Shown here: positions 1 through 61,447 of the stretch, in pieces
How positions within the stretch are numbered: the stretch's first letter is position 1
How the letters are laid out: each line of letters starts with the position of its first letter
Origin: Gammaproteobacteria bacterium RIFCSPHIGHO2_02_FULL_42_13
GTDB taxonomy: Bacteria; Pseudomonadota; Gammaproteobacteria; UBA12402
Assembly: GCA_001801405.1 (NCBI GenBank)
Contig: MGXQ01000012.1
Location: 156-61,602 of the forward strand
Length of the DNA stretch: 61,447 nucleotides
Reading direction: 5' to 3'
Made by a program: the position numbers and the translations under genes
The notes under the pieces: generated by a model
Databases searched by the model: none
Seen by the model: the letters and a program-made list of their open reading frames with translations, nothing else
What the model was told of the DNA's origin: nothing

Positions 1-90
1 CAACCGACATTTTATTTAGCCCAACCTACCGCGCTGCGCTGGCTGTCTTTGTTGCATAATTCTATCCAACGCCCCATAAATCGTTAACCA

Positions 91-807
91 TTACGCTGGT
101 TTTACAACAGGATTAGCTATCGCGCAAACCTCGGGTACCATTTTCGAAACCACTTCGTCCCATTTTTTCACCTCAATAAGGTGCTCAAACCCAGATTGGT
201 TAACAACCGTTTCTAGTAATTCTCGCGCTTGCGGTTCGTGCAGAAATTTTTTATATAAACGCAAATTATTTATCAACAAATACGGCATCACCAGTGTCCC
301 AACTGGCATAACCGACTCATCAAAACATGCATAACCTGATTCGAATATAATTAACAAATCATTTCTAAACAGTTTCATTCGCTTGTCTGATAAAGAAAAG
401 AATTTTTGTTTGTATCGGCTTGATTCAGCGAGAGCATGCGCAGTCCATTGTTCTTCCAATAAATCGAGCGCCAAATTTTTAGAACGATCCAATAATCCGC
501 TGTGGCAATAGTGAAATGGCGTTTTTTCATAAGGGAGTCTCGGGTTGGGCTTGTCTAGTTCTAATTTTACCGTTTCTGTATAAAAAAAGTGTCTATGTTT
601 AGCATCAACAAACGACACTAATCCCGGATATTCATCTTTCATATAAGCTGAAACAATATTAGTATCAACAAAATAATATTCAGATGTGTAATCTTCGTGA
701 CTTTGCGAAAAACACCTTGCCCATATCGTGGGTTGCACATGATACGTTCGTCGATCTAGCGCACGCATCATAACCCTCGGTTCTCTTAAAAATGCTCTAC
801 TCAACAT
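91..807 (-). CDS. hypothetical protein with no confident family assignment
   Basis: 238-aa ORF at the end of the minus-strand gene array. The only family-like signal is YYFVDTNIVSAY about 45 aa from the N-terminus, which resembles the first acidic beta-strand of PIN-like nucleases. The N-terminus is Arg-rich. Confidence 0.45.
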   Translation of the reverse strand: MLSRAFLREPRVMMRALDRRTYHVQPTIWARCFSQSHEDYTSEYYFVDTNIVSAYMKDEYPGLVSFVDAKHRHFFYTETVKLELDKPNPRLPYEKTPFHYCHSGLLDRSKNLALDLLEEQWTAHALAESSRYKQKFFSLSDKRMKLFRNDLLIIFESGYACFDESVMPVGTLVMPYLLINNLRLYKKFLHEPQARELLETVVNQSGFEHLIEVKKWDEVVSKMVPEVCAIANPVVKPA

Positions 808-864
808 GATTTATCTCATTAAACAATGATATTACGAATACCGCATCCCTGACGCATCGGGTTT

Positions 865-913
865 AGCAAGTGTAGCCCGTATTTCGCTTCGCTCCATACA
901 AGCTACGCTTGCT
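865..913. repeat. 12-bp-stem imperfect palindrome at the cysQ 3' end (REP-like)
   Basis: AGCAAGTGTAGC ... GCTACGCTTGCT, 11 of 12 complementary, with a 25-nt loop. The left arm AGCAAGTGTAGCCCGTATTT resembles AGCAGGCGTAGCCCGCATTT at about 15600-15619. Confidence 0.5.
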
Positions 914-1736
914 GCACCAAATTAATAAAAAACGCATGCAATAACCGATTGCTGGCAATAATGCCATCATTGTGTATTGGATTCTTTTTATTATACTGCA
1001 AATCATTACCCTGAAAGTCTGTAATACAACCACCGGCTTCTCGCACAATACAATCCGCCGCACCAATATCCCATTCCATCAAAGGCGCTCCTCGTAACGA
1101 GCCTTCTGCTTCGCCTTGTGCAATGCGAGCATATTTTAAAGCACTGCCCATGGGAATAAAATTCTGAAATTTTGAACATTCCAACCGATTTTTTAACAAT
1201 GAATCGAGATGCGAACGACTCACCGACAATCGTGCTTGCTCGGGGCGTGTGTTTTGCGAGCACATAAGACGTATCCTCTTGCCACCCATCTTCAAATAAG
1301 CTCCTTGCCCCTCGGCCGCATAATAAATGTGACCCAAAACAGGCACCGCGATCATACCAAATATTGGCTTATTATTCTCAATAAGCGCTATGTTAATGGT
1401 AAACTCCCCGTTCTTCGCTAAAAATTCTTTTGTGCCATCGAGCGGATCAACCAGCCAGACAAACGCACTATTCTGCCGCAAGCCATTATCCTGCGTCTCT
1501 TCCGATAAAATGGGCCATTGAAAATGCTGCGCTAAGCCCTGACAAATAATTTCATTAGAACGAAGATCGGCTTGGGTTAATGGACTATGATCTGCTTTAT
1601 AATCGACCGTCGCTAAAGGACGATTATAAAATTCTAACACAACACTCGACGCCTTATTGATAACGTCAGTGCAAACAGAAATTATCTCGGCGAAGTTAAT
1701 CATGTCTGACCCTATCACAAAACGATTATTCTGCAA
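903..1736 (-). CDS. cysQ: 3'(2'),5'-bisphosphate nucleotidase, CysQ / inositol monophosphatase family
   Basis: The metal-binding motif WLVDPLDGTKEF and the C-terminal MEWDIGAADCIV are typical of the family. The true start may be the internal Met (MINFAEI, 1703), because Met1 overlaps the ugd stop by 11 nt. Confidence 0.8.
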   Translation of the reverse strand: MQNNRFVIGSDMINFAEIISVCTDVINKASSVVLEFYNRPLATVDYKADHSPLTQADLRSNEIICQGLAQHFQWPILSEETQDNGLRQNSAFVWLVDPLDGTKEFLAKNGEFTINIALIENNKPIFGMIAVPVLGHIYYAAEGQGAYLKMGGKRIRLMCSQNTRPEQARLSVSRSHLDSLLKNRLECSKFQNFIPMGSALKYARIAQGEAEGSLRGAPLMEWDIGAADCIVREAGGCITDFQGNDLQYNKKNPIHNDGIIASNRLLHAFFINLVQQA

Positions 1737-3126
1737 TGCAAACTTCTTCTTCCTGCACGATAGATGTCATTTTATTATATGGCAGTGGTGTCGTCCGCCG
1801 GCCAATGCCGACATACTCAAATCCTAATGCCTGTAATTGCGCTGGATCATATTGATTGCGGCCGTCGACAATCACATTACCACGCATTGATGCTTTAATT
1901 TTAGTAAAATCCGGATTGCGAAATTGTTTCCATTCAGTAATCAACACCAAAACATCGGCATCTTTCAAGACCTCTTCTTGATGCTGCGTGAGCACCAATT
2001 TTTCTTCGTTGAACCAAGACACCGGTAATTCTCTTTTAGCAACCGACATCGCTTCAGGATCATAGGCCTTGACAGTTGCACCACGACTAATCACTTTTTC
2101 TAAAAATAGAATCGCCGGCGATTCACGCATATCATCCGTTCCCGGCTTAAAGGATAATCCCCAAACGGCGATTTTTATCTGACTCAAGTCCCCGCCAAAT
2201 TTGGCAAGAATTTTTTGTCCTAAAATATTTTTTTGCAATTCATTCCGCGCCTCAACCGCATATAACACTTTAGGCTCAAAATCATATTGCTCCGCCAAAC
2301 GAATCAATGCCTTCACGTCTTTAGGAAAACAAGATCCTCCATAACCACAGCCCGGATAAATGAATGAAAACCCAATACGACTATCCGATCCAATACCACG
2401 CCGAACATTTTCCACATCTGCACCGGTTCGTTCACATAAATTTGCGATCTCATTCATAAATGAAATTTTTGTCGCCAACATAGCATTAGCCGCATACTTC
2501 GTCATCTCAGCATCGCGAATACCCATAAAAATCATGCGCTCATAATTATGCGTAAAGGGCGCATATAACTCTTTTAAAAGAGTTCTTGCGCGCTCACTAT
2601 CTGTCCCGACCACAACGCGATCAGGCCGCATGCAATCATCGATGGCTGCACCTTCTTTCAAAAACTCTGGATTACTCACGACATCGAAATCAATTTGTAA
2701 TTTTCTCTGTTTTAACTCGGCACGAATAACCTGGCGCACTTTATCAGCCGTTGCAACAGGCACCGTGGATTTATCAATGACCACCGAATATTTTGTAATA
2801 TATTTTCCAACTTCTTTCGCCACCGCTAATACATATTGCAAATCTGCAGATCCATCTTCATCACTCGGCGTGCCCACCGCAATAAAATAAACATCGGGTT
2901 CAATCGACTGTTCGTGGAGCGAGGTCAAAAACTCTAATCGTCCATCCTGATAATTGCGTTTAACTAAATCTTCTAATCCGGGCTCATAAATCGGCATAAT
3001 CCCTTTTCGCAGTTTTTCAACTTTTTTAACATCAATATCGATACAAGCCACATGATTGCCCATTTCTGAAAAACATGCGCCTGTCACCAACCCCACATAA
3101 CCCGTACCAATCACTGCAATATTCAC
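1726..3126 (-). CDS. ugd: UDP-glucose 6-dehydrogenase
   Basis: N-terminal Rossmann motif MNIAVIGTGYVGLVTGACF and catalytic-Cys motif GYGGSCFPKDVKAL. The 466-aa length is typical. Confidence 0.9.
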   Translation of the reverse strand: MNIAVIGTGYVGLVTGACFSEMGNHVACIDIDVKKVEKLRKGIMPIYEPGLEDLVKRNYQDGRLEFLTSLHEQSIEPDVYFIAVGTPSDEDGSADLQYVLAVAKEVGKYITKYSVVIDKSTVPVATADKVRQVIRAELKQRKLQIDFDVVSNPEFLKEGAAIDDCMRPDRVVVGTDSERARTLLKELYAPFTHNYERMIFMGIRDAEMTKYAANAMLATKISFMNEIANLCERTGADVENVRRGIGSDSRIGFSFIYPGCGYGGSCFPKDVKALIRLAEQYDFEPKVLYAVEARNELQKNILGQKILAKFGGDLSQIKIAVWGLSFKPGTDDMRESPAILFLEKVISRGATVKAYDPEAMSVAKRELPVSWFNEEKLVLTQHQEEVLKDADVLVLITEWKQFRNPDFTKIKASMRGNVIVDGRNQYDPAQLQALGFEYVGIGRRTTPLPYNKMTSIVQEEEVCIAE

Positions 3127-3137
3127 GCCAAAATCTC

Positions 3138-4655
3138 CTAATGTTTAGGTAATTTGAAAATCAATACTTTATCATTTCGACGCTTATAATCAAATGTTTT
3201 TATCGGTTTTCCAAGCACTTTTTCCAGCTGTTCCTGCCTATCGGTTGACAGGTCCGGCAGCACCAAAGCCACATAGTCATAGCCTCTCCACGGGCCCTCT
3301 GCGAGCAGATCCATGTTGAAATAATCCTTGTTTTCACCCTCCCAGCCGCCCGACTCACGCTTTGCAAAAAATGCCAATCGCCCCTCGTTGGTATATATCG
3401 TGGCCGATGACATCGTATTGTCATGCAGCCATACGCCCGCACTGTAAATATCTCGTTTTGAGGGGCCAAATTGATAAACACTTGCAATAGCCATACTTAA
3501 CATTAGAAAAACGGTCAGAACGAAAAATAGTTTTGCCCATAAAAATTTACGCTCCGTTGCACGCCAGTGTTGATATAGTTCATATAAACCAAATGGCACA
3601 TAACACAGTAATATTAATGCTAATGCCACCATATACCGACCGGACAAATAAACAAATTTCCAATAATACAGCAACGTCATCACGACGTTAATCAAGAGAT
3701 ACCAAAACAATACCCACTGTTTGGAAAAGGAGAACCTCATCGTCCGCATATATTGCATCGCATAAAACACACAAATCGTATAACCCAGCGACAAAGCATT
3801 TACCACATACACGCAATAACCCGCAATCCAACCAAATAAAAAAATCTCAAGAGCATTTCTTTCGCCCAAACTGGGCAAGACATATTGCTGCATCGCCAAA
3901 ACGCGTGTCGCAACAACCTGAGATAACTGCACACTATAAGCCAACAAACTCGGTATATCTGGAATGTTTCCGATATGCGGAAATCCTTTATGCAATGAAA
4001 TAAGTAAAATCCCAAAACCCACTCCTCCTGTTATTGTTAAGAGATTTAACTTTAAAATAGCCATTATCCGTGATTTAACAGAAAATATCGGCAAAAAAAC
4101 ACAACAAAATGGAGTCGCTAAAAGAAAAATCAATCCTTCCACTCGAAACAAGGTAGCCATCATCATGGACAACGACCATCCAATTGCATAACGCCATCTT
4201 AATTGTTGAATAAACCGCAATAAAAACCATACTGAAACCAAATAGAAGAGCCAATACCCATGCTCGCGCAAAATATCTCCACGATAACTATTAAACGTAT
4301 GAAAAATTAAAATCACTAACGCCGCCAGCCAAAAAAAACGATCAGAACCCTCCATTTCCTTAACAATAAAAATAAATATAAAAACTGTTAGCGTTGAAAA
4401 TACAACATTCGACAAATATACGGTGTGCAATAAAGATAAATGAAATAAGCGACTCCCCCACGCCAGCATAACAGAATAAAACGGCCAGTGATAAACATGA
4501 AATATAGACATAAACCCTGCGCATGGATATTGCTTGGCCAATTCTAAATAAAGCATGCCATCCGGATTGAAAAGAGGATAATGATAAATCGCTATTGCGG
4601 TTAAAATAACGCTTATTGCTGCAACAATACTGTAGTTTAAAATCTTATTCTGCAA
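3138..4655 (-). CDS. polytopic membrane GT-C-fold glycosyltransferase (ArnT/PMT-like)
   Basis: 505 aa with many hydrophobic helices. An acidic first-loop motif (FNPDGMLYLELAK) is followed by a soluble C-terminal domain of about 110 aa, which is the ArnT/PMT_2 architecture. The gene sits between ugd and galU. Confidence 0.55.
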   Translation of the reverse strand: MQNKILNYSIVAAISVILTAIAIYHYPLFNPDGMLYLELAKQYPCAGFMSIFHVYHWPFYSVMLAWGSRLFHLSLLHTVYLSNVVFSTLTVFIFIFIVKEMEGSDRFFWLAALVILIFHTFNSYRGDILREHGYWLFYLVSVWFLLRFIQQLRWRYAIGWSLSMMMATLFRVEGLIFLLATPFCCVFLPIFSVKSRIMAILKLNLLTITGGVGFGILLISLHKGFPHIGNIPDIPSLLAYSVQLSQVVATRVLAMQQYVLPSLGERNALEIFLFGWIAGYCVYVVNALSLGYTICVFYAMQYMRTMRFSFSKQWVLFWYLLINVVMTLLYYWKFVYLSGRYMVALALILLCYVPFGLYELYQHWRATERKFLWAKLFFVLTVFLMLSMAIASVYQFGPSKRDIYSAGVWLHDNTMSSATIYTNEGRLAFFAKRESGGWEGENKDYFNMDLLAEGPWRGYDYVALVLPDLSTDRQEQLEKVLGKPIKTFDYKRRNDKVLIFKLPKH

Positions 4656-4680
4656 ACTATCCCTCCAACATTTTATTCAT

Positions 4681-5556
4681 TTAAAGCTTTAATGCTTTTA
4701 GCATCTTCAAAAAATCTTTAGAAATCTCTGGATGTTTCAATCCATATTGTATCGTCGCCTCTAAATATCCCAACTTGCTCCCACAATCATAACGCTTCCC
4801 CTCAAATTCCAATGCAAAGACTGCCTCATCCTCCAATAACTGTGCAATCGCATCCGTTAATTGAATTTCACCGCCCGCGCCAGGACGCATGTCTGCTAAT
4901 AATTCAAATATTTTTGGCGTTAGCACATAACGCCCAACGACACCAAAATGAGAAGGGGCATTGCCTGCCTTTGGTTTTTCCACCACACCAACCATCCGAG
5001 CATAATGATCCAAGACGCCCGCCAAATCAACAACGCCATACTTACTCAGCTCTTCTTCTGCTAAATGCTGCACAGCCACCACGCTGCCCTGTTCTTTTTC
5101 ATAGACATCGACTAACTGTTTAAGACAAGGGTTTTTATTATTATCAATCACATCATCCACGAGCAAAATGGCAAATGGCTCATCGCCCACAACATCACGC
5201 GCACATAAAATCGCATGCCCCAATCCTAACATCGCATGTTGACGCACAAAAACACAGCTCACATTTTCTGGCAAAATATTCTGTACCATCTTCAATAAGT
5301 CATATTTTTGTTGTCGCTTTAAGAGATGCTCTAATTCAACATTGGAATCAAAATAATCTCCAATTGAATTTTTATTCGCGCTGGTCACAAAAATTAGTTC
5401 GCGAATACCTGCCGCCACCGCCTCCTCTACCGCATACTGAATCATGGGTTTATCCACAATCGGCAGCATTTCTTTCGGAATTGATTTCGTCACCGGCAAG
5501 AAACGCGTACCAAAACCGGCAACCGGAAAAACAGCCTTTCTAATAACATGCTTCAT
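4681..5556 (-). CDS. galU: UTP--glucose-1-phosphate uridylyltransferase
   Basis: KAVFPVAGFGTRFLPVTKSIPKEMLPIVDKP and VVEKPK motifs. 291 aa. Confidence 0.9.
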   Translation of the reverse strand: MKHVIRKAVFPVAGFGTRFLPVTKSIPKEMLPIVDKPMIQYAVEEAVAAGIRELIFVTSANKNSIGDYFDSNVELEHLLKRQQKYDLLKMVQNILPENVSCVFVRQHAMLGLGHAILCARDVVGDEPFAILLVDDVIDNNKNPCLKQLVDVYEKEQGSVVAVQHLAEEELSKYGVVDLAGVLDHYARMVGVVEKPKAGNAPSHFGVVGRYVLTPKIFELLADMRPGAGGEIQLTDAIAQLLEDEAVFALEFEGKRYDCGSKLGYLEATIQYGLKHPEISKDFLKMLKALKL

Positions 5557-6593
5557 CAGGACTTCCCCTTAACAGGACAGAAAAAATTACAACCAAAAAA
5601 ATATACAAGAAAAAATATTATAAATAAAATAAACATCATCGCTTCCGACCAATGAAATATTGTCATCCAAAACCCAACGAGACCAAATACAATCGAACAA
5701 ATACTCAAGATCAACAACACCATTCCGTCGGTCAGCCCTCGTTGTTTTAAAACATAATGAATATGTTCTCGATCTGCCGAAACCCACGACACGCCTTTGC
5801 GCAAACGACGCAACACAACATTCGTCATATCAAAAAACGGCACGCCCATAATCCATAAAAAAGCTACGGGCTGTGCCGCTTGACGGGGTGCTTGTGATAA
5901 ATCCATCAAAAACCAAACCAACAGAACGCCCAACAACATGCTCCCCGCATCCCCCATAAATATTTTCAAACGACGCTGCACGATAGGCAAATTAAACATT
6001 AAAAACGCGAAGACACTGGCTGCTATTAACAATAAAAACGCAAAATCATTATAACGATCCGCGCGAAAAGCTAATACACTTAAAAAAATCGATTCAATCA
6101 GTATAATACTGCCCGCCAATCCATCCATTCCATCCATCATATTGACCGCATTTATCACCGCAATGACGGCAATGATACTAAAAGGAATACCAACAACGCC
6201 TAATGAAATAGAGCCTAGAAAAAACAAGTTACCCAAATCATATACGGCCACGCCACCTATCACTGTAATCAAAAATGATACGAATATTTGCGCATAAATA
6301 CGTGCATGTGGTGTTAATTCATGAAAGTCATCCAATACCCCCACCAATACCATAATAACAGCAGATGCCAACAGCGCGCGATAATGCAGTAAGGAAATAT
6401 CTAATGTTAGCAATCCAATCACTAAGCCGAACAAGATAGCCATGCCGCCAATCAGAGGAATGACCCCTGAATGAATTTTACGTTCTGTCGGAGTATCGAC
6501 CAACCCTGTGCGAATAGCCAGAGGCCGAATAAGAAAAACTGCAAAGACCGTCGAAAAATAGGCTATAAAACATGCAAAAATTAAATGTTTCAT
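5556..6593 (-). CDS. wecA: undecaprenyl-phosphate HexNAc-1-phosphate transferase (WecA/WbpL, MraY-like family)
   Basis: NAVNMMDGMDGLAG and FMGDAGSMLLG motifs in a polytopic membrane protein. The start is set at MKHLIF (ATG 6593), which has GGGGAGAA upstream. The ORF-track start at 6632 would overlap the upstream gene. The stop shares one base with the galU ATG (TGATG). Confidence 0.75.
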   Translation of the reverse strand: MKHLIFACFIAYFSTVFAVFLIRPLAIRTGLVDTPTERKIHSGVIPLIGGMAILFGLVIGLLTLDISLLHYRALLASAVIMVLVGVLDDFHELTPHARIYAQIFVSFLITVIGGVAVYDLGNLFFLGSISLGVVGIPFSIIAVIAVINAVNMMDGMDGLAGSIILIESIFLSVLAFRADRYNDFAFLLLIAASVFAFLMFNLPIVQRRLKIFMGDAGSMLLGVLLVWFLMDLSQAPRQAAQPVAFLWIMGVPFFDMTNVVLRRLRKGVSWVSADREHIHYVLKQRGLTDGMVLLILSICSIVFGLVGFWMTIFHWSEAMMFILFIIFFLVYFFGCNFFCPVKGKS

Positions 6594-6624
6594 ATTATCT
6601 TTCTCCCCTACGTGATTTTCACGT

Positions 6625-7860
6625 TCACGCATTTTTCGAACAAACCGTTACGTTCAATATCTCTAAAAATTTTCGAGCCTGTGCTTCTCGAGAATATTTC
6701 GAGATATTGTGCGCACTATTGTTAGCACACTGTTGCAACAAATGAGAATCATCATACAATTTCACTACTGTATCAGCCAATAATTGTGGCTGCCCAGCCT
6801 CGACATGAATACCATTCTGATTTTCTTCAATAATCGCACTCGCCTCACCTTTCGGCGCCACCAATAAAATAGGCAACTGCATCGCCATCGCTTCAAAAAT
6901 TTTAGAAGGAATGACCGTTCCAAATAACGGATCATCTTTTAATTGCACTAATGCGACATGACTTAACGCCCAAAAAGCAGCTATTTTATTTTTTGGCTGC
7001 ATCGGTACAAACCGCACATTGCTCAAACGCTCTCGTTCTGCAAATGCCATCAAATTCTGGCGCTCTGCCCCATCACCCACAAACATAAAACAAATGCTAG
7101 GATAATCTTTCTGCAACAAGGTAGCTGCATATAACACATTCTGCAAATCTTGTGCCATACCATGATTACCCACATAACCTACAATAAAGCGATCCGATAA
7201 ATCGTATTGCCGCATCAACGACAACTCTCTCGTTTGCGGTTGATATTTACTAAACTCAACGCCATTGATTACAACATGTATTTTTTTAGCCTCAATATGA
7301 CGCAGCACTAAATTTTTTTTAAACGCACTGGTCAACACCACAATAGACGATGCTCGATGATACATAAATAATTCAAATTTTTCTAAACACCATAAAATAG
7401 GCGATTTTATCGTAATGCCAACTGCAGAAATAAATGCCGGCCATAAATCGCCCACCTCTATCACATAAGGACGACGCTTAACAATCGATAATAAATATCC
7501 CGACAACGTGACAAAAAACTGTGGCGTTGTGACAACCACTACGTCAGGCTTCTTAATAAACAATCCCGCAAAAAAAGCCGGCACTACATAGGATAAAAAA
7601 TCTAGAATACGTAAAATTTTCCCTTTATTCGGATAAATAAAAGTCTTCACGCGCACAACCTGTATCCCATCAATCATTTCAGACTGATACCATTTGTTTT
7701 TATATCCCTCAAAAACTTTACCTGTCGGAAAATTTGGCACGCTCGTTATAACCGTAACCTGATGCCCCCATTTAACCCAATAACACGCGCGCTCATATAC
7801 GCGCGATGCCGTAGCATTTCCTTCAGGATAAAAATTGTCAGTCAAAAATAAAATATGCAT
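6625..7860 (-). CDS. glycosyltransferase family 4 (GT-B), WbuB-like
   Basis: N-terminus MHILFLTDNFYPEGNATASRVYE and C-terminal PSKIFEAMAMQLPIL (E-x7-E region). Confidence 0.8.
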   Translation of the reverse strand: MHILFLTDNFYPEGNATASRVYERACYWVKWGHQVTVITSVPNFPTGKVFEGYKNKWYQSEMIDGIQVVRVKTFIYPNKGKILRILDFLSYVVPAFFAGLFIKKPDVVVVTTPQFFVTLSGYLLSIVKRRPYVIEVGDLWPAFISAVGITIKSPILWCLEKFELFMYHRASSIVVLTSAFKKNLVLRHIEAKKIHVVINGVEFSKYQPQTRELSLMRQYDLSDRFIVGYVGNHGMAQDLQNVLYAATLLQKDYPSICFMFVGDGAERQNLMAFAERERLSNVRFVPMQPKNKIAAFWALSHVALVQLKDDPLFGTVIPSKIFEAMAMQLPILLVAPKGEASAIIEENQNGIHVEAGQPQLLADTVVKLYDDSHLLQQCANNSAHNISKYSREAQARKFLEILNVTVCSKNA

Positions 7861-7861
7861 A

Positions 7862-9448
7862 TTAAAAAATTACTTCGGTCAACACCTCAATCGGAATTTT
7901 TCCAACATAACTTAGCACAATCGTTTGTTTAGTTTCTGCCATCCCAAACTCAGCATGATATAATGTCGACTGAATACTCATCTCACCATCAACCTGAAAA
8001 GTAATTTTAGCAACCTCACAGTGATCACGAGATAATATCAAACTATTTACCGTTGTTTTTCTTACGGCTATTTCGGGCGCCAAATGATAAAACAAATCCA
8101 TACGATGAGCGCCATTACCCAATATATTGTCCTTAATCACCAAACCACTATCCGTCAATCGCCATTCGCGCGTATGAACAGGGCGGCCTCGCAAACGCTT
8201 ATATCCATCATGGCTCGCACGCAACACTAAATTATCGCAATCTTCATGAAATTGCACGTTAAAAATTCGTGCGCGTCGTGCCACTCGGAAGCTCGCCCAA
8301 ACTTCTGAAGAATTTTGATCATCAATGGTTAACGTATTATGCGCAGCCGTCCCGCGTTCTGCAATACGTTGCGCATTATTTGCATAAGTACTAATCCCTG
8401 AATTAACAAAAATCAATTGGTTGTCAAATAATAACTCAAAGCTTAGCGAATCCGCATGCGCATGCCCCTGCAAATAATCCGCGCCGGTTGGCGCCACATC
8501 TGCAAGCACCAATAAATCACCTTTTTGCAACCGCCAATAACCATCCGCTTGTCTCAATATATTTAACTTATAACTGATCGACAAATTTTTCGCATACTGA
8601 CATAACGCATCAATATCGGGCGCAATCGCCATTGCACTATCATTAAAAAAAGCAAGACGGCCATTGGGATAGGTCAACGTTGCCAACCATGACAACATCT
8701 GAGGAACAAGCATCAACCATTTCGCTGGCATTTCTTGATCATAGACATAATAAACATTAATAAGATCTAATATATCTTGCAATATCAATGCATGATACAT
8801 CGGCGATAACTCAAAATGACCGCCTTCTGGTAAAATCTGGCGCTGTAATTCATGATCTAAAATTTTTATCCCTTGCCTTAACCACTTGTCCGCTTCTTTC
8901 CCTTGAAAAAATAACCCTGCAAAAACCAATGCTTTCGCATTGGAGAACACATGATTTCCCAGCAAATGATACTCAAGACGAGACATTAAATATCGCGCTT
9001 GCATAGCCAAACTTTCTAGCATGCGCCAGGATAATAATTCGCTTTCTAAATGGTATTTCATCCAATTAACCAAGCGCAATGACAGGGTATAAGGCTCCCA
9101 ACCGATTCCCTCCCCGGGCGGATTCTCATCCATCCAACGCAACATTAAATCCTTATCATACTCATCAAAATAATGCAGATTGTACAACCATAATTTATCA
9201 AGACGCCCATCATTCCAGATAGATGAGCAACTAACATCTTCGGTCTTATTTAAAAATCGATACTGAGTGGTTGAAACTTTTGCGGATCGTTTTTGAATAA
9301 ACGATCGGGGCGCATTAATAACATTTCGTAAAGGGGGTGGCGGCGTCTTGGCAATTTTCGGCCGATACAGTCGATAGCGCAATCGCCAATAAATCTGCGA
9401 CCACTTTAAATAACGTAATGTGTTAAAATACAAACAAAGCGTCATCAT
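7862..9448 (-). CDS. heparinase II/III-like (alginate-lyase superfamily) protein
   Basis: LLGNHVFSNAKAL and YLQGHAHADSLSFEL motifs are characteristic of the Hepar_II_III family. 528 aa. Confidence 0.75.
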   Translation of the reverse strand: MMTLCLYFNTLRYLKWSQIYWRLRYRLYRPKIAKTPPPPLRNVINAPRSFIQKRSAKVSTTQYRFLNKTEDVSCSSIWNDGRLDKLWLYNLHYFDEYDKDLMLRWMDENPPGEGIGWEPYTLSLRLVNWMKYHLESELLSWRMLESLAMQARYLMSRLEYHLLGNHVFSNAKALVFAGLFFQGKEADKWLRQGIKILDHELQRQILPEGGHFELSPMYHALILQDILDLINVYYVYDQEMPAKWLMLVPQMLSWLATLTYPNGRLAFFNDSAMAIAPDIDALCQYAKNLSISYKLNILRQADGYWRLQKGDLLVLADVAPTGADYLQGHAHADSLSFELLFDNQLIFVNSGISTYANNAQRIAERGTAAHNTLTIDDQNSSEVWASFRVARRARIFNVQFHEDCDNLVLRASHDGYKRLRGRPVHTREWRLTDSGLVIKDNILGNGAHRMDLFYHLAPEIAVRKTTVNSLILSRDHCEVAKITFQVDGEMSIQSTLYHAEFGMAETKQTIVLSYVGKIPIEVLTEVIF

Positions 9449-11592
9449 GAAGAAATTATATTCATTATATCAAACGTTGCTTGTGTGACTTCAACCATAT
9501 CGTCAAAAGAAATAGGAGAAGCGGATCCTGACAATATCGCGTCCACGGTTTTTTGCACACAGGCATATTGCCCTTTATCCTGGCGAAATAAATGCATATT
9601 TTTGCAATTGGTCACACCGTAAGCACGCAATGTTTTAAAATTATCTAAATTAAAAACGCGGCCACCACAATAAACCTCTAATCGCTCCTTCGGCACCGCA
9701 CGATGACCATTGGATAAGTAATGAATAGTCCCTAACGAACCATCTTTAAAATGCAAAACAACGACCACCTGATCATTTTGGACTGACTTGCCGCTGACTT
9801 GCCCAACGGCGCTCACGTTGATATCAACAATGGGACTGCACGCCAAAAAACGCAACAAATCAATCATGTGACATGCTTCACCGACAATGCGACCGCCACC
9901 CACTTTCAAATCTTGTGTCCAATGATCAGAGGGAATAGCGCCCGCATTCACTGTCATCAATAATACTTTAGATTCTGGCGTAGCAGATAATACCTCATGC
10001 ATTTTTTCAATCAGTGGCGAAAAACGACGATTAAACCCGATCATTAAAAAAGGCGACTTTCTTTGCTGCGCCAAACTATTATAAGTGTTTTTAACCCGCT
10101 CAAGTTCATCAGAAAAAATAGCCAACGGCTTTTCAACATACACGCGCTTTCCATGATTTAATGCCTGGCAAATTAAATCAGCATGCGAATCATGTTGCGT
10201 GGCAATGACAATCGTATTAATGGCTGAATCTTCCATTACCGCATTAACATTCGTTGCACTGTTTTTAATGTTAAATTGTTTTGCCACTTGTCGCGCACTC
10301 ACACCACCACTGGATACAATGCTATGTAATACGGCGCCCGCTTTTTTGAATGCGGGAATCAATGTGCGGCTTGCATAATTACCTGCGCCAATAAACCCGA
10401 CAATAACTTGTTGCTCACTCGAATAAACAATCGGCAAATCATCCGATCGCACCACAAAAGACTGTTTTTTTCCTGTCTCATCCCGAGGATAATCAATCAC
10501 AAGTCCTAAAAGAGCGCTGTTAGAATCGGTCAGGCATTCATAAGCAAAAACCGCTGTATCAATCGGAAAATGCGCTGAAATTAACGGCGCAATATTCAGC
10601 CGTTTATCCGCCATTAAATCCAACACCGCCTCAAAATTTCGTTGCTCTGTCCAACGCACAAAACCAATGGGATAATCGGCTCCGCCTTCTTCATACGCTT
10701 TATCATAACGACCAGGACCATACGAACAAGACACCTGAAAAGTTAATTCTTTTTTATAAAAATCATCGCGCGATAACTCTAAACCCACGACACCAACCAA
10801 AATAATACGCCCGCGCTGACGAGACATTTGAGCCGCTTGATGCATCAGATCATTACTTTTGCTCGACGCCGTTACTAACACTGCATCGATCCCTCGGCCA
10901 TGCGAAAATTCTAAGGCTAATTTAACCGGATCAGGATGCATGGTTAAATCAATCGTCTCCGCGCCAAATTGTTTTGCTAAGGCCAATTTAGATTTATCAA
11001 AATCAATACCGACTACGCGACATCCATTTGCACGCAATAACTGAACGACCAATAACCCTAACAAACCCAAACCAAAAACAGCGATGGTTTCACCCATTTC
11101 AGGCTGCGTTAAGCGAACCCCTTGTAAAGCAATCGCACCGACTACACCAAACACAGCCTCATCATCAGAAACCGTTGCAGGAATATGCGCACAAAGATTT
11201 TGCGGCACGCAAACCATTTCGGCATGCGCGCCGTTCGACAAAACACGATCGCCAACATTAAATTCGCGCACATCCGACCCAACCGCAATCACTCGCCCTA
11301 CATTGCTATAACCCATTGGAATAGATTTAGATAACTTATTATTCACCGCCTCTAATGTTGGCAGAATGCCATCTGTCTTTAGCTTTGCTAATACTTGCTT
11401 TACTTTATCAGGCTGTTGTTTTGCTTTTGACAACCAACTGGATTTTCCAAACGACACCAACATTCTTTCGGTTCCCGCTGAAATCAAAGAACGCTGTGTT
11501 TCAATTAACACGTGTCCCGCCTTACATTGAGGACAAGGAATGTCAGCAACCTCTGTTTCACCTGTTTTTAAACTCTGTAATATCTGTTTCAT
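9445..11592 (-). CDS. bi-domain oxidoreductase: MDR/Zn-ADH-like N-terminal half plus Gfo/Idh/MocA C-terminal half
   Basis: The N-terminal half has [15 protein letters not shown] and [19 protein letters not shown]. The C-terminal half has [18 protein letters not shown] and VYVEKPLA. 715 aa. Confidence 0.8.
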
Positions 11593-12542
11593 GTGACTGT
11601 CGACATCTCCAGTATTTTTTCAAAATAATGAATGGTTTTTGTTAGCCCATCCTCAATCGAAATCTTGGGCACCCAATTTAAAACATGTTTTGCCTTTGTA
11701 ATGTCGGGTTTGCGCTGCTTGGGATCATCGGCGGGCAAGGACTTACAAATCAGCTGCGATTTGGCACCGGTCATGGCTATTATTTTCTGCGCCAACTGCT
11801 TAATCGTAATTTCATTCGGATTTCCCAAATTAATCGGACCAGTCATATCGCGATCCGTCGCCATCATTCTGATGAAACCCTCAATCAAATCATCGACGTA
11901 ACAAAAAGAGCGCGTTTGCGATCCATCACCGTAAATCGTAATCGGCTCGCCTTTCAACGCTTGCACAATAAAATTCGACACCACACGCCCATCATTCAAA
12001 CACATATTGGGGCCATAGGTATTAAAAATACGAGCCACTTTGATGGGCAATTCATATTGCCGCCAATAATCAAAAAATAATGTTTCTGCGCACCGCTTGC
12101 CTTCGTCATAACAAGCGCGCGGACCAATCGGATTTACATTTCCCCAATAATCTTCGACTTGCGGATGAATAGCAGGATCACCATAAACCTCACTGGTCGA
12201 CGCTTGAAAAACTTTTACCTTTCCCAAACGCACCGCCAAATCTAAAACATTAATCGATCCATGCACATTCGTAATCGTTGTTTGCACTGGACGATTTTGA
12301 TAATGCACCGGCGAAGCGGGTGACGCTAAATTATAAATCTCATCGACTTCCACTTTTAGTGGCTCTGTAATATTATGTCGCAATATTTCAAAATGTGGAT
12401 TGGATAGCAAAGGCAAAATATTATTTTTTGTGCCGGTATAAAAATTGTCGACACATAACACGTCATGCCCTTCTGTCAACAAACGTCGACATAAATGAGA
12501 ACCTAAAAAACCTGCCCCACCTGTTACTAAGATTCGTTTCAT
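11589..12542 (-). CDS. UDP-glucuronate decarboxylase (UDP-xylose synthase type SDR)
   Basis: [30 protein letters not shown] and the hallmark [15 protein letters not shown]. The start is set at MKRILV (ATG 12542). Confidence 0.85.
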
Positions 12543-12657
12543 AAATGAACAACCTTTGGTCAAAAACAACGGACATTCTAGCAGAATCTACCGCCAAAGT
12601 TGATAGAAAATCAGCCTCTTTTACGCTATTATACCTTTTCTCAAAAAGAGCAGATCT

Positions 12658-14475
12658 ATGGCACTCATTTTTAATTTAGCATATTTTTTTACCATCTGCG
12701 GGCTGGGCATGCCGCTCGCGGCACGATTAAAATTTGATCCCTTTCAAAAGCTCATTGCCGGCTTTCTGTTCGGCTCTATCATCACCGCATTTTATCTGTT
12801 CTTCATTACAAAATGGATGCTCGCAACCCCCGGATATATTTTAGGGTTCACCCTACTCTCGCTGATTATCGCATCGTTTTATATAAAAACGCTCTGGACG
12901 ACACTAAAATCCGTTGGCCACTTTTTGAAAGGACATTTAATCAAACAGGATCGGTGGAGCGTATATTTTATCGGCATGCTCATTTTTTTAATTCTATGGA
13001 TTATTTTATTGGCATACACGCCAGAGCGATCCGCTGATGCTATGCGTTATCATTTAGCTCAAATGAAAGATATCATATTAAATCACGGTTTTATCTTCAG
13101 GCCCTATCTACATTATAACTTCCCCATTTTTTTTCATCTGATGTTTTTGCCTTCCTTTATTTTATTTGGCGGAGTAGGCGTAAAACTGGCCGTTTGTTTA
13201 TATTTTTTGTTTTCACTACTCATTCTGCAGTACTTAGCAGCTCGAATTAACTTAAAACATACGCGATTGTTTTTTATTATCCTATTTCTAACGCCACTCG
13301 CATATCACGAGGCGCATCTTGTCACCAATGACTGGATTGTTATATTTTATAGTTTAATCGGTTTTCTATTTTTAACAACCGACTCGCACAAAAAAACCGG
13401 TATTTATGTTGCCTTTGCTGCACTTGGCTTTGCCTTGGGCGTGAAATATCAAAGCATTTTGTTTATCCCTTGGTATATCATACTGGCTTATGCGCAATTA
13501 GAAAAAGAAAAAAAGATACACCTCATCAATGCGCTGATACTGATGACACTCATCGCATCGCCTTGCTATATCAGAAACTATATTAATCTAGGCAATCCTG
13601 TATGGCCGCTGGCTCAAAATATCTTTGGATCCTCATCTCAACAATTGCAAATACTCGCTCAAAACTTTACAGATGCAATGAGCGGACATCACAATCTACA
13701 CAGCATCATTATCGATCTCAAAAACTTTATTTTCTATCCCTTGATTCCTATCACATTTTGGTTCTTAATTATCGCCGGCCTCTTCAGTTGCCGTATTAAA
13801 AAATTACAAATGCAAATCGGCGTTATAAGTTATTTTGTATTGTGGTGGCTTGTGGAGCCAACACTATATACACGATTCTCTCTCTATCTTTTTCCTCTTG
13901 CATTAATGGCCGCCATAACGTTATATGACAACATCCAGCATCGCTTAAGCAAATGGATTTATAACATACTCTTAGTCATTACGTTGATTTATTGTATTGC
14001 AATCGCCGCGTATTATTCTATATTTTACATCCGATTTTACTTAACCCATAATCTAAATCAATATCATCAATATACTTGGAACTATAGCGACTACCAATGG
14101 ATCGACCAGCATACCCCTGCAAACGCTAAATTTCTATGCATATTGCGCGCGGGACAAACTTACTATCTCAATCGCTCTTACCTACGCGCAGAACCCAATC
14201 TTTCTGGTTTAATCGACTGGTCGAGTATCACCAGCACGCGACAATTATTCACGCTTTTAAAAAAAATGAACATCAATTACATCTTTTATGAAACAGACTG
14301 GAATGACACCCTCGGCGGAAAAAACATGGAAAATTTATTGACCCATCTCGTCAACTTGCATTATGCTCAACTCGTTTTTGTTCATACTGAACAATTATCT
14401 TATTCGAGAATAAAAAACCAATTTGGACAATCGACATTTTACTTAATTCGATTAGACCGTGGAACGACAAAATGA
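12658..14475 (+). CDS. polytopic membrane GT-C-fold glycosyltransferase-like protein
   Basis: 605 aa with more than 10 hydrophobic segments. It has an acidic loop motif after the early helices (PERSADAMRYHLAQ) and a soluble C-terminal domain. It is 4-nt coupled to the downstream GT2-GtrA gene. Confidence 0.5.
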   Translation: MALIFNLAYFFTICGLGMPLAARLKFDPFQKLIAGFLFGSIITAFYLFFITKWMLATPGYILGFTLLSLIIASFYIKTLWTTLKSVGHFLKGHLIKQDRWSVYFIGMLIFLILWIILLAYTPERSADAMRYHLAQMKDIILNHGFIFRPYLHYNFPIFFHLMFLPSFILFGGVGVKLAVCLYFLFSLLILQYLAARINLKHTRLFFIILFLTPLAYHEAHLVTNDWIVIFYSLIGFLFLTTDSHKKTGIYVAFAALGFALGVKYQSILFIPWYIILAYAQLEKEKKIHLINALILMTLIASPCYIRNYINLGNPVWPLAQNIFGSSSQQLQILAQNFTDAMSGHHNLHSIIIDLKNFIFYPLIPITFWFLIIAGLFSCRIKKLQMQIGVISYFVLWWLVEPTLYTRFSLYLFPLALMAAITLYDNIQHRLSKWIYNILLVITLIYCIAIAAYYSIFYIRFYLTHNLNQYHQYTWNYSDYQWIDQHTPANAKFLCILRAGQTYYLNRSYLRAEPNLSGLIDWSSITSTRQLFTLLKKMNINYIFYETDWNDTLGGKNMENLLTHLVNLHYAQLVFVHTEQLSYSRIKNQFGQSTFYLIRLDRGTTK

Positions 14476-15551
14476 CAACCCATACATTGAGCATCATCAT
14501 TCCCTGTTTCAATGAAGAAAAAACATTGGAACTCTGTATCCAGAAGGTGTTTGCCATCCAAACGCCCGATATTCAATTAGAATTATTGATTGTTGATGAT
14601 TGCTCAAGCGATCGTAGCCCAGCCGTCGCAAAAAAATTAGCGGCACAATTTAAAGAAATAAAATTAATTGTCCACGAAAAAAACCAAGGCAAAGGCGCCG
14701 CAATTCGTACGGGAATGCAACAGGCCACCGGCGATTTTATCGCCATTCAAGACGCCGACCTAGAATACGATCCGCGCGATCTGACGCGACTCATTCAGCC
14801 ATTGATTGAAAACCGCGCCGACGTCGTGCTCGGTTCACGATTTCATACATCATGCGAAAGACGTATTTTGTATTTCTGGCACAGCATGGGCAATAAATTT
14901 CTGACCTTCCTCTCTAATATGTTTACCGATTTAAACTTAACCGACATGGAAACATGTTACAAAATATTTAGACGGAATAAAATCCAAGATATTACCATCG
15001 AGGAAAACCGTTTTGGATTTGAACCTGAAATTGTCGCAAAAATAGCACAAAAAAAATTACGTATTTATGAAATGGGCATTTCCTATCACGGGCGCACTTA
15101 TGAAGAAGGCAAAAAGATCGGATGGAAAGATGGGATACGCGCGTTTTATTGTATTTTTCATTATAACGCCCATCAATTACCTGCTCCCATGCAACTTTTA
15201 ATTTACTTTGGCATTGGCAGCATTGCGGCACTTATCAATTTATTAACATTTGCTATCTTATTCTATGCAGGCATAACCATCATTACTGCCGCCGCCCTTT
15301 CTTTTATTATTGCCGCCACAGCAAATTATTTACTTTGTATTCATTTTTTATTTAGACATAAAGCTAGATGGACTGCGAAAATAGAGATTTTTATCTATGC
15401 CGGACTGGCTATATTGATTGGGCTCATCGACATCTCTATCACCTATTATCTTGCGCATCTTTTATTACGACCCATCTTTGCAAAAGCAATCGCTTCTGTT
15501 TTAGTGTTTTTTTTAAATTTTTTAGGCCGAAAATATTTTGTGTTTAAATAA
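14472..15551 (+). CDS. polyprenyl-phosphate glycosyltransferase (GT2, ArnC/DPM1-like) fused to a GtrA-like membrane domain
   Basis: The GT2 domain has LSIIIPCFNEEKTL, VDDCSSDRS and IQDADLEYDP. The C-terminal part, about 120 aa, has 4 hydrophobic helices and ends in FLNFLGRKYFVFK, which is GtrA-like. Confidence 0.8.
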   Translation: MTTHTLSIIIPCFNEEKTLELCIQKVFAIQTPDIQLELLIVDDCSSDRSPAVAKKLAAQFKEIKLIVHEKNQGKGAAIRTGMQQATGDFIAIQDADLEYDPRDLTRLIQPLIENRADVVLGSRFHTSCERRILYFWHSMGNKFLTFLSNMFTDLNLTDMETCYKIFRRNKIQDITIEENRFGFEPEIVAKIAQKKLRIYEMGISYHGRTYEEGKKIGWKDGIRAFYCIFHYNAHQLPAPMQLLIYFGIGSIAALINLLTFAILFYAGITIITAAALSFIIAATANYLLCIHFLFRHKARWTAKIEIFIYAGLAILIGLIDISITYYLAHLLLRPIFAKAIASVLVFFLNFLGRKYFVFK

Positions 15552-15564
15552 GATGCGTACGTAG

Positions 15565-15584
15565 GTTGGGCCGTGAGGCCCAAC
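15565..15584. repeat. 8-bp-stem hairpin, GTTGGGCC-GTGA-GGCCCAAC, between convergent genes (REP-like, possible bidirectional terminator)
   Basis: A perfect inverted repeat in the 67-bp gap between the plus-strand GT2-GtrA stop and the minus-strand asnB stop. The adjoining decamer GTAGGTTGGG (15561-15570) recurs in reverse complement at 21-30. Confidence 0.55.
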
Positions 15585-15618
15585 AAATTATATGCACCAA
15601 GCAGGCGTAGCCCGCATT

Positions 15619-17511
15619 TTAAATAAGAAAGATACGGCACCACAGCTCAATACACAACAAAGAAAAAATCGGATAGCTTGCATCAATCCGCCCCGTTTGA
15701 TTGTCTGCTATCAATTTTTTAACAGCGCCCGCATCAAACAAACCACGATGATTAATCGACGACTCAGATAACAAATCAGCCGCCATCTCGCGTAAATTAT
15801 TTTTCAACCAAAATCGCAACGGCACCCCAAAACCTGTTTTTTTACGATAAATAATCTCCTTTGGCAAATAGTTTTCCATCGCTTTTTTTAAAATCCATTT
15901 ACTCACTTTTCCGTTTTGCTTAAAGGCAGTCGGCAACGATGTGGCATATTCAACCAGATCCAAATCTAAAAATGGCACACGCGTCTCAACACTCGCCGCC
16001 ATGCTCATTTTATCGGTATAATTTAAATTATGATCGGCTAAAAAATATTTGGTTTCTAAATATAACATTTTATTCAGATCGGGCATCTCTTGGGGTAACT
16101 GACGTAACGTATGCATTAACACATCGTTTTGTTCGGCCGAAACCAACTGTTTCCTGAGCTCATCACTATACAAGCCATTTTGAATAGCCGGTTGCAACCA
16201 ATAGAAATAACTGGCGATCCGCTGTGTTCGATCAACATCAGCGTATGCGAATGCTTTTTTAAATCGACGCAATTTGTTTTCAGAAAGTTTTTGTGTCAAT
16301 AACGCCACTTGTCTACGCGCCCCCTTTGGCAACCAAGCCCAATATCGCTCTTGCATGAGCGCATAATGGCGTCGATAACCTGAAAAAATATCATCGCCGC
16401 CGGCGCCCGATAACAAAACTTTCATTCCCTGATCACGCGCTAATTTCGCAATAAAAAACGTATTTAACGCAGCGGGATCTGCTTGCGGCTCATCTAAATG
16501 CTCAATCATCATCGGCAATTGATCGATCATATCAGCGCGCACATCAATCACCTGCAGCGGAACATTTAAATACTTTGCCACTTTTTCGGCGTAGGGCCAA
16601 TCTTCAACCGTTCCTTCAGATTGACCAAACTGATCCGCAAATCGCATCGTAAAACAAGGCAATTTTCGTGCGGGATCAATCTCTTTTACCATCGCAACAA
16701 TGGCGCTCGAATCTAATCCGCCCGATAAAAATGCACCGACAGGCACATCTGAAATCAATTGTCGCTCGACCGCTTGTTTAAATTTAGCCTGCAATAATGA
16801 TACGGCTTCATGTACCGAATACGATTTAATCGGCTGATCGTAAGGCAAATCATAATAACGCCACTGCTTTTGAATTTTTCCTGCTTTAATCACACAAGCA
16901 GATCCGGGTAATAATTTTTTTATAGACGTTAACATTGTATCGGGTGATGGCGACCAAAGATATCGCAGATGATTATGAATCGCTAAGGGATTTAATTCGC
17001 GCGACGCGGACGATTCTTTTAACAAACATTTTAATTCGCTCGCAAATAAAAAACCTTTGCTTGTTTGCGAATAATACAACGGTTTAACACCCAAATGATC
17101 GCGCGCCAATAAAATCTGTTGATTCCGCGTATCATAAATCGCAAACCCAAAAATACCATTTAATTTTTTGAATAATGCAATGCCATCGCGCAAATATAAA
17201 TTTAATATTACTTCCGTATCTGTGTCATTATTAAATTCAAACCCTTCTTTGACCAGTTCTTTGCGCAATTCAGGAAAATTATAGATTTCGCCATTAAACA
17301 CAATGCAAGCAGTATGACTCGCATCCCACATGGGCTGATTCCCTTTTTCCGAGATATCAATAATCGATAATCGACGATGCGCCAATCCAATTTGAAAGGA
17401 CGCATTATAATAGACGGCCTGATGATCGGGGCCGCGATACGAAATGGTTTCGATCATGTTAATCAGTAATTCTTGTGAAAAATTTCCGGAAAAACCGGCA
17501 ATACCACACAT
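15619..17511 (-). CDS. asnB: asparagine synthase (glutamine-hydrolysing) family amidotransferase
   Basis: Ntn nucleophile MCGIAGF and PP-loop AFLSGGLDSSAIVAM. 630 aa. Confidence 0.85.
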   Translation of the reverse strand: MCGIAGFSGNFSQELLINMIETISYRGPDHQAVYYNASFQIGLAHRRLSIIDISEKGNQPMWDASHTACIVFNGEIYNFPELRKELVKEGFEFNNDTDTEVILNLYLRDGIALFKKLNGIFGFAIYDTRNQQILLARDHLGVKPLYYSQTSKGFLFASELKCLLKESSASRELNPLAIHNHLRYLWSPSPDTMLTSIKKLLPGSACVIKAGKIQKQWRYYDLPYDQPIKSYSVHEAVSLLQAKFKQAVERQLISDVPVGAFLSGGLDSSAIVAMVKEIDPARKLPCFTMRFADQFGQSEGTVEDWPYAEKVAKYLNVPLQVIDVRADMIDQLPMMIEHLDEPQADPAALNTFFIAKLARDQGMKVLLSGAGGDDIFSGYRRHYALMQERYWAWLPKGARRQVALLTQKLSENKLRRFKKAFAYADVDRTQRIASYFYWLQPAIQNGLYSDELRKQLVSAEQNDVLMHTLRQLPQEMPDLNKMLYLETKYFLADHNLNYTDKMSMAASVETRVPFLDLDLVEYATSLPTAFKQNGKVSKWILKKAMENYLPKEIIYRKKTGFGVPLRFWLKNNLREMAADLLSESSINHRGLFDAGAVKKLIADNQTGRIDASYPIFSLLCIELWCRIFLI

Positions 17512-17512
17512 A

Positions 17513-18772
17513 TTATCGCCAAAGATGGGTTGGATTAATAAGAAGTTTGTCTTTTAGTGTCGCCTGATCGATTCGATTAAATGCAGTGTGCGGCACCAAA
17601 ACAACAATAATATTCGCACGTTCAACAGCAGATCGATAATCGGTTAATTCCATTTTGCCCTTTAAAGAGGCCGGCAACGCAGTGATATGCGGCTCAACGA
17701 CTAATAACTCTTTAATTGCTGTTTGTTTTGATAATGCCTTAACTATCGTGATCGCTGGACTTTCTCTTAAATCGTCAATGTCGGGTTTGTATGACAACCC
17801 CAAACAAGCCACAATCGAATTAGGATGCTGCACTAATAATTTTTCAATCTGTTTTACAATATACTGCGGCTTAAAATTATTGACTTGTCTTGCTGCTTGT
17901 ATCAACGGCGTGATGTCCTGCGCGCTATCCACAATAAACCAAGGATCCACCGCAATACAATGTCCGCCCACGCCAGAACCAGGCTGCAAAATATTCACGC
18001 GAGGATGGTGATTAGCCAATCGAATCAACTCCCACACATCCACTCCTAAACGATCGCAGACCAATGACATTTCATTCGCAAAGGCAATATTGACATCACG
18101 ATAAGAATTTTCTGTCAGCTTCGCTAACTCTGCTGTTCGAGTATCCGTAATTAAACATTCTCCTTTTACAAATAGTTGATAGACTTTTTTTGCCTTGCTA
18201 GCACACAGCGGCGTCATACCTCCTAAAATACGATCATTCATCGTTAATTCATGTAAAACTTTCCCCGGAATCACGCGCTCGGGACAATAACAAATATTAA
18301 TATCAGGAACATCTGATGAGAATGGAAATGAAAGATCAGAACGATCTTTAGACAACCAATGTGCCAACTGTTCGGATGTTCCAACCGGCGACGTGGATTC
18401 TAAAATAACTAAATTCCCCTTTTCTAATTTTGGAGCCAACTTCTTTGCCGCTAATTCGATATAAGATATATCGGGCTTATGATCGCCCTTGAATGGCGTG
18501 GGCACGGCAATAATAAAAACATCTGCCGACTCACATTCTATTGTGGCTCGAAGCCGACCTGTTTGAATCGCAGCATCAACCATGCTATCTAACCCAGGCT
18601 CAACAATGTGAACTTTGCCCTGATTAACGGTACGGACAATAGTCTCGTTAATATCGACACCAACGACTTGCACGCCCTGATTTGCAAACAAAGCAGCGGT
18701 CGGTAATCCAATATAACCCAAACCAATCACAACGATCTTATTAATCTGAAAATTATTCATGTGTTGTTTCAA
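17513..18772 (-). CDS. wecC: UDP-N-acetyl-D-mannosamine (or UDP-GlcNAc) 6-dehydrogenase
   Basis: KIVVIGLGYIGLPTAALFA and the catalytic-Cys region GVGGHCIAVDPWF. The gene lies directly downstream of wecB. Confidence 0.8.
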   Translation of the reverse strand: MKQHMNNFQINKIVVIGLGYIGLPTAALFANQGVQVVGVDINETIVRTVNQGKVHIVEPGLDSMVDAAIQTGRLRATIECESADVFIIAVPTPFKGDHKPDISYIELAAKKLAPKLEKGNLVILESTSPVGTSEQLAHWLSKDRSDLSFPFSSDVPDINICYCPERVIPGKVLHELTMNDRILGGMTPLCASKAKKVYQLFVKGECLITDTRTAELAKLTENSYRDVNIAFANEMSLVCDRLGVDVWELIRLANHHPRVNILQPGSGVGGHCIAVDPWFIVDSAQDITPLIQAARQVNNFKPQYIVKQIEKLLVQHPNSIVACLGLSYKPDIDDLRESPAITIVKALSKQTAIKELLVVEPHITALPASLKGKMELTDYRSAVERANIIVVLVPHTAFNRIDQATLKDKLLINPTHLWR

Positions 18773-19922
18773 AAACTTTATTTAAGGTATGTGTTGAAAA
18801 TGATGCCTCAACAATTTTATCTAAAATACGCCGCGCTGAACACCCATCGCCAAATGGATTGTTGATTCGTGCCATTGCTTCATATCGCGCTGTATTATGC
18901 ATTAAATCTTCAACGACAGCAACAATACGCGCCGCATCAGTTCCCACCAAAATGGCTGTGCCCGCTTCAATGGCTTCAGGTCGCTCTGTCACATCACGCA
19001 TCACCAGCACCGGCTTGCCTAGCACGGGGCCCTCTTCCTGTATTCCACCAGAATCAGTCAAAATTAAATGCGCTCGCTGCATCAAATAAACAAAAGGCGC
19101 ATATTCCAATGGCGCAAGCAAATGAACGTTATCATATTTATCAAGCATTGCCCTCACGGGTTCTTGCACATGCGGATTTAAATGCACCGGATAAACAATA
19201 TGCCAATCAGGATGTTTTGACGCAATCGTTGCCAACGCCTTACAAATATTTAAAAAACCTTCGCCGAAACTCTCTCGACGATGCCCTGTCACAAGAATAA
19301 TGGGTTGTTTCGAATGCATCACTTTATTAATCGAGCTAAAAATATCACTCCAATCAGTTCTTAATTTATTTTTTTTACAAACCCATAACAATGCGTCAAT
19401 AACCGTATTCCCCGTCACGGTAATACAATCCACCGCAATATTTTCTCGCACCAAGTTATCGTATGATTTTTTAGTCGGCGCAAAATGATGATGCGCCAAT
19501 CGCGTAATCAATGTTCGATTCGCTTCTTCCGGAAAGGGCGCATATAAATCATACGTGCGCAATCCCGCTTCCACATGTCCTACAGGAATTTTGAAATAAA
19601 ATCCTGCCAATGCACCCATAAAAGCACTGGTCGTGTCGCCTTGTACAATAATATAATCAGGCTGCGCACGAAACAAAACCTCCTTCAACCCCGATAAAAT
19701 ACGACTCGTCATATCCAAGACATGCTGATTGGCCAACATAATATCAAGATCATAATCGGGCGTGATGTCAAATAACGCCAACATCTGATCCAACATCTCA
19801 CGATGTTGACCCGTCACGCAAACTTGCACGTCAAAACGCGAATCAACTCTAGCCGCATGAATAACGGGCGCTAACTTAATCGCTTCAGGTCGCGTGCCGA
19901 ATATAACCAGTAATTTCATCAT
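18753..19922 (-). CDS. wecB: UDP-N-acetylglucosamine 2-epimerase (non-hydrolysing)
   Basis: MKLLVIFGTRPEAIKLAPV and DSGGIQEEGPVLGKPVLVMRDVTERPE. Confidence 0.9.
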   Translation of the reverse strand: MMKLLVIFGTRPEAIKLAPVIHAARVDSRFDVQVCVTGQHREMLDQMLALFDITPDYDLDIMLANQHVLDMTSRILSGLKEVLFRAQPDYIIVQGDTTSAFMGALAGFYFKIPVGHVEAGLRTYDLYAPFPEEANRTLITRLAHHHFAPTKKSYDNLVRENIAVDCITVTGNTVIDALLWVCKKNKLRTDWSDIFSSINKVMHSKQPIILVTGHRRESFGEGFLNICKALATIASKHPDWHIVYPVHLNPHVQEPVRAMLDKYDNVHLLAPLEYAPFVYLMQRAHLILTDSGGIQEEGPVLGKPVLVMRDVTERPEAIEAGTAILVGTDAARIVAVVEDLMHNTARYEAMARINNPFGDGCSARRILDKIVEASFSTHTLNKVFETTHE

Positions 19923-21061
19923 AATGATCTCAACACTTCATCAATAAATATGCCCGTTTTTTCTGCCGTCTTATTCCAAGAATAATTTTTTGCCCGTTGA
20001 TATGCTTTTTGAGCATATTGAAAACGCAAAGATTCATCATCGAGTAACTTCTTAATCGAACAGAAAATCTCATCTGTATCAGCAACCGTAAAGTATTCGC
20101 ACGCATTCTGCAATAATTCTTGCATGGGCTGCCCCTTCAAACAAACTATCGGCAATCCCGATGCTGCCGCTTCCAACAATGTATTGCCAAAGGTTTCACA
20201 ACGAGATGCAAAAATAAACAAATCTGCTCTGCGATAAAAATCTTTGATTTTAGGATAATGCCCTCCGTCTTCATATAATACTATATTACTCTTTGGATCA
20301 AGTTTATTTAATAGCCTCTGCAACCGCCTCAGTGCGGGCGGATATGCGGCGCCCACTAAACGCAATATCACCGGATACCCACCTTTCCTTAATTTAACAA
20401 CGGCTTTAACCACCGGATCCTGCTGTTTATAAAAATCAATTGTTGAAACATATAATAATTCGAACGGATTTTCGGCATTACAATGTTTGATCGATTTTTG
20501 ATGCCGGGGTTCAACATAAAAATCTTGACTAATCCCATGAGGGATAACACAAAATTTATTCATTGTAATGTGCGTTGATTTCTGCACAGCGCTCAAACTA
20601 TAATCCGTTAAAAAAATAATGCCGCTTGCTTTTTTAAAAGATCGTATCTGCGCATATCGCAATAACAATAACCGAAAAAACCGGAAATATCCAACGTAAC
20701 TGAAAATTTCCTTCCACAAAAACGGCAACATATTTTGACACATGACAATATAAGGAACTCGTTGCGCGTAACAAATACCGCCTGGAACAAATAATATATC
20801 ACACTGTCGTTCTGCCAGTTTAGGAAATTTAAATCCCTGCCACAAACTGCGATATAAAACATGTCGATTTAATATCGGTACAAACTGCAACTGCAACCAA
20901 TTCTTTTTTGGCAACTGCGACAATAATATATCTCCGCCCCAAACAAGAACGGCATCTATCCCATAAGCACGAGGATCCATATGCTTTAATAACTCAACCA
21001 GATGCACAACCCCACCGCCACTTCGAACATTTGATGCATCAATACCTAATCTCATAAACAA
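19919..21061 (-). CDS. glycosyltransferase family 4 (GT-B)
   Basis: C-terminal FASRCETFGNTLLEAAASGLPIVC (E-x7-E). 380 aa. The stop overlaps the wecB ATG (ATGA). Confidence 0.75.
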   Translation of the reverse strand: MFMRLGIDASNVRSGGGVVHLVELLKHMDPRAYGIDAVLVWGGDILLSQLPKKNWLQLQFVPILNRHVLYRSLWQGFKFPKLAERQCDILFVPGGICYAQRVPYIVMCQNMLPFLWKEIFSYVGYFRFFRLLLLRYAQIRSFKKASGIIFLTDYSLSAVQKSTHITMNKFCVIPHGISQDFYVEPRHQKSIKHCNAENPFELLYVSTIDFYKQQDPVVKAVVKLRKGGYPVILRLVGAAYPPALRRLQRLLNKLDPKSNIVLYEDGGHYPKIKDFYRRADLFIFASRCETFGNTLLEAAASGLPIVCLKGQPMQELLQNACEYFTVADTDEIFCSIKKLLDDESLRFQYAQKAYQRAKNYSWNKTAEKTGIFIDEVLRSL

Positions 21062-23130
21062 ACAAACTCCCCCAACAACGAATACGCATCGCCCCTCACG
21101 CCCTGTTTAAAATGGCTAATCGCCTGCGTATTTTTCACATCAACGCCACCTAAATCAAAATAAGAACAATGAATGGATTTTAATTCCAAAATAGCGTGCC
21201 ATAACAATAAATTATTGACATGAATTTTTCGGCCAGCCTCACCATTCCAACCCACAAAATAGGTAGCGGTTTGTCCATGTCGATACACCAAGATGCCCGC
21301 AACATATTCACCTTGATATTTTGCGCGCAACGTCACAAAACACTCTGGATCGAGAGCCTGTTGAGACATATAATGAATAAGCTTTTCTGAAACACCCGAA
21401 AAATCTTTGCTTTCTTTAAAATCATGATATTTTTTTAATAGCCAAGTCAATGCATCCGCGCCATATTCAACTTCAACCGAAACCTCTAACTTTTCTGCGG
21501 AACAGAGTTGATTTCGCCATTTTCCCGCCAATTGTTTACGCAGCAAATCTTCCGATTGAGATAAATCTATCGTCACTGAAGAATAAGGTTGTTTCTTCAC
21601 GTGATAATAGCCTAAAAGCGACAATAAATAATAATGATTAATATCCTCAGATAACTCTGGCGCAATACTTAAAACTTTTCTACTTAAGATGCCAGAAAAT
21701 CTTTTTTTCAATAAAGATAAACAGGCTATTTTATCAAGATACCCTACGCTTGATGACAGCCAAACAGGCCCTCGATTAATGCGATACAAACAAAACAAAC
21801 CAAAAAGCTTCTTTTGCAATAATTGACAAACAGCAACGGGCACTTGATTTTTCAATATAATTAAATGGCTCACGCCCCACGCTTCTTCATGTTGCTTCGC
21901 CTCACCATATAAAGCTGACTGTAACAAATTAGAATATTGGACATGATGAAACAGTTTTTTATACTCGTCCGAATGATCTCCCATCAATGAATACATGGGC
22001 AGAATACATTTTAACTTAGACTTTATGTTCTTTTTAAGATAGCGCTTAAAGTAACGAGACAATGATAACGACTGATGCACCGGAAATGCAACCATAGCAG
22101 AGTAAAACCGTATGGCATCAACATGCAAAGAGTGCTCATTCATCACTTCCGGCGGCAAATCAGGCCATTTTTGCATCAAGCATGTTAACGCCCTGTTAAA
22201 CCCATGCTGTTCAATACCAGTAAAAACAGCCAAATACGGAATATGTTTGTCATCCCCCAACAAATACCCCTTCCCATCAAGATTTATCAGCATATCATAA
22301 AATTGACGATTTTCACGCCGCCGCTTTTTAATGGCATCAATATCTTGCAATTCAATATACAATAATTTTTTTACAAATGGATGCATGGCGGACAAAGTTG
22401 AATAACGCTGTACGGATGTTTGTGCCGGCGTTTTACTATAGGTAAAAAACAAAGGGATAACTTTCTGAATCAATCGTTTTAAAATCCACGGAAAAACAGC
22501 CGGCGCATGATAAGCAAAACATTTTATAACGTTAGTCATTATCTCTGCCGAATTGTTCAGACTTGGATATAATCGCTTAATTTTTTTCGGAGACATCACA
22601 CAAATCGAACCCTGCGGAACCGCTAATAATTTATGGGGGCTATAAAGCGTAAAATGCCCCGCGCTCCCGATTTCATCTGTTGGACAAAGCACATGAGCAG
22701 CATCCTCGACAATTAACGATTGATATTGCTCGCAAAATCGTTTGGCTCCAACAAGATCCGATGGTTGTCCAAAATAATGCACTAACACAAAAATATCTGG
22801 CTTAGCCATTTTCGCTAACGCATGACATAAATCCCATTTTGGCATTAAATCTTTGTCGACAGAGTAAAACTTGATCGTCGCTGATGTGGCGCGCACCAAA
22901 CTCAACGCTTCATTACAAAAATAATCCGGAAACCAAATAACTGGCGACGCATCAAACGCTTTCTGCCACCAAAGCACAATCGCTTTTAACGCCCAACTCG
23001 AGCGTGATAACCAAAAAGATTTTCCTCCCAACGTTTGCCAATATGCCGATAACTGATCGTCGGATGGAACACTTTTAAAAATAGCTAAAAGCAAATTTTT
23101 TAATTTTGGCAGCGGTGCCTGCGTCAACAT
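21052..23130 (-). CDS. fusion protein: DegT/DnrJ/EryC1-like PLP-fold domain plus FemAB/GNAT-like aminoacyl/acyl-transferase domain
   Basis: The N-terminal half has VEDAAHVL and a Schiff-base-lysine-like context, LYSPHKLLAVPQGS. The C-terminal half has ATYFVGWNGEAGRKIHVNNLLLWHAILELKSIHCSYFDLGGV, the signature region of the FemAB / peptidoglycan-bridge family. Confidence 0.6.
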   Translation of the reverse strand: MLTQAPLPKLKNLLLAIFKSVPSDDQLSAYWQTLGGKSFWLSRSSWALKAIVLWWQKAFDASPVIWFPDYFCNEALSLVRATSATIKFYSVDKDLMPKWDLCHALAKMAKPDIFVLVHYFGQPSDLVGAKRFCEQYQSLIVEDAAHVLCPTDEIGSAGHFTLYSPHKLLAVPQGSICVMSPKKIKRLYPSLNNSAEIMTNVIKCFAYHAPAVFPWILKRLIQKVIPLFFTYSKTPAQTSVQRYSTLSAMHPFVKKLLYIELQDIDAIKKRRRENRQFYDMLINLDGKGYLLGDDKHIPYLAVFTGIEQHGFNRALTCLMQKWPDLPPEVMNEHSLHVDAIRFYSAMVAFPVHQSLSLSRYFKRYLKKNIKSKLKCILPMYSLMGDHSDEYKKLFHHVQYSNLLQSALYGEAKQHEEAWGVSHLIILKNQVPVAVCQLLQKKLFGLFCLYRINRGPVWLSSSVGYLDKIACLSLLKKRFSGILSRKVLSIAPELSEDINHYYLLSLLGYYHVKKQPYSSVTIDLSQSEDLLRKQLAGKWRNQLCSAEKLEVSVEVEYGADALTWLLKKYHDFKESKDFSGVSEKLIHYMSQQALDPECFVTLRAKYQGEYVAGILVYRHGQTATYFVGWNGEAGRKIHVNNLLLWHAILELKSIHCSYFDLGGVDVKNTQAISHFKQGVRGDAYSLLGEFVCL

Positions 23131-24887
23131 AATTTTTCCATCATCGAATCTAATTTTTCTCGTGCACGCCTATAATGAAATCTCAAGCCGCCCTCTGCTA
23201 AAAAACGCGCATAATGAACACCCAAACCAAGATCCATAGATTCGCGATAAAATACGCGGGACCGCGCACAATAGTTGCCTCGAACACCAGAATAAACATA
23301 TCGATAATGCTTTAATGCCAAAGATAATGCAACAGAATTAATGCTATCAACATCCCCCAGTGGATACGCAAAATGCTCAATCGATTGTTGCAATTGCGCT
23401 TCTAATATTTTTTTGCTTTGCGCCACTTCATAAAACAACTCTTCCGGCGATATAATTTTCGATAAACACGCATGCGTCATCGTATGCGAACCAATCGTAT
23501 GACCCGATCGAATAAGCCAGCGCAAATCGTCCCAGCTCATCGGCGCCATATCACCCGAAATATCCATCGCACGAAGCCGCAGTCGATTTTGCATAAACGC
23601 TATTTGCATTACACGATCAGCACAATCCACAAAACTCGGCGGTACAAAAAATAACGCTTTAATGTTAAGCGGGGTTAAAATTTCTTTCGCTACATGAAAA
23701 TTTGACTTAAATCCATCATCAAAACTTAATAGCAATTGGTGTCCAACAACCGTTTTATCTCCCCGTGCAATTTGCTCAAATTCATTCGGCGTAATCAATT
23801 GATAATGTTTTTGCAAAAATTGCATTTGTGCCCTGAAAGAATCAAACAAATGGTTTGGAATATCATGATAAAGCAAAATGCTTAAAGAATTATTCAGCAA
23901 CGGATTAACCACTGACCGGCAACGCTTAAGCCCCAATAAAAAAGGCAATGAATAGGCGAGTACATGACGAAATCGCATGAGCATTTCCCACATTAACCTA
24001 CCTAAACACACGCACATATGAACCCACGCTTTCCATGAAAACGGATTATAGCTAATCGCACGACGTAAATATTTACTCACTTGACGATATGGATCACCAT
24101 TTTTCATGAGCATTTTTCCACACATCCTATTTGCATTGGCGTAACAGTTTCTCATCAAAAAACGATAATATATATTTTTCGGTTGCCAATCCCTAAAATG
24201 CCGATCAAACAAACAGGTTACATGCGCGCAATGTTTTTCAATTTTTGCCGAAAAGCTGTCGTCGTGTATTCTAAAATATCCCAAAACATCATGCAAAAAA
24301 ACCATCTTACAACTCTTGCGCGCTAAGCGAAGCCACAAATCATAGTCTTCTACGCCCGCCAAACACGGTTCCTCAGAAAAACCATTAACACGCAAAAGAC
24401 TATTTTTTTTGAGCGTCACCGCCGACGTGGATAAGGCATTGCCTTTAAACAGCAGCTTTTTATAATCGAATTGCGCGCCGTATTTTAAAACCTTTGTTTT
24501 TTTATTCCTTGCATACAACCATTCATCGTGACAAACCAAATCAACATCGGCATGTTCATTAACATAATTTAACACGATTTCTAATTTATTTGTTTCCCAC
24601 CAATCATCCGAATCCAAAAAAGCAATTAACTCTGCGCGCGCGTGGCGCACCCCCTCGTTTCTAGCCGCACCGATAATCCCTTTGTTAGCAAAATTGACCA
24701 GGGTAAAGCGCTCATCCTTCATGGACTGCACCACATCAATCGTATCATCATTCGAAAAATTATTAACGATAATCACTTCCCAATCTGGTCGCGTTTGATC
24801 AAGAATCGACTGAAGACATATTTTCAAATATTGCGCTTGATTATAAGTCGGGATAACAATGGATACTGACAACTCATGGATCATCAT
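23124..24887 (-). CDS. fusion protein: GT2 glycosyltransferase plus NodB-type polysaccharide deacetylase
   Basis: The N-terminal domain has VSIVIPTYNQAQYL and FLDSDDWW. The C-terminal domain has LLSFDDGFKSNF and GSHTMTH, which are NodB homology motifs. Confidence 0.75.
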   Translation of the reverse strand: MMIHELSVSIVIPTYNQAQYLKICLQSILDQTRPDWEVIIVNNFSNDDTIDVVQSMKDERFTLVNFANKGIIGAARNEGVRHARAELIAFLDSDDWWETNKLEIVLNYVNEHADVDLVCHDEWLYARNKKTKVLKYGAQFDYKKLLFKGNALSTSAVTLKKNSLLRVNGFSEEPCLAGVEDYDLWLRLARKSCKMVFLHDVLGYFRIHDDSFSAKIEKHCAHVTCLFDRHFRDWQPKNIYYRFLMRNCYANANRMCGKMLMKNGDPYRQVSKYLRRAISYNPFSWKAWVHMCVCLGRLMWEMLMRFRHVLAYSLPFLLGLKRCRSVVNPLLNNSLSILLYHDIPNHLFDSFRAQMQFLQKHYQLITPNEFEQIARGDKTVVGHQLLLSFDDGFKSNFHVAKEILTPLNIKALFFVPPSFVDCADRVMQIAFMQNRLRLRAMDISGDMAPMSWDDLRWLIRSGHTIGSHTMTHACLSKIISPEELFYEVAQSKKILEAQLQQSIEHFAYPLGDVDSINSVALSLALKHYRYVYSGVRGNYCARSRVFYRESMDLGLGVHYARFLAEGGLRFHYRRAREKLDSMMEKLC

Positions 24888-24892
24888 ACAAA

Positions 24893-25879
24893 TTACTTCT
24901 TAAATTTCTGGTCACAAAACAACAGCGTTTCATCAATTGCATCATCAATCTGTCGTGTTAACTCAAATCCCGTCGACTTTAACTTATCAATGTTATAGGC
25001 CAGTTTGTCTGTTTGATCAGCCGACGATTGAGCGCCTACACACAAAGGTGGTTTATAGCCGAAAAGAGTCTTGCAACGCTTCTGAATTAATTCAGCGATC
25101 TCTTTAATTTGCATCGAACATTCACCGCCTAAATTAAAAAGACCATCTTGCAGCTGATCACGCGGCAACCCAACTAAATGCGACACGGCTCTACTGACAT
25201 CGGTTAGCGTTATAAAATCGCGATATTGCAATCCCGCTGACCGCAATGTGATCTGCTTATTCATTACTGCCTGGCGACATAAATCATTCACAACAAGCGT
25301 CCATCGCCCACCAGATGCCGAAATAGGCGCACCAAATCCATTGGATAGCCGCACAACAAGTCCTTCTATTTCTTTGCGTTGAGCCGCCGCTAACACATGC
25401 TCTCCTGCCGCTTTATGCGTAACCGCATATGCCCCTACCGGTCGCGTTACGGTTAATTCATTAATCTCACCCGCCAAAGGAGCTCCATACACATGCGCTG
25501 TAGAAAAATAAATAAATCGTTTAACATTGCAATGTTTAGCACTTTCAAGTACTTTAAACGTCCCACGCTCATTCACTCTAACCGCATGTTTGGCATCCTT
25601 CGCACAATCGACTTCATGTAATGCAGCTAAATGCAAAATGACATCGATGTCCTGACATGCTCGTTCAATATCATCATCATTAACAAGATCCATCTCAACC
25701 ACGTCGCCCTTTGCGAGCCAACCTGGCTTTTGTATGCCCCGTCTATGCGTGGTTAAACGTAAATTCACCTCGGGATGATTTTTAGAAAAATATTGCGCCA
25801 CTCTGCCACCCACATAGCCCAAACCCCCTGTAATTAAAATACGCTGATGTTGCAATAATGGATCCATAGCACTACTCAT
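24893..25879 (-). CDS. NAD-dependent sugar epimerase/reductase (extended SDR)
   Basis: ILITGGLGYVGGRV and YAVTHK (YxxxK). The start is set at MSSAMD (ATG 25879), which forms an ATGA overlap with the rfbF stop. Confidence 0.75.
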   Translation of the reverse strand: MSSAMDPLLQHQRILITGGLGYVGGRVAQYFSKNHPEVNLRLTTHRRGIQKPGWLAKGDVVEMDLVNDDDIERACQDIDVILHLAALHEVDCAKDAKHAVRVNERGTFKVLESAKHCNVKRFIYFSTAHVYGAPLAGEINELTVTRPVGAYAVTHKAAGEHVLAAAQRKEIEGLVVRLSNGFGAPISASGGRWTLVVNDLCRQAVMNKQITLRSAGLQYRDFITLTDVSRAVSHLVGLPRDQLQDGLFNLGGECSMQIKEIAELIQKRCKTLFGYKPPLCVGAQSSADQTDKLAYNIDKLKSTGFELTRQIDDAIDETLLFCDQKFKK

Positions 25880-26661
25880 TCCCAAATGACCCAAGGCGCT
25901 TTACCCGCATCATACAGTCCATTTAATAAAGAATATTCGCGGTAGGTATCCATCGGTTGCCAAAAACCACCATGCTCATACAACATCATCTGCCGATCAG
26001 CGACTAATTTTTTTATCGGTTCTTGCTCAAACACCAACGCTTCGTCGTCACTTAAATAATTAAATATTTCACGACGACAGACAAAAAAACCGCCATTGAT
26101 ACAACCACCCGTGGATTGCGGTTTTTCGTTAAATTCAGTTACCAACCCCGCGGGGTCACTCATTAACTCACCAAAGCGACCCGGGGGATGCACGCCGGTC
26201 ATTGTTAAAATTTTTCCGTGGGATAAATGAAATGCGAGTAATTTATCTAAATCAATATCACCCACACCATCCCCATAGGTCAGCATAAAATGTTCGTCAT
26301 CCACGATATATTTTTTAATCCGCTTAATTCGAGCACCCGTCATTGCGTTCAACCCAGTTTCTGCCAATGTCACCTGCCAATCCGCTTCTTCATGCTTCCC
26401 ATGATATTCAACTCGCTTCGAATCTCCTAAAAAAACAGTATAATCACACATATGTGCTTTGTAATTACGAAAAAAATCCTTAATCACATCGGACTGATAT
26501 CCTAAACACAGCACAAATTCTTTATGATTCCAGCACGCATAGTATTTCATGATATGCCAAAGAATTGGAAAAGAACCAACCGGAATCATTGGTTTAGGAA
26601 TATTCTCCACAACACCACGAATTCTCGTGCCTTGACCTCCACATAAAATAACCGTTTTCAT
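25876..26661 (-). CDS. rfbF: glucose-1-phosphate cytidylyltransferase
   Basis: MKTVILCGGQGTRIRG...IPKPMIPVG..PILWHIM. The 261-aa length is typical of RfbF/DdhA. Confidence 0.88.
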   Translation of the reverse strand: MKTVILCGGQGTRIRGVVENIPKPMIPVGSFPILWHIMKYYACWNHKEFVLCLGYQSDVIKDFFRNYKAHMCDYTVFLGDSKRVEYHGKHEEADWQVTLAETGLNAMTGARIKRIKKYIVDDEHFMLTYGDGVGDIDLDKLLAFHLSHGKILTMTGVHPPGRFGELMSDPAGLVTEFNEKPQSTGGCINGGFFVCRREIFNYLSDDEALVFEQEPIKKLVADRQMMLYEHGGFWQPMDTYREYSLLNGLYDAGKAPWVIWE

Positions 26662-27572
26662 TGAAGCTCCTTTTTTAATCGTCTCATGATATTTCTCGAA
26701 AATAGAGCAGCAAGCTTCACATAGCCATTGTGATTTTTACGCATCAACGACCATAACACATGCCACGAACCCACATCCGACCAACCAGCATCTAGCGGCA
26801 CAATCACAGCATCTGTTGTTTTTTCCATGACTGCATAATCGATGGATTCTTTTTTACATGCCGCAAATAGTGTTTCATCTAAATAAATATGTGATGCTTC
26901 ACGTCGGCTGTTTTTTAATGCTTCTCGACAAATTTTATAAATGTCAGGAGCATGCATTTCAATGGCGTGTAAAACAATAGATGCTCGAAATAAAAACATG
27001 CCACTATTCCAATAATACCCCCCTTGCGCTAAATATTGTTCAGCCAATTGTTGCGGCGGTTTTTCTACAAATCGTTTAATAACATAGGCATCCTCACAAC
27101 GCTCCCCTGTTTGAATATAACCATAACCTGTTTCCGGTGCATGAGGCACAATGCCAAACGTCACTAATTTATTCTTTTCTGCGTGAGCACAAGCAATCGC
27201 TATCGCTTTATAAAAAATGTCCTGATTCTGAATCAAATGATCAGAAGGCAATACAAATAAAATAGGATCTTGGCCATTTTCCATCGCCCTTAAAGCAGCA
27301 ATCGCAATCGCTGGCGCCGTGTTGCGTCCAACCGGTTCTAAAATGATAGTCGCTTGAGCACCCATCAATTGCTCATCCAATAAAGCGCGATGCGACAGAC
27401 TACCTATCACCATTGGCGAAGACATCGCTGGATACTGCGCAATACGATTCATCGTTTCTTGTAATAAGCTTTTGTCGCTAAACAGGGGCAGAAATTGCTT
27501 CGGTCGTTTCGGCGTAGATAAAGGCCTTAAACGCTCGCCTATTCCACCGGCTAATATGACAGGTATCAACAT
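26658..27572 (-). CDS. mannose-1-phosphate guanylyltransferase-like nucleotidyltransferase (short form, no C-terminal cupin/PMI domain)
   Basis: IPVILAGGIGERLRPLS..RPKQFLPL, GYGYIQ, FVEKP, WNSGMFLF and WSDVGSW. The protein is only 304 aa and ends shortly after the NTP-transferase domain. Confidence 0.75.
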   Translation of the reverse strand: MLIPVILAGGIGERLRPLSTPKRPKQFLPLFSDKSLLQETMNRIAQYPAMSSPMVIGSLSHRALLDEQLMGAQATIILEPVGRNTAPAIAIAALRAMENGQDPILFVLPSDHLIQNQDIFYKAIAIACAHAEKNKLVTFGIVPHAPETGYGYIQTGERCEDAYVIKRFVEKPPQQLAEQYLAQGGYYWNSGMFLFRASIVLHAIEMHAPDIYKICREALKNSRREASHIYLDETLFAACKKESIDYAVMEKTTDAVIVPLDAGWSDVGSWHVLWSLMRKNHNGYVKLAALFSRNIMRRLKKELQ

Positions 27573-27598
27573 AGAATTTTGCTCGCGAAAAAAGCACT

Positions 27599-27627
27599 AT
27601 TTTACTGTATCAACAGGGGAATGCCAA
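27599..27627 (-). promoter_or_regulatory. candidate sigma70-type promoter (TTGGCA-17 nt-TAAAAT) upstream of the manC-like gene
   Basis: The minus strand reads TTGGCA ttcccctgttgatacag TAAAAT. It lies in the 165-bp gap between the GT2 stop (27738) and the ATG at 27572. Pattern match only. Confidence 0.35.
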
Positions 27628-27707
27628 GAAAAGCTCAAGCATATCTATCCCCTTCATAATCGGCCGGGTAAATATTATCCGACTTCTTGTTGCTCCAGCG
27701 CCCTTGA

Positions 27708-27727
27708 CTCCGCTGCAAGCAGCGGAG
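27708..27727. repeat. 9-bp-stem palindrome, CTCCGCTGC-AA-GCAGCGGAG
   Basis: A perfect inverted repeat just downstream of the GT2 stop. The core CCGCTGCAAGCAG also occurs, in reverse complement, in the hairpin at 40043-40063. Confidence 0.6.
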
Positions 27728-27737
27728 ATTTCTTACT

Positions 27738-28661
27738 TTAAAAACCCGCTCGTTTATCCCACAAATAACAGAATAATTTTTGCCCTAGAAAACTTAAGCA
27801 ATATAGAAGAAAAAAAGACTTACTCTTAAGCAAATAGGGTCTCAATAGCAAACGACATTGTTTTGCCTGACCTACGCGCATGCAAGATAACGCCTCTAAC
27901 CATGTAATATGTCGACGATATGATGTTATTTCTTCACTAAATTGATCTTTAAAATTCTCATTTAATGCCATCAATTTATCTAAAACCAGACTACTTTCCT
28001 TTGCAAACAATTCATGTCGCCTAAATGTATCACTGTTTTTATGCACACGCCATCTCGAGAGCGGCTCATTCACACAGTCAATAGGATACTCATAAGCAAT
28101 TCTCAAAAACAAATCAGCATCTTCCATTACATGCAAGCGTGGATCAAACCACTCTGGCAATTTATCCAAAATTGACCGCAAAATAATAACTGTTTCAATA
28201 TCCAAAAAATAATTGGCAAACAATTCTTTAAACACATTTCCACAAAGCGTTTTTTTATCGTGATATAAGCGTCGAATATTTCCCCGCTCATTAAAAAAAT
28301 ACGAGTCCGAATAAACCATCCCTAACGATGGATTTTTCTCTAACAATGCAACTTGTTTTTCTAATTTCGTTGGCAACCATAAATCATCACAATCTAAAAA
28401 AGCAATATATTTTCCATGACATTGCTCCAATGCTAAATTCCTAGCCGCCCCGAGCGAAACATGTTGATTTCCTAAAAAATACAGCAGCTTGTCATCATAA
28501 GATTTTGAAATCTCTGCACTACGATCTGTTGATGCATTATCCCAAAAGATAATTTCCCAATCCAAAAAAGTTTGCGCATAAACTGAATCGATCGCTTCTT
28601 TTAAATAGCGATCGCTGTTACAGCAATTCATCACAACACTGACGAGTGGTTTAGCATTCAT
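27738..28661 (-). CDS. glycosyltransferase family 2
   Basis: VSVVMNCCNSDRYL and FLDCDDLW motifs. 307 aa. Confidence 0.8.
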   Translation of the reverse strand: MNAKPLVSVVMNCCNSDRYLKEAIDSVYAQTFLDWEIIFWDNASTDRSAEISKSYDDKLLYFLGNQHVSLGAARNLALEQCHGKYIAFLDCDDLWLPTKLEKQVALLEKNPSLGMVYSDSYFFNERGNIRRLYHDKKTLCGNVFKELFANYFLDIETVIILRSILDKLPEWFDPRLHVMEDADLFLRIAYEYPIDCVNEPLSRWRVHKNSDTFRRHELFAKESSLVLDKLMALNENFKDQFSEEITSYRRHITWLEALSCMRVGQAKQCRLLLRPYLLKSKSFFLLYCLSFLGQKLFCYLWDKRAGF

Positions 28662-28804
28662 GATTTATCCCACGCATATGGAACTTGATAAGTATGTTGA
28701 TCTAAATGATCTATTTCACCTAGATCATGCGCCAAAAAAGCCCTATTAATAATAATTGATGAGTGTTTTTCAAAGGCACCCACTATGCCATAAAAATCAA
28801 TCAT
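28658..28804 (-). pseudogene. 48-codon relic of a cupin (RmlC-like) sugar epimerase gene; only the 3' end is retained
   Basis: My own translation is MIDFYGIVGAFEKHSSIIINRAFLAHDLGEIDHLDQHTYQVPYAWDKS. The segment AFLAHDLGEIDHLDQHTYQVPYAWD aligns with ASLPHDPNEVDRLDKNTQEIPYRWD at the C-terminus of the cupin CDS 40702-41187, with 13 of 25 residues identical. It starts 2 nt after the upstream stop, and its stop overlaps the GT2 ATG (ATGA). Confidence 0.55.
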
Positions 28805-28806
28805 CG

Positions 28807-29949
28807 TCAATTTTCACTCATAACACATTCTTCACACAACAAAATCTGCACTAAACCAACAATATAATCAATATCCCGCCTGCTCAGCTCAGGATGTAAT
28901 GGCAAGGTCAATAATTCGACAGATAATTGCTCTGCAACGGGCAACTGAGAGCTCCCATGGCCGTATTTAGACAACAAGTGAGATGCTTTATAATGAACCC
29001 CCACTTCGACTGCATGCTGCTTTAAATATATCCCTAACCGATCACGCTGACCGTTCAAAACCCTCATCGGCATAATATGTGGCACAATATCATCTAAATC
29101 CATTTGCAATAACTGAACCCCCTGAATATTTTTCAATCGCTCATAATAATAGCTTATCAGCTGTCTTCTTGCCGATTTAAATTCTTTTTCAAAACGGTCT
29201 AATTGCACGACACCAATCGCCGCCATTAAGTTGCTCATATGATATCGAAATCCCTGCTCCATCACATCAAAATCACAACCGCATTGCGCTGAAGAAAGTT
29301 TTTCAGTTTCTCTATGCACGCCCAACAATCGTGCATTCGATACCTTATGAATAACTGCACTGTCCGCGCTTACAATGGCGCCACCCTCCCCGCAGGTAAT
29401 ATTTTTAATCCCATCAAAACTAAAACAAACCACATCACCAAAGCTACCAATTTTTTTGCCTCGATAGACTGAGCCAAACGCATGCGCCGCATCTTCGACC
29501 ACTCTCAATTTATGTTGCTTTGCAAAATCATAAACTGACTGCAAATCGCCACAATAACTCGCATAATGAACAAACATGAGTGCTTTTGTTTTTGAACTTA
29601 ACCGTTTCTCAGCATCTTTCAAATCCAATAATCCATTCTCTAAATGTACATCACAAGCAACCGGTGTTGCGCCTGTCGCAGAAATCGCCTGAAAAGAAGC
29701 GACATAAGTCATCGCAGGCACCAATACTTCATCCCCCGCCCCCACGCCTAACGCTTGTAACGCCAAATGTAATGCCGCGGTACCTGAATTAACACAAACC
29801 ACTTTCCTATCTGAACAACCCAGATAGTCTTGCAATTTTTGCTCGAGTAATTGAACCTCCGCCCCCATCCCCAAATAACCATGAGCCATCACCTTTGAAA
29901 GAGCGATAACTTCCCGCTCTCCCACAACAGATTTTGATAAACGAATCAT
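28807..29949 (-). CDS. DegT/DnrJ/EryC1/StrS-family sugar aminotransferase
   Basis: VEDAAHAFG and the catalytic-lysine motif FSFDGIKNITCGEGGAIV. 380 aa. Confidence 0.85.
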   Translation of the reverse strand: MIRLSKSVVGEREVIALSKVMAHGYLGMGAEVQLLEQKLQDYLGCSDRKVVCVNSGTAALHLALQALGVGAGDEVLVPAMTYVASFQAISATGATPVACDVHLENGLLDLKDAEKRLSSKTKALMFVHYASYCGDLQSVYDFAKQHKLRVVEDAAHAFGSVYRGKKIGSFGDVVCFSFDGIKNITCGEGGAIVSADSAVIHKVSNARLLGVHRETEKLSSAQCGCDFDVMEQGFRYHMSNLMAAIGVVQLDRFEKEFKSARRQLISYYYERLKNIQGVQLLQMDLDDIVPHIMPMRVLNGQRDRLGIYLKQHAVEVGVHYKASHLLSKYGHGSSQLPVAEQLSVELLTLPLHPELSRRDIDYIVGLVQILLCEECVMSEN

Positions 29950-31256
29950 AATATCCCTCTATCCAACATCGTCAAAACCACTTGTTCATGCTGAGACCAA
30001 TTATCTTGTAAAAATTTTAAAGGAATACGCAAATGTGTCGGAAAATTCACAATATGTTGCGCCACCCATTCAGCAACAGGACACGAGGCTTGAACATAAT
30101 CCAATTTATCTAATCCTTCTGCTCGTCCATGTAAAATACTCGTAAACCAAATACCTAAATCAAAATGCTTCATAAATAATGCCTCGAATTCCGTTCTATC
30201 TTGCACCAAAAATGAATAACGAATCCACGTTTGTTGTAACAAAAATTCTTGAGGTAAATTCTCATACCATTTGATTCTTGATTCTAACCACAATGCTATT
30301 TGACGACGATGATTTAAATTGCAATGCAACCCTGCTAATTGCGATAACCCCAACTTTGCCTGAATCGACGACAACCGACAAGGATAGGGATAATTCGTCG
30401 GCCTCTCTATTTTCAATTCATCATGATAAAAGAAAATTATTTTGAATTTTACTAATGCGGCAAAAAACTTGCGCCCAAACCAAGCGCAATAAGGGGAAAG
30501 CAACATACGCTCTGTTAAAAAAGCTAACATAATTTTGCGAACCCATTTTCGCGTCAAAAAAGGCGAGGATTGCTGAATGGCGCGTATTTTTGTGGCCCAT
30601 GCATCATGGTTCGTTGTCACCATGCCGCCTAAAACCGTACTGATCACTTTCGAATGATCCGTACTAAAATAGGCTACATCAGACAAAGATCCTGCTTTCT
30701 TTCCTTTATCAGTAGCACCCAACGCATGGCACGCATCTTCAATAAGATACAATTTATAGCGATCCGCTATTGCTCTCGCCTTACCAACATCACAAATAAC
30801 TCCAAAGGTATGTTGAATATACAGCGCGCGTGTACGAGATGTAATGGCCTTTTCTATTTTTAAAACATCCACGTTAAATGTAATGGGGTCAATATCAACA
30901 TAAACGGGTTTAAGTCCTCGATAGAGAATGGCATTGGGTACTACCACACAGGTAAATGCGGGTAGAATAATTTCATCGCCCCTCTGCAACTCCAACGCCT
31001 CTAAGATGGCGTACAACCCCATTCGACCCGCACCAAAACTAATCGCATGAATGGTTCCCGCCGCTTTTGCAAACGCTTTTTCATACTCATCAATAATTGA
31101 CTCATCCTCATAAGACCCGAAGGTGAAATAAGCACAAAAAAACAACCACCACTCTTTCCAAGTATTCGTACCTGAAAAAATATTAAATCGCTTATGTGGC
31201 ACGAAAAAAGACAACATATTTTTAAGTATCATAACAGACCTGGCGTTTTTCATCAT
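29946..31256 (-). CDS. DegT-family PLP-dependent enzyme (aminotransferase-like, long form)
   Basis: IEDACHALG and FSTDHSKVISTVLGGMV; the lysine is retained, so this is not an RfbH/E1-type dehydrase. The start is ambiguous, with candidate Mets at 31256, 31232 and 31217, and the ORF overlaps the upstream GT. Confidence 0.7.
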   Translation of the reverse strand: MMKNARSVMILKNMLSFFVPHKRFNIFSGTNTWKEWWLFFCAYFTFGSYEDESIIDEYEKAFAKAAGTIHAISFGAGRMGLYAILEALELQRGDEIILPAFTCVVVPNAILYRGLKPVYVDIDPITFNVDVLKIEKAITSRTRALYIQHTFGVICDVGKARAIADRYKLYLIEDACHALGATDKGKKAGSLSDVAYFSTDHSKVISTVLGGMVTTNHDAWATKIRAIQQSSPFLTRKWVRKIMLAFLTERMLLSPYCAWFGRKFFAALVKFKIIFFYHDELKIERPTNYPYPCRLSSIQAKLGLSQLAGLHCNLNHRRQIALWLESRIKWYENLPQEFLLQQTWIRYSFLVQDRTEFEALFMKHFDLGIWFTSILHGRAEGLDKLDYVQASCPVAEWVAQHIVNFPTHLRIPLKFLQDNWSQHEQVVLTMLDRGIL

Positions 31257-32580
31257 TCAAATAAATTTTTATCACATCATCAATTCGATCGTCTAATAAA
31301 AAACGCTCTAAAAATAATGCGCGGGCGCGGTTTCCCATTTTTTGTCGCAAAAGAGAATCCGATAATAAATGACGAATGGCATCAGACAACGCCGACACAT
31401 CATTCGCAGGAATCAATAAACCAGATAGATTATGTTCCACTGCTTCCGCACAGCCGCCAGCTGTTGTGGTAATAACGGGTCGCCCGGCTCTTGCCGCTTC
31501 TTTAATCGTGTACGGCGTTGCTTCACCTTGTGTCGATGGCACGACAACAACATCCGCAATCGAATTTAATGCGTGCATATCCGTACGATAACCTAAAAAC
31601 TCCACATATGATTCCAAGCCCAAAGAATTAATCAACTCATCTAAAATCTGTTTTCTTTGTAAAGATCCATCCCCAGCGATCAATAATTTTAAAGCAGGGA
31701 AATTTTTAATATTTTCAGACAAGGCCATTAAAAGTAGATGATGTCCTTTTCGAGAATCTTCATAATTTCCCGCGATCAGCAGCACCAAATGTTCCGGAAC
31801 TAATCCTAGTTTCTGACGCTTTAAATAAATCATTTGATCGGAATATAATAGTTCATCTTTTAATCCACATTGAATCACATGAATTTTATCAGATGGCAAT
31901 CTGCGCAGATTAATCAGCTGTTGTTTGATAACAGAAGATGGCACCAATATGTCGTCACAATATTTTGCAACACTATAATCCAACAGAAAATCAGAAACCC
32001 TATACCATCGGCGTTCAACAGGTTCATTATGCACGGTCATGATAATCTTTTTAATGCCGAAAAAATGCGCCATCACAATAGTCGCCCAGCCCGCCAGCTT
32101 ACCTGGATAACCCCCATTATTAAAATGAACAATATCAACGTCTTTATGTTTATCTGCGAAAAGTTTATGAAACACGAAAAAATTTCTAAAGTGACATCTT
32201 AAATATTTAAAAGAAGCATAAGTATATAAAAAATTTACGGCTTGGAACAAATTTTTTCCTTTTACCTTCCAATTAAACACCTTAAACAAAAAACCAGTTT
32301 GTTTTTGAGATAAATAAATATAATAGCGCTCCAAAAAGTTCTGATGAAATAATTTTGGTGCTGTCTCCAAATATTTCACTTGCGATGCAAACTCAGGAAA
32401 ATCAATGGCAATTTTTCTGGAAAATTCTTTGTTTTTATCCGCGCAAATCGTTATATCAAATTGATGGCTATCCATGTTTTGCAATAACTCAAACAGATAT
32501 TTAACATCACCCCCCACGATTTCACAATGACCCGTGTAATAGAATAAACGTTTTTTTTTGCGCACAACAGAAGATATCAT
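31222..32580 (-). CDS. glycosyltransferase family 4 (GT-B)
   Basis: VVPSTQGEATPYTIKEAARAGRPVITT (E-x7-E region). 452 aa. An A9 tract lies in codons 8-10 (32551-32559). Confidence 0.8.
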   Translation of the reverse strand: MISSVVRKKKRLFYYTGHCEIVGGDVKYLFELLQNMDSHQFDITICADKNKEFSRKIAIDFPEFASQVKYLETAPKLFHQNFLERYYIYLSQKQTGFLFKVFNWKVKGKNLFQAVNFLYTYASFKYLRCHFRNFFVFHKLFADKHKDVDIVHFNNGGYPGKLAGWATIVMAHFFGIKKIIMTVHNEPVERRWYRVSDFLLDYSVAKYCDDILVPSSVIKQQLINLRRLPSDKIHVIQCGLKDELLYSDQMIYLKRQKLGLVPEHLVLLIAGNYEDSRKGHHLLLMALSENIKNFPALKLLIAGDGSLQRKQILDELINSLGLESYVEFLGYRTDMHALNSIADVVVVPSTQGEATPYTIKEAARAGRPVITTTAGGCAEAVEHNLSGLLIPANDVSALSDAIRHLLSDSLLRQKMGNRARALFLERFLLDDRIDDVIKIYLNDEKRQVCYDT

Positions 32581-32611
32581 AAAAAAACTGCCTCGCTATT
32601 TCCGGACGACA

Positions 32612-33868
32612 TTATTGATTTTCTATCGTGGCAAAACATACCGTCTCTGTTAAATTGTAGTATCGATGATCTATATAAATATTATAACGGGGGTTTAATT
32701 TTTTAATGAGCAACGGAATAGCATACAGATGATCTGCTTTATGATAAATACTAATCGCCAAGTCAGGGCCAAAATCCCTAATAACATTTTGAGCCCCCTT
32801 TAATGCTTCCACTTCACCTCCCTCTATATCCATTTTAATAAAATCGACCCCCTGGAGACCATTTTCTAATACAAAATCATCAATAGAATAAACCTTAATC
32901 GTTGTTTTTCCCTGCGCATTAATACTAGAGGCCGTTGATCCAGTCACATCAGACTCGTTGATATCAAACGCAACCTCACCCGTACGACTCCAAATACCGG
33001 CCTGAACAGGCACAATATTTTTATAAATCTCTGATAACCGCACATTATCTTGATGCACTTTTTCTTGCGGTTCGAATGCATAAACAACACCATGGGGTGA
33101 AAAATATGAAAACATAATAGAGGTATTATTATAGGCGCCAACATTTAAAATAATCTTTTTGTGACGCGGGGACACCTTATCATGATATGAATAAGGATCC
33201 AACGCTATCTTAAATGCAACATTCTCTCGAAGAGAGAGCGGCATTATCTTATTCAAGGTAGCACCATAGCCCATAGCTTTTTTCTCATATTCTTTTTGTG
33301 TTGTTAAATCAGTAGGCAATTCAAGAATTTCGGGGGAAAATGCTAGCGCTCTCGCCTTGATTAATTTCACATAGACATCTCTCGAACACACATCTGATAG
33401 AACATCAAAAGCCTCCTGAAATAACCGCTTATTTTTCTGAAAGAAATGGTAAAACTCTAATCCAAATCCATCATAATAAAACTCATGATCTAGCATCAAA
33501 ATGTGATCAAAAAATAAAAAATTTTTATAGTACTTCATTCCATAAATACGCATCAAATATCGTGCTACTTCTATTTCGTGGTAAGAAGCAATAACCATCA
33601 CGTATGTTTCAAGATTAATTTCATTGATATGGCATACCGGCACATGATCCAGTCTCTTATCAATTATTTTATATTGATCATATTCAACAAAAGCAGAAAC
33701 ATTTTTTTTATACTTTGTCTCCAACAAACATTTAACTTTTATAGCTAAGGCTCCTGTACCAAAAATTATAAAATTATCTTGGTCGCGCATCAATTGCGCA
33801 ATATCAACAAGTGAATATGGCGGCAAGTCTATATCAAAAGAAATTTTAATTGCAGGGGCTATATTCAT
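32612..33868 (-). CDS. FkbM-family SAM-dependent methyltransferase with an N-terminal Rossmann-like extension
   Basis: ILNVGAYNN and DFIKMDIEGGEVEAL are FkbM signatures. 418 aa. Confidence 0.75.
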   Translation of the reverse strand: MNIAPAIKISFDIDLPPYSLVDIAQLMRDQDNFIIFGTGALAIKVKCLLETKYKKNVSAFVEYDQYKIIDKRLDHVPVCHINEINLETYVMVIASYHEIEVARYLMRIYGMKYYKNFLFFDHILMLDHEFYYDGFGLEFYHFFQKNKRLFQEAFDVLSDVCSRDVYVKLIKARALAFSPEILELPTDLTTQKEYEKKAMGYGATLNKIMPLSLRENVAFKIALDPYSYHDKVSPRHKKIILNVGAYNNTSIMFSYFSPHGVVYAFEPQEKVHQDNVRLSEIYKNIVPVQAGIWSRTGEVAFDINESDVTGSTASSINAQGKTTIKVYSIDDFVLENGLQGVDFIKMDIEGGEVEALKGAQNVIRDFGPDLAISIYHKADHLYAIPLLIKKLNPRYNIYIDHRYYNLTETVCFATIENQ

Positions 33869-33872
33869 TTTA

Positions 33873-35834
33873 TCAATCCACTGCCGCTGATTCTTTTTCT
33901 CTCATCAACTCTTTAGGGTGAATGAGCGCACGCAAAGAACCCTTTTTTTTGCGCATCAATAGCAATTGTGAGTCGGAAATTTGTTCGGGAAATTTATAGT
34001 TTTTATATAAATTGCCTAAAATAACCGTACGGCCACGCACTATGTTTTTTTTATATTGATACCGCAGCCTCATCTTTTGCAAAAGAAAATGCATATAAAT
34101 TATCTGGCATAATATAAAATACAAAGGCCGCCGTGGCAGCACCATCATAAATCGACTAGACAATATCAGGTTCAAAAATAGCCGAACAGCGCTCAAAATA
34201 CCAAGGCGGGGTCTCACCAAAATATCCCACAGTGACCTTCCTTTCAAATTTTTAATTCCCTGTTTAATCGGCTGTATTAATCGATACTTATATGTATCAC
34301 GATTATTCATGCCATGAATAGCGATTGATGTCTCATCATGAAAGGAATATTGCTTATTTTTTCTTGCTAATTTATGCCAAGCACGAAACGCCTCCAATTT
34401 TAACATCATATCCCAAAAAACAATGGCACTCATCGGCGAACCATTTAAATTAATATAATTTTCTTTATTGGCTCCTTTGTCAGAAACAGAGATTAAATAA
34501 GATTCTTGCGCATCCATTGACGATCCAATGACACCAACCTGTAAACTATATTCATAAAGAGGAGTTCCTGGTAATGCAAATGCGTAAAAAATTGATGTTC
34601 GAGATACTTCTAGTAATGAATATCCTTGCAAATAGGACAATTCGCCAATTAATTCACCCGTTGCTCTAACGGTCTGATCCGTTTCACCCGGCATACCAAC
34701 CATTACTGCCATCGGCGAATAGACTCCATACTGTACACAATATTTTATTGCCTGCCTAACATCATCCGCAGAAAATCTTTTTTCCATAATGTCCAATATT
34801 TTTTGACTGCCGGATTCGACTCCAAATTTCAAACCGCAACAACCCGCATCGTGATAAAACTTCACATCATCCACTGTTACATTGTTACAGCGTACCCCGC
34901 TACATATCCATAATAAATTATATTTATTAAATAGCTTAACAACTTCATAGGTATGTCGCTTATCCGCACCAAAATTTTCATCCATCACATGAACAAAGCC
35001 AACATCATACTTTTGAACCAATAGCTGCAAGTGCTCCTCTAGCTTGGTTAAACTAAATCGATGCAATTTTCTCGAGCCTCTCTGGCAAAATGTACATTGC
35101 GCAACACAACCTTTAGAGATCCAAAACGCTGCGCATTTTATACCTCGGCCTTTTTCAAATGATCGCACATCACGCGAAAACCAATCTGAACGCAACCCAT
35201 CACGAAAGTAATTGCTGCCTAAATGCGGTTGATCCTTGCAACCTGCAAGCAGGATATCATAATCAGGATAACACATAGCATCATCAGGAATAGATTCACC
35301 CTCTCCATTAGCAATAAACTGACCATTATCTTCCAAATAAGCTACCCCGGGGATCATGGATAACACTGAAGTAACTTTTTTACGCTGAAATTTTTTAACA
35401 TAATCCAGAAATTTTACAAAAGGAATTTCGCCATCACCCCTCACGCAAATATCGACTTCCGTTTTATTTAAAACCACTTCAGCAGAAGCGGATAAATATC
35501 CTCCCATTACAATCCATGAATTGGGACATACCTCTCTCGCAATAGAGGCTAGCGATTTAACTGAAGAATAGCTAGTGGACACCACCGCACTGAGACCAAT
35601 AACAGTAGGTTGCGTTTTCTTAAAATATTCCTTGATAGCCGCATCGGACAAATCAAGCATATCAATATCAAGAAAATCACAGGTTGAGGCATCATAACCA
35701 GAACGCCTCATCCAATGAATAATAGAGACGATCGCTATTTTCGGATACATCGGCAATTGATCCGCGTTTCGAGGCGCTCCGCGATCAAGCGGTACAGTAC
35801 AGAGCAAAACCTTCATAAACCTATCCCCCCACAA
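33873..35834 (-). CDS. B12-binding-domain radical SAM enzyme (class B type)
   Basis: N-terminal cobalamin-binding-like Rossmann region (VIGLSAVVSTSY) and the radical-SAM triad in SKGCVAQCTFCQRG (CxxxCxxC). The C-terminal extension is hydrophobic. The more likely start is MKVLLC (ATG 35816), which has GGGGGGA upstream. Confidence 0.85.
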   Translation of the reverse strand: MWGDRFMKVLLCTVPLDRGAPRNADQLPMYPKIAIVSIIHWMRRSGYDASTCDFLDIDMLDLSDAAIKEYFKKTQPTVIGLSAVVSTSYSSVKSLASIAREVCPNSWIVMGGYLSASAEVVLNKTEVDICVRGDGEIPFVKFLDYVKKFQRKKVTSVLSMIPGVAYLEDNGQFIANGEGESIPDDAMCYPDYDILLAGCKDQPHLGSNYFRDGLRSDWFSRDVRSFEKGRGIKCAAFWISKGCVAQCTFCQRGSRKLHRFSLTKLEEHLQLLVQKYDVGFVHVMDENFGADKRHTYEVVKLFNKYNLLWICSGVRCNNVTVDDVKFYHDAGCCGLKFGVESGSQKILDIMEKRFSADDVRQAIKYCVQYGVYSPMAVMVGMPGETDQTVRATGELIGELSYLQGYSLLEVSRTSIFYAFALPGTPLYEYSLQVGVIGSSMDAQESYLISVSDKGANKENYINLNGSPMSAIVFWDMMLKLEAFRAWHKLARKNKQYSFHDETSIAIHGMNNRDTYKYRLIQPIKQGIKNLKGRSLWDILVRPRLGILSAVRLFLNLILSSRFMMVLPRRPLYFILCQIIYMHFLLQKMRLRYQYKKNIVRGRTVILGNLYKNYKFPEQISDSQLLLMRKKKGSLRALIHPKELMREKESAAVD

Positions 35835-35966
35835 AAGATCGTCAAATTATAAACGGATCCTAAAAAAAATCCATGATAATTTTTTCAGCAATGAACAAAG
35901 TTTGCCCGGCCTGATAGCCCAATCACCTACAACCGTTTTTTCCAAAAAACTTCTTCATGATACTGC

Positions 35967-37163
35967 TCACACTTCTTGTTCTTTAAGCTGGGCAGAAAAA
36001 TTATCCCATAAAGACATATCAGAAGATCTAGGACATTTTATATAATCATCTATGTAGCGGTTATAAATTTCTGAATTAACATACATTAACGATTTTATAT
36101 CCAATTCTCTCGAATAATCATCCATATTAATTAATGCCGCCTTTAACGCCGTTGCACATTTTTCTATATTAGAAAAAGTTGCATACCCCTTGAATGAATT
36201 CATCGTCAAAAAAATCATGGGCTTATTATATAATATTGCAAAACTAATTGAGGTGCTTTCATGCGTCAGCACCAACATGCTTTTTCGCACCAACGCACAG
36301 GTCTGCCATTTTATAACCTCTCTATCCCCGAAACAATCTGCATGCCGAACATAATCAGACGTTGGATGCGCGGCAATAACAATATGGTAGTTATATTTTT
36401 CTTCTAAATAGGAAAAAAAATCTCGCAGCCTAGAATAATATGATGCCGGATCAATATTACGCTCCTCTCCTGTAAACAATGTATCATGATGATAAGGCAC
36501 ATTAGTATCCAAAAAAACACATAATGAATCGTCATTCACCCACTCTTTTTTATTTTCCAATAAAAACAAATCGTAATCACGGGAATGCGACGGACAAATC
36601 AACGTGCTTTTATTAATGGGCAATTGATCAGAATATCCTTTGTTTCCAGCTACTAACACAATATAGGCTGGATCAATACCTATCCACGTACAGGGGAGTT
36701 TTCTATAAAATAACGCCGCCAAACGCGAAAACAAAGGCGCTCGCAATTTATCCTGACAATATGCTTTAAAGTTTTTATAACATTTTTTTTCAGCAACCGC
36801 AGGGAGCGCAGGGCCACATAAAATAAAAGAATATTTTACATGATAGGTTGAAAGCGCTCGATATATAAAATAATTTGAAATATCGTAAGGGACTGTCGAG
36901 ATAACAAGCACATCATTATTCATTTCAGAAACAGCTTTTATATATTCTTGTCTCGTATTTATAAAAACACACTTTTTGGTAATTTCCTGATTCACCGACT
37001 GATCCGAAGGAGGCACATGTGGATATATCAATTTAATCAAACACCAAAATTCTACCTCAAAACCATTTTTTTCTAACTCAACAACACCAAATCGTTTATA
37101 TTCTATTTCATTAAAATAAGTTGTTAAAAATATTATACCCTTTCGAATTTTCATATTTACCAC
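35967..37163 (-). CDS. hypothetical GT-B-like protein, a candidate CMP-ulosonic-acid-dependent transferase
   Basis: 398 aa with no strong family call. IAAHPTS (an HP motif) is followed about 37 aa later by THESTSISF. This spacing is reminiscent of the HP...SS motifs of bacterial sialyl/Kdo transferases. The gene lies immediately downstream of the CMP-NulO synthetase/SDR genes. Confidence 0.4.
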   Translation of the reverse strand: MVNMKIRKGIIFLTTYFNEIEYKRFGVVELEKNGFEVEFWCLIKLIYPHVPPSDQSVNQEITKKCVFINTRQEYIKAVSEMNNDVLVISTVPYDISNYFIYRALSTYHVKYSFILCGPALPAVAEKKCYKNFKAYCQDKLRAPLFSRLAALFYRKLPCTWIGIDPAYIVLVAGNKGYSDQLPINKSTLICPSHSRDYDLFLLENKKEWVNDDSLCVFLDTNVPYHHDTLFTGEERNIDPASYYSRLRDFFSYLEEKYNYHIVIAAHPTSDYVRHADCFGDREVIKWQTCALVRKSMLVLTHESTSISFAILYNKPMIFLTMNSFKGYATFSNIEKCATALKAALINMDDYSRELDIKSLMYVNSEIYNRYIDDYIKCPRSSDMSLWDNFSAQLKEQEV

Positions 37164-37954
37164 GCCGCCCAGCCACCATCCACCAATAAATTTTGCCCCG
37201 TCACATACAACGATAGATCTGTTGCGAAATAAGCAATCGCCCCTTTTAAATCTTCTTCCGTCGCCATTCTTTTTAAAGGTGTTTTTTTGATATAACGCTC
37301 ACAAAAATCTTTCGGCTGATGGCGAAAAATTCCACCCGGCGAAATCATGTTTACGCGAATATCCGGCGCTAACACGGTGGCTAACCAACGCGTTAATTGA
37401 AGTAAGCCGCCCTTACTTGCCGCATAAGCGGCGGGATTGCCCAGGCTCCCTCCCTCATACAAACTCATATCCGGCCCTAAAACGCCATAAATGGAACCGA
37501 TATTAATCACAACACCCTTCGTCGCTTTTAACAAATCCACACAAGACTGGATCAACGCAAATGGCGCTGTTAAATTGACTTCCAATGCGCGGCGCCAAGT
37601 ATCCACACGCTGTTCCTTGAAATCAGCCACCCATCCTTTTAAATTGGACGCCCCTGTAAACGCAGCATTATTCATCAAAATATCTAAACGGCCAAATTGC
37701 TCTTCAATAATCGGCATCACCTGGTCAAGAAAATGAGGATCCTCCAGATCAACTGCGATCGCAACAGATTGAACAGCATATTTGTCTTGAATCAATTGAG
37801 CCGCTTTTTCTGACGCATTTTTATCGCTATCTAAAATTATAATATGCGCACCTAATTCAGCCAAGGTTTCTGCCGCCATACGACCCACATGACCCGCGCC
37901 ACCCGTAATCAATGCCACACGACCAACTAAATTCATCTGTTCATGTATCGTCAT
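37157..37954 (-). CDS. short-chain dehydrogenase/reductase
   Basis: ALITGGAGHVGR, NNAA and YAASKGG (YxxxK). 265 aa. Confidence 0.85.
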   Translation of the reverse strand: MTIHEQMNLVGRVALITGGAGHVGRMAAETLAELGAHIIILDSDKNASEKAAQLIQDKYAVQSVAIAVDLEDPHFLDQVMPIIEEQFGRLDILMNNAAFTGASNLKGWVADFKEQRVDTWRRALEVNLTAPFALIQSCVDLLKATKGVVINIGSIYGVLGPDMSLYEGGSLGNPAAYAASKGGLLQLTRWLATVLAPDIRVNMISPGGIFRHQPKDFCERYIKKTPLKRMATEEDLKGAIAYFATDLSLYVTGQNLLVDGGWAAW

Positions 37955-38652
37955 TGCCTAGACTCCTTCATCAACATTTCCGCTATTTTGAAATCCAATA
38001 GCGTATCAATATCAATTGCTCTTTCAGCGGGAATAATTACCGAACGAACGCGCCCTTCAAATATACTTGTCGTGTTCAATATAAAATCCGGCTTTGCCAC
38101 GTAAGCCACCGTCGTCATATCGTAAAGCATCGGCGCCGCTTGACGATTATAAACGACATCATCTCCTTCGCAAACTAAATGCGAAAAGCCATCGCGATCC
38201 ATCTTTACCATATTAAAATAGGGATTACGCTCTGCTTTCTTAACGGTCACAACAATATCGGTATCTGTATTTGATAAAAGGTTAATGCATTTTTCCACAT
38301 CTTCCACGTTTCGTAGAGGCGCCGTTGCGGGAACGCTCACAAACACATCAAATGCATTGCATTTCTGCATAAACCGGATCGCATGTTGCCACGCTTGCCA
38401 CTCTGAACTATTATCTTGTGCCAATTCTTTTGGTCTCATAAAAGGGACTTCTGCGCCATACTGTTTAGCAACCGATGCAATCTCCTCATCATCGGTCGAC
38501 ACCATGACACGACTAATCGATGGACACGCCAGCGCCGTTTCAATTGAATATACAATCAAAGGCTTTCCATTGAGCAATGTAATATTTTTTCGTGGAATGC
38601 CTTTTGAGCCTCCGCGCGCAAAAATAAATGCAAAGCAATTCAATGCTTTCAT
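37951..38652 (-). CDS. neuA: CMP-nonulosonic acid synthetase (acylneuraminate cytidylyltransferase family)
   Basis: FIFARGGSKGIPRKNITLLNGKPLI. The start is set at MKALNCF (ATG 38652), which forms an ATGA overlap with the upstream stop. The ORF-track start at 38748 lies inside the upstream gene. Confidence 0.8.
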   Translation of the reverse strand: MKALNCFAFIFARGGSKGIPRKNITLLNGKPLIVYSIETALACPSISRVMVSTDDEEIASVAKQYGAEVPFMRPKELAQDNSSEWQAWQHAIRFMQKCNAFDVFVSVPATAPLRNVEDVEKCINLLSNTDTDIVVTVKKAERNPYFNMVKMDRDGFSHLVCEGDDVVYNRQAAPMLYDMTTVAYVAKPDFILNTTSIFEGRVRSVIIPAERAIDIDTLLDFKIAEMLMKESRQ

Positions 38653-39683
38653 AATGCCACAACTTCTCGTATTTGATTTGACTTTTTTGCAGCCAAAACG
38701 ATCTTTAAACTTTCCAACGCATCCACTCCTGTTACCATCGCAGGACATCCATTACTAATAGAATCAAAAAAATGTTTTATTTCTTGTCCATACATTTCAT
38801 TTCTATCCTCTGCCCCGCAAAAACTCTGCGAAAATTCTTGTTTTTCAGACTCAACAACTAGTCTATCTTCAACACCGTCCCAAATTAATATGCCCAACGC
38901 ACCCACAACCTTACACATGCGACAAGCGGTACGTTGTAACATATCAAGATGGATATTAACCATTAAATTCTTTTCAAACGTTAAAAATACATCCGCGTTA
39001 TCTTCTACATCAATCTCCAATGAACCACTCGAGATCAATCGCGCAAAAACCTCGACAGGTTTGCCCAATAGCCAACAAACATAATCTAACTCATGACTGA
39101 GCTCCAACAAAACACCGCCACCCATTTTCTGTTGCGCCGACACCGTTTTGCGATAATCCACCTCTGGCCGCCAATCCGGCAAATATTGCCCCGTATTAAC
39201 CTGCACGGACAATATATCACCTATTGCTCCGCTCTTTATGAGCTCTCTCGCACGATTTAAGGTCTTTGAAAAGCGAAGATTATATCCAACCATTAAAACT
39301 AATTTTTTCTCTTGGCAAATGGTGATGAGGGTTTCCACGTCTGTTAATGTATTAGACAACGGCTTTTCAATAAACAAATGAATGCCATTTTTTGCCAATT
39401 GCCATGCAACCGAAACATGATAAACCGCTGGATTACACAAAACAGCCGCCATTGGTTTTAATGCAATTGCCTCATTCAGATCATACACAACTTTATCAAT
39501 ATATTGCGTCACAAAATCTTGATCATGCTCGGTCGCTGCATGTCGACAAACAACAATATACGCATCAGGAAAAAGCGCACGAAGATTTTTCACATGCCGC
39601 TTGCCGATACTGCCCAAACCGACAACTAATATAACTGGTTTATGTATGTTTTCTATCATGATACAAGGGTTCACCTTCTTCAA
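38649..39683 (-). CDS. Gfo/Idh/MocA-family oxidoreductase
   Basis: VILVVGLGSIGKRHVKNL and LFIEKPL. 344 aa, or about 336 aa from the second Met. Confidence 0.8.
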   Translation of the reverse strand: MKKVNPCIMIENIHKPVILVVGLGSIGKRHVKNLRALFPDAYIVVCRHAATEHDQDFVTQYIDKVVYDLNEAIALKPMAAVLCNPAVYHVSVAWQLAKNGIHLFIEKPLSNTLTDVETLITICQEKKLVLMVGYNLRFSKTLNRARELIKSGAIGDILSVQVNTGQYLPDWRPEVDYRKTVSAQQKMGGGVLLELSHELDYVCWLLGKPVEVFARLISSGSLEIDVEDNADVFLTFEKNLMVNIHLDMLQRTACRMCKVVGALGILIWDGVEDRLVVESEKQEFSQSFCGAEDRNEMYGQEIKHFFDSISNGCPAMVTGVDALESLKIVLAAKKSNQIREVVAL

Positions 39684-39878
39684 GATACTTATTGGATGAA
39701 CTGGATAAACTGCGAAATCGTTTGAATCATATAATCCAAAAGAAAGCTCAATATCTCATAAAAAATACAAAACAGTCAAGTTCCCCTCCCATTCAAATAA
39801 ATGAGCAAACATTGCCCTGCCCGTCTTCACCCCTAAACCAAAGAAATCATCCATATACTCCGTATAGAAGCTAGCATT

Positions 39879-39908
39879 TTCATATCAACTCGATACAATA
39901 AATATAAT
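39879..39908 (+). promoter_or_regulatory. candidate sigma70-type promoter (TTCATA-18 nt-TATAAT)
   Basis: A perfect -10 hexamer at 39903-39908 and a 4/6 -35 hexamer at 39879-39884. It would fire into the palindrome cluster and the omp gene. Pattern match only. Confidence 0.3.
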
Positions 39909-39921
39909 GTGAAGATTTCCC

Positions 39922-40015
39922 CGCGGCTTGCCGCGTGGGACTTTTCGCTTGGGGATTCTCAAGGGGAGCGGGCGAACGCTCCCCTTGAGTCGCCGTTCGC
40001 GCGGCTTTGCCGCGC
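39922..40015. repeat. GC-rich cluster of three perfect palindromes (REP/MITE-like)
   Basis: CGCGGC-TT-GCCGCG at 39922-39935. CTCAAGGGGAGCG-GGCGAA-CGCTCCCCTTGAG at 39958-39989, with a 13-bp stem. GCGCGGC-TTT-GCCGCGC at 39999-40015. The cluster is markedly more GC-rich than its flanks. The ORFs here on both strands look like artefacts. Confidence 0.7.
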
Positions 40016-40042
40016 AGGCGATCAATAAAAGAAATAAAAATA

Positions 40043-40072
40043 CCCCGTCTGCTTGCAGCGGGGATTTTTATT
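40043..40072 (+). terminator. intrinsic-terminator-like hairpin plus T-tract
   Basis: CCCCG(T)CTGC-TT-GCAGCGGGG followed by ATTTTTATT. The opposite strand also has a T-rich run after the stem. The structure ends only about 18 nt before the omp ATG, whose RBS AGGAGG is at 40078-40083. Confidence 0.45.
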
Positions 40073-40089
40073 ACACAGGAGGTTTCGAC

Positions 40090-40725
40090 ATGCATGATCT
40101 ATTTAAGAAAGCCATATTAGTACTTTTGCTCGCCACGACAAGTGGTATTCTTTTGGCTGCCTCCACCGATTTAATCAACGATAATCAATCCAGCTATCCA
40201 ACGTGGCACGCCATAGTACAGCTCGGCTATGCACGCGCCGATTACTCCAAGAGTTGGCTCACCCATAAACCCGGATTTACCTCAGTAACAAGCACCGATA
40301 AAGCGGGCTACAGCGCACGTTTTGGCGCCGGCTATGATTTTAACTCCTATTTCGCCATTGAAGCAGGTTATTTGTATCTATCCAAAATCATGTTTAATAA
40401 TATTAACAACTCAAAAAGAGATGCAGGCTTTAGAGAACAAATTATTGATCTCGTCGCCAAAACCTCTTTACCTGTATGGCGAAAAAAGTTCGGGCTATTT
40501 ATCAAACCGGGCATCGCCTATATGTATCGTAAAGAAGTCACCGTCGACAGCCTCTCACTCAATAGCCAGTCAAATGGTGGCACCTATGTACCCACAATAG
40601 GTGCAGGACTTTACTGGAATGTTTCACCTCATTTCTATACCGACATCAGCGCACAATATTACGCAAGTAACCATGATTTTAAATCGGTAAAATTTGTGGG
40701 CTTAGGCCTGGGGTATATCTTTTAA
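40090..40725 (+). CDS. small outer-membrane beta-barrel protein (OmpX/OmpW/OMP_b-brl-like)
   Basis: The start is set at ATG 40090, preceded by AGGAGG. Signal peptide MHDLFKKAILVLLLATTSGILLAAS. Alternating aromatic/Gly strands (GAGYDF, EAGYLYL). The C-terminus GLGLGYIF ends in Phe. Confidence 0.75.
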   Translation: MHDLFKKAILVLLLATTSGILLAASTDLINDNQSSYPTWHAIVQLGYARADYSKSWLTHKPGFTSVTSTDKAGYSARFGAGYDFNSYFAIEAGYLYLSKIMFNNINNSKRDAGFREQIIDLVAKTSLPVWRKKFGLFIKPGIAYMYRKEVTVDSLSLNSQSNGGTYVPTIGAGLYWNVSPHFYTDISAQYYASNHDFKSVKFVGLGLGYIF

Positions 40726-41187
40726 ATGATCATCCCACCGATATGGAATTTCCTGAGTATTTTTATCTAAGCGATCAACCTCATTTGGGTCGTGCGGCAA
40801 AGAAGCGCCATTAACAATTAACGAATTTCCATCGAATAAATTTTCAAAACCATACCAAATCATTGGCGGAATTTGAATGAGGCCATAACAATCAATACCT
40901 GTAACTATTTCCTGAACCCTATTATGGGTAGAAGAATTCGGACGATTATCAAATAATACTAATTTAATTTTGCCTATCGGAACGGCATAATGTTGCACCA
41001 TCTTATGATGACGCCTCCAGGCTTTGATCGTCGTGCCTTTGACAAGCGATGCGTACACTTCTCTGACGGCGGATAATTGCATATCACTCAAGATATGCAT
41101 AACCATCCCCCGCTCATCCGTGAATTGTTTGAGTGGTGTAACACAGACCCCATCGATCATGGGTTGATTTACTTCTATTGCACCCAA
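40702..41187 (-). CDS. RmlC-like cupin NDP-4-keto-6-deoxyhexose epimerase/isomerase
   Basis: The small cupin reads IDGVCVTPLKQFTDERG...IKAWRRHHK...LIQIPPMIWYGFENL. It lies directly downstream of rfbG. Its 3' end overlaps the convergent omp gene by 24 bp. Confidence 0.6.
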   Translation of the reverse strand: MGAIEVNQPMIDGVCVTPLKQFTDERGMVMHILSDMQLSAVREVYASLVKGTTIKAWRRHHKMVQHYAVPIGKIKLVLFDNRPNSSTHNRVQEIVTGIDCYGLIQIPPMIWYGFENLFDGNSLIVNGASLPHDPNEVDRLDKNTQEIPYRWDDHLKDIPQA

Positions 41188-42281
41188 AATCGACCTCGTT
41201 CTTTTGCTAAATTCACATATTTTTCAATTTGAGCATTCGTCATCTCTATCATGTTCTCTTTAGAAGACCGATAATAATCACTATACCATTCTCCCGTAAA
41301 CACTATCGCCTCTGAAAAACTTAATGTGGCAGTCCAATCAAGTCGCGCCAATGCTTTATCACAACATAATTTCAACAATCCCGCCTCACAGCCTTGCACT
41401 TCGCAATTAAATAATGTTGAATGCGCAGACTCGCCCCATACGTTACTCAACCCTTTCACTAACTCGCCTACGGTTAAATATGTTTCTGACAACGGACCAA
41501 AGTTAAATGCCTCGCCGATTACATTTTTATTTTTTGCATACAACCGCGCACCCAAATCCAAATAACCACTCAACGGATCTAGCACATGTTGCCAAGGTCG
41601 AATGGCATTAGGTCGTCGCACCTCGACGGTTTCTCCTTTAGCCCACGCACGCATACAATCGGGCACAATGCGATCCTTAGACCAATCTCCTCCACCAATA
41701 ACATTACCCGCTCGCACTGATACCAGCGCCTGATTTGAATCTTGATAGAACGAACGCCCATAAGCACTAATTGCAATTTCAGCACACGCCTTCGATGCAC
41801 TATAAGGATCTTTTCCTCCCAACGCATCTTTTTCACGATAACCGTATTCCCATTCTACATTTTCATAACATTTATCGCTGGTAATGAACACTCCGGCCAC
41901 AACGGAATCAATATGACGTATCGCATCTAACATATTAACTGTCCCCCCTAAATTAACATCAAATGTTAACTTGGGTTCTGCCAACGATGTACGCAAGATT
42001 GGCTGCGCCGCTAAATGAAAAACAATTTCCGGCTGAAAATCTGCCATCACCTGGGATAATCGATCAATATCTCTAATATCGTCCCTATAATCTTGTCGTA
42101 TTTTTTCCTTTAAATGAAGTAATTCATACAAAGACGGTTGAGAGGGAATATCGACAGAATAACCGGCTACATCCGCCCCTAGATTTAACAACCATTGCGT
42201 TAACCAGCTCCCTTTAAACCCGGTGTGACCAGTAACAAAAACGCGACGATTTTTATATACATTATTAAACATATAAAACAA
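41175..42281 (-). CDS. rfbG: CDP-glucose 4,6-dehydratase
   Basis: RVFVTGHTGFKGSWLTQWL and YSASKACAE. The 368-aa length is typical of RfbG/DdhB. Confidence 0.88.
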   Translation of the reverse strand: MFYMFNNVYKNRRVFVTGHTGFKGSWLTQWLLNLGADVAGYSVDIPSQPSLYELLHLKEKIRQDYRDDIRDIDRLSQVMADFQPEIVFHLAAQPILRTSLAEPKLTFDVNLGGTVNMLDAIRHIDSVVAGVFITSDKCYENVEWEYGYREKDALGGKDPYSASKACAEIAISAYGRSFYQDSNQALVSVRAGNVIGGGDWSKDRIVPDCMRAWAKGETVEVRRPNAIRPWQHVLDPLSGYLDLGARLYAKNKNVIGEAFNFGPLSETYLTVGELVKGLSNVWGESAHSTLFNCEVQGCEAGLLKLCCDKALARLDWTATLSFSEAIVFTGEWYSDYYRSSKENMIEMTNAQIEKYVNLAKERGRFWVQ

Positions 42282-42314
42282 GCTCCTGTTTCACACAACT
42301 CATAAATCATCAAC

Positions 42315-42337
42315 TTATTCAGCATACAGCTGAATAA
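42315..42337. other. 9-bp-stem hairpin, TTATTCAGC-ATACA-GCTGAATAA, in the 62-bp gap between the CBS-nucleotidyltransferase gene and rfbG
   Basis: A perfect inverted repeat with no strong T-tract. It could be a processing or stability element or a weak terminator. Confidence 0.4.
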
Positions 42338-42343
42338 CATCTT

Positions 42344-43390
42344 CTAAAAGGTTGGAACATCTATTTGCGCACGTTTAAAATCTTCCATCTTACCCATATC
42401 CAACCAATATTCATGTATGGGAAAAGTCACTATCAGCTTGCCCTCTTGAATCAACCGATTAAACAATGTCGGCATATCAAAGTTATTTTTTCCATGAATA
42501 CTATTAACGATCTCTGGCGACAATACATAAATACCTGCGTTAATAAAAAATTGATACGACGGCTTTTCAATAATTTCCGTAACCGCATGTCCCTCTATCT
42601 GAACGGTTCCATAAGGCACCTGCATACCATATTCCCGTACACACATCGTCACCGCGGCTTTTGAATCTAAATGAAACTGTAATAATTGTCGAAAATTAAC
42701 TTTTGTTAACACATCTGCATTCATTACAATTAAAGGCTGAGATATTTCTGGCAATAACCCCAAGGATCCGCCCGTTCCTAGTGGCTCCTCTTCTTCAAGA
42801 TACTTAATATCAACGCCAAACTGCTCACCCGTGCCAAAATAACTTTTCACCATATTCAATTTATAATGCAGAGACATAAAAAATCTCTGAAACCCATTCA
42901 ATTTAAACTGTTGAATAATATTTTCTAAAACAGGACGTCCACCAATTTTCAATAACGGCTTAGGACAATCATCCGTCAATGGTTTTAATCGCGTCCCAAA
43001 ACCACCCGCCATTAAAAACACCCAATTCGTATTTTTAGCCTCGCGACGCAAATAGGGTGAGATTTCTACGTCAATCATGCATTGATTTTCATCCACAATC
43101 GGCACACAACGTATCGACTGTTCTTCCATCAGAGTAACCAACTCGGCGACATCTATATTGCGCATTGCCATCATCGGCTGACCATTCATCACGGAACAAA
43201 CAGGCTGATCCAGCGTGACATGTCGCAATAAACCACGACGCACATCACCATCCGTCACTACGCCCAATAATTTTAAATCATGATCGACAACAAACACGGT
43301 GCCCAGAGCACCCTGATTAATCACGCGAATGGCGTTTTCTAATGTACAATCTGGATTAACTATAAGTTTTTTCCATTTTATTGCTTCCAT
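42344..43390 (-). CDS. CBS-domain-containing sugar-1-phosphate nucleotidyltransferase (PtmE-like)
   Basis: N-terminal CBS pair (VVDHDLKLLGVVTDGDVRR), then VFLMAGGFGTRLKPLTDDCPKPLLKIGGRPVLE. The start is set at MEAIKWKK (ATG 43390). Confidence 0.75.
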   Translation of the reverse strand: MEAIKWKKLIVNPDCTLENAIRVINQGALGTVFVVDHDLKLLGVVTDGDVRRGLLRHVTLDQPVCSVMNGQPMMAMRNIDVAELVTLMEEQSIRCVPIVDENQCMIDVEISPYLRREAKNTNWVFLMAGGFGTRLKPLTDDCPKPLLKIGGRPVLENIIQQFKLNGFQRFFMSLHYKLNMVKSYFGTGEQFGVDIKYLEEEEPLGTGGSLGLLPEISQPLIVMNADVLTKVNFRQLLQFHLDSKAAVTMCVREYGMQVPYGTVQIEGHAVTEIIEKPSYQFFINAGIYVLSPEIVNSIHGKNNFDMPTLFNRLIQEGKLIVTFPIHEYWLDMGKMEDFKRAQIDVPTF

Positions 43391-43401
43391 CAAACATCCT
43401 A

Positions 43402-44040
43402 CTATATAAGTTCTTTCGCGGGCACACCTACCACTCGCACAAAAGAAGGCACATCGCAAATAACAACAGAACCAGCACCCACTAAACTGCTTTCACCAAT
43501 ATAAATATTTTCAATCACAACCGCACCAGTACCAATATGTACATTAGCACCAATATGCACACCCCCAGACAGTACCACGCCAGGCGCAATATGAACAGAA
43601 GAGCCAATCACACAATCATGATCAACAGATGCGCGGGTATTTATGATGGCATTTTTATGCACAATCACCCCCGCCTGAACAACCGATCCAGCCATAATTT
43701 GCACGCCCTCATGCATGACAACGGACGAACTCACTATCGCTGATGGATGACAAAGCACTGGAAATTGATATCCCATACGAGAAAACTTCTCAAAAATCTT
43801 ACCATGAAGAGAATCAGAACCCACAGCGCCAATGCCATTCGCCAAACAAACTTCTTTGGGGGAGAACTCAGACAACATCTCATCTGAACCAATAATATTT
43901 ATACCCAAAAGACTGGATCCGATTTTATTTTTATCGATATCAACAATGCCAAGCACTTCAAAACAATCCAATCGTTGAATCAAATCAACCACAACCTTCG
44001 CATGTCCGCCGCCGCCCAGAATAATTATTTTTTTTTTCAT
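43402..44040 (-). CDS. NeuD/PglD-family hexapeptide sugar N-acetyltransferase
   Basis: IIILGGGGHAKVV N-terminal domain and a left-handed beta-helix repeat, VHIAPGVVLSGGVHIGANVHIGTGAVV. The start ATG at 44040 forms an ATGA overlap with the upstream stop. The ATG is followed by an A10 tract (44028-44037). Confidence 0.8.
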   Translation of the reverse strand: MKKKIIILGGGGHAKVVVDLIQRLDCFEVLGIVDIDKNKIGSSLLGINIIGSDEMLSEFSPKEVCLANGIGAVGSDSLHGKIFEKFSRMGYQFPVLCHPSAIVSSSVVMHEGVQIMAGSVVQAGVIVHKNAIINTRASVDHDCVIGSSVHIAPGVVLSGGVHIGANVHIGTGAVVIENIYIGESSLVGAGSVVICDVPSFVRVVGVPAKELI

Positions 44041-45113
44041 AAAACAATTTCTTCCTCTGGCTGATATGCTCTGTCCGCACGGCTGCCTAATAAATCCCAA
44101 AAATGAAAAGGAGATACGCCAACGCCTGGGCGTTTGATGGTTAGATTTTCGCTACTAAAAACATCACCCTTTCTAATCAGTTTCAACGCAACAATGCTTT
44201 TACGCACAATGGTAACATTTTCTTTTTCAGACGCTGTAATTTGTTTATTTGCATCACCTAACATCTTTTCAACTTCTCGAATAGCCGTTACCATACTAGA
44301 AAACTCACCGGGCTCTGAAGACACTTTATGATCTGGCCCCGACATTGTTTTGTCTAAAGTAAAATGCTTTTCAATCACTTGAGCACCCCGCGCAACTGCG
44401 GCAATAGCCGCACTAATGCCAACAGTATGATCTGAATATCCAACCATCTAACCAAATTCTTTATGCATCACATCCATGACGCGCAAATTTACATCTTCAA
44501 GCGGCGTTGGGTAGGCAGAATTACAATGCAACAACATCACCTTTTGCTTTAACAGCGCTTTTACCTGCGCAGTTTGATAGGCTTTTTTAAAAGCTCGCAT
44601 GCTCGGCTGCACATGCAAATTTAAATATCCAAAGGCTAACACACTTAAAGCATTTTCTATCTCCAACAATGCTGACATTCCTGTCGATACAATCACATCA
44701 CACCGTCTCTGAGCAATAGCCAACAATAATGGCGCGTTCGTTATCTCACCCGAACCTAATTTGACTTTTTTAACGTCAAAATTATCGACCAAAAAATCCA
44801 GACTTTCAACATCAAAAATCGAAAACAAAATTTCGATCGATTTCTCTCGACAATAATCCATGATCGCTGAATAATCCGACTCAGCCAATTCCAATCGTTT
44901 TAACATAGCAAATTGAGAATCATCTTTCGTCTGTTGATAGGCCGCCTTTGGCGCATGACGCGTTACTAGTCGCGACGCCTTAAACGCCTGAAATTTCACA
45001 ACATCCGCACCCGAAGCAATCGCCGCATCAATTAATTTTTTAGCTAAATCTAAAGAGCCATTGTGGTTCACCCCAATTTCTGCAATTATTTTTGTTTTCG
45101 CTATTTCAGACAT
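44037..45113 (-). pseudogene. neuB: NeuB-family nonulosonic acid synthase (legionaminic/neuraminic type) interrupted by one in-frame TAG
   Basis: The two track ORFs, 44448-45113 and 44037-44447, are contiguous and in the same frame. The minus strand reads ...AAA GAA TTT GGT TAG ATG GTT GGA TAT TCA GAT CAT ACT, which is KEFG*MVGYSDHT. The N-terminal part has IIAEIGVNHNGSLDLAKKLIDAAIASGADVVKFQ. The C-terminal part has VGYSDHTVGI and a SAF-like tail. The stop codon is at 44448-44450. Confidence 0.8.
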
Positions 45114-46254
45114 CGTAAAAACCTTTTTTTAAATTCTTTAGATTAACTCGCTTTAAAATATTTTTTATTTCTTTACTGGCATTGCCCTGCCCTAACGCAT
45201 TTTTATCCATCTGCTGACATTTCCGTTGAGCCAATTTTGACAACGCTTTCTTAATCGCCATTCGTATCGAATGTTCGTCGTCGGAACAGTTAATAACATT
45301 ATCAAACATCAGTCGCCCTATTTGTCGCGAACCAATATTGACCACCGGCAATTTAGACGATGGCGCCTCGATCACGCCACTCGATGAATTTCCGATCATC
45401 AACCCCGCATGCTTCATTAAGGAAAAATATTTTTGAGCTCCAAGCGCCGCATAAATTTTCGCAGATTTATGTTGTTGTGTGAATTTTTTTAATGCTTTGA
45501 AAATTTTTGTATGCTCGGCATCGGCATTGGGTATCGTAAAAATATATTGCAAATTAAATTTTTCCAATGCTTTTAATAAACTCTTAATGTGACGATCCGC
45601 CATGCCCTTTTCCAACGTCACCGGATGATAGGTTACTAAAGCAGTATTTTTATCAATGGGAAACCCCATCTGCGCCTCAAGCGCTTTTTTGCTCAATAGT
45701 TTTGTACGCTTAACATGATCCAAGCCCACCGCCCCCACGCGGAATACTCGCTTAGGATTTTCACCTAATTGAACAACGCGCTTCGCATATTGTTTATGCG
45801 CCACAAAATGCCAATGCGCCATTTTAGTAATCGCATGACGAACGGCGTCATCATAGGCGCCTTCTGTCACTTCCCCGCCATGAATATGCGCAATCGGAAT
45901 CCGCATAAACAGTGCCGCGCTGGCGGCCGCAAACGTTTCAAATCGATCGCCCAATAACACAATAACATCGGGCTTTAATTTCTTATAGGCATTTGTACAA
46001 CCCGCCACACCTACACTAACAGCCTTAGTAACCGCCTCCTCTTTATCAGAGGATAAATTCATTTTCACCTTGGCATCAATTTTAAATCCATCTTGTACAA
46101 TCTGTTTATAAGTGAATCCAAATTTTTCTTCAAGATGCATCCCCATGACAACTATTTGCAATTTCAGTGACGGGTCTTGCTGTATCTCTCGCATTAACCA
46201 ATACAACAACCCATAGTCGGAACGTGCACATGTCATCACTAATATTTTTCGCAC
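45106..46254 (-). CDS. neuC: hydrolysing NDP-HexNAc 2-epimerase (NeuC/LegG type)
   Basis: KILVMTCARSDYGLLYWL and GNSSSGVIEAPS. 382 aa. Confidence 0.85.
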   Translation of the reverse strand: MRKILVMTCARSDYGLLYWLMREIQQDPSLKLQIVVMGMHLEEKFGFTYKQIVQDGFKIDAKVKMNLSSDKEEAVTKAVSVGVAGCTNAYKKLKPDVIVLLGDRFETFAAASAALFMRIPIAHIHGGEVTEGAYDDAVRHAITKMAHWHFVAHKQYAKRVVQLGENPKRVFRVGAVGLDHVKRTKLLSKKALEAQMGFPIDKNTALVTYHPVTLEKGMADRHIKSLLKALEKFNLQYIFTIPNADAEHTKIFKALKKFTQQHKSAKIYAALGAQKYFSLMKHAGLMIGNSSSGVIEAPSSKLPVVNIGSRQIGRLMFDNVINCSDDEHSIRMAIKKALSKLAQRKCQQMDKNALGQGNASKEIKNILKRVNLKNLKKGFYDV

Positions 46255-47426
46255 ACCGGCTCCTCACTTAAACAAACACTGCTCGGAATATTAATTAATC
46301 GAGCGGCAACACTCTTCGCGCCAGATAAATCCATGTGCGGACAACGTTGATACATCGGCAATGTATTCATCAATTCCCACACCGGTCTTAGAAAAATATT
46401 ATTCTTACAGGCTAACTCTAAAACGTCATTGCGATGATGTTGAGCGGCATCGCTCAACAATATAGCATTTAACCAACAATTGCTCTTAGCCTCTTTCGGC
46501 TCTTCCACAAACCGACATCCGTTATAATTTTCAAATATTCTTTTATACCTTTCCATCAACTGACGTTTTTTCTGCAGAAACTCAGGTATCTTTTCTAACT
46601 GCGCGCATCCCAGCGCCGCATTAATATTCGGCAAGCGATAATTATAACCGATACAATCATAATCATATTTCCAATGATGCGGCAATTTAGCCGTTGTCGT
46701 GATATGCTTCGCTTTTTTAGCCACGTCTTCATCATCGGTGATGATTGCCCCGCCGCCGCCCGTCGTAATAATTTTATTTCCATTAAAACTTAAGGCGCCA
46801 GCAAAACCATGATGACCCACGTGTTGACCTTTATAAAAAGAACCCAATGCTTCAGCCGCATCTTCAATCAATGTCAAATGATAGCGGTCACATAAAGCAA
46901 TCGCCGTATCTAAATCCACCGGATGACCAAACGTATGCATTACACATAACGCACGAATCGGTCGCTTTGTGATTTTATTAAAACAGACATTGTTTTTAAT
47001 TTCTGTGATCTCAGATAAATAACGTTCCAATTTTTCAAAGTCGATGTCTAAATGAGATTCTTCACTGTCAATAAAATGAGAAATACCACTGCAATATGCA
47101 ATCGCGTTACATGTGCCAATAAATGTCAACGCCGGCACTAACACTTCATCATTCGGCTTAACACCTGCCAACAGAAAAATAATATGCAATGCCGCAGTAC
47201 CATTCACCGCAACCACACAATATTTTGCGCCGGTATAGGCCGCTAGATCCGATTCAAATCGATCAACAAATTTTCCACCCGAAGAGACCCATCCTGTATC
47301 CAGACATTCTTTAACATAGCGCCATTCATTTCCAACGAACAGAGGCTCATGCAACGCAATACTCGCCTGATCCCTTGGCAAGCAATTTTTTAACGTTGTA
47401 ATAAACAAATGAGGATCAAACAACAT
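46239..47426 (-). CDS. DegT-family aminotransferase (LegC/PseC type)
   Basis: IEDAAEALG and ALSFNGNKIITTGGGGAI. The start is set at MLFDPH (ATG 47426), just after the upstream stop at 47416. Confidence 0.8.
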   Translation of the reverse strand: MLFDPHLFITTLKNCLPRDQASIALHEPLFVGNEWRYVKECLDTGWVSSGGKFVDRFESDLAAYTGAKYCVVAVNGTAALHIIFLLAGVKPNDEVLVPALTFIGTCNAIAYCSGISHFIDSEESHLDIDFEKLERYLSEITEIKNNVCFNKITKRPIRALCVMHTFGHPVDLDTAIALCDRYHLTLIEDAAEALGSFYKGQHVGHHGFAGALSFNGNKIITTGGGGAIITDDEDVAKKAKHITTTAKLPHHWKYDYDCIGYNYRLPNINAALGCAQLEKIPEFLQKKRQLMERYKRIFENYNGCRFVEEPKEAKSNCWLNAILLSDAAQHHRNDVLELACKNNIFLRPVWELMNTLPMYQRCPHMDLSGAKSVAARLINIPSSVCLSEEPVCEKY

Positions 47427-48426
47427 ATTGCCCACATTTATAATGTTTAAGATTTTCTGAACGCGAGAACCATTCAATGGTTCTCAGCAACCCTTTCTGC
47501 AAGCCCTCTATACCAGCATACGCCGGCGTCCAATCTAATAATGCTTTTGCTTTAGCGTTATCTGCCCATAATCGCTCAACCTCACTCTTTTTCGGCCGCA
47601 CCCTCTGCTCATCTGCAATCAACGTGATTTTTTTATTCATACAAGCAGCAATCAGCTTAACAAGATCGGCGATAGAAATTTCATAATTACTGCCAATATT
47701 AACGACTTCACCCATCACGCGATCAGATTCCGCCATCGCAATAAATGCATTTGCCGTATCGCCCACATAATTAAAATCTCGCGTCGGCGACAAAGAACCT
47801 AATTTAATCTCACTCGCTCCTGACGCAATTTGCGTAATAATCGTCGGAATCACTGCGCGCGTCGATTGACGCGGCCCATACGTGTTAAAGGGGCGTATCA
47901 CGCTCACCGGTGTACCAAACGCGTTATAAAAAGACAGCGCCAACTGATCCGCTCCGATTTTCGTCGCCGAATACGGCGACTGCCCTTGCAAAGGATGATC
48001 TTCCGTTATAGGAACAAACTGCGCCGTTCCATAAACCTCACTGGTTGACGTATGAATGATTTTTTCAACCCCAGCGTCTCTTGCCGCCTGCAAAACATTT
48101 AACGTTCCTTTAATATTGGTATCCACATAAGAATCCGGCGAATAATACGAATACGGAATACCAATCAATGCGGCCAAATGCATGACAATTTGACAATCTT
48201 TAACGGCATGGCGCACACCATTTGGATCACGCACATCGCCGACAAACACATCAAGGTTATTTTTAGTGGCAGCCGGCAACGCATCTAACCAGCCCCAACT
48301 ATTAAAAGAATTATATAAAACAAATGCCCGCACATCATAATTTGACGCGATGAGACGTTCCACCAAATGCGAGCCAATAAAGCCATCGGCACCAGTTACT
48401 AATATTTTTTTATTATTCAGTTTCAT
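47416..48426 (-). CDS. NAD-dependent NDP-HexNAc 4,6-dehydratase (LegB type)
   Basis: KILVTGADGFIGSHLVERL, YNSFNSWGWLD and YSATKIGAD. The start is set at MKLNNKK (ATG 48426). Confidence 0.78.
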   Translation of the reverse strand: MKLNNKKILVTGADGFIGSHLVERLIASNYDVRAFVLYNSFNSWGWLDALPAATKNNLDVFVGDVRDPNGVRHAVKDCQIVMHLAALIGIPYSYYSPDSYVDTNIKGTLNVLQAARDAGVEKIIHTSTSEVYGTAQFVPITEDHPLQGQSPYSATKIGADQLALSFYNAFGTPVSVIRPFNTYGPRQSTRAVIPTIITQIASGASEIKLGSLSPTRDFNYVGDTANAFIAMAESDRVMGEVVNIGSNYEISIADLVKLIAACMNKKITLIADEQRVRPKKSEVERLWADNAKAKALLDWTPAYAGIEGLQKGLLRTIEWFSRSENLKHYKCGQYVV

Positions 48427-49714
48427 AACCCTTCTCTTTTTCATATGGCAAATCCACCGTGCCATATAAATATTTTTCTGCAAAATGTCGGCCGATGCGA
48501 CCGTTAAAATATGTTTTAGTGAGTGCTCGGTAAGCGTTTTCCAAGTGCTTAGTATGATAAGTCTCATTGCTAATCCAGCGTAACACAGCTTGAATAAGCT
48601 TTTTCTTGAATATTACTTGCGCATCTGTTTCTTTTTGCATATTCTCTAAGTTTTCACACATTTCTTTTATCGCTTCTTGAATCTCCTTTGAAGAATTATC
48701 ATGTAAGGTATAGCGTTGATTAAATTGATGAATTTGATGAGAATCGAATGCTCCATTAATGCCAATCTCCTGCTTAAAAATTTCATTATAAGTCAAAAAT
48801 CGTTTTTGTTCATTAGAAAAAACATGCTTATAAATATAGATATCTGACGTTTTATAGGGCTGAACAAAAAGATAATCCGTCACATTTACCGCCAAAACAG
48901 GAACACCCAATAAAAAAGCCGCATCCAATATTCCTGAATTTGTTCCCAAATAAAATTTACAATTTTTTATTAAAAATAAATCCATCAACTCGGATTTATA
49001 GACTGTATTTGGATAATCTATATAATACTGATGGTATCCCAAATCCACTGAATCTCCCAGGCGAATGACCTGAAACCCTGCGGCTTTTAGACATTTCAAA
49101 CCTTCAATATAATTTTCTATATTTGAATTACGATAAGAAGAATACGAAGAATCATTATAGTAATGCTGTGTCCGTATATGCAAACAAACATAGGGCTTGT
49201 TTCGATGAATCCCCAGATGTTCCATTGTTTTTTCACAATATAATTGATCCTCATCACAAAAATATAATTTCTGTTTTTTTTCAAGAAAATATTTCCAATC
49301 AATATTGCTCACGCTAGCGGAATCAAAATATTTTAATACGTTGACATTAAACAAATCCTTGCAGCCACACCCTATAAATTGCAAATTGAGTTCTCTTAAA
49401 ATCTTTAATTTACATAAAATCGCACGGCCAGCAAACCCTATAAAAAACATGACCCCATAATAACAACCAATGACCTCATCAATCCAGAAGGGAGGCTTGC
49501 CCAAAAAAACTCCTGCCAATCTATAGACTGCACCTCTTTGTACATAGCGAAATTTTCTTTTAAAAATAGAGCTAAACGGTATGCGTTTGCGAACGAATAA
49601 AATCTGTTTATTTTGTCTCTCCGCCTTAAACAAGGCGTATAGAATTTTTTCACAGAGATTGCCAATAACAATATCATAATCTGCAACAAAAATAAATTTT
49701 TTTTTATGCACCAT
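48413..49714 (-). CDS. putative glycosyltransferase, tandem paralog A (uncharacterised family)
   Basis: Full-length similarity to the neighbouring gene 49759-51015, for example VCLHIRTQHY..RNSNIENYIE..VIRLGDSV..YYIDYPNT..SELMDLFLIKNC..GTNSGILDAAFLLGVPVLAVNV. The start is set at MVHKKKF (ATG 49714, AAGGA upstream) by alignment with the paralog. An A9 tract lies at 49697-49705. Confidence 0.6.
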   Translation of the reverse strand: MVHKKKFIFVADYDIVIGNLCEKILYALFKAERQNKQILFVRKRIPFSSIFKRKFRYVQRGAVYRLAGVFLGKPPFWIDEVIGCYYGVMFFIGFAGRAILCKLKILRELNLQFIGCGCKDLFNVNVLKYFDSASVSNIDWKYFLEKKQKLYFCDEDQLYCEKTMEHLGIHRNKPYVCLHIRTQHYYNDSSYSSYRNSNIENYIEGLKCLKAAGFQVIRLGDSVDLGYHQYYIDYPNTVYKSELMDLFLIKNCKFYLGTNSGILDAAFLLGVPVLAVNVTDYLFVQPYKTSDIYIYKHVFSNEQKRFLTYNEIFKQEIGINGAFDSHQIHQFNQRYTLHDNSSKEIQEAIKEMCENLENMQKETDAQVIFKKKLIQAVLRWISNETYHTKHLENAYRALTKTYFNGRIGRHFAEKYLYGTVDLPYEKEKGYETE

Positions 49715-49758
49715 TTCTTTTCCTTGCTCAACCTCAATATCCAACAATAATAATATTT

Positions 49759-51015
49759 CTAGCTATCCCCATATAAATAACTTGCCGCGAACTCTTTACC
49801 CACTCGACCATTAAAATATGTCTTAATTGCCACCCTACATGCATTTTCCACATGAGGCGCATAGTGCTCTTCCCTCATCCAACGATAACTACATTGATTC
49901 AGCTCTTCTTTAAACTTCTTCTGAACAACTGTTTCTTCAGATAGGCACACCAAGTTATTTAACATTTCTTTCACCGCGTCCGCAATCTCTTCTGACGTAT
50001 TTTCAATCAATTTGTATTCTTTATTAAATCTTTCAAAAACGCTAATATTACAATTAGTATGAATAATATCACCCGCTATCTGGAAAGCTTCATGAAAAGA
50101 TATTATTTTTTTCTGAACACAAGAAAAAATACGCTTGTAAATAAAAAGATCGACAGATTTATAGGGTCGCACAGATAAATAATCAGAAACATTAACCGCT
50201 AACGTAGGTGCCCCTAACAAAAGTGCCGTATCCAAAATCCCCGAATTGGTTCCCCAAAAAAACCGGCAATGTTTGATTAAAAATAAATCCATCAATTCTG
50301 ATCGAAAAGGCGTATTAGGGTAATCAATATAGTAGTCTTCATGCCCCAAAGGAACTGAATCACCCAGTCTAATAACGACTCCCCCTAAAGACCGTATATA
50401 CCTCATCGCCTCTATATAATTTTCTATGTGTGAATTTCTATGATAAGAACTATGATCGCCATGATAATGACCTGTCCTAATATGTAAACACACATACCAC
50501 TGCTCTGGATGAACGCCTAAGCGATGCAATATCGCCTGACATTTAGCCTCATCCTGAGGATATAATGAAATTTTTTGATCCTTGTTCAACAAAAAAGCCC
50601 AATCAATTTGTTGTATTGAATTCACATCAAATGTCGCATCTAAATTGATATTAAATAAATCTTGATATTCACGGCCTACTAACTGTAGTTTCATGTTTTC
50701 AATCAACCTCAATTTCCATAGAATCGACTGGCTAATAAAATTAATCCAAAATAAAAATCCATAATACAGCCCCACTATTTTAATAATACAACAATCTTTT
50801 GTAATCAGAAAAGGGCTCCGCAATCTATATACCCCACGCAATTGCCTGCGTGTAAATATTCTCCCTAAAAATCTATCACAAAATATCCATTTTCTAACAA
50901 GTTTGACTTTCTTATTTAATCTTTCTCCTTTTAACAAGGCATAAAATAAATTTTCCGAAAAATTACCAATATTAAGGTCGTCGTATAATACCAGTATAAA
51001 ACTTTTTTTACTCAT
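49759..51015 (-). CDS. putative glycosyltransferase, tandem paralog B (uncharacterised family)
   Basis: VCLHIRTGHY..RNSHIENYIE..VIRLGDSV..YYIDYPNT..SELMDLFLIKHC..GTNSGILDTALLLGAPTLAVNV. The C-terminus YFNGRVGKEFAASYLYG matches YFNGRIGRHFAEKYLYG in paralog A. Confidence 0.6.
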   Translation of the reverse strand: MSKKSFILVLYDDLNIGNFSENLFYALLKGERLNKKVKLVRKWIFCDRFLGRIFTRRQLRGVYRLRSPFLITKDCCIIKIVGLYYGFLFWINFISQSILWKLRLIENMKLQLVGREYQDLFNINLDATFDVNSIQQIDWAFLLNKDQKISLYPQDEAKCQAILHRLGVHPEQWYVCLHIRTGHYHGDHSSYHRNSHIENYIEAMRYIRSLGGVVIRLGDSVPLGHEDYYIDYPNTPFRSELMDLFLIKHCRFFWGTNSGILDTALLLGAPTLAVNVSDYLSVRPYKSVDLFIYKRIFSCVQKKIISFHEAFQIAGDIIHTNCNISVFERFNKEYKLIENTSEEIADAVKEMLNNLVCLSEETVVQKKFKEELNQCSYRWMREEHYAPHVENACRVAIKTYFNGRVGKEFAASYLYGDS

Positions 51016-51715
51016 GCAATCCCCTTGCCTCTATCTGGGCAAGCGCGTAACTTTCTAACGTACCAATATCTCGATGATATACGTCGTTATGGAAAGTATT
51101 GATATGCCCGATAAATCTAGGAATCACTTCTGTACTAAAATCAATTTTTTCTTTTTTTAACCCCGCCAAAAATTTTAACACATTCGATGAAATAATATAA
51201 ACCGCCCCGCTTGCTAAATGACTGGGGGGGCTTTTCACCTTTTCATAAAAACCAACGACAATATTATTATCATCCAACTCAACCACTCCGCACGATGTCG
51301 GATTATCTGTCTTAAAGGTCATCATTGTCATATCAACATTTTTTGGCCGCTCATAATAGGAACGTACAAAAGATTTAAAATCACAGATACACAGATTATC
51401 TGCATGCGCCATCAATACATCATCACCACCAAAAAAATCTCTATTTTTATGTAACGTTCCGCCCGTTAACAATAATTCTTCTTCATAAACGGTTTTAATA
51501 ATCGTTTTATATGGAGAATGATCAACAAACGCTTGAACTTGGTCAGCTTTATAATGCAGGTTAATTAGTATTCCTTGAGCCCCCGCAGCGACTAAATTTT
51601 CTAACCAATACGCTAATAAAGGTTTCCCATTGATAGGAACCAAGCATTTTGGCACGTAATCTGTAATCGGCTTTAATCTATTGCCAAAGCCCGCGGCTAA
51701 TAATAGCGCTTTCAT
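51008..51715 (-). CDS. sugar-1-phosphate nucleotidyltransferase (NTP_transferase, HddC/RmlA-like short form)
   Basis: MKALLLAAGFGNRLKPITDYVPKCLVPINGKPLL. 235 aa. Confidence 0.8.
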   Translation of the reverse strand: MKALLLAAGFGNRLKPITDYVPKCLVPINGKPLLAYWLENLVAAGAQGILINLHYKADQVQAFVDHSPYKTIIKTVYEEELLLTGGTLHKNRDFFGGDDVLMAHADNLCICDFKSFVRSYYERPKNVDMTMMTFKTDNPTSCGVVELDDNNIVVGFYEKVKSPPSHLASGAVYIISSNVLKFLAGLKKEKIDFSTEVIPRFIGHINTFHNDVYHRDIGTLESYALAQIEARGLHE

Positions 51716-53212
51716 TTAACTCATCATCTCTTTTAGAATTTCTTCTTGTTGCAAGGGTAAATTGCCTAGTCGCCCCACCTGACAAGCCGCCACCAACGCG
51801 CCTACATAAGCGCTTTGCCAAATATCAGCGCCAGCAGCCAACCCTAAAGACGTTCCAACTAATAAGGCATCCCCACCACCCGCAACATCTTTGGGCGCTT
51901 TATTAAATACCGGCAATCGATCTGTTAATAAATCCGCGGCTGAATTTTGCATCTCATTAACAATCATGCCTTCTGCACCGAGAGTAATCACGATATTTTT
52001 CGGATGAATTTTCTGTCGCAATTTGTCCGCCAACACAATTAATCCTGATTCGAAATCTTTTACCGCCAAGCGAATTTCCCTTTCTGTCGGCGTAACTAAT
52101 GACATGTTCTCAAATCGAGAAATATCCCCCATTTGTGAAGACGATTGACTATCCGCGGTCACAATAATATTGTGCCCCAATGCAAGCGCGGATACAGTCG
52201 CAATTAATTTTTTTGGCAAACATCCATAACTAAAATCAGAAAAAATTAATAAATCTATCTTATCTAAATGATGCCGAATATCTTCAATTATTTTTTCCTG
52301 CAACTCATTATCGATGTGATGCTGCTTTAATCGGTTGACTCTTAATAACGTCTTACCATTTGCTCGAAAACGCTGTTTATGCGTTGTTTCCCTTGTTTTA
52401 TCTGTATATAAATGTGCATCAATATGATATTCATGCATTTTTCCTTCGACAAAATCAGATAACTTATCATCACCCAATATCGAATAAAAGCTCACCTGCG
52501 CTCCCAATCCAGCCGCATGTGCCGCGACAATGCCAGCACCACCCAAAAATTTATCCGATGAGATCGGAGTCACCACAATGGTAGGATCTTCTTGACTCAT
52601 CCCGAGCGGATCACACATCACATATTCATCCACAATCGTATCGCCAATCACTAATACCTTCAGAGAAGAAAATTTCTTAACAAGTGCCGTTAAATCATTA
52701 AAATTAAAATTATGTCGACTCAGATAATCCAGTGGCTTCTCAATGCTGGATAATTCAAATCGACTAAATTCTTTTTTCAATAAATCCAATGAGGAAAAAC
52801 GAATATCGCCCGAACCAAAAACCAGTTTCCCGCCATAAGACGCCAATACCGCTTCTTCAGGATTATGAACCACTTCAAATTCACTGCCTTTCACAACGAT
52901 ATGCGGTTTTAATTTCACAATAAAATCCGCGACACTGGATTGCAAGACAAAAACATAATCGACATAATGCGTGGCACTCAGCGCTTCTAATCGCAAATGC
53001 GATGGCAACAGAGTCTTATCAGCTATATCAGGCTCCAAGGCAACCACCAAGAAGTCCCCCAACCCTTTAGCAAATTTTAACAATCGAATATGTCCAGGAT
53101 GCAGAATATTAAACCGACCCGACACTAAAACAATTTTACTATGGCGACCTTTAGATCGAATACTATCAATAACACCCTCATCATCTGTTCCGCACAATAG
53201 TGTTGCATCCAT
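51716..53212 (-). CDS. bifunctional protein: N-terminal cytidylyltransferase-like (HIGH-motif) domain plus C-terminal PfkB sugar kinase domain
   Basis: The N-terminal domain has VLVSGRFNILHPGHIRLLKFAK (GxFxxxHxGH nucleotidyltransferase motif). The C-terminal domain has GGAGIVAAHAAGLGA and DVAGGGDALLVGTSLGLAAG (PfkB anion-hole motif). The domain order is the reverse of HldE/RfaE. Confidence 0.75.
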   Translation of the reverse strand: MDATLLCGTDDEGVIDSIRSKGRHSKIVLVSGRFNILHPGHIRLLKFAKGLGDFLVVALEPDIADKTLLPSHLRLEALSATHYVDYVFVLQSSVADFIVKLKPHIVVKGSEFEVVHNPEEAVLASYGGKLVFGSGDIRFSSLDLLKKEFSRFELSSIEKPLDYLSRHNFNFNDLTALVKKFSSLKVLVIGDTIVDEYVMCDPLGMSQEDPTIVVTPISSDKFLGGAGIVAAHAAGLGAQVSFYSILGDDKLSDFVEGKMHEYHIDAHLYTDKTRETTHKQRFRANGKTLLRVNRLKQHHIDNELQEKIIEDIRHHLDKIDLLIFSDFSYGCLPKKLIATVSALALGHNIIVTADSQSSSQMGDISRFENMSLVTPTEREIRLAVKDFESGLIVLADKLRQKIHPKNIVITLGAEGMIVNEMQNSAADLLTDRLPVFNKAPKDVAGGGDALLVGTSLGLAAGADIWQSAYVGALVAACQVGRLGNLPLQQEEILKEMMS

Positions 53213-53231
53213 AGATCATTACATCATTAAA

Positions 53232-54317
53232 TTAAACAAAGTTAACATGTTCGGGCTTACGAGAAACCATCCAAAGAAAATCATTAATCGCATGCGACCG
53301 ACAATTACTATAACAAACCTTGTGAACGTCAAGCTTACTTACTTTATCGACCACTTCCCAATAACGATCACTCTCAATAATTTCCTTAAAGCTCTGCGTC
53401 GTCAGATCGCCCATGCGAAACTCTTCTTCTTTGAAATCAAAAAAAACGCCACAAGGATACAATCGACCTGTGCCGCTGGAATATAAAAGAAAGGGTGGCG
53501 CAAAACAGGTGTCATAATTTCGCTTCCCTTCATTTGTAATATGTGCCCATTTAATAATGACTTTATAAGCATCGGTACTTTTTGATTCCGCCTCTTTAAG
53601 CACACTTTCAAAGCTTGCGTATTTTCCTAATTGCTTATAAATACCCAAACCATTATCAACCGTATCGCTACATTGTTTAACGACAAAGTAATCAACGCCA
53701 ATAGCTCGCCCTAACTCAGCAAGAGCAATCACTTGATCGACGTTGGTAGGCGTCAAAACCATCTGAATACCAATGGTCACGCTTAATTTATTTTCTTTTT
53801 TCGTCCTTACACAATGCTTCATACTATCAATCATTCGATTAAACATAGGACTATTATGTACACGCTGATAGCCTTCTTCTGAGGCGGCAGATAAATTAAA
53901 TCGTATCCATTTTAAAGAAGATAACGCTTTCGCCCCTTTCTCTTCCAAATCAAATAAAACACCATTCGTTGCCAACGCAATATCAATTCCCGCCTTTGTC
54001 CCTTCTTCAATCGCATCATAAATATGGGGATTTAAGAGCGGTTCACCTTCGCCAATAAAGCCCATCGAACGAACACCACATTCTCCTGCGCTACGCATAT
54101 AGTTTAACAATGCCTCTCTTGGAAAATATTGTTCCGCCCCTTGATTATATTTATTCCCCTGAAGGGTTCCATAACAATATTCACAATGAATATTACACCC
54201 CTTGCTTAAACCCACATCAATATGAATAGGCGTTATACGCTTTCCATCTAACCAAGCATTAACACGATCAAGATGCCAGTATAATTTATGACTACCCATT
54301 CTGTATGTATCTTTCAT
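53232..54317 (-). CDS. radical SAM enzyme with a Cys-rich C-terminal (twitch/SPASM-like) region, paralog 1
   Basis: GCNIHCEYCYG (CxxxCxxC), GEGEPLL, C-terminal cysteines (DTCF, YPCG, VCYSNC) and a tail ending HVNFV. 361 aa. Confidence 0.8.
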   Translation of the reverse strand: MKDTYRMGSHKLYWHLDRVNAWLDGKRITPIHIDVGLSKGCNIHCEYCYGTLQGNKYNQGAEQYFPREALLNYMRSAGECGVRSMGFIGEGEPLLNPHIYDAIEEGTKAGIDIALATNGVLFDLEEKGAKALSSLKWIRFNLSAASEEGYQRVHNSPMFNRMIDSMKHCVRTKKENKLSVTIGIQMVLTPTNVDQVIALAELGRAIGVDYFVVKQCSDTVDNGLGIYKQLGKYASFESVLKEAESKSTDAYKVIIKWAHITNEGKRNYDTCFAPPFLLYSSGTGRLYPCGVFFDFKEEEFRMGDLTTQSFKEIIESDRYWEVVDKVSKLDVHKVCYSNCRSHAINDFLWMVSRKPEHVNFV

Positions 54318-54321
54318 AGCG

Positions 54322-55176
54322 CTACTCCCCTTTTATTAAAACATTACAATAATCTTGAACGGCAGCCTGCCAACTGCGCAATTTTTTTATTTTGGACGAA
54401 GTAATGGGTGTGTTTAAATTTTTTTGCCCAATATAGGGGAAATCCCTAAACGAACCCGCCCTAATCGGAACCTGCAGATTTAAGCACTTGCCAATTTCCA
54501 GCATAAATTCATATAACGAAACCGCACCCTCATTCGCGATATGATAAAGTCCAAACGCATTTTGCTCATTCAAAATTTCTTTTACTTTGCAAGCAATATC
54601 TACACTATACGTTGGTGACAAAAACACATCATCGGCCACAAACAATTCTTTCTGTCCATTTTCAATTCGCTGTAACATCTTTTCAACAAATTGATTCTTT
54701 TTCGTCGCCTCACCAAACAATACAGAAAGCCTAAAAATATAGTACCGTTTGGCATAGGCCATCACCATGCAGTCCCCGCCATATTTTGTCACCCCATAAA
54801 GATTCAGCGGACAAGGCGAATCCTCTTCTGTATAAAAAGCCCCTTTCTCGTTATTACCAAATACAGCATCCGTTGAAAAATGCACTAATAAAAAGTTTCT
54901 TTTAACAGAAAGTTCCGCCAAAATTTTGGGGTACAACGTATTCAATAAAAACGCTTTTTCCGGCTCTTGTTCACACGGATCAATTCCCAAAAAAGCAACT
55001 GTGTTGATCACAATATCCGGATTTAATTCTTCAATTAATTTTTCAACCGAATCAAATTGGCTCGCATCAAAATCATGGCTATTTTTTCCCACCACTTCAT
55101 AATCACCACTCAATACTTTCGTAAGAGCAACCCCCATCTTTCCCGTGTGTCCGAGCAATAATATTTTTTTTATCAC
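54322..55176 (-). CDS. RmlD-like NDP-4-ketosugar reductase (SDR, RmlD substrate-binding family)
   Basis: KILLLGHTGKMG and YGVTKYGGD (YxxxK). 284 aa. Confidence 0.7.
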   Translation of the reverse strand: MIKKILLLGHTGKMGVALTKVLSGDYEVVGKNSHDFDASQFDSVEKLIEELNPDIVINTVAFLGIDPCEQEPEKAFLLNTLYPKILAELSVKRNFLLVHFSTDAVFGNNEKGAFYTEEDSPCPLNLYGVTKYGGDCMVMAYAKRYYIFRLSVLFGEATKKNQFVEKMLQRIENGQKELFVADDVFLSPTYSVDIACKVKEILNEQNAFGLYHIANEGAVSLYEFMLEIGKCLNLQVPIRAGSFRDFPYIGQKNLNTPITSSKIKKLRSWQAAVQDYCNVLIKGE

Positions 55177-56093
55177 TATTTTTTTTCCAGCCTCATTACG
55201 TTATCGACAATATGCTCTGCTGAAAGTCCAAATCTTTTTCGGAGACCTGTGATACTATGAACCGCATGAATAAAGCCGTAAGGAATTCCCATCACATGCA
55301 GTTTCCATGCAACAGTCGTTGCCATACATGCTTGCATTAAAATATTACCTAGTCCAGAATTTTCAAAATGCTCTTCAACAACCACAACGTGCTTTACATC
55401 ATCTGTCATTTTGCACAATGATCCAAAGTCCAATGGCTGCAACATCGGAATAGAAATAAGTTTCGGATGTATATTTTTGCTCTTTAAAATCTCTGCCGCC
55501 TTCATCACATCATCTGCAATCGAACCATGAAAAACAATCGCCACCTCTTTTCCATCTTTTATAAGTTGCGGCTTTGTAATGTCAAATTTTTCTCTCTCAT
55601 GTATATTGGGTTCACCGCGTTTAGCCAAACGAATATATGTCGGGGAATCACTCGTAAATGAATACTCCGCTGCCAAACGTGCCTCTATCGGATCAATCGG
55701 CGAAATGATTTTCAAATTGGGCAAGGTACGCGCCAACGCTAAATCCTCAACAGAATAATGCGTCATGCCAGCCGGCGCATAAGTAACCCCACTACCAACC
55801 CCAATCAAAACAACGGGTATATTTTGATAACAGATATCATTCCGCACTTGCTCATAACAACGATATAAGACAAAGGGAATAATATTATAAACATATACCT
55901 TAAATCCCACCAACCCCATGCCCGCGGCAAAACCAATCGCATTCTGCTCGGCAATGCCCATGTTTTTAAATTTATTTGGGTATTGTTTTTGCAAACCTTC
56001 AAACAGACCCAGCCCCGCATCACCCGAGAGCATGAAAAAATCTTTATGACTCGAATGCGTTTTGATTAATGTTTCAATAAATGTATTTCTCAT
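55176..56093 (-). CDS. transketolase, C-terminal (pyrimidine-binding) subunit
   Basis: GIAEQNAIGFAAGMGLVGFK and a downstream transketolase C-terminal-domain pattern. 305 aa. Confidence 0.85.
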   Translation of the reverse strand: MRNTFIETLIKTHSSHKDFFMLSGDAGLGLFEGLQKQYPNKFKNMGIAEQNAIGFAAGMGLVGFKVYVYNIIPFVLYRCYEQVRNDICYQNIPVVLIGVGSGVTYAPAGMTHYSVEDLALARTLPNLKIISPIDPIEARLAAEYSFTSDSPTYIRLAKRGEPNIHEREKFDITKPQLIKDGKEVAIVFHGSIADDVMKAAEILKSKNIHPKLISIPMLQPLDFGSLCKMTDDVKHVVVVEEHFENSGLGNILMQACMATTVAWKLHVMGIPYGFIHAVHSITGLRKRFGLSAEHIVDNVMRLEKK

Positions 56094-56111
56094 AATTAGC
56101 CTATACTCGCC

Positions 56112-56909
56112 TTAACTTAATACTGTCTCAGATAATTCTAAGAATGCTTTTTCTTTAATTTCATCAGTCACCATATAATAATGCCATACTAACTGATCTT
56201 CCATAAAAGAAACCCCTTTGCCTTTAACCGTTTTTGCGATAATAATTTTTGGTTTGCCCGAATATTCCGCTCGCAATGCTATTTCTAATTGTGCGTGATC
56301 ATGGCCATCTACTTCTATAACACTCCAACCAAACGCTTCCCATTTATCTCGTACCGGTTCAAAGTGACATATCTCTTTTGCACGCCCATATCCTTGCAAA
56401 TTATTATAATCCATAATCACCGTCAAATTATCTAATCCCAAATCTGCAGAAAACATTGCACCTTCCCAAATCGAGCCCTCTTGAGACTCTCCATCGCCCA
56501 AAACGATATATACATGGCGATCTATTTTTTTCTGTTTATAGGCATACGCCATCCCCAAGCCGATATTAAATCCATGCCCCAAAGATCCCGCAGACACTTC
56601 TACGCCCGGCACAGAAAAACGATCAAGATGTCCCGGCAGAAAACCACCATCCAAATAATAAGAATCGATATGTTTTTTCTCGATAATTCCTTTCTGGTAT
56701 AACGCTGCATATAAAGCCATGGCCGCCTGCCCCTTGCTCAGTATAAAAATATCACGCTCATCCCAATTGGATAATCGCAAAATTTTATGATACAAAACCG
56801 CCAGAATATCGACACAAGAAAGCGCAGAGCCCACATGCGCGCTCTGAGATTTATTGGCCATCTCAATAATAATTTTTCTTAATTCATTCGCTTGATCCAT
56901 TGTCTTCAT
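56112..56909 (-). CDS. transketolase, N-terminal (ThDP-binding) subunit
   Basis: SKGQAAMALYAAL, GSLGHGFNIGLGMA and the ThDP motif LGDGESQEGSIWE. 265 aa. Confidence 0.85.
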   Translation of the reverse strand: MKTMDQANELRKIIIEMANKSQSAHVGSALSCVDILAVLYHKILRLSNWDERDIFILSKGQAAMALYAALYQKGIIEKKHIDSYYLDGGFLPGHLDRFSVPGVEVSAGSLGHGFNIGLGMAYAYKQKKIDRHVYIVLGDGESQEGSIWEGAMFSADLGLDNLTVIMDYNNLQGYGRAKEICHFEPVRDKWEAFGWSVIEVDGHDHAQLEIALRAEYSGKPKIIIAKTVKGKGVSFMEDQLVWHYYMVTDEIKEKAFLELSETVLS

Positions 56910-56918
56910 ATACCTATC

Positions 56919-57911
56919 CTATTTTCCCAAACACTCAAACCATTCTTTCGTCGCCGCCTCAATCGATGCGGGTTCCCAAACCGGCGCCTCACGCCAATAC
57001 TCTATATTATCCAGCATGATCTGCACCCCCTCTTCAAAACTGACTTCTGCTTCCCAATTCAAAAGTTTTTTTATTTTCGTAATATCCGCAAAGGTGCAAT
57101 CGGGCTCGCCTGGCCTTTTGGGAAGATATATTTTTTTCCCTCTCAATAAATCCACCAACCGGTTAACTGAATAGGTCTGGTCGCTACCAACGTTCATCAC
57201 CTCGCCTGAAATATCCGACTGCGCAGCCATATAACATGCACGCACAACATCTGTCACAAACGTAAAATCTCGCGTCTGCTCACCATCGCCTACTATCGTA
57301 AAGGGTTTCCCGGCTAATTTTTGCGCCAAAAATACGCCAAACACCGCACCATACGTTCCATTGGTACGAACACGTGGACCATACACATTAAAAAATCTTA
57401 AACTCACGACCGGCAAATGATAAATCTTATGCCAATTCAACACATACTGCTCACCCAAATATTTTGTCAACGCATAAGGGTATTGCGGTGAAATAGCGAC
57501 CGTTTCAGGCGTTGGATAAATATCGGGAATTCCATAACAAGAGGAAGAAGCCGCATACACTAATTTTTTAACTTTAGCTTTTTGTGCAACTTCCAATACG
57601 CGTATCGTTCCATCCACATTCGCCCGATGATAGGTAATAGGATCATTAATGGATGGCACAATATCTGCTAATGCCGCATAATGAAAAACATAATCCACAT
57701 CTTTAAAATAAGGCGTTAAATCGCTCTCATAATCAGCAATATCACAATTAAAAAATTTTAAACGATCATTGTTTTGATGTTGTGCCAAATTTTCCAATCG
57801 GCCATTACTTAAATTATCTAATACAACAACGTCATAACCATTTTCTAATAAAAAATCCACCATGTGACTGCCAATAAAACCCGCGCCACCTGTTACCAAT
57901 GCGTTAGACAT
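56919..57911 (-). CDS. NAD-dependent sugar epimerase/dehydratase (GalE/WbpP-like extended SDR)
   Basis: [19 protein letters not shown] and YALTKYLGE (YxxxK). 330 aa. Confidence 0.8.
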   Translation of the reverse strand: MSNALVTGGAGFIGSHMVDFLLENGYDVVVLDNLSNGRLENLAQHQNNDRLKFFNCDIADYESDLTPYFKDVDYVFHYAALADIVPSINDPITYHRANVDGTIRVLEVAQKAKVKKLVYAASSSCYGIPDIYPTPETVAISPQYPYALTKYLGEQYVLNWHKIYHLPVVSLRFFNVYGPRVRTNGTYGAVFGVFLAQKLAGKPFTIVGDGEQTRDFTFVTDVVRACYMAAQSDISGEVMNVGSDQTYSVNRLVDLLRGKKIYLPKRPGEPDCTFADITKIKKLLNWEAEVSFEEGVQIMLDNIEYWREAPVWEPASIEAATKEWFECLGK

Positions 57912-57920
57912 TTGGTCCCC

Positions 57921-59015
57921 TCAAATAAAATTAACATGTTTGTTTGGATTTTTTAATTCCCATAAATATCGATTGACTTTATCCATTCGACAATTCACCC
58001 GACATTGCTTAATATCCAATTGCTTGCGAACATACTCAACATTTTTCTTGCGTCGTTCGCCTTCCCACAATTCTTTGAATCCCGCCTGATTTAAATTACC
58101 ATAACAAAATTCATCCTGCTTTAAATAGGCACTACACCCATATAACGAACCATCGGTCATTACATACGCCCAAAAAAATGGGGTAGAATAACATTTTTGA
58201 TATCGATCTTGATCGCCCACCAAAAGATTCATGGTTTGTGAACGAAATACCACGTCGAAGCCACGATCTTCCAATGTTTTTAATTCCAATTCCAAATCCA
58301 TCATCGATTCATAGGTTAAATTTTCATATCGTTTCGTTTCACTGTATAAATGCTGGGAATATGGCTTAATCACCACATAATCGACCCCCAACTCTTTCAT
58401 TTTTTTTGCGAGGGTCACCGCTTCATCAATATTTTCAGGTAATAACAACATTTGTGCGCCAACAACACAATCATAATTATTTTGTTTTTTTGTCTTGATG
58501 ACTAATTCTATATTTTTTAACGTCCGGTCAAAATCTTTTTCCTGCGTGCGATGAATCTTGGCATACGATTCTGGCGTGCCGGCATTAATGCTAATTTTCA
58601 TCCATGACAAATTTCGAACGAGCTCATCAACATAATCCGCGCGCATCGCCACCATATTAGTCGTTAACGCTGTATCGATGCCCTGCACCGAACAATAACT
58701 CAACACACCCGGCAAAGGCTTCCACAACAACGGCTCTCCCTCACCACCGAACATCACGCTTTTAATTCCTAACGAACCCATTTCGGCCAAAATTATTCTT
58801 AGTCGAGTTTCATCCCATTGAATGTTTTGATATCCCACATAATCGACGGCGCAAAACACACAGCGATGATTACAACCACCATAAGGTGAAACCTCAACAT
58901 ATATCGGATATATTTTCTTTAATTTTTCCCAATCATCGCCCGCATTTAACCACTCTGCGATGCGCGCAGGATGACAAGTAATTTTATGACTATCTATACA
59001 ATAACGATCGCCCAT
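57921..59015 (-). CDS. radical SAM enzyme with a Cys-rich C-terminal region, paralog 2
   Basis: GCNHRCVFCAV (CxxxCxxC), GEGEPLL, C-terminal cysteines (QKCY, YGCS, EFCYG, QCRVNC) and a tail ending HVNFI. It is colinear with the 53232-54317 product. Confidence 0.8.
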   Translation of the reverse strand: MGDRYCIDSHKITCHPARIAEWLNAGDDWEKLKKIYPIYVEVSPYGGCNHRCVFCAVDYVGYQNIQWDETRLRIILAEMGSLGIKSVMFGGEGEPLLWKPLPGVLSYCSVQGIDTALTTNMVAMRADYVDELVRNLSWMKISINAGTPESYAKIHRTQEKDFDRTLKNIELVIKTKKQNNYDCVVGAQMLLLPENIDEAVTLAKKMKELGVDYVVIKPYSQHLYSETKRYENLTYESMMDLELELKTLEDRGFDVVFRSQTMNLLVGDQDRYQKCYSTPFFWAYVMTDGSLYGCSAYLKQDEFCYGNLNQAGFKELWEGERRKKNVEYVRKQLDIKQCRVNCRMDKVNRYLWELKNPNKHVNFI

Positions 59016-59590
59016 TACGCTTCCACCAATGATACATAATATGAATAAATAATATGATTTAATATCATATGCATATCTTCCACCAACCCATAATTACCCT
59101 TAGCCGTATTCACATGAAACTTAACATCGCTTAATGATTTTAAACGCCCTCCATCAAAGCCCGTGACACCGACAATAATAGCGCCTTTTGTCTTTGCATA
59201 TTCAACTGCTTTTAATATATTGGGCGAGTTGCCGCTGCAAGAAATGGCAATAATAACATCCTGTGGCTTCACCACGTCTCGGAGCTGATAATAAAATATA
59301 TTATCGTAGCCGACATCATTCGCAAGCGCCGTGCAAACAGACGCGTTATCGGCTAAATTAATGATCTTAAATTTACGAATATCCCGACGATTTAAGCCCG
59401 CACCCAAATCATTCACCATATGCGCCGCCGTTGCCGCACTACCCCCATTGCCTAAAATATATATTCTCGCCTGCTGCTCAATCGCTTTTTCTAAGCATGC
59501 CACTATCGCTGACACAGAAGATCTATCCACCTTTTTTAAAAGTGCACTCAATCTTTCCAAATAATTCAATGTAAAATTTTCAATATCCAT
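59015..59590 (-). CDS. gmhA: SIS-domain phosphoheptose (sedoheptulose-7-phosphate) isomerase-like protein
   Basis: ILGNGGSAATAAHMVNDL and ISCSGNSPNILKA. The 191-aa length is typical of GmhA. Confidence 0.8.
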   Translation of the reverse strand: MDIENFTLNYLERLSALLKKVDRSSVSAIVACLEKAIEQQARIYILGNGGSAATAAHMVNDLGAGLNRRDIRKFKIINLADNASVCTALANDVGYDNIFYYQLRDVVKPQDVIIAISCSGNSPNILKAVEYAKTKGAIIVGVTGFDGGRLKSLSDVKFHVNTAKGNYGLVEDMHMILNHIIYSYYVSLVEA

Positions 59591-59593
59591 CGG

Positions 59594-61387
59594 TTACCTC
59601 ATATTTGCCATTTTTTGAAATTCTAAATTTGCCGACATTAAGGATTCATATTTTCCTGTGTCCACAATCTTTCCTTTTTCCATCATATAAATCACATCAC
59701 ATTCTTTCAAAGTCGTTAAGCGATGCGCAATAATAATGATCGTTTTTTGGTGGGATAAATTATGTATGGCGTCCATAATGGCCAATTCTGTAATTCCATC
59801 CAACGAACTCGTCGCCTCATCCAAAATAAGTACGCCAGGATCACGATATAAAGCGCGCGCGATCCCAATGCGCTGTCGTTGTCCGCCACTTAATCGTACA
59901 CCTCTTTCACCCACAACGGTCTGATATTGAAGCGGAAGTTCTTTCACAATAAAATCATGCAAATTAGCAATGCGAGCGGCACGTTCAACAGCAGCATAAT
60001 CAATATTTTCTTTTTCTATGCCAAACGCAATATTACTCGCGATAGTATTGTCCAGCAAAAAAATCTGTTGAGGAACATAACCAATATTGGCTTGCCAATT
60101 GGGCAAATTATCCCTATTAATCACTAAATTATCAACCACTAACGCCCCTGATTGATATGATAGCATGCCTAAAATAATATCAACCAATGTCGTTTTCCCC
60201 GCGCCCGTTGTCCCCACCAATCCAACCGTCGTATTGGCTTGAACAACAAAATTAAAATTAGAAAAAATGGGGCAAGTCGCATTCGGATAGGAAAATCGTA
60301 TCGCATTCAGCTGCAATGTTTTTTGTATGCTTAATTTATTCGACGGCATGCTATTTTCTTTGTTGATAACTAGAGATGTCAACAAATCATGGCGCACTAA
60401 ATCCAAGGATGCAAAGCCCCCTTTCAGCGAACTCAGTATCATAAAAATAGTTTGTAATGCCGGTAATAACCGATATCCGGCAAACACATAGATACCCAAA
60501 ATAGGCAAAATCGTTGCCGCACTGTGCTGAGCAGCCAACATATATATAACAATTAAAAAAACACCGCCAAAAGCAATACTTTCCAAAATATACTTCGGCA
60601 TCGTACTAATAATTTGTAACCGCGCTTTCGATGACGTATATTTTTCAGTGGATCGTGTAAATTGATTCAGAAAAAAGCGAGATAATTTCAAAAATTTAAT
60701 CTCTTTGACCCCCCCAAATGATTCATTCAGCAGTTGAAACCGCGCTTCTTGAGATGTCACCATATCAACACTAATACGCCCCAAACGTTTCCGAATAAAA
60801 GCATAGATAATGCCATAAACACCACCCATAATTATCGACAGAAACACGGCCAATTTAAAATTAACGATCATCAGCAAAAGCACAATAAAAACTACGGCAA
60901 ATAACTTCGTGAACAGCTGCATGCTATACATAATAATGCCATGACTCACCACCTCCGTCTCAGTAATAATATTTTTCATGAGCGCCGATGTGTTTTGATT
61001 CAAAAAGAATTCATACGGATGGGATAAATATTTTTCTAACAGGCGCGAGGATATTTTACTCTCCTGTTTCCCCATAAATTTCCACATAAACCAATTATTG
61101 AGCGCGCCCAACGCATTAGCCATCACCAAAACAAAAAACAAGACAAGCCCCGCAATAATTAAAAAACGGTGCGGACTAGATGCATGAGAAAGTTGATAGA
61201 AATACAATAATTTTTTATGTGTTTGAATAGCATCAGGATCTGCGACCACGACAATAAAAGGCATCACAAAAGCAATGCCAATAACATCAACGATAGCTGC
61301 AACTAACATTGGAAACAAAAGCAATCCCGCCTTAATGCGATCGCCTTTATCTAGCAATGCAATGATCGTTTTGAGCATCTGAAACAT
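59594..61387 (-). CDS. ABC exporter, fused transmembrane and ATPase domains (MsbA/PglK-like half-transporter)
   Basis: Six N-terminal hydrophobic helices, then Walker A GTTGAGKTTL, signature LSGGQRQRIGIARAL and Walker B VLILDEATSSLD. 597 aa. It is the first gene of the minus-strand array in this window. Confidence 0.85.
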   Translation of the reverse strand: MFQMLKTIIALLDKGDRIKAGLLLFPMLVAAIVDVIGIAFVMPFIVVVADPDAIQTHKKLLYFYQLSHASSPHRFLIIAGLVLFFVLVMANALGALNNWFMWKFMGKQESKISSRLLEKYLSHPYEFFLNQNTSALMKNIITETEVVSHGIIMYSMQLFTKLFAVVFIVLLLMIVNFKLAVFLSIIMGGVYGIIYAFIRKRLGRISVDMVTSQEARFQLLNESFGGVKEIKFLKLSRFFLNQFTRSTEKYTSSKARLQIISTMPKYILESIAFGGVFLIVIYMLAAQHSAATILPILGIYVFAGYRLLPALQTIFMILSSLKGGFASLDLVRHDLLTSLVINKENSMPSNKLSIQKTLQLNAIRFSYPNATCPIFSNFNFVVQANTTVGLVGTTGAGKTTLVDIILGMLSYQSGALVVDNLVINRDNLPNWQANIGYVPQQIFLLDNTIASNIAFGIEKENIDYAAVERAARIANLHDFIVKELPLQYQTVVGERGVRLSGGQRQRIGIARALYRDPGVLILDEATSSLDGITELAIMDAIHNLSHQKTIIIIAHRLTTLKECDVIYMMEKGKIVDTGKYESLMSANLEFQKMANMR

Positions 61388-61447
61388 ACGATTATGACAA
61401 CTCGTAAAAGATGTTCACTCTATCATAAGTGATGAATAAATAACACA

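Follow-up and report, generated by a model that had tools for sequence, protein, structure and literature searches.

The enzymes closest in structure to the C-terminal part of the protein described here are FemX of Weissella viridescens (1NE9, 4II9) and FemX and FemA of S. aureus (6SNR, 1LRZ), aminoacyl-tRNA-dependent double-GNAT transferases whose acceptor is a peptide-stem lysine. FemX-like enzymes acting on amino sugars are known from Streptomyces antibiotic pathways: in the BD-12 pathway, Orf11 uses charged tRNA to aminoacylate the amino sugar of streptothrisamine (PMC12945691), and Sbb17 and Sba18 (PDB 9WQW-9WQY), according to the titles of their PDB entries, aminoacylate an amino-sugar intermediate. 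Furthermore, DhpH, an enzyme of dehydrophos biosynthesis, has a C-terminal Fem-like domain that uses Leu-tRNA to aminoacylate L-Ala(P) at its amine, and the catalytic lysine (Lys305 in FemX of Weissella, Lys329 in DhpH-C) is in both cases preceded by a phenylalanine, F304 and F328, respectively (PMC12945691). The product of DhpH is a phosphonate natural product and not a glycan. Its N-terminal domain is said to be PLP-dependent and to make the amine that the Fem-like domain then acylates; if this role is right, DhpH follows, within one polypeptide, the same two-step logic as that considered below. The PLP plus Fem architecture is analogous.

In the case of exopolysaccharides, pairs of a CE4 deacetylase and a Fem-like (Acetyltransf_6) protein have been described. 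For the Caulobacter holdfast, it has been proposed that the deacetylase HfsH uncovers amines which the Fem-like HfsK then acylates (PMC5362036). The wps-3 cluster of Actinoplanes, whose deletion gave no phenotype, harbors CE4, DegT-family, and BioF2-like acetyltransferase genes. Likewise, in all five PEP-CTERM genomes that we checked, a CE4 gene (TIGR03006) lies directly upstream, at about 100 bp, of a Fem-like gene (TIGR03019). Neither the TIGR03019 nor the HfsK systems have a PLP domain; they belong to different subfamilies and their biochemistry is putative as well. Lastly, the same enzyme classes are grouped together in the Arn (Ara4N) pathway, where ArnA/B/C/D represent the SDR, DegT aminotransferase, N-acyltransferase, GT2, and CE4 classes, and in the Nod-factor core, where NodC, NodB, NodS, and NodA are a GT2, a CE4, a methyltransferase, and an N-acyltransferase.

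The DNA analyzed here (hereinafter, the window) is a stretch of 61,447 nucleotides from Gammaproteobacteria bacterium RIFCSPHIGHO2_02_FULL_42_13, in which a first-pass annotation had recognized a gene whose 692-aa product has a DegT-like PLP domain fused to a FemAB-like domain. The reading frame was confirmed exactly (Table 1), from an ATG to a TGA on the minus strand; the plus-strand reading of the same interval contains many stops and was discarded. All the motifs that had been picked out (VEDAAHVL, LYSPHKLLAVPQGS, ATYFVGWNGEAGRK..., and YFDLGGV) are found in the translation, and the fusion itself is borne out by Pfam matches to both parts and by an AlphaFold2 model (mean pLDDT 91.7, pTM 0.85) in which both folds are complete. 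The product is a real two-domain enzyme, composed of a sugar-aminotransferase-like PLP half and a FemX-like half. No TM-like segment was seen in the protein, and we propose that it is a soluble, cytoplasmic, bifunctional enzyme that modifies a sugar within the repeat unit of a surface polysaccharide.

Table 1. Features of the fusion gene and of its surroundings (positions counted from the first letter of the window).
Feature	Position	Strand	Basis
Fusion gene, 692 aa, DegT-fold PLP and FemX-type double-GNAT domains	21052..23130	-	ORF, Pfam, homologues, AF2 model
N-terminal domain with a divergent DegT (sugar-aminotransferase) fold, residues 1-370	22021..23130	-	VIA Z, profile matches
K167 codon, predicted PLP Schiff-base lysine	22630..22632	-	Alignment to QdtB/PglE-like enzyme; codon checked
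E142-D143-A-A-H146, PLP pyridine-N/O3' motif	22693..22707	-	Alignment to EDAAQ/H of DegT enzymes
C-terminal domain, residues 380-692 and stop, FemX-type double GNAT without coiled-coil insert	21052..21993	-	VIA Z, profile
F674-K675 codons, equivalent to F304-K305 (catalytic Lys) of FemX Weissella	21106..21111	-	Alignment; role of Lys305 and DhpH-C Lys329 (PMC12945691)
GT2 glycosyltransferase and CE4 (NodB-type) de-N-acetylase fusion, upstream partner	23124..24887	-	Pfam
Atypical extended SDR, YxxxK lysine lost	24893-25894	-	Annotation, motif check
Glucose-1-phosphate cytidylyltransferase (RfbF)	25876-26661	-	Annotation
GT4 glycosyltransferase, downstream	19919..21055	-	Pfam
WecB, downstream	18753-19922	-	Pfam/annotation
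WecC, downstream	17513-18772	-	Pfam/annotation
AsnB-type amidotransferase, downstream	15619-17511	-	Pfam/annotation
CDP-glucose 4,6-dehydratase	41175-42281		

The fusion gene is embedded among polysaccharide genes that follow one another over 61 kb. The stop codon of the upstream GT2-CE4 gene overlaps its start (ATGTTGA) and the two genes are translationally coupled; at the other end, the likely ATG of the GT4 gene, at 21055, overlaps its TGA (ATGA), and a GT4 of the same cluster comes next after the fusion in 19 loci. Both neighbors that the first-pass annotation had named, the AsnB-type amidotransferase and the GT2-deacetylase fusion, are present, the former having counterparts in 19 out of 50 related loci. 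In other loci, too, the cassette is often directly preceded by the SDR and glucose-1-phosphate cytidylyltransferase genes. We considered the SDR as a 4,6-dehydratase feeding the PLP domain and rejected it, since it has STAHVYG in place of the TDE motif and another residue at the position of the YxxxK lysine. The window does encode keto-sugar makers, namely the CDP-glucose 4,6-dehydratase and RfbF.

The N-terminal half shares with QdtB, PglE, WecE, ArnB, WbpE, and PseC the fold, the Schiff-base lysine, the Asp and His of the EDAAH motif, and the VHxxG motif. The structure comparison (VIA) of model residues 1-369 gave Z values of 27.3 for WecE, 26.5 for WbpE, and 26.4 for both ArnB and PseC, over about 310-319 aligned residues, with both lobes of the DegT kind of fold-type I aminotransferase present. 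A profile of the N domain (A3) matched QdtB (E 2.3e-12) and a PglE-like enzyme (E 3.2e-11), with K167 aligned under the catalytic lysine of both, and K167, E142, D143, and H146 are invariant in 79/79 relatives from many phyla. Hence, the predicted PLP-binding residues, on whose survival under careful alignment the first-pass annotation had made its assignment depend, are retained. All the solved relatives matched by this half are keto-sugar or inosose aminotransferases; to our knowledge, so are all the characterized DegT-family enzymes that keep the lysine. As alignment and model show, the N-terminal half has a DegT-type PLP fold, complete and yet divergent, and it would bind PLP and carry out a transamination.

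Its divergence is nevertheless strong. Unlike the DegT aminotransferases, it has a Fem-like partner and invariant residues of its own (W215, R219, Q222, and W322-P323), it is two residues shorter between the conserved Ser/His and the lysine, and it lies far under the equivalog cut-offs (15-32 bits with the NCBIfam models for PseC, WecE, ArnB, LegC, and RfbH, against cut-offs of 375-631), so that it belongs to none of these groups. The match to the Pfam model DegT_DnrJ_EryC1 (PF01041) is marginal and partial (23.6 bits versus a cut-off of 19.8, about 70 residues, 115-185 only, E 3.6e-5). This short and weak match, as well as the two-residue deletion before the lysine, would be in agreement with a non-catalytic N half, that is, a sugar-nucleotide-binding or scaffold module derived from an aminotransferase, with the Fem half as the sole enzyme; we consider this very unlikely, in view of the invariance of the four PLP residues, of the whole two-lobed fold modeled with high confidence, and of the existence of the N part as a free-standing gene.

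As for the C-terminal half, Pfam assigns residues 543-663 to Acetyltransf_6 (43.8 bits, cut-off 22) and residues 604-690 to FemAB (32.6 bits, cut-off 24), which places it with the FemABX transferases (PF02388, clan with PF13480). A PDB search with the single C-half sequence gave nothing useful, and its structural relatives were recovered by profile searches: the C-domain profile (A2) matched FemX of S. aureus with E 2.5e-28 and FemX of Weissella with E 9e-21 (over residues 12-306). Model residues 380-692 superimpose on FemA with Z 28.8 (rmsd 2.7, 294 aa), on FemX of S. aureus with Z 27.8, and on FemX of Weissella with Z 27.0 (301 aa); Foldseek gave a TM of 0.76 by target for the FemX-type fold. 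Sbb17/Sba18 are also matched (Foldseek E 4e-16, TM 0.74-0.76 by target; profile E 2e-10), these and Orf11 being single-domain enzymes that, unlike the fusion protein, have neither a PLP part nor a CE4/GT2 cassette. The half is therefore a full FemX-type double GNAT and not a plain single GNAT; a plain acetyl-CoA GNAT was the outcome that the first-pass annotation had named as contradicting its reading.

F674-K675 is aligned on F304-K305 of FemX of Weissella, and both residues are invariant in 67/67 relatives; K412 corresponds to K36 (kept in 62/67) and Y624 to Y254 (64/67), and the coiled-coil insert is absent from both proteins. Nonetheless, identity is only about 15-19%, the position of D108 is occupied by the Ala of an IAPE motif, and no conserved residue corresponds to R211; K36, Y254, D108, and R211 are all residues that have been probed by mutation in FemX of Weissella. 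K36, of which a K36M mutant structure is present in the PDB, presumably binds the diphosphate of the acceptor, and we take R211 and K36 to bind the specific acceptor, a different one here, i.e., presumably a sugar amine instead of a peptide-stem lysine. The conserved catalytic residues suggest that the Fem domain may use aminoacyl-tRNA. The window carries no tRNA genes, which is uninformative on tRNA use.

Could the donor instead be an acyl-CoA or acyl-ACP, so that the C half works without tRNA and puts an ordinary acyl group on the nitrogen of the amino sugar? The top Pfam match, Acetyltransf_6, is a GNAT-named model, database names are often “GNAT family N-acetyltransferase”, D108 and R211 of FemX are lost, and the donor is proven for no member of this subfamily, nor for HfsK or TIGR03019. 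On the other hand, the entire FemX fold and the invariant F-K pair, shared with DhpH-C, are present, no acetyl-CoA GNAT family of Pfam (Acetyltransf_1 and similar) matches the fusion protein, and all the solved relatives found (FemX/A, Sbb17/Sba18, and MprF/A-PGS) are tRNA-dependent. This makes such a donor improbable. Overall, we consider it probable that the Fem domain takes an amino acid from aminoacyl-tRNA and joins it, through an amide bond, to the amine of a sugar. The acceptor would bear a diphosphate, being an NDP-sugar or else a sugar linked to undecaprenyl-PP.

The database survey suggested by the first-pass annotation revealed that the fusion is not unique to its source genome, but belongs to a large and widespread family. 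A total of 391 proteins of similar length matched at E<=1e-3, the best with E 6e-164 and 42% identical to the fusion protein from end to end, a similarity that, on these alignment scores, is far beyond chance; at E<=1e-30 the family counts 1159 clusters (50% identity). It has spread over many phyla by gene transfer; in pathogenic Leptospira, whose serovar chemistry is poorly understood, it is found in the rfb (LPS) locus. Literature searches found no published functional characterization. In 27 of 56 well-flanked loci the N and C parts form a single gene; they are neighbors on the same strand in another 11 and lie no more than 3 kb apart in another 12, so that 50 have a Fem part and 6 do not; on the N-domain tree, the fused or split state changed at least six times. 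The loci with the N part only, considered as a proof of an N domain independent of Fem, are weakened by the finding that, in four of five such genomes, a Fem gene is present outside the locus. No larger fusion (>1211 aa, e.g., GT2-CE4-PLP-Fem) was found, which is weak evidence; DegT+GNAT and class-I aminotransferase+Acetyltransf_6 fusions exist as cluster-level leads in the Atlas.

Some relatives are recorded as “lipid II:glycine glycyltransferase FemX”. A true peptidoglycan FemX is, however, the least credible of the alternatives, close to negligible: differently from FemX/FemA, the fusion gene resides in a polysaccharide rather than a cell-wall locus, translationally coupled to glycosyltransferases, and is joined to a sugar-aminotransferase fold; its presence among relatives is patchy (2/30), as for surface-antigen genes; and throughout the 80 loci surveyed the family is accompanied by GT2, CE4, and sugar-nucleotide genes.

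A CE4 gene is present in 42/50 loci with a Fem part versus 0/6 without it (Fisher p about 1e-4, with no correction for the relatedness of the loci), a divergent 43rd copy occurring in locus L036, and in 37 of the 42 no more than 1 kb separates it from the N gene. Its TFDD and HxxxH motifs are invariant and the nearest solved structures are IcaB, PgdA, and PgaB. A soluble GT2 is found in 41/50 loci with a Fem part and a methyltransferase between GT2 and CE4 in 19/50. A recognizable 4,6-dehydratase motif within 10 kb, instead, occurs in 29/50 loci and RfbF/RfbG in 17/50. Hence, a keto-sugar-forming enzyme is not a constant partner, whereas the CE4 de-N-acetylase is. Moreover, in Rhodospirillales, Fem and CE4 form one operon with the N gene convergent or on another contig, and in locus L085 the CE4 adjoins the Fem gene with the N gene on another contig.

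Some further assignments were tried and rejected. Unlike in Arn, the GT2 has no TM-like segments and is not an ArnC/GtrB-like membrane enzyme, and the CE4 part, considered as an ArnD-like deformylase, has no match to an ArnD model; unlike in both Arn and Nod, the N-acyltransferase is of the Fem type, and not a formyltransferase or NodA. A small cupin-size gene (cluster c11), which as a 3,4-ketoisomerase would point to a 3-amino sugar, is weakly RmlC-like, and of the large proteins upstream of N in L052 and L062, considered as PglF-type dehydratases, one is PMT_2 (GT-C)-like and the other has no Pfam match.

In principle, the acceptor amine might have two origins, and the CE4 de-N-acetylase is the second possible one. 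The order that we prefer, plausible although held at somewhat less than even confidence, follows that of the Arn pathway (aminotransferase, N-acyltransferase, GT2, and CE4): the DegT-fold domain, with PLP (K167, D143), would transaminate a nucleotide-activated keto-sugar; the fused Fem domain would aminoacylate the newly made amine; the co-conserved soluble GT2 would transfer the sugar; and the CE4 fused to it would then remove an N-acetyl group. Its first two steps would amount to the channeling of a new amino sugar into aminoacylation that the first-pass annotation had proposed. The folds and conserved residues of both halves, the recurrent fusion and splitting of the two parts, the N gene of locus L076 (see below), the keto-sugar makers of the window, and the DhpH, Orf11, and Sbb17/Sba18 precedents are counted in favor of this order. 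The large distance of the N domain from all named aminotransferases is counted against it, as are the inconstant presence of keto-sugar-forming enzymes, the motifs lost from the SDR, and the recurrent CE4-Fem module of PEP-CTERM loci, which has no PLP part. Furthermore, since the CE4 tracks the Fem part, and stands beside it even when the N gene is elsewhere, this order needs an extra assumption.

Alternatively, the GT2 might add a HexNAc to a lipid-linked unit, the CE4 deacetylate it, and the Fem domain aminoacylate the 2-amine, with the PLP domain transaminating or epimerizing (L to D) the attached amino acid, or aminating the same sugar elsewhere. The co-occurrence and closeness of CE4 and Fem, the Rhodospirillales operon, and the GT2-CE4 polypeptide of the window, overlapping the start of the fusion gene, are in favor of this order, as are the TIGR03006-TIGR03019 pairs without a PLP part and the proposed action of HfsH and HfsK; in addition, the cassette would be self-sufficient, each substrate coming from the preceding enzyme, and the divergence of the N domain would fit a new substrate class. 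We nevertheless regard it as somewhat unlikely, although only a little less likely than the order that we prefer. The amine acylated by the Fem-like domain of DhpH is one formed earlier in its pathway, and TIGR03019 is a different subfamily of putative function that matches neither the fusion protein at E<=1 nor anything in its own genome. Furthermore, we know of no DegT-fold enzyme using the alpha-amine of an aminoacyl or peptide group, that of a glycan-bound amino acid included. In locus L076, the N gene stands alone in a CDP-6-deoxyhexose operon (RfbF, RfbG, RmlC-like, SDR, GT2, N), and both CE4 and Fem are missing from the locus as well as from the (possibly incomplete) genome; this points to a sugar-nucleotide-linked role of the N part on its own. 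The version in which CE4 exposes the amine, Fem loads an L-amino acid, and the DegT domain converts it into an alpha-ketoacyl or D-aminoacyl group, all on a cytoplasmic lipid-linked glycan, is more doubtful still.

O-antigens and capsules are well known to carry amino acids in amide linkage to their amino sugars; the enzymes installing them are, as far as we know, largely unassigned, and the PLP-Fem family is a concrete candidate. The GT2-CE4-PLP-Fem cassette is small enough to be rebuilt in vitro, which makes both the source of the amine and the role of the PLP half directly testable. If the proposed activity is true, tRNA-dependent non-ribosomal amino-acid transfer would reach surface polysaccharides, beyond peptidoglycan, membrane lipids, and antibiotics. 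Should deacetylation, aminoacylation, and editing prove to be the order, aminoacyl-tRNA would feed the decoration of O-antigens and exopolysaccharides in Gram-negative bacteria, including Leptospira.

The gene which the first-pass annotation had read as a PLP-Fem fusion is a single minus-strand open reading frame with 692 codons; the plus strand of the same interval is closed, and no TM-like segment was found in the 692-aa product. It overlaps a neighbour at both ends: its ATG shares ATGTTGA with the stop of the gene upstream, and its TGA shares ATGA with the likely ATG of a downstream GT4 gene; the fusion gene is therefore translationally coupled within a long minus-strand operon. Pfam retrieved a weak and partial DegT match (residues 115-185) and, within the final 150 residues, Acetyltransf_6 and FemAB; PseC, WecE, ArnB and similar NCBIfam models also matched, all far below threshold. 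The genome (1.48 Mb, about 95% complete) harbors one copy of the gene.

An AlphaFold2 model was built from 56 homologues (mean pLDDT 91.7, pTM 0.85). Residues 1-369 superpose on WecE, ArnB, WbpE, PseC and other sugar aminotransferases (Z 26-27, about 315 residues), and residues 380-692 on FemA (Z 28.8) and on the FemX proteins of S. aureus (Z 27.8) and Weissella (Z 27.0); among the Foldseek matches are MprF/A-PGS and Sbb17/Sba18, tRNA-dependent peptide synthases in complex with streptothrisamine. A cytoplasmic enzyme composed of a sugar-aminotransferase-like half and a FemX-type half is well supported.

The profile of the N domain (20 sequences) matches QdtB (2.3e-12) and a PglE-like enzyme (3.2e-11), placing K167 under their Schiff-base lysine, if a two-residue deletion is allowed, and E142-D143-A-A-H146 under their EDAAQ/H motif. 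K167, D143, E142 and H146 are invariant (79/79 sequences collected), so that the PLP residues expected by the first-pass annotation hold on alignment. This half probably binds PLP, and it is very improbable that it is inactive. The profile of the C domain (20 sequences) matches FemX from S. aureus (2.5e-28) and Weissella (9e-21, over residues 12-306); K412, Y624 and F674-K675 correspond to K36, Y254 and F304-K305 of the latter, and for its D108 and R211 the alignment shows no conserved equivalent. FemX-type enzymes use Lys305 (DhpH-C Lys329) as their catalytic residue, and the preceding Phe is also important (PMC12945691). With its FemX fold and with F674 and K675 kept in 67/67 sequences collected, the C half is not a plain single GNAT. 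Judging from these residues, it very probably moves an amino acid from aminoacyl-tRNA onto an amine; a donor other than tRNA is improbable.

The N and C parts are functionally tied. Eighty loci were taken from one-genome-per-species contigs, 56 of them with at least 5 kb on both flanks. Among these 56, the two parts are fused in 27, adjacent on one strand in 11 (genes are only roughly called in high-GC loci, and some such pairs overlap in different frames) and no more than 3 kb apart in 12. The C part is absent from the remaining six loci; in four of five genomes from this group, another contig encodes a strong C-domain homologue (E about 1e-98 to 1e-103). The N-domain tree requires at least six changes between the fused and split states, at least three of which are forced by well-supported branches.

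Clustering of the neighbours revealed the recurring order (RfbF-RfbG-RmlC-like)-atypical SDR-soluble GT2-(methyltransferase)-CE4-PLP-Fem-GT4. Taking well-flanked loci as they come, regardless of kinship, a CE4 de-N-acetylase is present in 42/50 loci with the C part (43/50 with a divergent CE4 in locus L036) vs 0/6 without it; the corresponding values are 41/50 and 1/6 for the cassette-type GT2, 19/50 and 0/6 for both the methyltransferase and the AsnB-type gene, 17/50 and 1/6 for RfbF and RfbG, and 29/50 and 1/6 for any 4,6-dehydratase motif. In 37 of its 42 loci, CE4 is no more than 1 kb from the N gene; it has retained the TFDD and HxxxH motifs and is similar to IcaB, PgdA and PgaB. In the window and in L001, an 84%-identical relative, GT2 and CE4 form one polypeptide. 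In one genome, the Fem gene adjoins the CE4 gene and the N gene is elsewhere. That the fusion enzyme acts inside this GT2/CE4 glycan-tailoring cassette is well supported, and a peptidoglycan role can be given hardly any credence.

Two orders of action, which differ in where the acceptor amine would come from, can be depicted. In the order of the first-pass annotation, which we tentatively favor, the aminotransferase half would act first, followed by the Fem half, then GT2 and lastly CE4. This is consistent with everything known of DegT enzymes, has a precedent in DhpH-C, where a Fem-like domain aminoacylates a pathway-made amine, agrees with the enzyme order of the Arn pathway and fits the N gene standing alone within a CDP-sugar operon at locus L076. 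The order GT2, CE4, Fem and PLP half, which would account for CE4 tracking the Fem part and requires no missing enzyme, but gives the PLP half a substrate without precedent, appears only slightly less likely.

A comparable module was found within the same class, where PEP-CTERM-type Fem-like genes (TIGR03019) score above the cut-off in 36/201 genomes, a tally including two unpublished ones (G158 and G057), on which no other result here depends. In 5/5 genomes examined (G166, G217, G097, G205 and G113) the Fem-like gene is preceded, at a distance of about 100 bp and in the same orientation, by a CE4 gene (TIGR03006); this module shares the CE4 and Fem-like pairing with the cassette but lacks the PLP part in all five. 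For Caulobacter HfsH/HfsK, deacetylase and then acyltransferase action has been proposed (PMC5362036). An Actinoplanes EPS cluster also harbors CE4, DegT-family and BioF2-like (Acetyltransf_6) genes, and its deletion gave no phenotype.

As for the neighbours, the atypical SDR, also found at L007:6263-7225 and L008:6389-7351, has His or Asn in place of the YxxxK lysine and STAHVYG at the TDE position of dehydratases; it is just upstream of GT2 in at least 13 loci. A heparinase II/III-like protein and an AsnB-type amidotransferase are just upstream of the cassette in L004, L016, L024, L026, L030 and L070; in the window, the former adjoins a 715-aa ADH_zinc_N and GFO_IDH_MocA fusion. The free-standing N gene of some Rhodospirillales comes directly after the gene for a large protein (L052:7818-9995, similar to the ArnT-like GT-C family PMT_2; L062:8007-9995, a homologue without Pfam match), with the CE4 and Fem genes convergent to this pair and an Arn-like component list. 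In Leptospira loci (e.g., L008:12082-14097), a DUF1420 protein (about 670 aa, Pfam 1213 bits) is encoded after the fusion gene.

In this small genome, surface-glycan genes fill at least 61 kb, almost entirely on one strand. A legionaminic-acid-like nonulosonic acid pathway (37157-48567, minus strand) also includes a GFO oxidoreductase and an SDR; in its NeuB-family gene, a TAG just ahead of the conserved GYSDHT motif separates 221 and 136 aa in the same frame; it could reflect a nonsense mutation, codon read-through or an error of assembly. The surveyed 12-34 kb part has only two long plus-strand genes (12658-15551): one encodes a 605-aa protein that is rich in TM-like segments and gave no Pfam match, the other a fusion of GT2 with a GtrA-type TM domain. 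The pair resembles a periplasmic glycosylation module of the Gtr/Arn style. A further minus-strand group (32612-35834 and 53232-59015) embeds two radical SAM/SPASM proteins and a B12-binding radical SAM protein that adjoins an FkbM methyltransferase; together with the transketolase, kinase+cytidylyltransferase and SIS genes, these hint at C-methylated or chain-extended sugars.

Features of the window and their coordinates
Feature	Position	Strand	Remark
Heparinase II/III-like region	7862-11592	-	also in many loci, e.g., L004:3752-7438
PLP-Fem fusion gene	21052-23130	-	single ORF, 692 codons
Atypical extended SDR	24893-25894	-	Rossmann motif and Tyr kept, YxxxK lysine not
CMP-sugar synthetase	37951-38748	-	nonulosonic acid pathway
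RmlC-like gene	40702-41187	-	embedded in nonulosonic acid pathway
CDP-glucose 4,6-dehydratase	41175-42281	-	embedded in nonulosonic acid pathway
CBS+nucleotidyltransferase	42344-43459	-	nonulosonic acid pathway
PglD-like acetyltransferase	43402-44100	-	nonulosonic acid pathway
NeuB-family (nonulosonate synthase) gene	44037-45113	-	in-frame TAG at 44448-44450
NeuC-like 2-epimerase	45106-46254	-	nonulosonic acid pathway
DegT aminotransferase	46239-47477	-	nonulosonic acid pathway
LegB-like dehydratase	47416-48567	-	nonulosonic acid pathway
Kinase+cytidylyltransferase	51716-53212	-	
Split transketolase	55176-56909	-	
SIS isomerase	59015-59590	-	

A word-indexed search with the fusion protein retrieved 391 proteins of similar length; the best 120 (652-746 aa, nearly all aligned across the whole query) come from Leptospira, Legionella, Arcobacter, Thermodesulfobacteriota and many metagenomes. 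Carriers that can be cultured include Terasakiella sp. PR1, Phaeospirillum tilakii, Syntrophomonas wolfei and saprophytic Leptospira. The N-domain profile, searched exhaustively, matched 1159 clusters at E<=1e-30, and among the best 150 about 60% are free-standing (about 360-410 aa) and about 40% fused (about 690-736 aa); a search for longer forms found no member above 1211 aa. Public records name the members inconsistently (FemX, DegT aminotransferase, GNAT, glycosyltransferase, hypothetical), and literature searches turned up no experiment, biochemical or genetic, that tests the family. Only 2/30 relatives have a match; in one of the two, just the N part is present and it contains internal stops. 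The N-domain tree does not follow taxonomy, a pattern to be expected if surface-antigen genes are transferable.

What the first reader, a model, noticed from the sequence alone, without database searches (positions are those of the whole stretch)
44037..45113. Single in-frame TAG splits the nonulosonic acid synthase gene, followed directly by ATG
The NeuB-family synthase is otherwise intact: about 358 codons, a TIM-barrel N-terminal signature, VGYSDHT and a SAF-like tail. It is interrupted at 44448-44450 by TAG in the same reading frame. The next codon is ATG (KEFG-TAG-MVGYSDHT). All other genes of the pathway look intact, and the downstream acetyltransferase remains ATGA-coupled. There are four possible explanations:
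- a recent inactivating nonsense mutation, meaning loss or phase-type variation of the NulO decoration
- a sequencing error
- stop-codon readthrough
- termination-reinitiation giving a two-piece enzyme

A one-base change from several sense codons (TAT, CAG, AAG, GAG, TTG, TCG, TGG) would create this stop.
Basis: seen in the sequence. Interest (0 to 1): 0.62.

Follow-up and report, generated by a model that had tools for sequence, protein, structure and literature searches.

The report
Assembly-private stop codon in sugar synthase
The stop codon splitting this bacterial sialic-acid-like sugar synthase gene is a one-base oddity of this single assembly, because every other public assembly of the same groundwater bacterium has an intact gene with a conserved leucine there, so it is an ordinary artefact or rare null allele and not a recoding signal.

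Summary
On the minus strand, a NeuB/LegI-type nonulosonic acid synthase (45113..44037) carries an in-frame TAG at 44448-44450, followed by ATG. There is no indel.

The stop depends on one base, + strand 44449 = T. That base is private to this assembly:
- Logan contigs of all 11 public metagenome runs that cover the site read A (TTG, Leu).
- So do 16 distinct contig records (NCBI, ENA, JGI, Logan) that encode an otherwise identical intact 358-aa protein.

Leu222 is present in 27 of 28 homologues. Met223 is lineage-specific and also present in the intact allele, so the TAG-ATG adjacency is a coincidence.

Across all 61.4 kb the window differs from the same clone in another run at only three isolated transversions (one synonymous, one Pro>Gln, this stop). 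None of the three appears in any indexed run. Other assemblies of the clone carry their own private transversions, some of them stops in legB and legC.

TAG is a normal stop in this window. I found no Shine-Dalgarno sequence, repeat tract, tRNA or Rfam element.

Verdict: most likely a consensus miscall. The main rival is a rare real null allele. Readthrough and reinitiation are not supported. Interest is low.

The parts
44037..45113 (-). NeuB/LegI-type nonulosonic (legionaminic-type) acid synthase gene: 358 codon positions plus a TGA stop, interrupted at codon 222
   Evidence: Translation. Pfam NeuB plus SAF across both pieces. The intact allele P0002 scores 439 bits against TIGR03569 NeuB_NnaB, whose cut-off is 399.65.
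44448..44450 (-). In-frame TAG at codon 222. The middle base (+ strand 44449 = T) is private to this assembly; all others read A, giving TTG (Leu).
   Evidence: T>A at 44449 at full contig depth in runs X1-X9, X16 and X14. TTG in every fetched locus that spans the site.
44445..44447 (-). ATG for Met223. It is an ordinary internal codon that is also present in the intact allele, not a conserved restart codon.
   Evidence: P0002 reads ...KEFGLMVGYSDHT. Column 223 is Met in only 1 of 28 homologues; the others have P, R, A and so on.
44451..45113 (-). Upstream 221-codon piece: the first three quarters of the TIM barrel. It lacks both metal-binding histidines and the SAF domain.
   Evidence: Pfam NeuB profile positions 1-172 of 241. 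The invariant residues H229 and H250 lie downstream of the stop.
44040..44447 (-). Downstream 136-codon piece: the last barrel strands with the SDHT and EKHF motifs, plus the SAF domain.
   Evidence: Pfam NeuB profile positions 175-241 and SAF. No gene with exactly this product is on record in the public collection.
43402..44040 (-). NeuD/PglD-type acetyltransferase (LegH-like). Its ATG overlaps the synthase TGA, giving ATGA at 44037-44040.
   Evidence: TIGR03570 scores 214 bits against a cut-off of 160.8.
45106..46254 (-). NeuC-type hydrolysing 2-epimerase (LegG-like), overlapping the synthase start
   Evidence: TIGR03568 scores 477 bits against a cut-off of 235.9.
46239..47477 (-). LegC-family aminotransferase
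   Evidence: TIGR04181 scores 513.5 bits against a cut-off of 420.
47416..48567 (-). LegB-type NAD-dependent 4,6-dehydratase
   Evidence: TIGR04180 scores 524.9 bits against a cut-off of 475.
42344..43459 (-). CBS-domain sugar-1-phosphate nucleotidyltransferase (PtmE-like)
   Evidence: Pfam CBS plus NTP_transferase.
8469..8469 (-). Second assembly-private base. The window has T and all others have G: CAG (Gln) against CCG (Pro) at codon 327 of a heparinase II/III-like protein.
   Evidence: No indexed run holds the window's words here.
4518..4518 (-). Third assembly-private base. The window has T and others have G: a synonymous change, GCA against GCC.
   Evidence: No indexed run holds the window's words here.

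Best explanation
The TAG is a single-base consensus miscall in this one metagenome-assembled genome: + strand 44449 reads T where the organism has A. In the organism the gene is an intact 358-codon LegI/NeuB-type synthase with Leu222 (TTG). It sits in a complete legionaminic-acid-type operon and is translated as one chain. Nothing is recoded, and the ATG after the stop is simply the next sense codon, Met223.

Shown: the base is private to this assembly, intact copies are everywhere else, and Leu is conserved at this position.

Inferred: the private base arose from low-coverage or damaged reads and not from a real allele.
For: 1. Eleven runs, from at least six studies of groundwater, soil and freshwater metagenomes, have contigs that cover 44449. 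All read A at full contig depth.
2. Sixteen distinct contig records carry TTG and encode P0002, which is identical to the window's protein except for L222. They come from NCBI (GCA_001801785.1), ENA (original and re-assemblies), JGI and Logan.
3. No indexed run holds the 31-mers that carry the TAG allele. The 136-aa product is not on record. The 221-aa product appears only as a contig-end truncation.
4. Over the whole 61,447 bases, run X3's contigs differ from the window at only three places: 4518, 8469 and 44449.
   - All three are isolated transversions with T in the window.
   - Their effects are one synonymous change, one Pro>Gln and one nonsense change.
   - None of the three is found in any indexed run.
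5. Genuine strain variation in the same runs looks different. It comes in clustered, three-periodic, transition-rich tracts.
6. Other assemblies of the same clone carry their own private isolated transversions with damaging effects. This shows a background of assembly-specific noise in this data set.
   - L008: legB E320>TAG and neuC H125N.
   - L007: neuC H147Q.
   - L002: two stops in legC.
7. L222 is Leu in 27 of 28 homologues.
Against: - One independent megahit contig (L011, ERZ4903055, 719 bp) ends exactly at 44450, the base next to the variable site. A de Bruijn graph does this when reads in that sample disagree at 44449, so a T-bearing molecule may really exist in at least one sample.
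- Raw reads were not available. All the runs are served as contigs, which drop minority variants.
- Three consensus errors in 61 kb would be a high error rate for an Illumina assembly at normal depth.
- I could not identify the window's own source run.
Confidence: 0.55

Rival explanations
1. A real but rare or sample-specific nonsense allele. A subpopulation of an otherwise near-clonal groundwater bacterium recently acquired TTG>TAG in legI and lost legionaminic-acid decoration of its surface glycan. This assembly happened to capture that variant as its consensus.
For: - Contig L011 from an independent assembly stops exactly one base before the variable position, as expected if two alleles occur in that sample's reads.
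- Private SNVs between samples of one population are common.
- Surface-glycan genes are frequent targets of loss-of-function under phage or grazer pressure (general knowledge).
- Other assemblies show private stops in legB and legC of the same operon. If real, these would mean recurrent loss of the pathway.
Against: - The allele is absent from the contigs of all 11 runs that cover the site and from all 16 contig records.
- No indexed run holds its 31-mers.
- Its two companion private differences are also unseen elsewhere.
- All the private changes are isolated transversions with an unselected effect spectrum, unlike the natural variation in the same runs.
- Every private stop is confined to a single assembly.
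Confidence: 0.38
2. Programmed stop-codon readthrough or suppression: TAG decoded as an amino acid, an altered genetic code, or pyrrolysine-type recoding.
For: The gene is otherwise intact and stays in frame across the stop.
Against: - The stop is not conserved, even within the same clone; all others have TTG.
- TAG ends 10 of the 53 other long frames in the window, including four neighbouring operon genes.
- There is no tRNA gene in the window and no Rfam element in 43000-46500.
Confidence: 0.02
3. Termination-reinitiation at TAG-ATG, giving a functional two-piece synthase (221 aa plus 136 aa) or naturally separate half-genes.
For: ATG follows the stop directly. Adjacent stop and start codons can allow some ribosome re-initiation (general knowledge).
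Against: - Met223 exists in the intact allele and is not conserved: 1 of 28 homologues.
- The 22 nt before the ATG (GATGCATAAAGAATTTGGTTAG) contain no Shine-Dalgarno-like motif.
- The cut falls inside the TIM barrel, seven codons before the first of two invariant histidines. H229 and H250 align with His215 and His236 of the N. meningitidis enzyme. So the active site would be divided between the two chains.
- Of 8000 scored relatives, the 120 best listed are single chains of 347-374 aa.
- Near-identical short products in the databases are contig-end or scaffold-gap fragments.
Confidence: 0.02

Closest known systems
N,N'-diacetyllegionaminic acid synthase LegI / N-acetylneuraminate synthase NeuB (TIGR03569; Pfam PF03102 plus the SAF domain PF08666). 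Solved relatives include B. subtilis SpsE (1VLI), N. meningitidis NeuB (1XUU, 2WQP) and a pseudaminic acid synthase (8H2C).
   Same: - Same domain order, with full-length colinearity.
- The intact allele scores above the curated equivalog cut-off.
- The invariant SDH and EKH histidines are present.
- The gene sits among LegB, LegC, NeuC-like, NeuD-like and CBS-nucleotidyltransferase genes, as in the GDP-linked legionaminic acid pathway of Campylobacter jejuni (pathway knowledge from memory; family hits).
   Different: - In this assembly alone, codon 222 is TAG instead of Leu.
- The best named relatives are only about 53-57% identical.
- Substrate specificity (Leg versus Neu) is inferred from the neighbouring genes and has not been tested.
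Consensus base errors and low-frequency variants in short-read metagenome-assembled genomes
   Same: It is a single isolated substitution unique to one assembly. It is accompanied by other private isolated transversions, both in this assembly and in sibling assemblies of the same clone. It has a damaging effect on a conserved residue.
   Different: The contig break of an independent assembly exactly at the site (L011) hints at a real second allele in at least one sample. A pure one-off miscall would not predict that.
Loss-of-function and phase-variable nonulosonic acid genes in surface-glycan loci (for example homopolymer-switched genes in Campylobacter; from memory)
   Same: The affected gene belongs to the same pathway class. 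A neighbouring gene begins with an A10 tract (44028-44037).
   Different: The interruption here is a point substitution with no repeat tract at the site, so it cannot switch reversibly.

Membership tests
NeuB/LegI nonulosonic acid synthase (TIGR03569 / PF03102 + SAF) | Full-length match above the curated equivalog cut-off | tested here: met
   The intact allele P0002 scores 439.4 bits against a cut-off of 399.65. PseI scores 243 bits, below its cut-off of 340.
NeuB/LegI nonulosonic acid synthase (TIGR03569 / PF03102 + SAF) | TIM-barrel NeuB domain followed by a C-terminal SAF (antifreeze-like) domain in one chain | tested here: inconclusive
   Both domains are present and colinear. In the window sequence, however, the chain is cut at codon 222. 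All other assemblies encode one chain.
NeuB/LegI nonulosonic acid synthase (TIGR03569 / PF03102 + SAF) | Two metal-binding histidines (His215 and His236 in N. meningitidis NeuB; the ligand role is from memory) | tested here: met
   H229 and H250 are invariant in 28 homologues. They align with residues 215 and 236 of chain 2wqp_A.
Legionaminic-acid (GDP-linked) pathway operon | LegB dehydratase, LegC aminotransferase, acetyltransferase, hydrolysing 2-epimerase, synthase and CMP-transferase encoded together | tested here: met
   TIGR04180, TIGR04181, TIGR03570, TIGR03568 and TIGR03569 all score above their cut-offs. A cytidylyltransferase at 37951-38748 matches PseF-type and CTP_transf_3 models below the equivalog cut-off.
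Programmed stop-codon readthrough / recoding | The stop codon is conserved at the same position in relatives | tested here: not met
   TTG is found in all 16 sister contig records and all 11 runs. The position is Leu in 27 of 28 homologues.
Programmed stop-codon readthrough / recoding | TAG is depleted as a terminator, or a dedicated tRNA or RNA element is present | tested here: not met
   TAG ends 10 of the 53 other long frames. There is no tRNA gene in the window and no Rfam match.
Termination-reinitiation / naturally split enzyme | A conserved restart codon with a ribosome-binding signal, and split genes recurring in the family | tested here: not met
   Met223 occurs in 1 of 28 homologues and no Shine-Dalgarno motif precedes it. 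The 120 best-scoring relatives listed are single chains of 347-374 aa.
Phase-variable contingency gene | A simple-sequence repeat or invertible element at the site of interruption | tested here: not met
   The sequence around the stop is ...GAATTTGGTTAGATGGTTGGA..., with no homopolymer or short tandem repeat. The change is a substitution, not an indel.

The most novel reading that the evidence does not exclude
The TAG is a real minority allele and is one of several independent knock-outs of the legionaminic acid operon segregating in one aquifer population: legI L222*, legB E320* in ERZ4903185, and stops in legC in ERZ4903072. That would indicate recurrent, possibly phage- or grazer-driven, loss of the nonulosonic acid surface decoration within a near-clonal uncultured bacterium.
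Probability: 0.12. Interest if true: 0.3.

Novelty: not a real feature. Interest (0 to 1): 0.06.

Why it matters
It matters mainly as a caution. Taken at face value, this genome would be scored as lacking a functional nonulosonic acid synthase, or flagged as a recoding candidate. In fact the population's gene is intact.

It also shows that assemblies of this low-coverage groundwater data set each carry a few private, damaging single-base differences. Isolated in-frame stops in these genomes should therefore be checked against sibling assemblies before they are interpreted.

If the allele proved real, it would be an ordinary example of standing loss-of-function variation in a surface-glycan pathway.

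Tried and rejected
- **Altered genetic code or TAG reassignment: rejected.** TAG terminates 10 of the 53 other long frames, including legC, the acetyltransferase, the CBS-nucleotidyltransferase and the CDP-glucose dehydratase gene.
- **Suppressor tRNA or RNA recoding element: none found.** The window has no tRNA gene and 43000-46500 has no Rfam match.
- **Reinitiation signal: none found.** There is no Shine-Dalgarno motif before ATG223, and Met223 is not conserved.
- **Natural split of the family: rejected.** The 120 best-scoring relatives listed are single chains of 347-374 aa. Short near-identical products are a contig-end cut (L011) or the product of a gene called in two pieces (196 aa plus 146 aa) on a 2.3-kb scaffold (L020) that still reads TTG at the site. 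I did not establish what separates the two pieces.
- **Looking for the TAG allele elsewhere: nothing found.**
  - A word search centred on the site found no run holding the allele.
  - An exact look-up of the 136-aa product found nothing.
  - An exact look-up of the window's Gln327 heparinase-like protein found nothing.
  - Word searches centred on the other two private bases listed no run.
- **Identifying the window's own record: not achieved.** I tried look-ups of neighbouring proteins. Only the sibling record MGYO01000003.1 and other assemblies were returned.
- **Whole-genome checks: not possible.** I therefore could not look for a second synthase copy, check genome-wide TAG use or search for a suppressor tRNA.
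- **Literature: no hit.** A search for the sibling assembly accession returned nothing.

Full report
**Observation**

The gene lies on the minus strand. Translating 45113..44037 gives MSEIAKTK...HKEFG, then TAG (+ strand 'cta' at 44448-44450), then MVGYSDHT...EEEIVL and TGA. That is 221 codons, the stop, and 136 codons.

Pfam's NeuB model matches positions 1-172 on the first piece and 175-241 on the second. A SAF domain follows, all in one frame and with no insertion or deletion. The ATGA overlap with the downstream acetyltransferase (44037-44040) is present.

**What the gene and its surroundings are**

The neighbours score above the curated NCBIfam cut-offs for:
- LegB dehydratase (TIGR04180)
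- LegC aminotransferase (TIGR04181)
- NeuC-type hydrolysing 2-epimerase (TIGR03568)
- NeuD/PglD-type acetyltransferase (TIGR03570)

The uninterrupted allele of the synthase scores above the NeuB_NnaB cut-off (439 against 400 bits) and well below the PseI cut-off. A CBS-domain nucleotidyltransferase follows.

**The decisive test: what do other copies of this DNA read?**

The stretch occurs in public groundwater, soil and freshwater metagenome runs. I laid Logan contigs of runs X1-X9, X16 and X14 on the gene. Every run with a contig over the site reads A at + strand 44449, at full contig depth. On the coding strand that is TTG, leucine. X2 and X4 look like one data set filed twice, but the remaining runs come from several samples and studies.

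A protein search returned P0002. It has 358 residues and is identical to the window's product except for Leu at position 222. It is held by NCBI, JGI, ENA and Logan, and 21 contigs that carry it were read.

Every fetched locus that spans the site reads TTG. These are 16 distinct contig records, including NCBI GCA_001801785.1 contig MGYO01000003.1, the original ANAN16 scaffolds of four biosamples, several megahit re-assemblies and two JGI assemblies.

In the other direction:
- No indexed run holds the 31-letter words that carry the TAG allele.
- The 136-aa downstream product is on record nowhere.
- The 221-aa upstream product is on record only because a 719-base contig ends there.

**Conservation**

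In an alignment of P0002 with 27 relatives of 52-57% identity, position 222 is Leu in 27 and Val in 1. Position 223 is Met only in this lineage; elsewhere it is Pro, Arg, Ala and others. Met223 is also present in the intact allele. The eye-catching TAG-ATG adjacency is thus a coincidence of the next sense codon.

The stop lies seven codons before the invariant SDH histidine. H229 and H250 align with residues 215 and 236 of the N. meningitidis enzyme. From memory, those two residues are its metal ligands. So the cut falls inside the barrel and would divide the active site between two chains.

**How private is the difference, and what else is private?**

I laid the whole window on the runs in four stretches. 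Run X3's contigs differ from the window at exactly three positions in 61,447:

| Position | Window | All others | Effect |
|---|---|---|---|
| 4518 | T | G | synonymous, GCA/GCC |
| 8469 | T | G | Gln for Pro in a heparinase II/III-like protein |
| 44449 | T | A | stop for Leu |

All other assemblies fetched over these sites agree with the runs. No indexed run holds the window's words at 8469 or 4518. The window is therefore the dominant clone plus three isolated transversions, all to T on the + strand, with an effect spectrum that looks unselected.

Real strain variation in the same runs looks different. It comes in clustered tracts, spaced in threes and rich in transitions: X1 at 47742-48016, 11014-11044 and 12680-12708, and X5 at 29671-29812 and 2983-3021.

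Other assemblies of the same clone have private isolated transversions of their own:
- ERZ4903185 has a C>A that turns legB Glu320 into TAG, and its legB is called as two genes. It also has H125N in the epimerase.
- JGI 3300025311 has H147Q in the epimerase.
- ERZ4903072 has five changes within 22 bases that put two stops in legC.

Four of the six isolated private changes are of the G>T/C>A kind. From memory, that is the usual signature of oxidative damage in library preparation. The run contigs have depths of only about 3-10. Private damaging singletons are therefore a background property of assemblies of this population, and the TAG is one of them.

**What speaks for a real allele**

Contig L011, from an independent megahit assembly (ERZ4903055), matches the window perfectly from 45168 down to 44450 and then ends. 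That is one base before the variable position. A de Bruijn graph contig ends this way when reads disagree at the next base, or when neither variant reaches the minimum count.

I estimate the chance that one of the few dozen contig ends inside this gene falls on that exact base at a few percent. So a T-bearing molecule may truly exist in at least one sample. I could not see raw reads, because every run is served as contigs and contigs drop minority variants. I therefore cannot separate a miscall from a low-frequency real allele with certainty.

**Explanations rejected**

- **Reassigned or suppressed TAG.** This does not fit. TAG ends 10 of the 53 other long frames in the window, four of them in this operon. 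There is no tRNA gene in the window and no Rfam element near the gene. The stop is absent from the same clone elsewhere.
- **Termination-reinitiation giving a two-piece enzyme.** There is no Shine-Dalgarno-like motif in the 22 bases before ATG223 and no conserved restart codon. There is no precedent among the 120 best-scoring relatives, which are single chains of 347-374 aa.
- **Phase variation.** This needs a repeat tract or an invertible element, and the change here is a substitution in non-repetitive sequence.

**Verdict**

Confidence that the interruption is not a programmed or fixed feature of the organism, whose gene is intact, is about 0.93. Within that, I put about 0.55 on a consensus error of this assembly and about 0.38 on a rare, sample-specific nonsense allele. 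Either way the finding is ordinary and I score it low.

As a result I could not test for a second synthase copy, genome-wide stop-codon use or suppressor tRNAs.

Noticed in passing
window 47610; 45882; 45814; 46644-46665 (seen in loci L008, L007, L002): Other public assemblies of the same clone carry their own private changes in the Leg operon. ERZ4903185 has legB E320>TAG and epimerase H125N. JGI 3300025311 has epimerase H147Q. ERZ4903072 has five changes within 22 bases that give two stops in legC. Each is confined to one assembly.
   Followed up: partly
window 4518 and 8469: These are the only other differences between the window and run X3's contigs over all 61.4 kb. Both are T in the window and G everywhere else (one synonymous, one Pro327>Gln in a heparinase II/III-like protein). 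Neither is found in any indexed run.
   Followed up: yes
window 44704: A shared polymorphism in the same synthase gene: C>A gives Arg137>Leu. It is seen in run X5 and in the fetched contigs of ERZ27254845 and SRR3989338 (protein P0122), so it looks like a real allele.
   Followed up: partly
window 47742-48016; 29671-29812; 2983-3021; 11014-11044; 12680-12708: Runs X1 and X5 carry short tracts of clustered, mostly third-position differences within otherwise identical sequence. The pattern suggests recombination with a related strain, or mosaic contigs. One ENA contig (L035) is a 98.1% identical strain over 5735-9004.
   Followed up: no
window 15556-15591; 27695-27743; 39904-40040: Logan contigs break into 31-96-base pieces at word depths of 20-120 here, against about 9 elsewhere. 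These short GC-rich palindromic intergenic elements are therefore multi-copy in the genome or the community, which fits the MITE-like notes of earlier readers.
   Followed up: no
window 44028-44037: The acetyltransferase gene begins ATG followed by ten A's, directly after the synthase stop. This is a potential slippage tract. All the fetched assemblies in which the gene was called (17 contigs) give the same 212-aa product, so no length variation was seen.
   Followed up: partly
L001 (MGYO01000003.1), locus 3297-3360 and 12974-13011: The sibling NCBI genome has N-filled scaffold gaps where the window has continuous sequence (window about 51754-51925 and 42103-42140). It also has 18 mismatches in 9.6 kb. 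The window is therefore a different, gap-free assembly of the same species.
   Followed up: partly

Follow-up and report, generated by a model that had tools for sequence, protein, structure and literature searches.

A nine-gene cassette proposed to activate and remodel a heptose-like sugar at a gammaproteobacterial surface-glycan locus

What sugar could be built by a cassette that places heptose-type activation enzymes next to a split transketolase-like ThDP enzyme, two radical-SAM proteins and two SDRs? Such a cassette lies in the window (the whole stretch of 61,447 nucleotides analyzed here), where an earlier note had listed nine contiguous, co-oriented genes. All nine ORFs were recovered, abutting or overlapping on the minus strand between 51008 and 59590 (Table 1), and the Pfam matches agree with the domain call given for every one of them. 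The SIS and rSAM_A genes have base 59015 in common, as do the TK_C and RmlD-like genes base 55176, the CT_PfkB fusion ends at 51716 with the NTP-transferase starting at 51715, and the latter runs 8 bases into the next gene. The module extends beyond the nine genes first described, running into a PglK/MsbA-like ABC transporter upstream and two paralogous TIGR04372 glycosyltransferases downstream, and the nine genes are best explained as part of one long surface-glycan operon.

Table 1. Positions of the cassette genes and neighboring features in the window
Feature	Position	Strand	Length (aa)	Basis
PtmE-type CBS-NTP transferase	42344-43459
Two TIGR04372 glycosyltransferases	48413-51015	-	418 and 444	NCBIfam TIGR04372, 157.5 and 162 bits (cut-off 45)
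HddC-like sugar-1-phosphate nucleotidyltransferase (NTP-transferase)	51008-51715	-	235	Pfam NTP_transferase, 106.8 bits
Reversed HldE	51716-53212	-	498	Pfam CTP_transf_like (residues 30-111) and PfkB (185-483)
Sub-module TK_N, TK_C, RmlD-like, rSAM_B	53135-56919	-		DNA comparison with L007; Scalindua gene order
rSAM_B, radical-SAM enzyme paralogous to rSAM_A	53232-54317	-	361	Pfam Radical_SAM and SPASM
RmlD-like NAD(P)H 4-ketoreductase, conserved rSAM_B partner	54322-55176	-	284	Pfam RmlD_sub_bind, 201.5 bits
TK_C, pyrimidine-binding and C-terminal subunit	55176-56093	-	305	Pfam Transket_pyr and Transketolase_C
TK_N, ThDP/diphosphate-binding subunit, split transketolase-like	56112-56909	-	265	Pfam Transketolase_N, 127.7 bits
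GalE/WbpP-like SDR, conserved rSAM_A partner	56919-57911	-	330	Pfam Epimerase, 212.6 bits; GDP_Man_Dehyd
rSAM_A, radical-SAM enzyme with one predicted auxiliary Fe-S site	57921-59015	-	364	Pfam Radical_SAM and SPASM
GmhA-like SIS isomerase	59015-59590	-	191	Pfam SIS_2, 75.2 bits
PglK/MsbA-like ABC transporter	59594-61387	-		Pfam ABC_membrane and ABC_tran; 3 bases upstream of the cassette

Front end and flanks of the cassette

None of the nine proteins reaches an NCBIfam equivalog cut-off. They are consequently regarded as divergent paralogues whose substrates could differ from heptose, and the enzymes that had been placed outside textbook pathways do indeed fit no curated pathway. The SIS protein has gmhA (TIGR00441) as its top NCBIfam match (113.6 bits, cut-off 209) and Burkholderia pseudomallei GmhA as its top PDB match (87 bits), relative to which the metal/active-site His is retained and a Glu is replaced by Asp. 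In 40 of the 50 related loci its gene and that of the reversed HldE are neighbors. The latter protein had been described as a kinase fused to a nucleotidyltransferase; the fusion stands, but the order is the other way round, with an HldC-like nucleotidyltransferase at the N terminus and an HldA-like PfkB kinase at the C terminus, opposite to that of HldE. It carries HPGH and GGGD motifs, matches HldA (4e84) and HldC (5x9q) in the PDB, and scores 198.8 bits with rfaE_dom_I (cut-off 345), 71 bits with rfaE_dom_II (cut-off 181.5) and 166 with the HldE model (cut-off 521). Relatives number 790 library representatives at E<=1e-30, the best 150 of which all align co-linearly from end to end. The NTP-transferase is most similar, over its full length, to the Yersinia 6-deoxy-D-manno-heptose pathway protein (6jq8/5xhw, 86.9 bits) and gives 72.7 bits with the NCBIfam HddC model (cut-off 300); it follows the reversed HldE only in the loci of one clade (W: the window, L007, L008, L017, L050 and L062). 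Three independent best matches, to GmhA, HldA/HldC and HddC, support the heptose-like front end predicted in the earlier note. Consistent with what that note had reported as missing, the ORFs scanned between 3138 and 61387 yielded neither a HAD or GmhB-type phosphatase nor an HldD ortholog; the missing GmhB-type phosphatase counts against the pathway favored below.

The two glycosyltransferases produced no match in a Pfam scan. Their homologues come after the NTP-transferase in L007 and L008 as well, and they are likely users of the cassette product. The ABC transporter scores 339.9 bits against NCBIfam PglK, under the cut-off, and likewise adjoins the cassette in Scalindua.

Conserved core and interchangeable ThDP enzymes

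Related loci were gathered through similarity to rSAM_A and rSAM_B, and co-occurrence is therefore conditional on those proteins. Among 50 loci with an rSAM_A relative, the GalE-like SDR (counted as present at >=55% identity, and 59-69% identical where found) occurs in 40, SIS in 40, the reversed HldE in 41, a two-subunit ThDP enzyme in 37 and a second radical-SAM gene in 23; the corresponding numbers for the 22 loci with full flanks are 18, 18, 20, 19 and 16. This recurring arrangement is far beyond chance. The core is made up of rSAM_A, the SDR, GmhA, the reversed HldE and the ThDP enzyme, in most cases together with a second radical-SAM gene, and is found in Gamma- and Betaproteobacteria, Nitrospira, Planctomycetota, Campylobacterota, Sericytochromatia and Firmicutes. 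In Arcobacter sp. FWKO B there is a single radical-SAM gene, and in Scalindua a NUDIX hydrolase occupies the site of the GalE-like SDR, so the pathway steps are not uniform among carriers.

The ThDP slot beside the radical-SAM gene is occupied by E1 alpha/beta subunits in 29 loci, by a full split transketolase in six and by TK_N with a Pyr-only protein in two, the Pyr-only second subunit being 162-166 residues long in L007, L008 and L062. These three enzyme types are non-orthologous and all two-subunit, as would be expected if the step were a C2 carboligation with different donors. In the window, TK_N carries the ThDP motif GDG...NN and is closest in the PDB to a split-chain transketolase (6yak, 227 bits); TK_C is closest to 6yaj (134.7 bits), followed by DXS entries, and retains the cofactor Glu (GIAEQN). 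Throughout the TK_C family, 'GVGSG...YAPAGMTHY' stands in place of the canonical 'THAG...GEDGASHQ', and the His and Asp of the 'TH..GEDG.SHQ' substrate site are missing, which argues against a housekeeping transketolase. The TK_N of the window also reads SKGQ where six relatives have SKGH, and this replacement of a conserved His by Gln is a point against the preferred explanation.

Comparison with a metagenome-assembled genome (JBBTCW010000006, L007) revealed 91% DNA identity up to 56920, with identity resuming at 80% from 53134; the interval shows no similarity, and there L007 has a different TK_N, a 166-residue Pyr-only subunit and another radical-SAM gene. The exchange between strains covers exactly the TK-RmlD-rSAM_B block and marks it out as a single functional unit, and the same four genes stand in identical order in Scalindua at 50-63% identity. 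The nine genes are thus not conserved as a single unit: beside the recurring core, TK_N, TK_C, RmlD and rSAM_B are swappable and the NTP-transferase is confined to one reversed-HldE clade.

Radical-SAM proteins and their SDR partners

The two radical-SAM proteins are 31-32% identical, in line with their earlier description as paralogues. rSAM_A has a CX3CX2C motif (C48/C52/C55) and invariant C275, C294, C338 and C342, and rSAM_B the equivalent C41/C45/C48 with invariant C271, C289, C335 and C339. For rSAM_A, no NCBIfam family came near its cut-off and a single-sequence PDB search gave no match; homologues number 5068, with identities of 50-69% across phyla. Those of rSAM_B number 1251 and reach 61-70% in Brocadiales, Thermodesulfovibrionales, Elusimicrobiota and Acetivibrio cellulolyticus. 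The best fold match of both AF2 models (pLDDT 88 and 87.7) is DesII, with E 7e-17 and TM 0.67 for rSAM_A (8hzv) and E 3e-16 and TM 0.63-0.67 for rSAM_B; BlsE and viperin are also among the matches. DesII converts a TDP-sugar into a keto sugar. Four C-terminal Cys are invariant in both families here. Against the preferred explanation stand the lack of the auxiliary Cys set in DesII and a modeled likeness of TM 0.63-0.67, which does not pin down the radical chemistry.

Each radical-SAM protein has its own SDR partner, the GalE-like SDR accompanying rSAM_A in 40 of the 50 loci and the RmlD-like reductase accompanying rSAM_B in three phyla, including Scalindua (59%) and A. cellulolyticus (54%), where the two genes adjoin. 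The GalE-like SDR scores 182 bits with galE (cut-off 262) and 127.7 bits with the HldD model (cut-off 274.6), and in the PDB it comes nearest to UDP-hexose, UDP-GlcNAc and UDP-GlcA 4-epimerases. It contains GGAGFIGS, AASSSCYG and YxxxK motifs, and the TDE dehydratase pair is absent from its sequence. Epimerases of this type normally hold the keto intermediate bound, and the resemblance counts against a ketone-forming step. The RmlD-like protein scores 192.9 bits with NCBIfam rmlD (cut-off 224) and is most similar in the PDB to dTDP-4-dehydrorhamnose reductases.

A candidate route and its alternatives

The cassette appears to be a widespread route that activates and then remodels a seven-carbon sugar. 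We see about an even chance that an NDP-heptose is converted to a keto or deoxy-keto sugar and then gains a two-carbon unit, and infer each step, and the product, as follows. The GmhA-like isomerase would convert sedoheptulose-7-phosphate to heptose-7-phosphate, the PfkB half of the reversed HldE would phosphorylate C1, a phosphatase encoded elsewhere would remove the 7-phosphate, and the HldC-like half and/or the HddC-like transferase would form the NDP-heptose. rSAM_A and the GalE-like SDR might then generate a keto or deoxy-keto group on the ring without oxygen, possibly by a radical dehydrogenation or dehydration of the kind seen in DesII, BtrN, AprD4 and viperin. To this carbonyl the split transketolase-like enzyme would add a hydroxyacetyl unit, giving a branched sugar with a tertiary alcohol, the E1 alpha/beta enzymes of sister cassettes adding acetyl from pyruvate instead. 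The RmlD-like reductase (ketone reduction) and rSAM_B (a second radical step) could finish the sugar for use by the glycosyltransferases and the ABC transporter.

Two findings lend strength to the earlier proposal of a C2-branched or extended sugar: the presence of PDH-E1 alpha/beta at the position of the split transketolase in related cassettes, and the known ability of the E1 class to add acetyl branches to keto sugars (PMC12247030). Such E1-type enzymes (alphaKADH2) place acetyl on C3 or C4 keto sugars, with support from knockouts, from feeding and from in vitro work on KbDH, and the C2 addition occurs in antibiotic sugars; in miharamycin and amipurimycin, split-gene transketolases are proposed to put hydroxyacetyl on a keto sugar (PMC12247030), although no branching by a split transketolase has been demonstrated in vitro. 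YerE and YerF branch first and reduce after (PMC9306805). The claim that the chemistry is undescribed consequently has to be narrowed, as ThDP C2 branching of keto sugars is known, having been shown for YerE and E1-type enzymes; what lacks a description is such branching in company with radical-SAM enzymes and a heptose front end.

The comparison with Coxiella burnetii drawn in the earlier note holds in part: a reversed HldE, GmhA and E1 subunits are on record there, but no record of transketolase or Fe-S/radical-SAM genes in that region was found in the literature. Papers on its O-antigen region document GmhA (CBU0674), a GmhB-like phosphatase, a GalE-like gene and PDH-E1 alpha/beta pairs. 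CBU_0678 has the same reversed domain order as the fusion in the window and is required for phase I O-antigen, and a normal HldE (CBU1655) makes the core heptose. The Q-fever bacterium depends on relatives of the cassette genes for its virulence-linked coat.

Transketolases usually accept aldehydes, not ketones, a preference shared by E1 enzymes, and the two carbons could instead lengthen the chain: a radical-SAM diol dehydratase acting on the C6-C7 glycol would give a terminal aldehyde, to which the transketolase would add, and the RmlD-like enzyme would reduce the resulting linear deoxy-nonose. A vicinal diol is available in the heptose side chain, dehydratases (viperin among the matches) belong to the same fold group, and the earlier note allowed for extension too. 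This seems unlikely, as every documented sugar-pathway role of E1-type enzymes is a ketone branching, as is the role proposed for split transketolases, and the TK_C family no longer has the residues for positioning an aldose acceptor or donor. The same loss argues against a role in precursor supply, in which the enzyme would raise the sedoheptulose-7-P pool or make another ketose phosphate upstream of the isomerase and leave the nucleotide sugar untouched. Sedoheptulose-7-P is a transketolase product and 6yak/6yaj is a genuine split transketolase, but PDH-E1, found in the same slot in 29 loci, is incapable of making this compound, the second subunit is a Pyr-only protein in three loci, and the split transketolase gene always adjoins a radical-SAM gene rather than the isomerase gene; this reading is very improbable.

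Other readings dispense with heptose. The SIS protein, kinase and transferases might activate a different sugar phosphate (e.g. a hexulose, octulose or alditol phosphate) that the remaining enzymes tailor. Scores far under the ortholog cut-offs for GmhA, HldE and HddC, the division of labor between the two HldE proteins of Coxiella and the reversed domain order, which marks a separate family of thousands of members, favor such a view, which is nevertheless quite unlikely given that a heptose enzyme is the best structural or family match of three separate proteins and most of the metal and active-site residues of GmhA are retained. It is most improbable that part of the module serves the neighboring legionaminic acid synthesis, with SIS as a PtmF-type isomerase and the NTP-transferase providing a PtmE-type activity for GDP-GlcN(Ac) instead of roles in a heptose pathway. 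LegB and LegC lie immediately downstream, both above their cut-offs, 12 of 53 related loci have Leg-type genes no more than 10 kb from the cassette, and the SIS gene of A. cellulolyticus stands beside LegG-, PglD- and NeuB-type genes. Most loci that pair SIS with the reversed HldE, however, have no Leg genes, the closest match of the NTP-transferase is HddC, and the window has a separate PtmE-type CBS-NTP transferase of its own.

Cassette layout and heptose-like front end

The nine ORFs that the earlier note had grouped as an unusual sugar-precursor module were all recovered by mechanical ORF calling, on the minus strand and at unchanged coordinates, and each of its domain calls is backed by Pfam. 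Base 59015 is common to the genes of the SIS isomerase and the first radical-SAM enzyme (rSAM_A), base 55176 to those of the C-terminal transketolase subunit (TK_C) and the RmlD-like reductase, and the NTP-transferase gene start at 51715 abuts the end of the nucleotidyltransferase/kinase fusion gene at 51716. A promoter and terminator scan of the cassette showed no excess, and intergenic terminators are absent inside it. Nearly the whole window forms one minus-strand glycan locus.

Features of the glycan locus around the cassette (scores in bits, model cut-off after the slash)
Feature	Position	Strand	Family model and score	Remarks
PglK-like ABC transporter				3 bases upstream of the cassette
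SIS isomerase	59015-59590	-	TIGR00441 (gmhA) 113.6/209.45	Still the top match; closest match B. pseudomallei GmhA, active-site His retained
rSAM_A	57921-59015	-	TIGR04426 (DesII family) 33.8/450
GalE-like SDR	56919-57911	-	galE 182/262; HldD 127.7/274.6	Closest matches UDP-hexose, UDP-GlcNAc, and UDP-GlcA 4-epimerases
TK_N, N-terminal transketolase subunit	56112-56909	-		Closest match Carboxydothermus split-chain transketolase
TK_C, C-terminal transketolase subunit	55176-56093	-		Closest match as for TK_N
RmlD-like reductase	54322-55176	-	rmlD 192.9/224	Closest matches dTDP-4-dehydrorhamnose reductases
rSAM_B	53232-54317	-	TIGR04426 (DesII family) 39.7/450
Nucleotidyltransferase/kinase fusion (reversed HldE)	51716-53212	-	NF008454 (HldE) 166/521	Closest matches of the halves HldA and HldC
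HddC-like NTP-transferase	51008-51715	-	NF049965 (HddC) 72.7/300	Closest PDB match HddC, a Yersinia 6-deoxy-manno-heptose pathway protein
Two glycosyltransferases			TIGR04372 (NCBIfam)	Directly after the cassette
Legionaminic acid set	37157-48567	-	LegB and LegC above curated cut-offs	Directly downstream of the cassette, after the glycosyltransferases; also LegG, LegH-like, PtmE-like, CMP-synthetase-like
NeuB/LegI-type synthase	44037-45113	-		One in-frame stop (…KEFG*MVGYSDH…) giving two abutting ORFs
CDP-glucose 4,6-dehydratase	41175-42281	-	457.8/278 (equivalog)
OmpA-like beta-barrel	39928-40725	+
B12-binding radical-SAM protein (653 aa) beside FkbM-family methyltransferase	32612-35834	-		Third radical-SAM gene of the locus
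605-aa protein, then GT2/GtrA-type glycosyltransferase	12658-15551	+		605-aa protein without Pfam match
Heparinase II/III-like protein; 715-aa fusion	7862-11592	-		Fusion of zinc-type alcohol dehydrogenase domain and GFO/IDH/MocA oxidoreductase
Aminotransferases, methyltransferases, many glycosyltransferases, WecA/MraY-type initiating transferase				Farther along, with the CDP-glucose 4,6-dehydratase

None of the nine cassette proteins reaches an equivalog cut-off in NCBIfam and so none has curated ortholog status; although all score below these cut-offs, their top matches are coherent. The fusion comprises a CTP_transf_like domain (residues 30–111) followed by a PfkB domain (residues 185–483), the opposite of the order in HldE, where the kinase is N-terminal and the adenylyltransferase C-terminal. 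This reversed HldE belongs to a large family, with 790 representatives at E ≤ 1e-30 in a library search and 5515 proteins at E ≤ 1e-30 in a search with a majority-clade protein from the related locus L030, and is divided into two clades with the domain order reversed in both. In the clade of the window the HddC-like transferase gene invariably comes next (the window and related loci L007, L008, L017, L050, and L062), and no such transferase follows the reversed HldE in the majority clade.

Two known heptose pathways resemble this front end. The SIS isomerase, PfkB C1-kinase, and HIGH-motif nucleotidyltransferase are shared with the ADP-heptose pathway, which also provides the top family and PDB matches, but the fusion order is reversed, the scores lie below ortholog cut-offs, GmhB and HldD are missing, and the locus of the cassette is of O-antigen or capsule type rather than one with core genes. 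Among the ORFs scanned from 3138 to 61387, none encodes an HAD or GmhB-type phosphatase, and the earlier remark that neither GmhB nor HldD is visible holds for the same ORFs; either could lie elsewhere in the genome. [quoted passage not shown] The cassette differs from them in the missing GHMP kinase HddA, which was not found in the window, and in its two additional radical-SAM enzymes and one additional ThDP enzyme. To our knowledge, the GDP-heptose tailoring studied by the Raushel group involves SDR and cupin enzymes only. Cj1430 is one such heptose-tailoring enzyme (PMC9095892).

Radical-SAM pair, ThDP slot, and related loci

The Pfam Radical_SAM and SPASM domains score above their cut-offs in both rSAM_A and rSAM_B, and a CX3CX2C motif and four invariant C-terminal cysteines (C275, C294, C338, and C342 in rSAM_A) are found in each. 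Because only four C-terminal cysteines are invariant, each protein is predicted to hold one auxiliary cluster, probably of a twitch-like type and not the seven-Cys SPASM set. The AlphaFold models (pLDDT of 88 for rSAM_A and 87.7 for rSAM_B) both have DesII as their top PDB fold match (E = 7e-17 and 3e-16, respectively; TM 0.63–0.67), followed by SuiB, SkfB, and anSME and, lower down, BlsE and viperin; a profile search of PDB sequences returned the same general group. The CX3CX2C cluster is held in common with DesII, BtrN, AprD4/AprD3, BlsE, and viperin, but sequence identity to this group is just 14–17%, the likeness being one of fold, and unlike the group both cassette proteins have the four invariant C-terminal cysteines and a conserved N-terminal SHK..H..R..W segment. 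DesII converts a TDP-sugar into a keto sugar, BtrN and anSME have auxiliary clusters and turn alcohols into carbonyls, and AprD4 and viperin perform dehydrations. AprD4 works paired with AprD3, and each cassette radical-SAM enzyme is comparably paired with a reductase. The modeled fold speaks for a radical reaction that would act on a sugar nucleotide and yield a carbonyl, while leaving the exact reaction unfixed. The GalE-like SDR was considered as a 4,6-dehydratase and rejected, as the TDE motif is missing and its closest matches are 4-epimerases.

Both transketolase subunits retain their cofactor-binding features, with the ThDP motif GDGESQEG...DYNN in TK_N and the cofactor-activating Glu (GIAEQN) in TK_C. 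The substrate site is different: in TK_C, GVGSG..YAPAGMTHY replaces the THAG..GEDGASHQ of the genuine split transketolase, as it does in all five family members aligned, and the cassette family has YAPxGxTH in place of GEDGxSHQ with the preceding TH missing. Residue 61 of TK_N lies in SKGQ in the window compared with SKGH in all six aligned relatives, a His to Gln change, and the SKGQ-bearing form recurs at a 100% match on five independent metagenome contigs (L001–L005).

Proteins identical to those of the cassette occur on metagenome contigs only, the nearest genome being L007 (Pseudomonadota MAG JBBTCW010000006), with an rSAM_A of 98% identity. Homologue searches returned 5068 relatives of rSAM_A and 1251 of rSAM_B. 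A genome scan with rSAM_A, which detects only relatives sharing short exact peptides, gave 50 loci, many of them on MAG or truncated contigs, with relatives 44–98% identical (all but two at 49–57%) in Gamma- and Betaproteobacteria, Nitrospira, Planctomycetota, Arcobacteraceae, Sericytochromatia, and other groups. The ORFs of the loci were clustered and the window proteins mapped onto the clusters; as loci were gathered through similarity to rSAM_A or rSAM_B, co-occurrence is conditional on these proteins. On that basis rSAM_A is accompanied by the SDR in 40 loci, the SIS isomerase in 40, the reversed HldE in 41, a two-subunit ThDP enzyme in 37, and a second radical-SAM enzyme in 23 (18, 18, 20, 19, and 16, respectively, in the 22 loci with full flanks). 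The GalE-like SDRs of related loci are 59–69% identical to that of the window. Among the rSAM_A homologues is one (P0092, 57% identity) from a eukaryote transcriptome set, Anaeramoeba flamelloides, and among those of rSAM_B one (P0272, 69% identity) from a MAG labeled Nanoarchaeota, for which a symbiont, contamination, or gene transfer may account.

The ThDP position is occupied by different enzymes. A PDH-E1 α/β pair fills it in 29 loci, scoring 305 and 295 bits against the models for PDH E1 and falling short of their cut-offs. The window and six loci have a split transketolase whose C-terminal subunit is full, whereas L007, L008, and the Arcobacter sp. FWKO B locus have a TK_N-like protein with a pyrimidine-domain-only subunit of 162–166 residues. 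This non-orthologous replacement at one position beside a radical-SAM gene is the strongest functional clue. E1 enzymes form hydroxyethyl-ThDP from pyruvate and transketolases form dihydroxyethyl-ThDP; the common denominator is two-carbon transfer to a carbonyl. The gene order of SDR, TK_N, TK_C, and RmlD-like reductase places an oxidoreductase before and a ketoreductase after the ThDP enzyme in a nucleotide-sugar cluster, and an equivalent setting is found in Scalindua, Acetivibrio cellulolyticus, and Arcobacter.

Comparison with L007 revealed that part of the cassette is swappable. The two DNAs are 91% identical from 61388, at the ABC transporter, to 56920, where the gene of the GalE-like SDR stops, similarity resumes at 80% identity from 53134, and there is none over TK_N, TK_C, the RmlD-like gene, and rSAM_B. 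Because the flanks match and the interior does not, these four genes have been swapped as a block. Window positions 53135–56919 and L007 positions 12097–14670 hold unrelated ThDP/radical-SAM blocks in strains with 80–91% identical flanks, a difference that looks like serotype-style cassette exchange; L007 also is without one of the two TIGR04372 glycosyltransferases. Neighborhood mining for a conserved nine-gene unit consequently gave a divided answer, in that the core set recurs but the TK-RmlD-rSAM_B block is exchanged in L007 and the HddC-like gene is confined to one clade.

In Candidatus Scalindua the order is cytidylyltransferase, reversed HldE, SIS isomerase, rSAM_A (45% identity), NUDIX, TK_N (56%), TK_C (50%), RmlD-like reductase (59%), rSAM_B (63%), and an ABC transporter, with LegB and LegC later. 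Acetivibrio cellulolyticus has two radical-SAM genes, TK_N, TK_C, and a methyltransferase, as well as an RmlD-like (54%) and rSAM_B (64%) pair, a GalE-like SDR (63%), a SIS isomerase, and Leg-type genes. Judging from these contexts, each radical-SAM enzyme has an SDR partner of its own with which it travels. The Scalindua NUDIX hydrolase (6971–7390 of L060) sits at the usual place of the GalE-like SDR, and its cytidylyltransferase-like gene, stand-alone and of 160 residues, precedes the reversed HldE; together they hint at nucleotide exchange on the sugar. Proteins of the TIGR04323 and TIGR04324 families lie inside three sister cassettes of the transketolase type (L010, L030, and L049), and an NCBIfam scan of 22 window ORFs (ten genes from 51008 to 61387, both glycosyltransferases, and ten ORFs from the 32612–48567 interval) found neither. 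In NCBIfam, TIGR04323 (LIC12192 family) and TIGR04324 (2OG-Fe(II) oxygenase) are "sporadic carbohydrate cluster" names given to conserved neighbors without an assigned function; their presence in these cassettes shows that the neighborhood has already been noticed by curators.

A candidate route to a heptose-derived sugar

Precedent for a ThDP enzyme in this position comes from sugar branching. The E1-type αKADH2 enzymes attach acetyl branches to C3 or C4 keto sugars in aldgamycin, kibdelomycin, avilamycin, and other pathways, and split-gene transketolases are proposed to pass a hydroxyacetyl unit to a keto sugar in miharamycin and amipurimycin, the 13 known ones all being Streptomyces enzymes, none of them assayed in vitro (PMC12247030, a 2025 review). 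YerE/YerF of yersiniose biosynthesis follow a branch-then-reduce logic (Steitz et al. 2022, PMC9306805). In these systems as in the cassette, where it has two subunits, the ThDP enzyme lies beside keto-forming and keto-reducing enzymes of a sugar pathway, and E1 and split-transketolase forms interchange across related cassettes. The interchange and the precedent in the literature give indirect support to a carboligation in which the cassette enzyme would join a C2 donor to an NDP-keto sugar.

The best explanation of the cassette as a whole would be NDP-heptose tailoring with keto formation and hydroxyacetyl addition, to which we give an even chance. Sedoheptulose 7-phosphate would be isomerized and phosphorylated at C1; an unlinked enzyme would remove the C7 phosphate, and nucleotidylation would follow; rSAM_A and the GalE-like SDR would convert the NDP-heptose to a keto or deoxy-keto form; the transketolase-like enzyme would add a hydroxyacetyl unit onto the carbonyl; the RmlD-like reductase and rSAM_B would finish the sugar; and the TIGR04372 glycosyltransferases would incorporate it. 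Keto and deoxy-keto acceptors in known pathways are made by 4,6-dehydratases and the PMP/[2Fe-2S] E1/E3 system, and we know of no in vitro demonstration of transketolase-type hydroxyacetyl transfer onto a nucleotide sugar. The earlier expectation of a branched or chain-altered sugar built by C2 transfer, radical chemistry, and keto reduction is in part supported and sharpened. What is seen is a variant on known types of nucleotide-sugar tailoring, and a widespread one.

The same two-carbon transfer could instead extend the chain at a side-chain aldehyde, which is unlikely given branching precedents that concern keto sugars. A substrate other than a heptose is a little less likely again. The known ThDP branching systems act on 2,6- or 3,6-dideoxy-keto hexoses from 4,6-dehydratases, in actinomycete antibiotics or enterobacterial O-antigens; the cassette, by contrast, has a heptose front end and radical-SAM enzymes and belongs to surface glycans in many phyla. 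Caryophyllose, erwiniose, and caryose-type sugars were considered as made from heptose; the first two were rejected, as acyl branching of YerE type explains them, with a 3,6-dideoxy-4-keto hexose as its substrate (PMC9306805). A paper on bradyrhizose gave no link to the cassette. Nor did the literature connect transketolase and radical SAM with heptose and O-antigen, apart from an unrelated paper on septacidin.

That the transketolase supplies precursor, for which its split-chain relatives might speak, is improbable. A housekeeping transketolase was rejected, as the substrate-site His and Asp of TH..GEDG.SHQ are missing, with YAPxGxTH in their stead, and E1 and transketolase replace one another in the slot. 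A role for the cassette in the legionaminic acid pathway, whose genes follow it, is slightly more improbable still beside front-end matches that are to heptose enzymes. NDP-heptose tailoring remains our preferred reading.

A bolder form of this reading, which we hold only tentatively, is that the cassette makes an undescribed heptose-derived nine-carbon sugar, branched or extended, in which oxygen-independent radical-SAM enzymes produce the keto or deoxy-keto acceptor for transketolase-type hydroxyacetyl transfer, and that its E1-type sister is the missing route behind CBU_0673–0693 and the branched sugars of Coxiella burnetii, whose O-antigen has two, virenose and dihydrohydroxystreptose. CBU0678, an HldE paralogue with its domains reversed and without an assigned function, is essential for phase I O-antigen, and CBU0674 (phosphoheptose isomerase), CBU0676, and CBU0677 are described with it (Beare et al. 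2018, PMC5843353); the role of CBU_0678 is still called unclear in a 2026 preprint and a 2026 review. The same region contains CBU_0673 (histidinol-phosphatase family), CBU_0686 (PDH E1 β), and CBU_0692/0693 (PDH E1 β/α) (Moses et al. 2017, PMC5423948). By annotation, CBU_0673–0693 thus include a reversed HldE, GmhA, the GmhB-like phosphatase CBU_0673, the UDP-glucose 4-epimerase-like CBU_0676, further SDRs, and PDH-E1 subunits. The window has a reversed HldE, a GmhA-like isomerase, a GalE-like SDR, and a two-subunit ThDP enzyme; the Coxiella side is taken from annotations in papers alone, by which its ThDP enzymes are of E1 type and the region resembles an E1-type sister cassette. The earlier remark on the Coxiella region stands for the RfaE-like (reversed HldE) and GmhA genes, whereas no record of transketolase or Fe-S/radical-SAM genes in the region was found in the literature.

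To judge by the numbering of its active site (D455), CBU_0678 would fall in the majority clade and not that of the window. Its residues P74, G369, and D455 (Beare 2018) had no match among the best 150 of the 790 reversed-HldE representatives, and a search with the majority-clade protein of L030 gave no Coxiella entry among the matches listed, all of at least 71% identity. The link to the open problem of Coxiella LPS biosynthesis is nonetheless credible: CBU_0678 and its neighbors are required for full-length O-antigen, the cassette is a route into that question, and it would become tractable in non-pathogenic cultured carriers such as Arcobacter sp. FWKO B (CP041403.1, 1,007,882–1,028,976), Herbaspirillum lusitanum RL21-008-BIB-A (NZ_JAQQFM010000005.1, 400,009–421,100), and Acetivibrio cellulolyticus (JH556653.1, 1,914,444–1,935,523). 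Malaciobacter molluscorum is a further cultured carrier. The related families have thousands of homologues in many bacterial phyla, without a curated family, solved structure, or known product. If the proposal is true, bacterial surface glycans would gain a new class of sugars derived from heptose, either branched or of higher carbon number; nucleotide-sugar branching by split transketolases would have its first physiological setting for testing outside Streptomyces; and radical-SAM enzymes would be seen to replace the classical dehydratase route to keto sugars.

Other genes of the glycan locus

In 12 of 53 related loci (L007, L008, L020, L023, L029, L034, L038, L040, L051, L052, L058, and L060), the cassette has Leg-type genes no more than 10 kb away, a recurrent association. 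The in-frame stop in the NeuB/LegI-type synthase could represent a pseudogene, a sequencing error, or read-through. As the CDP-glucose 4,6-dehydratase scores above its cut-off, the locus also makes a CDP-6-deoxy sugar. The OmpA-like gene and the two genes at 12658–15551 are the sole plus-strand genes of the window. The 653-residue B12-binding radical-SAM protein is probably of methyltransferase type, and a comparable gene adjoins NeuB in A. cellulolyticus (L058).
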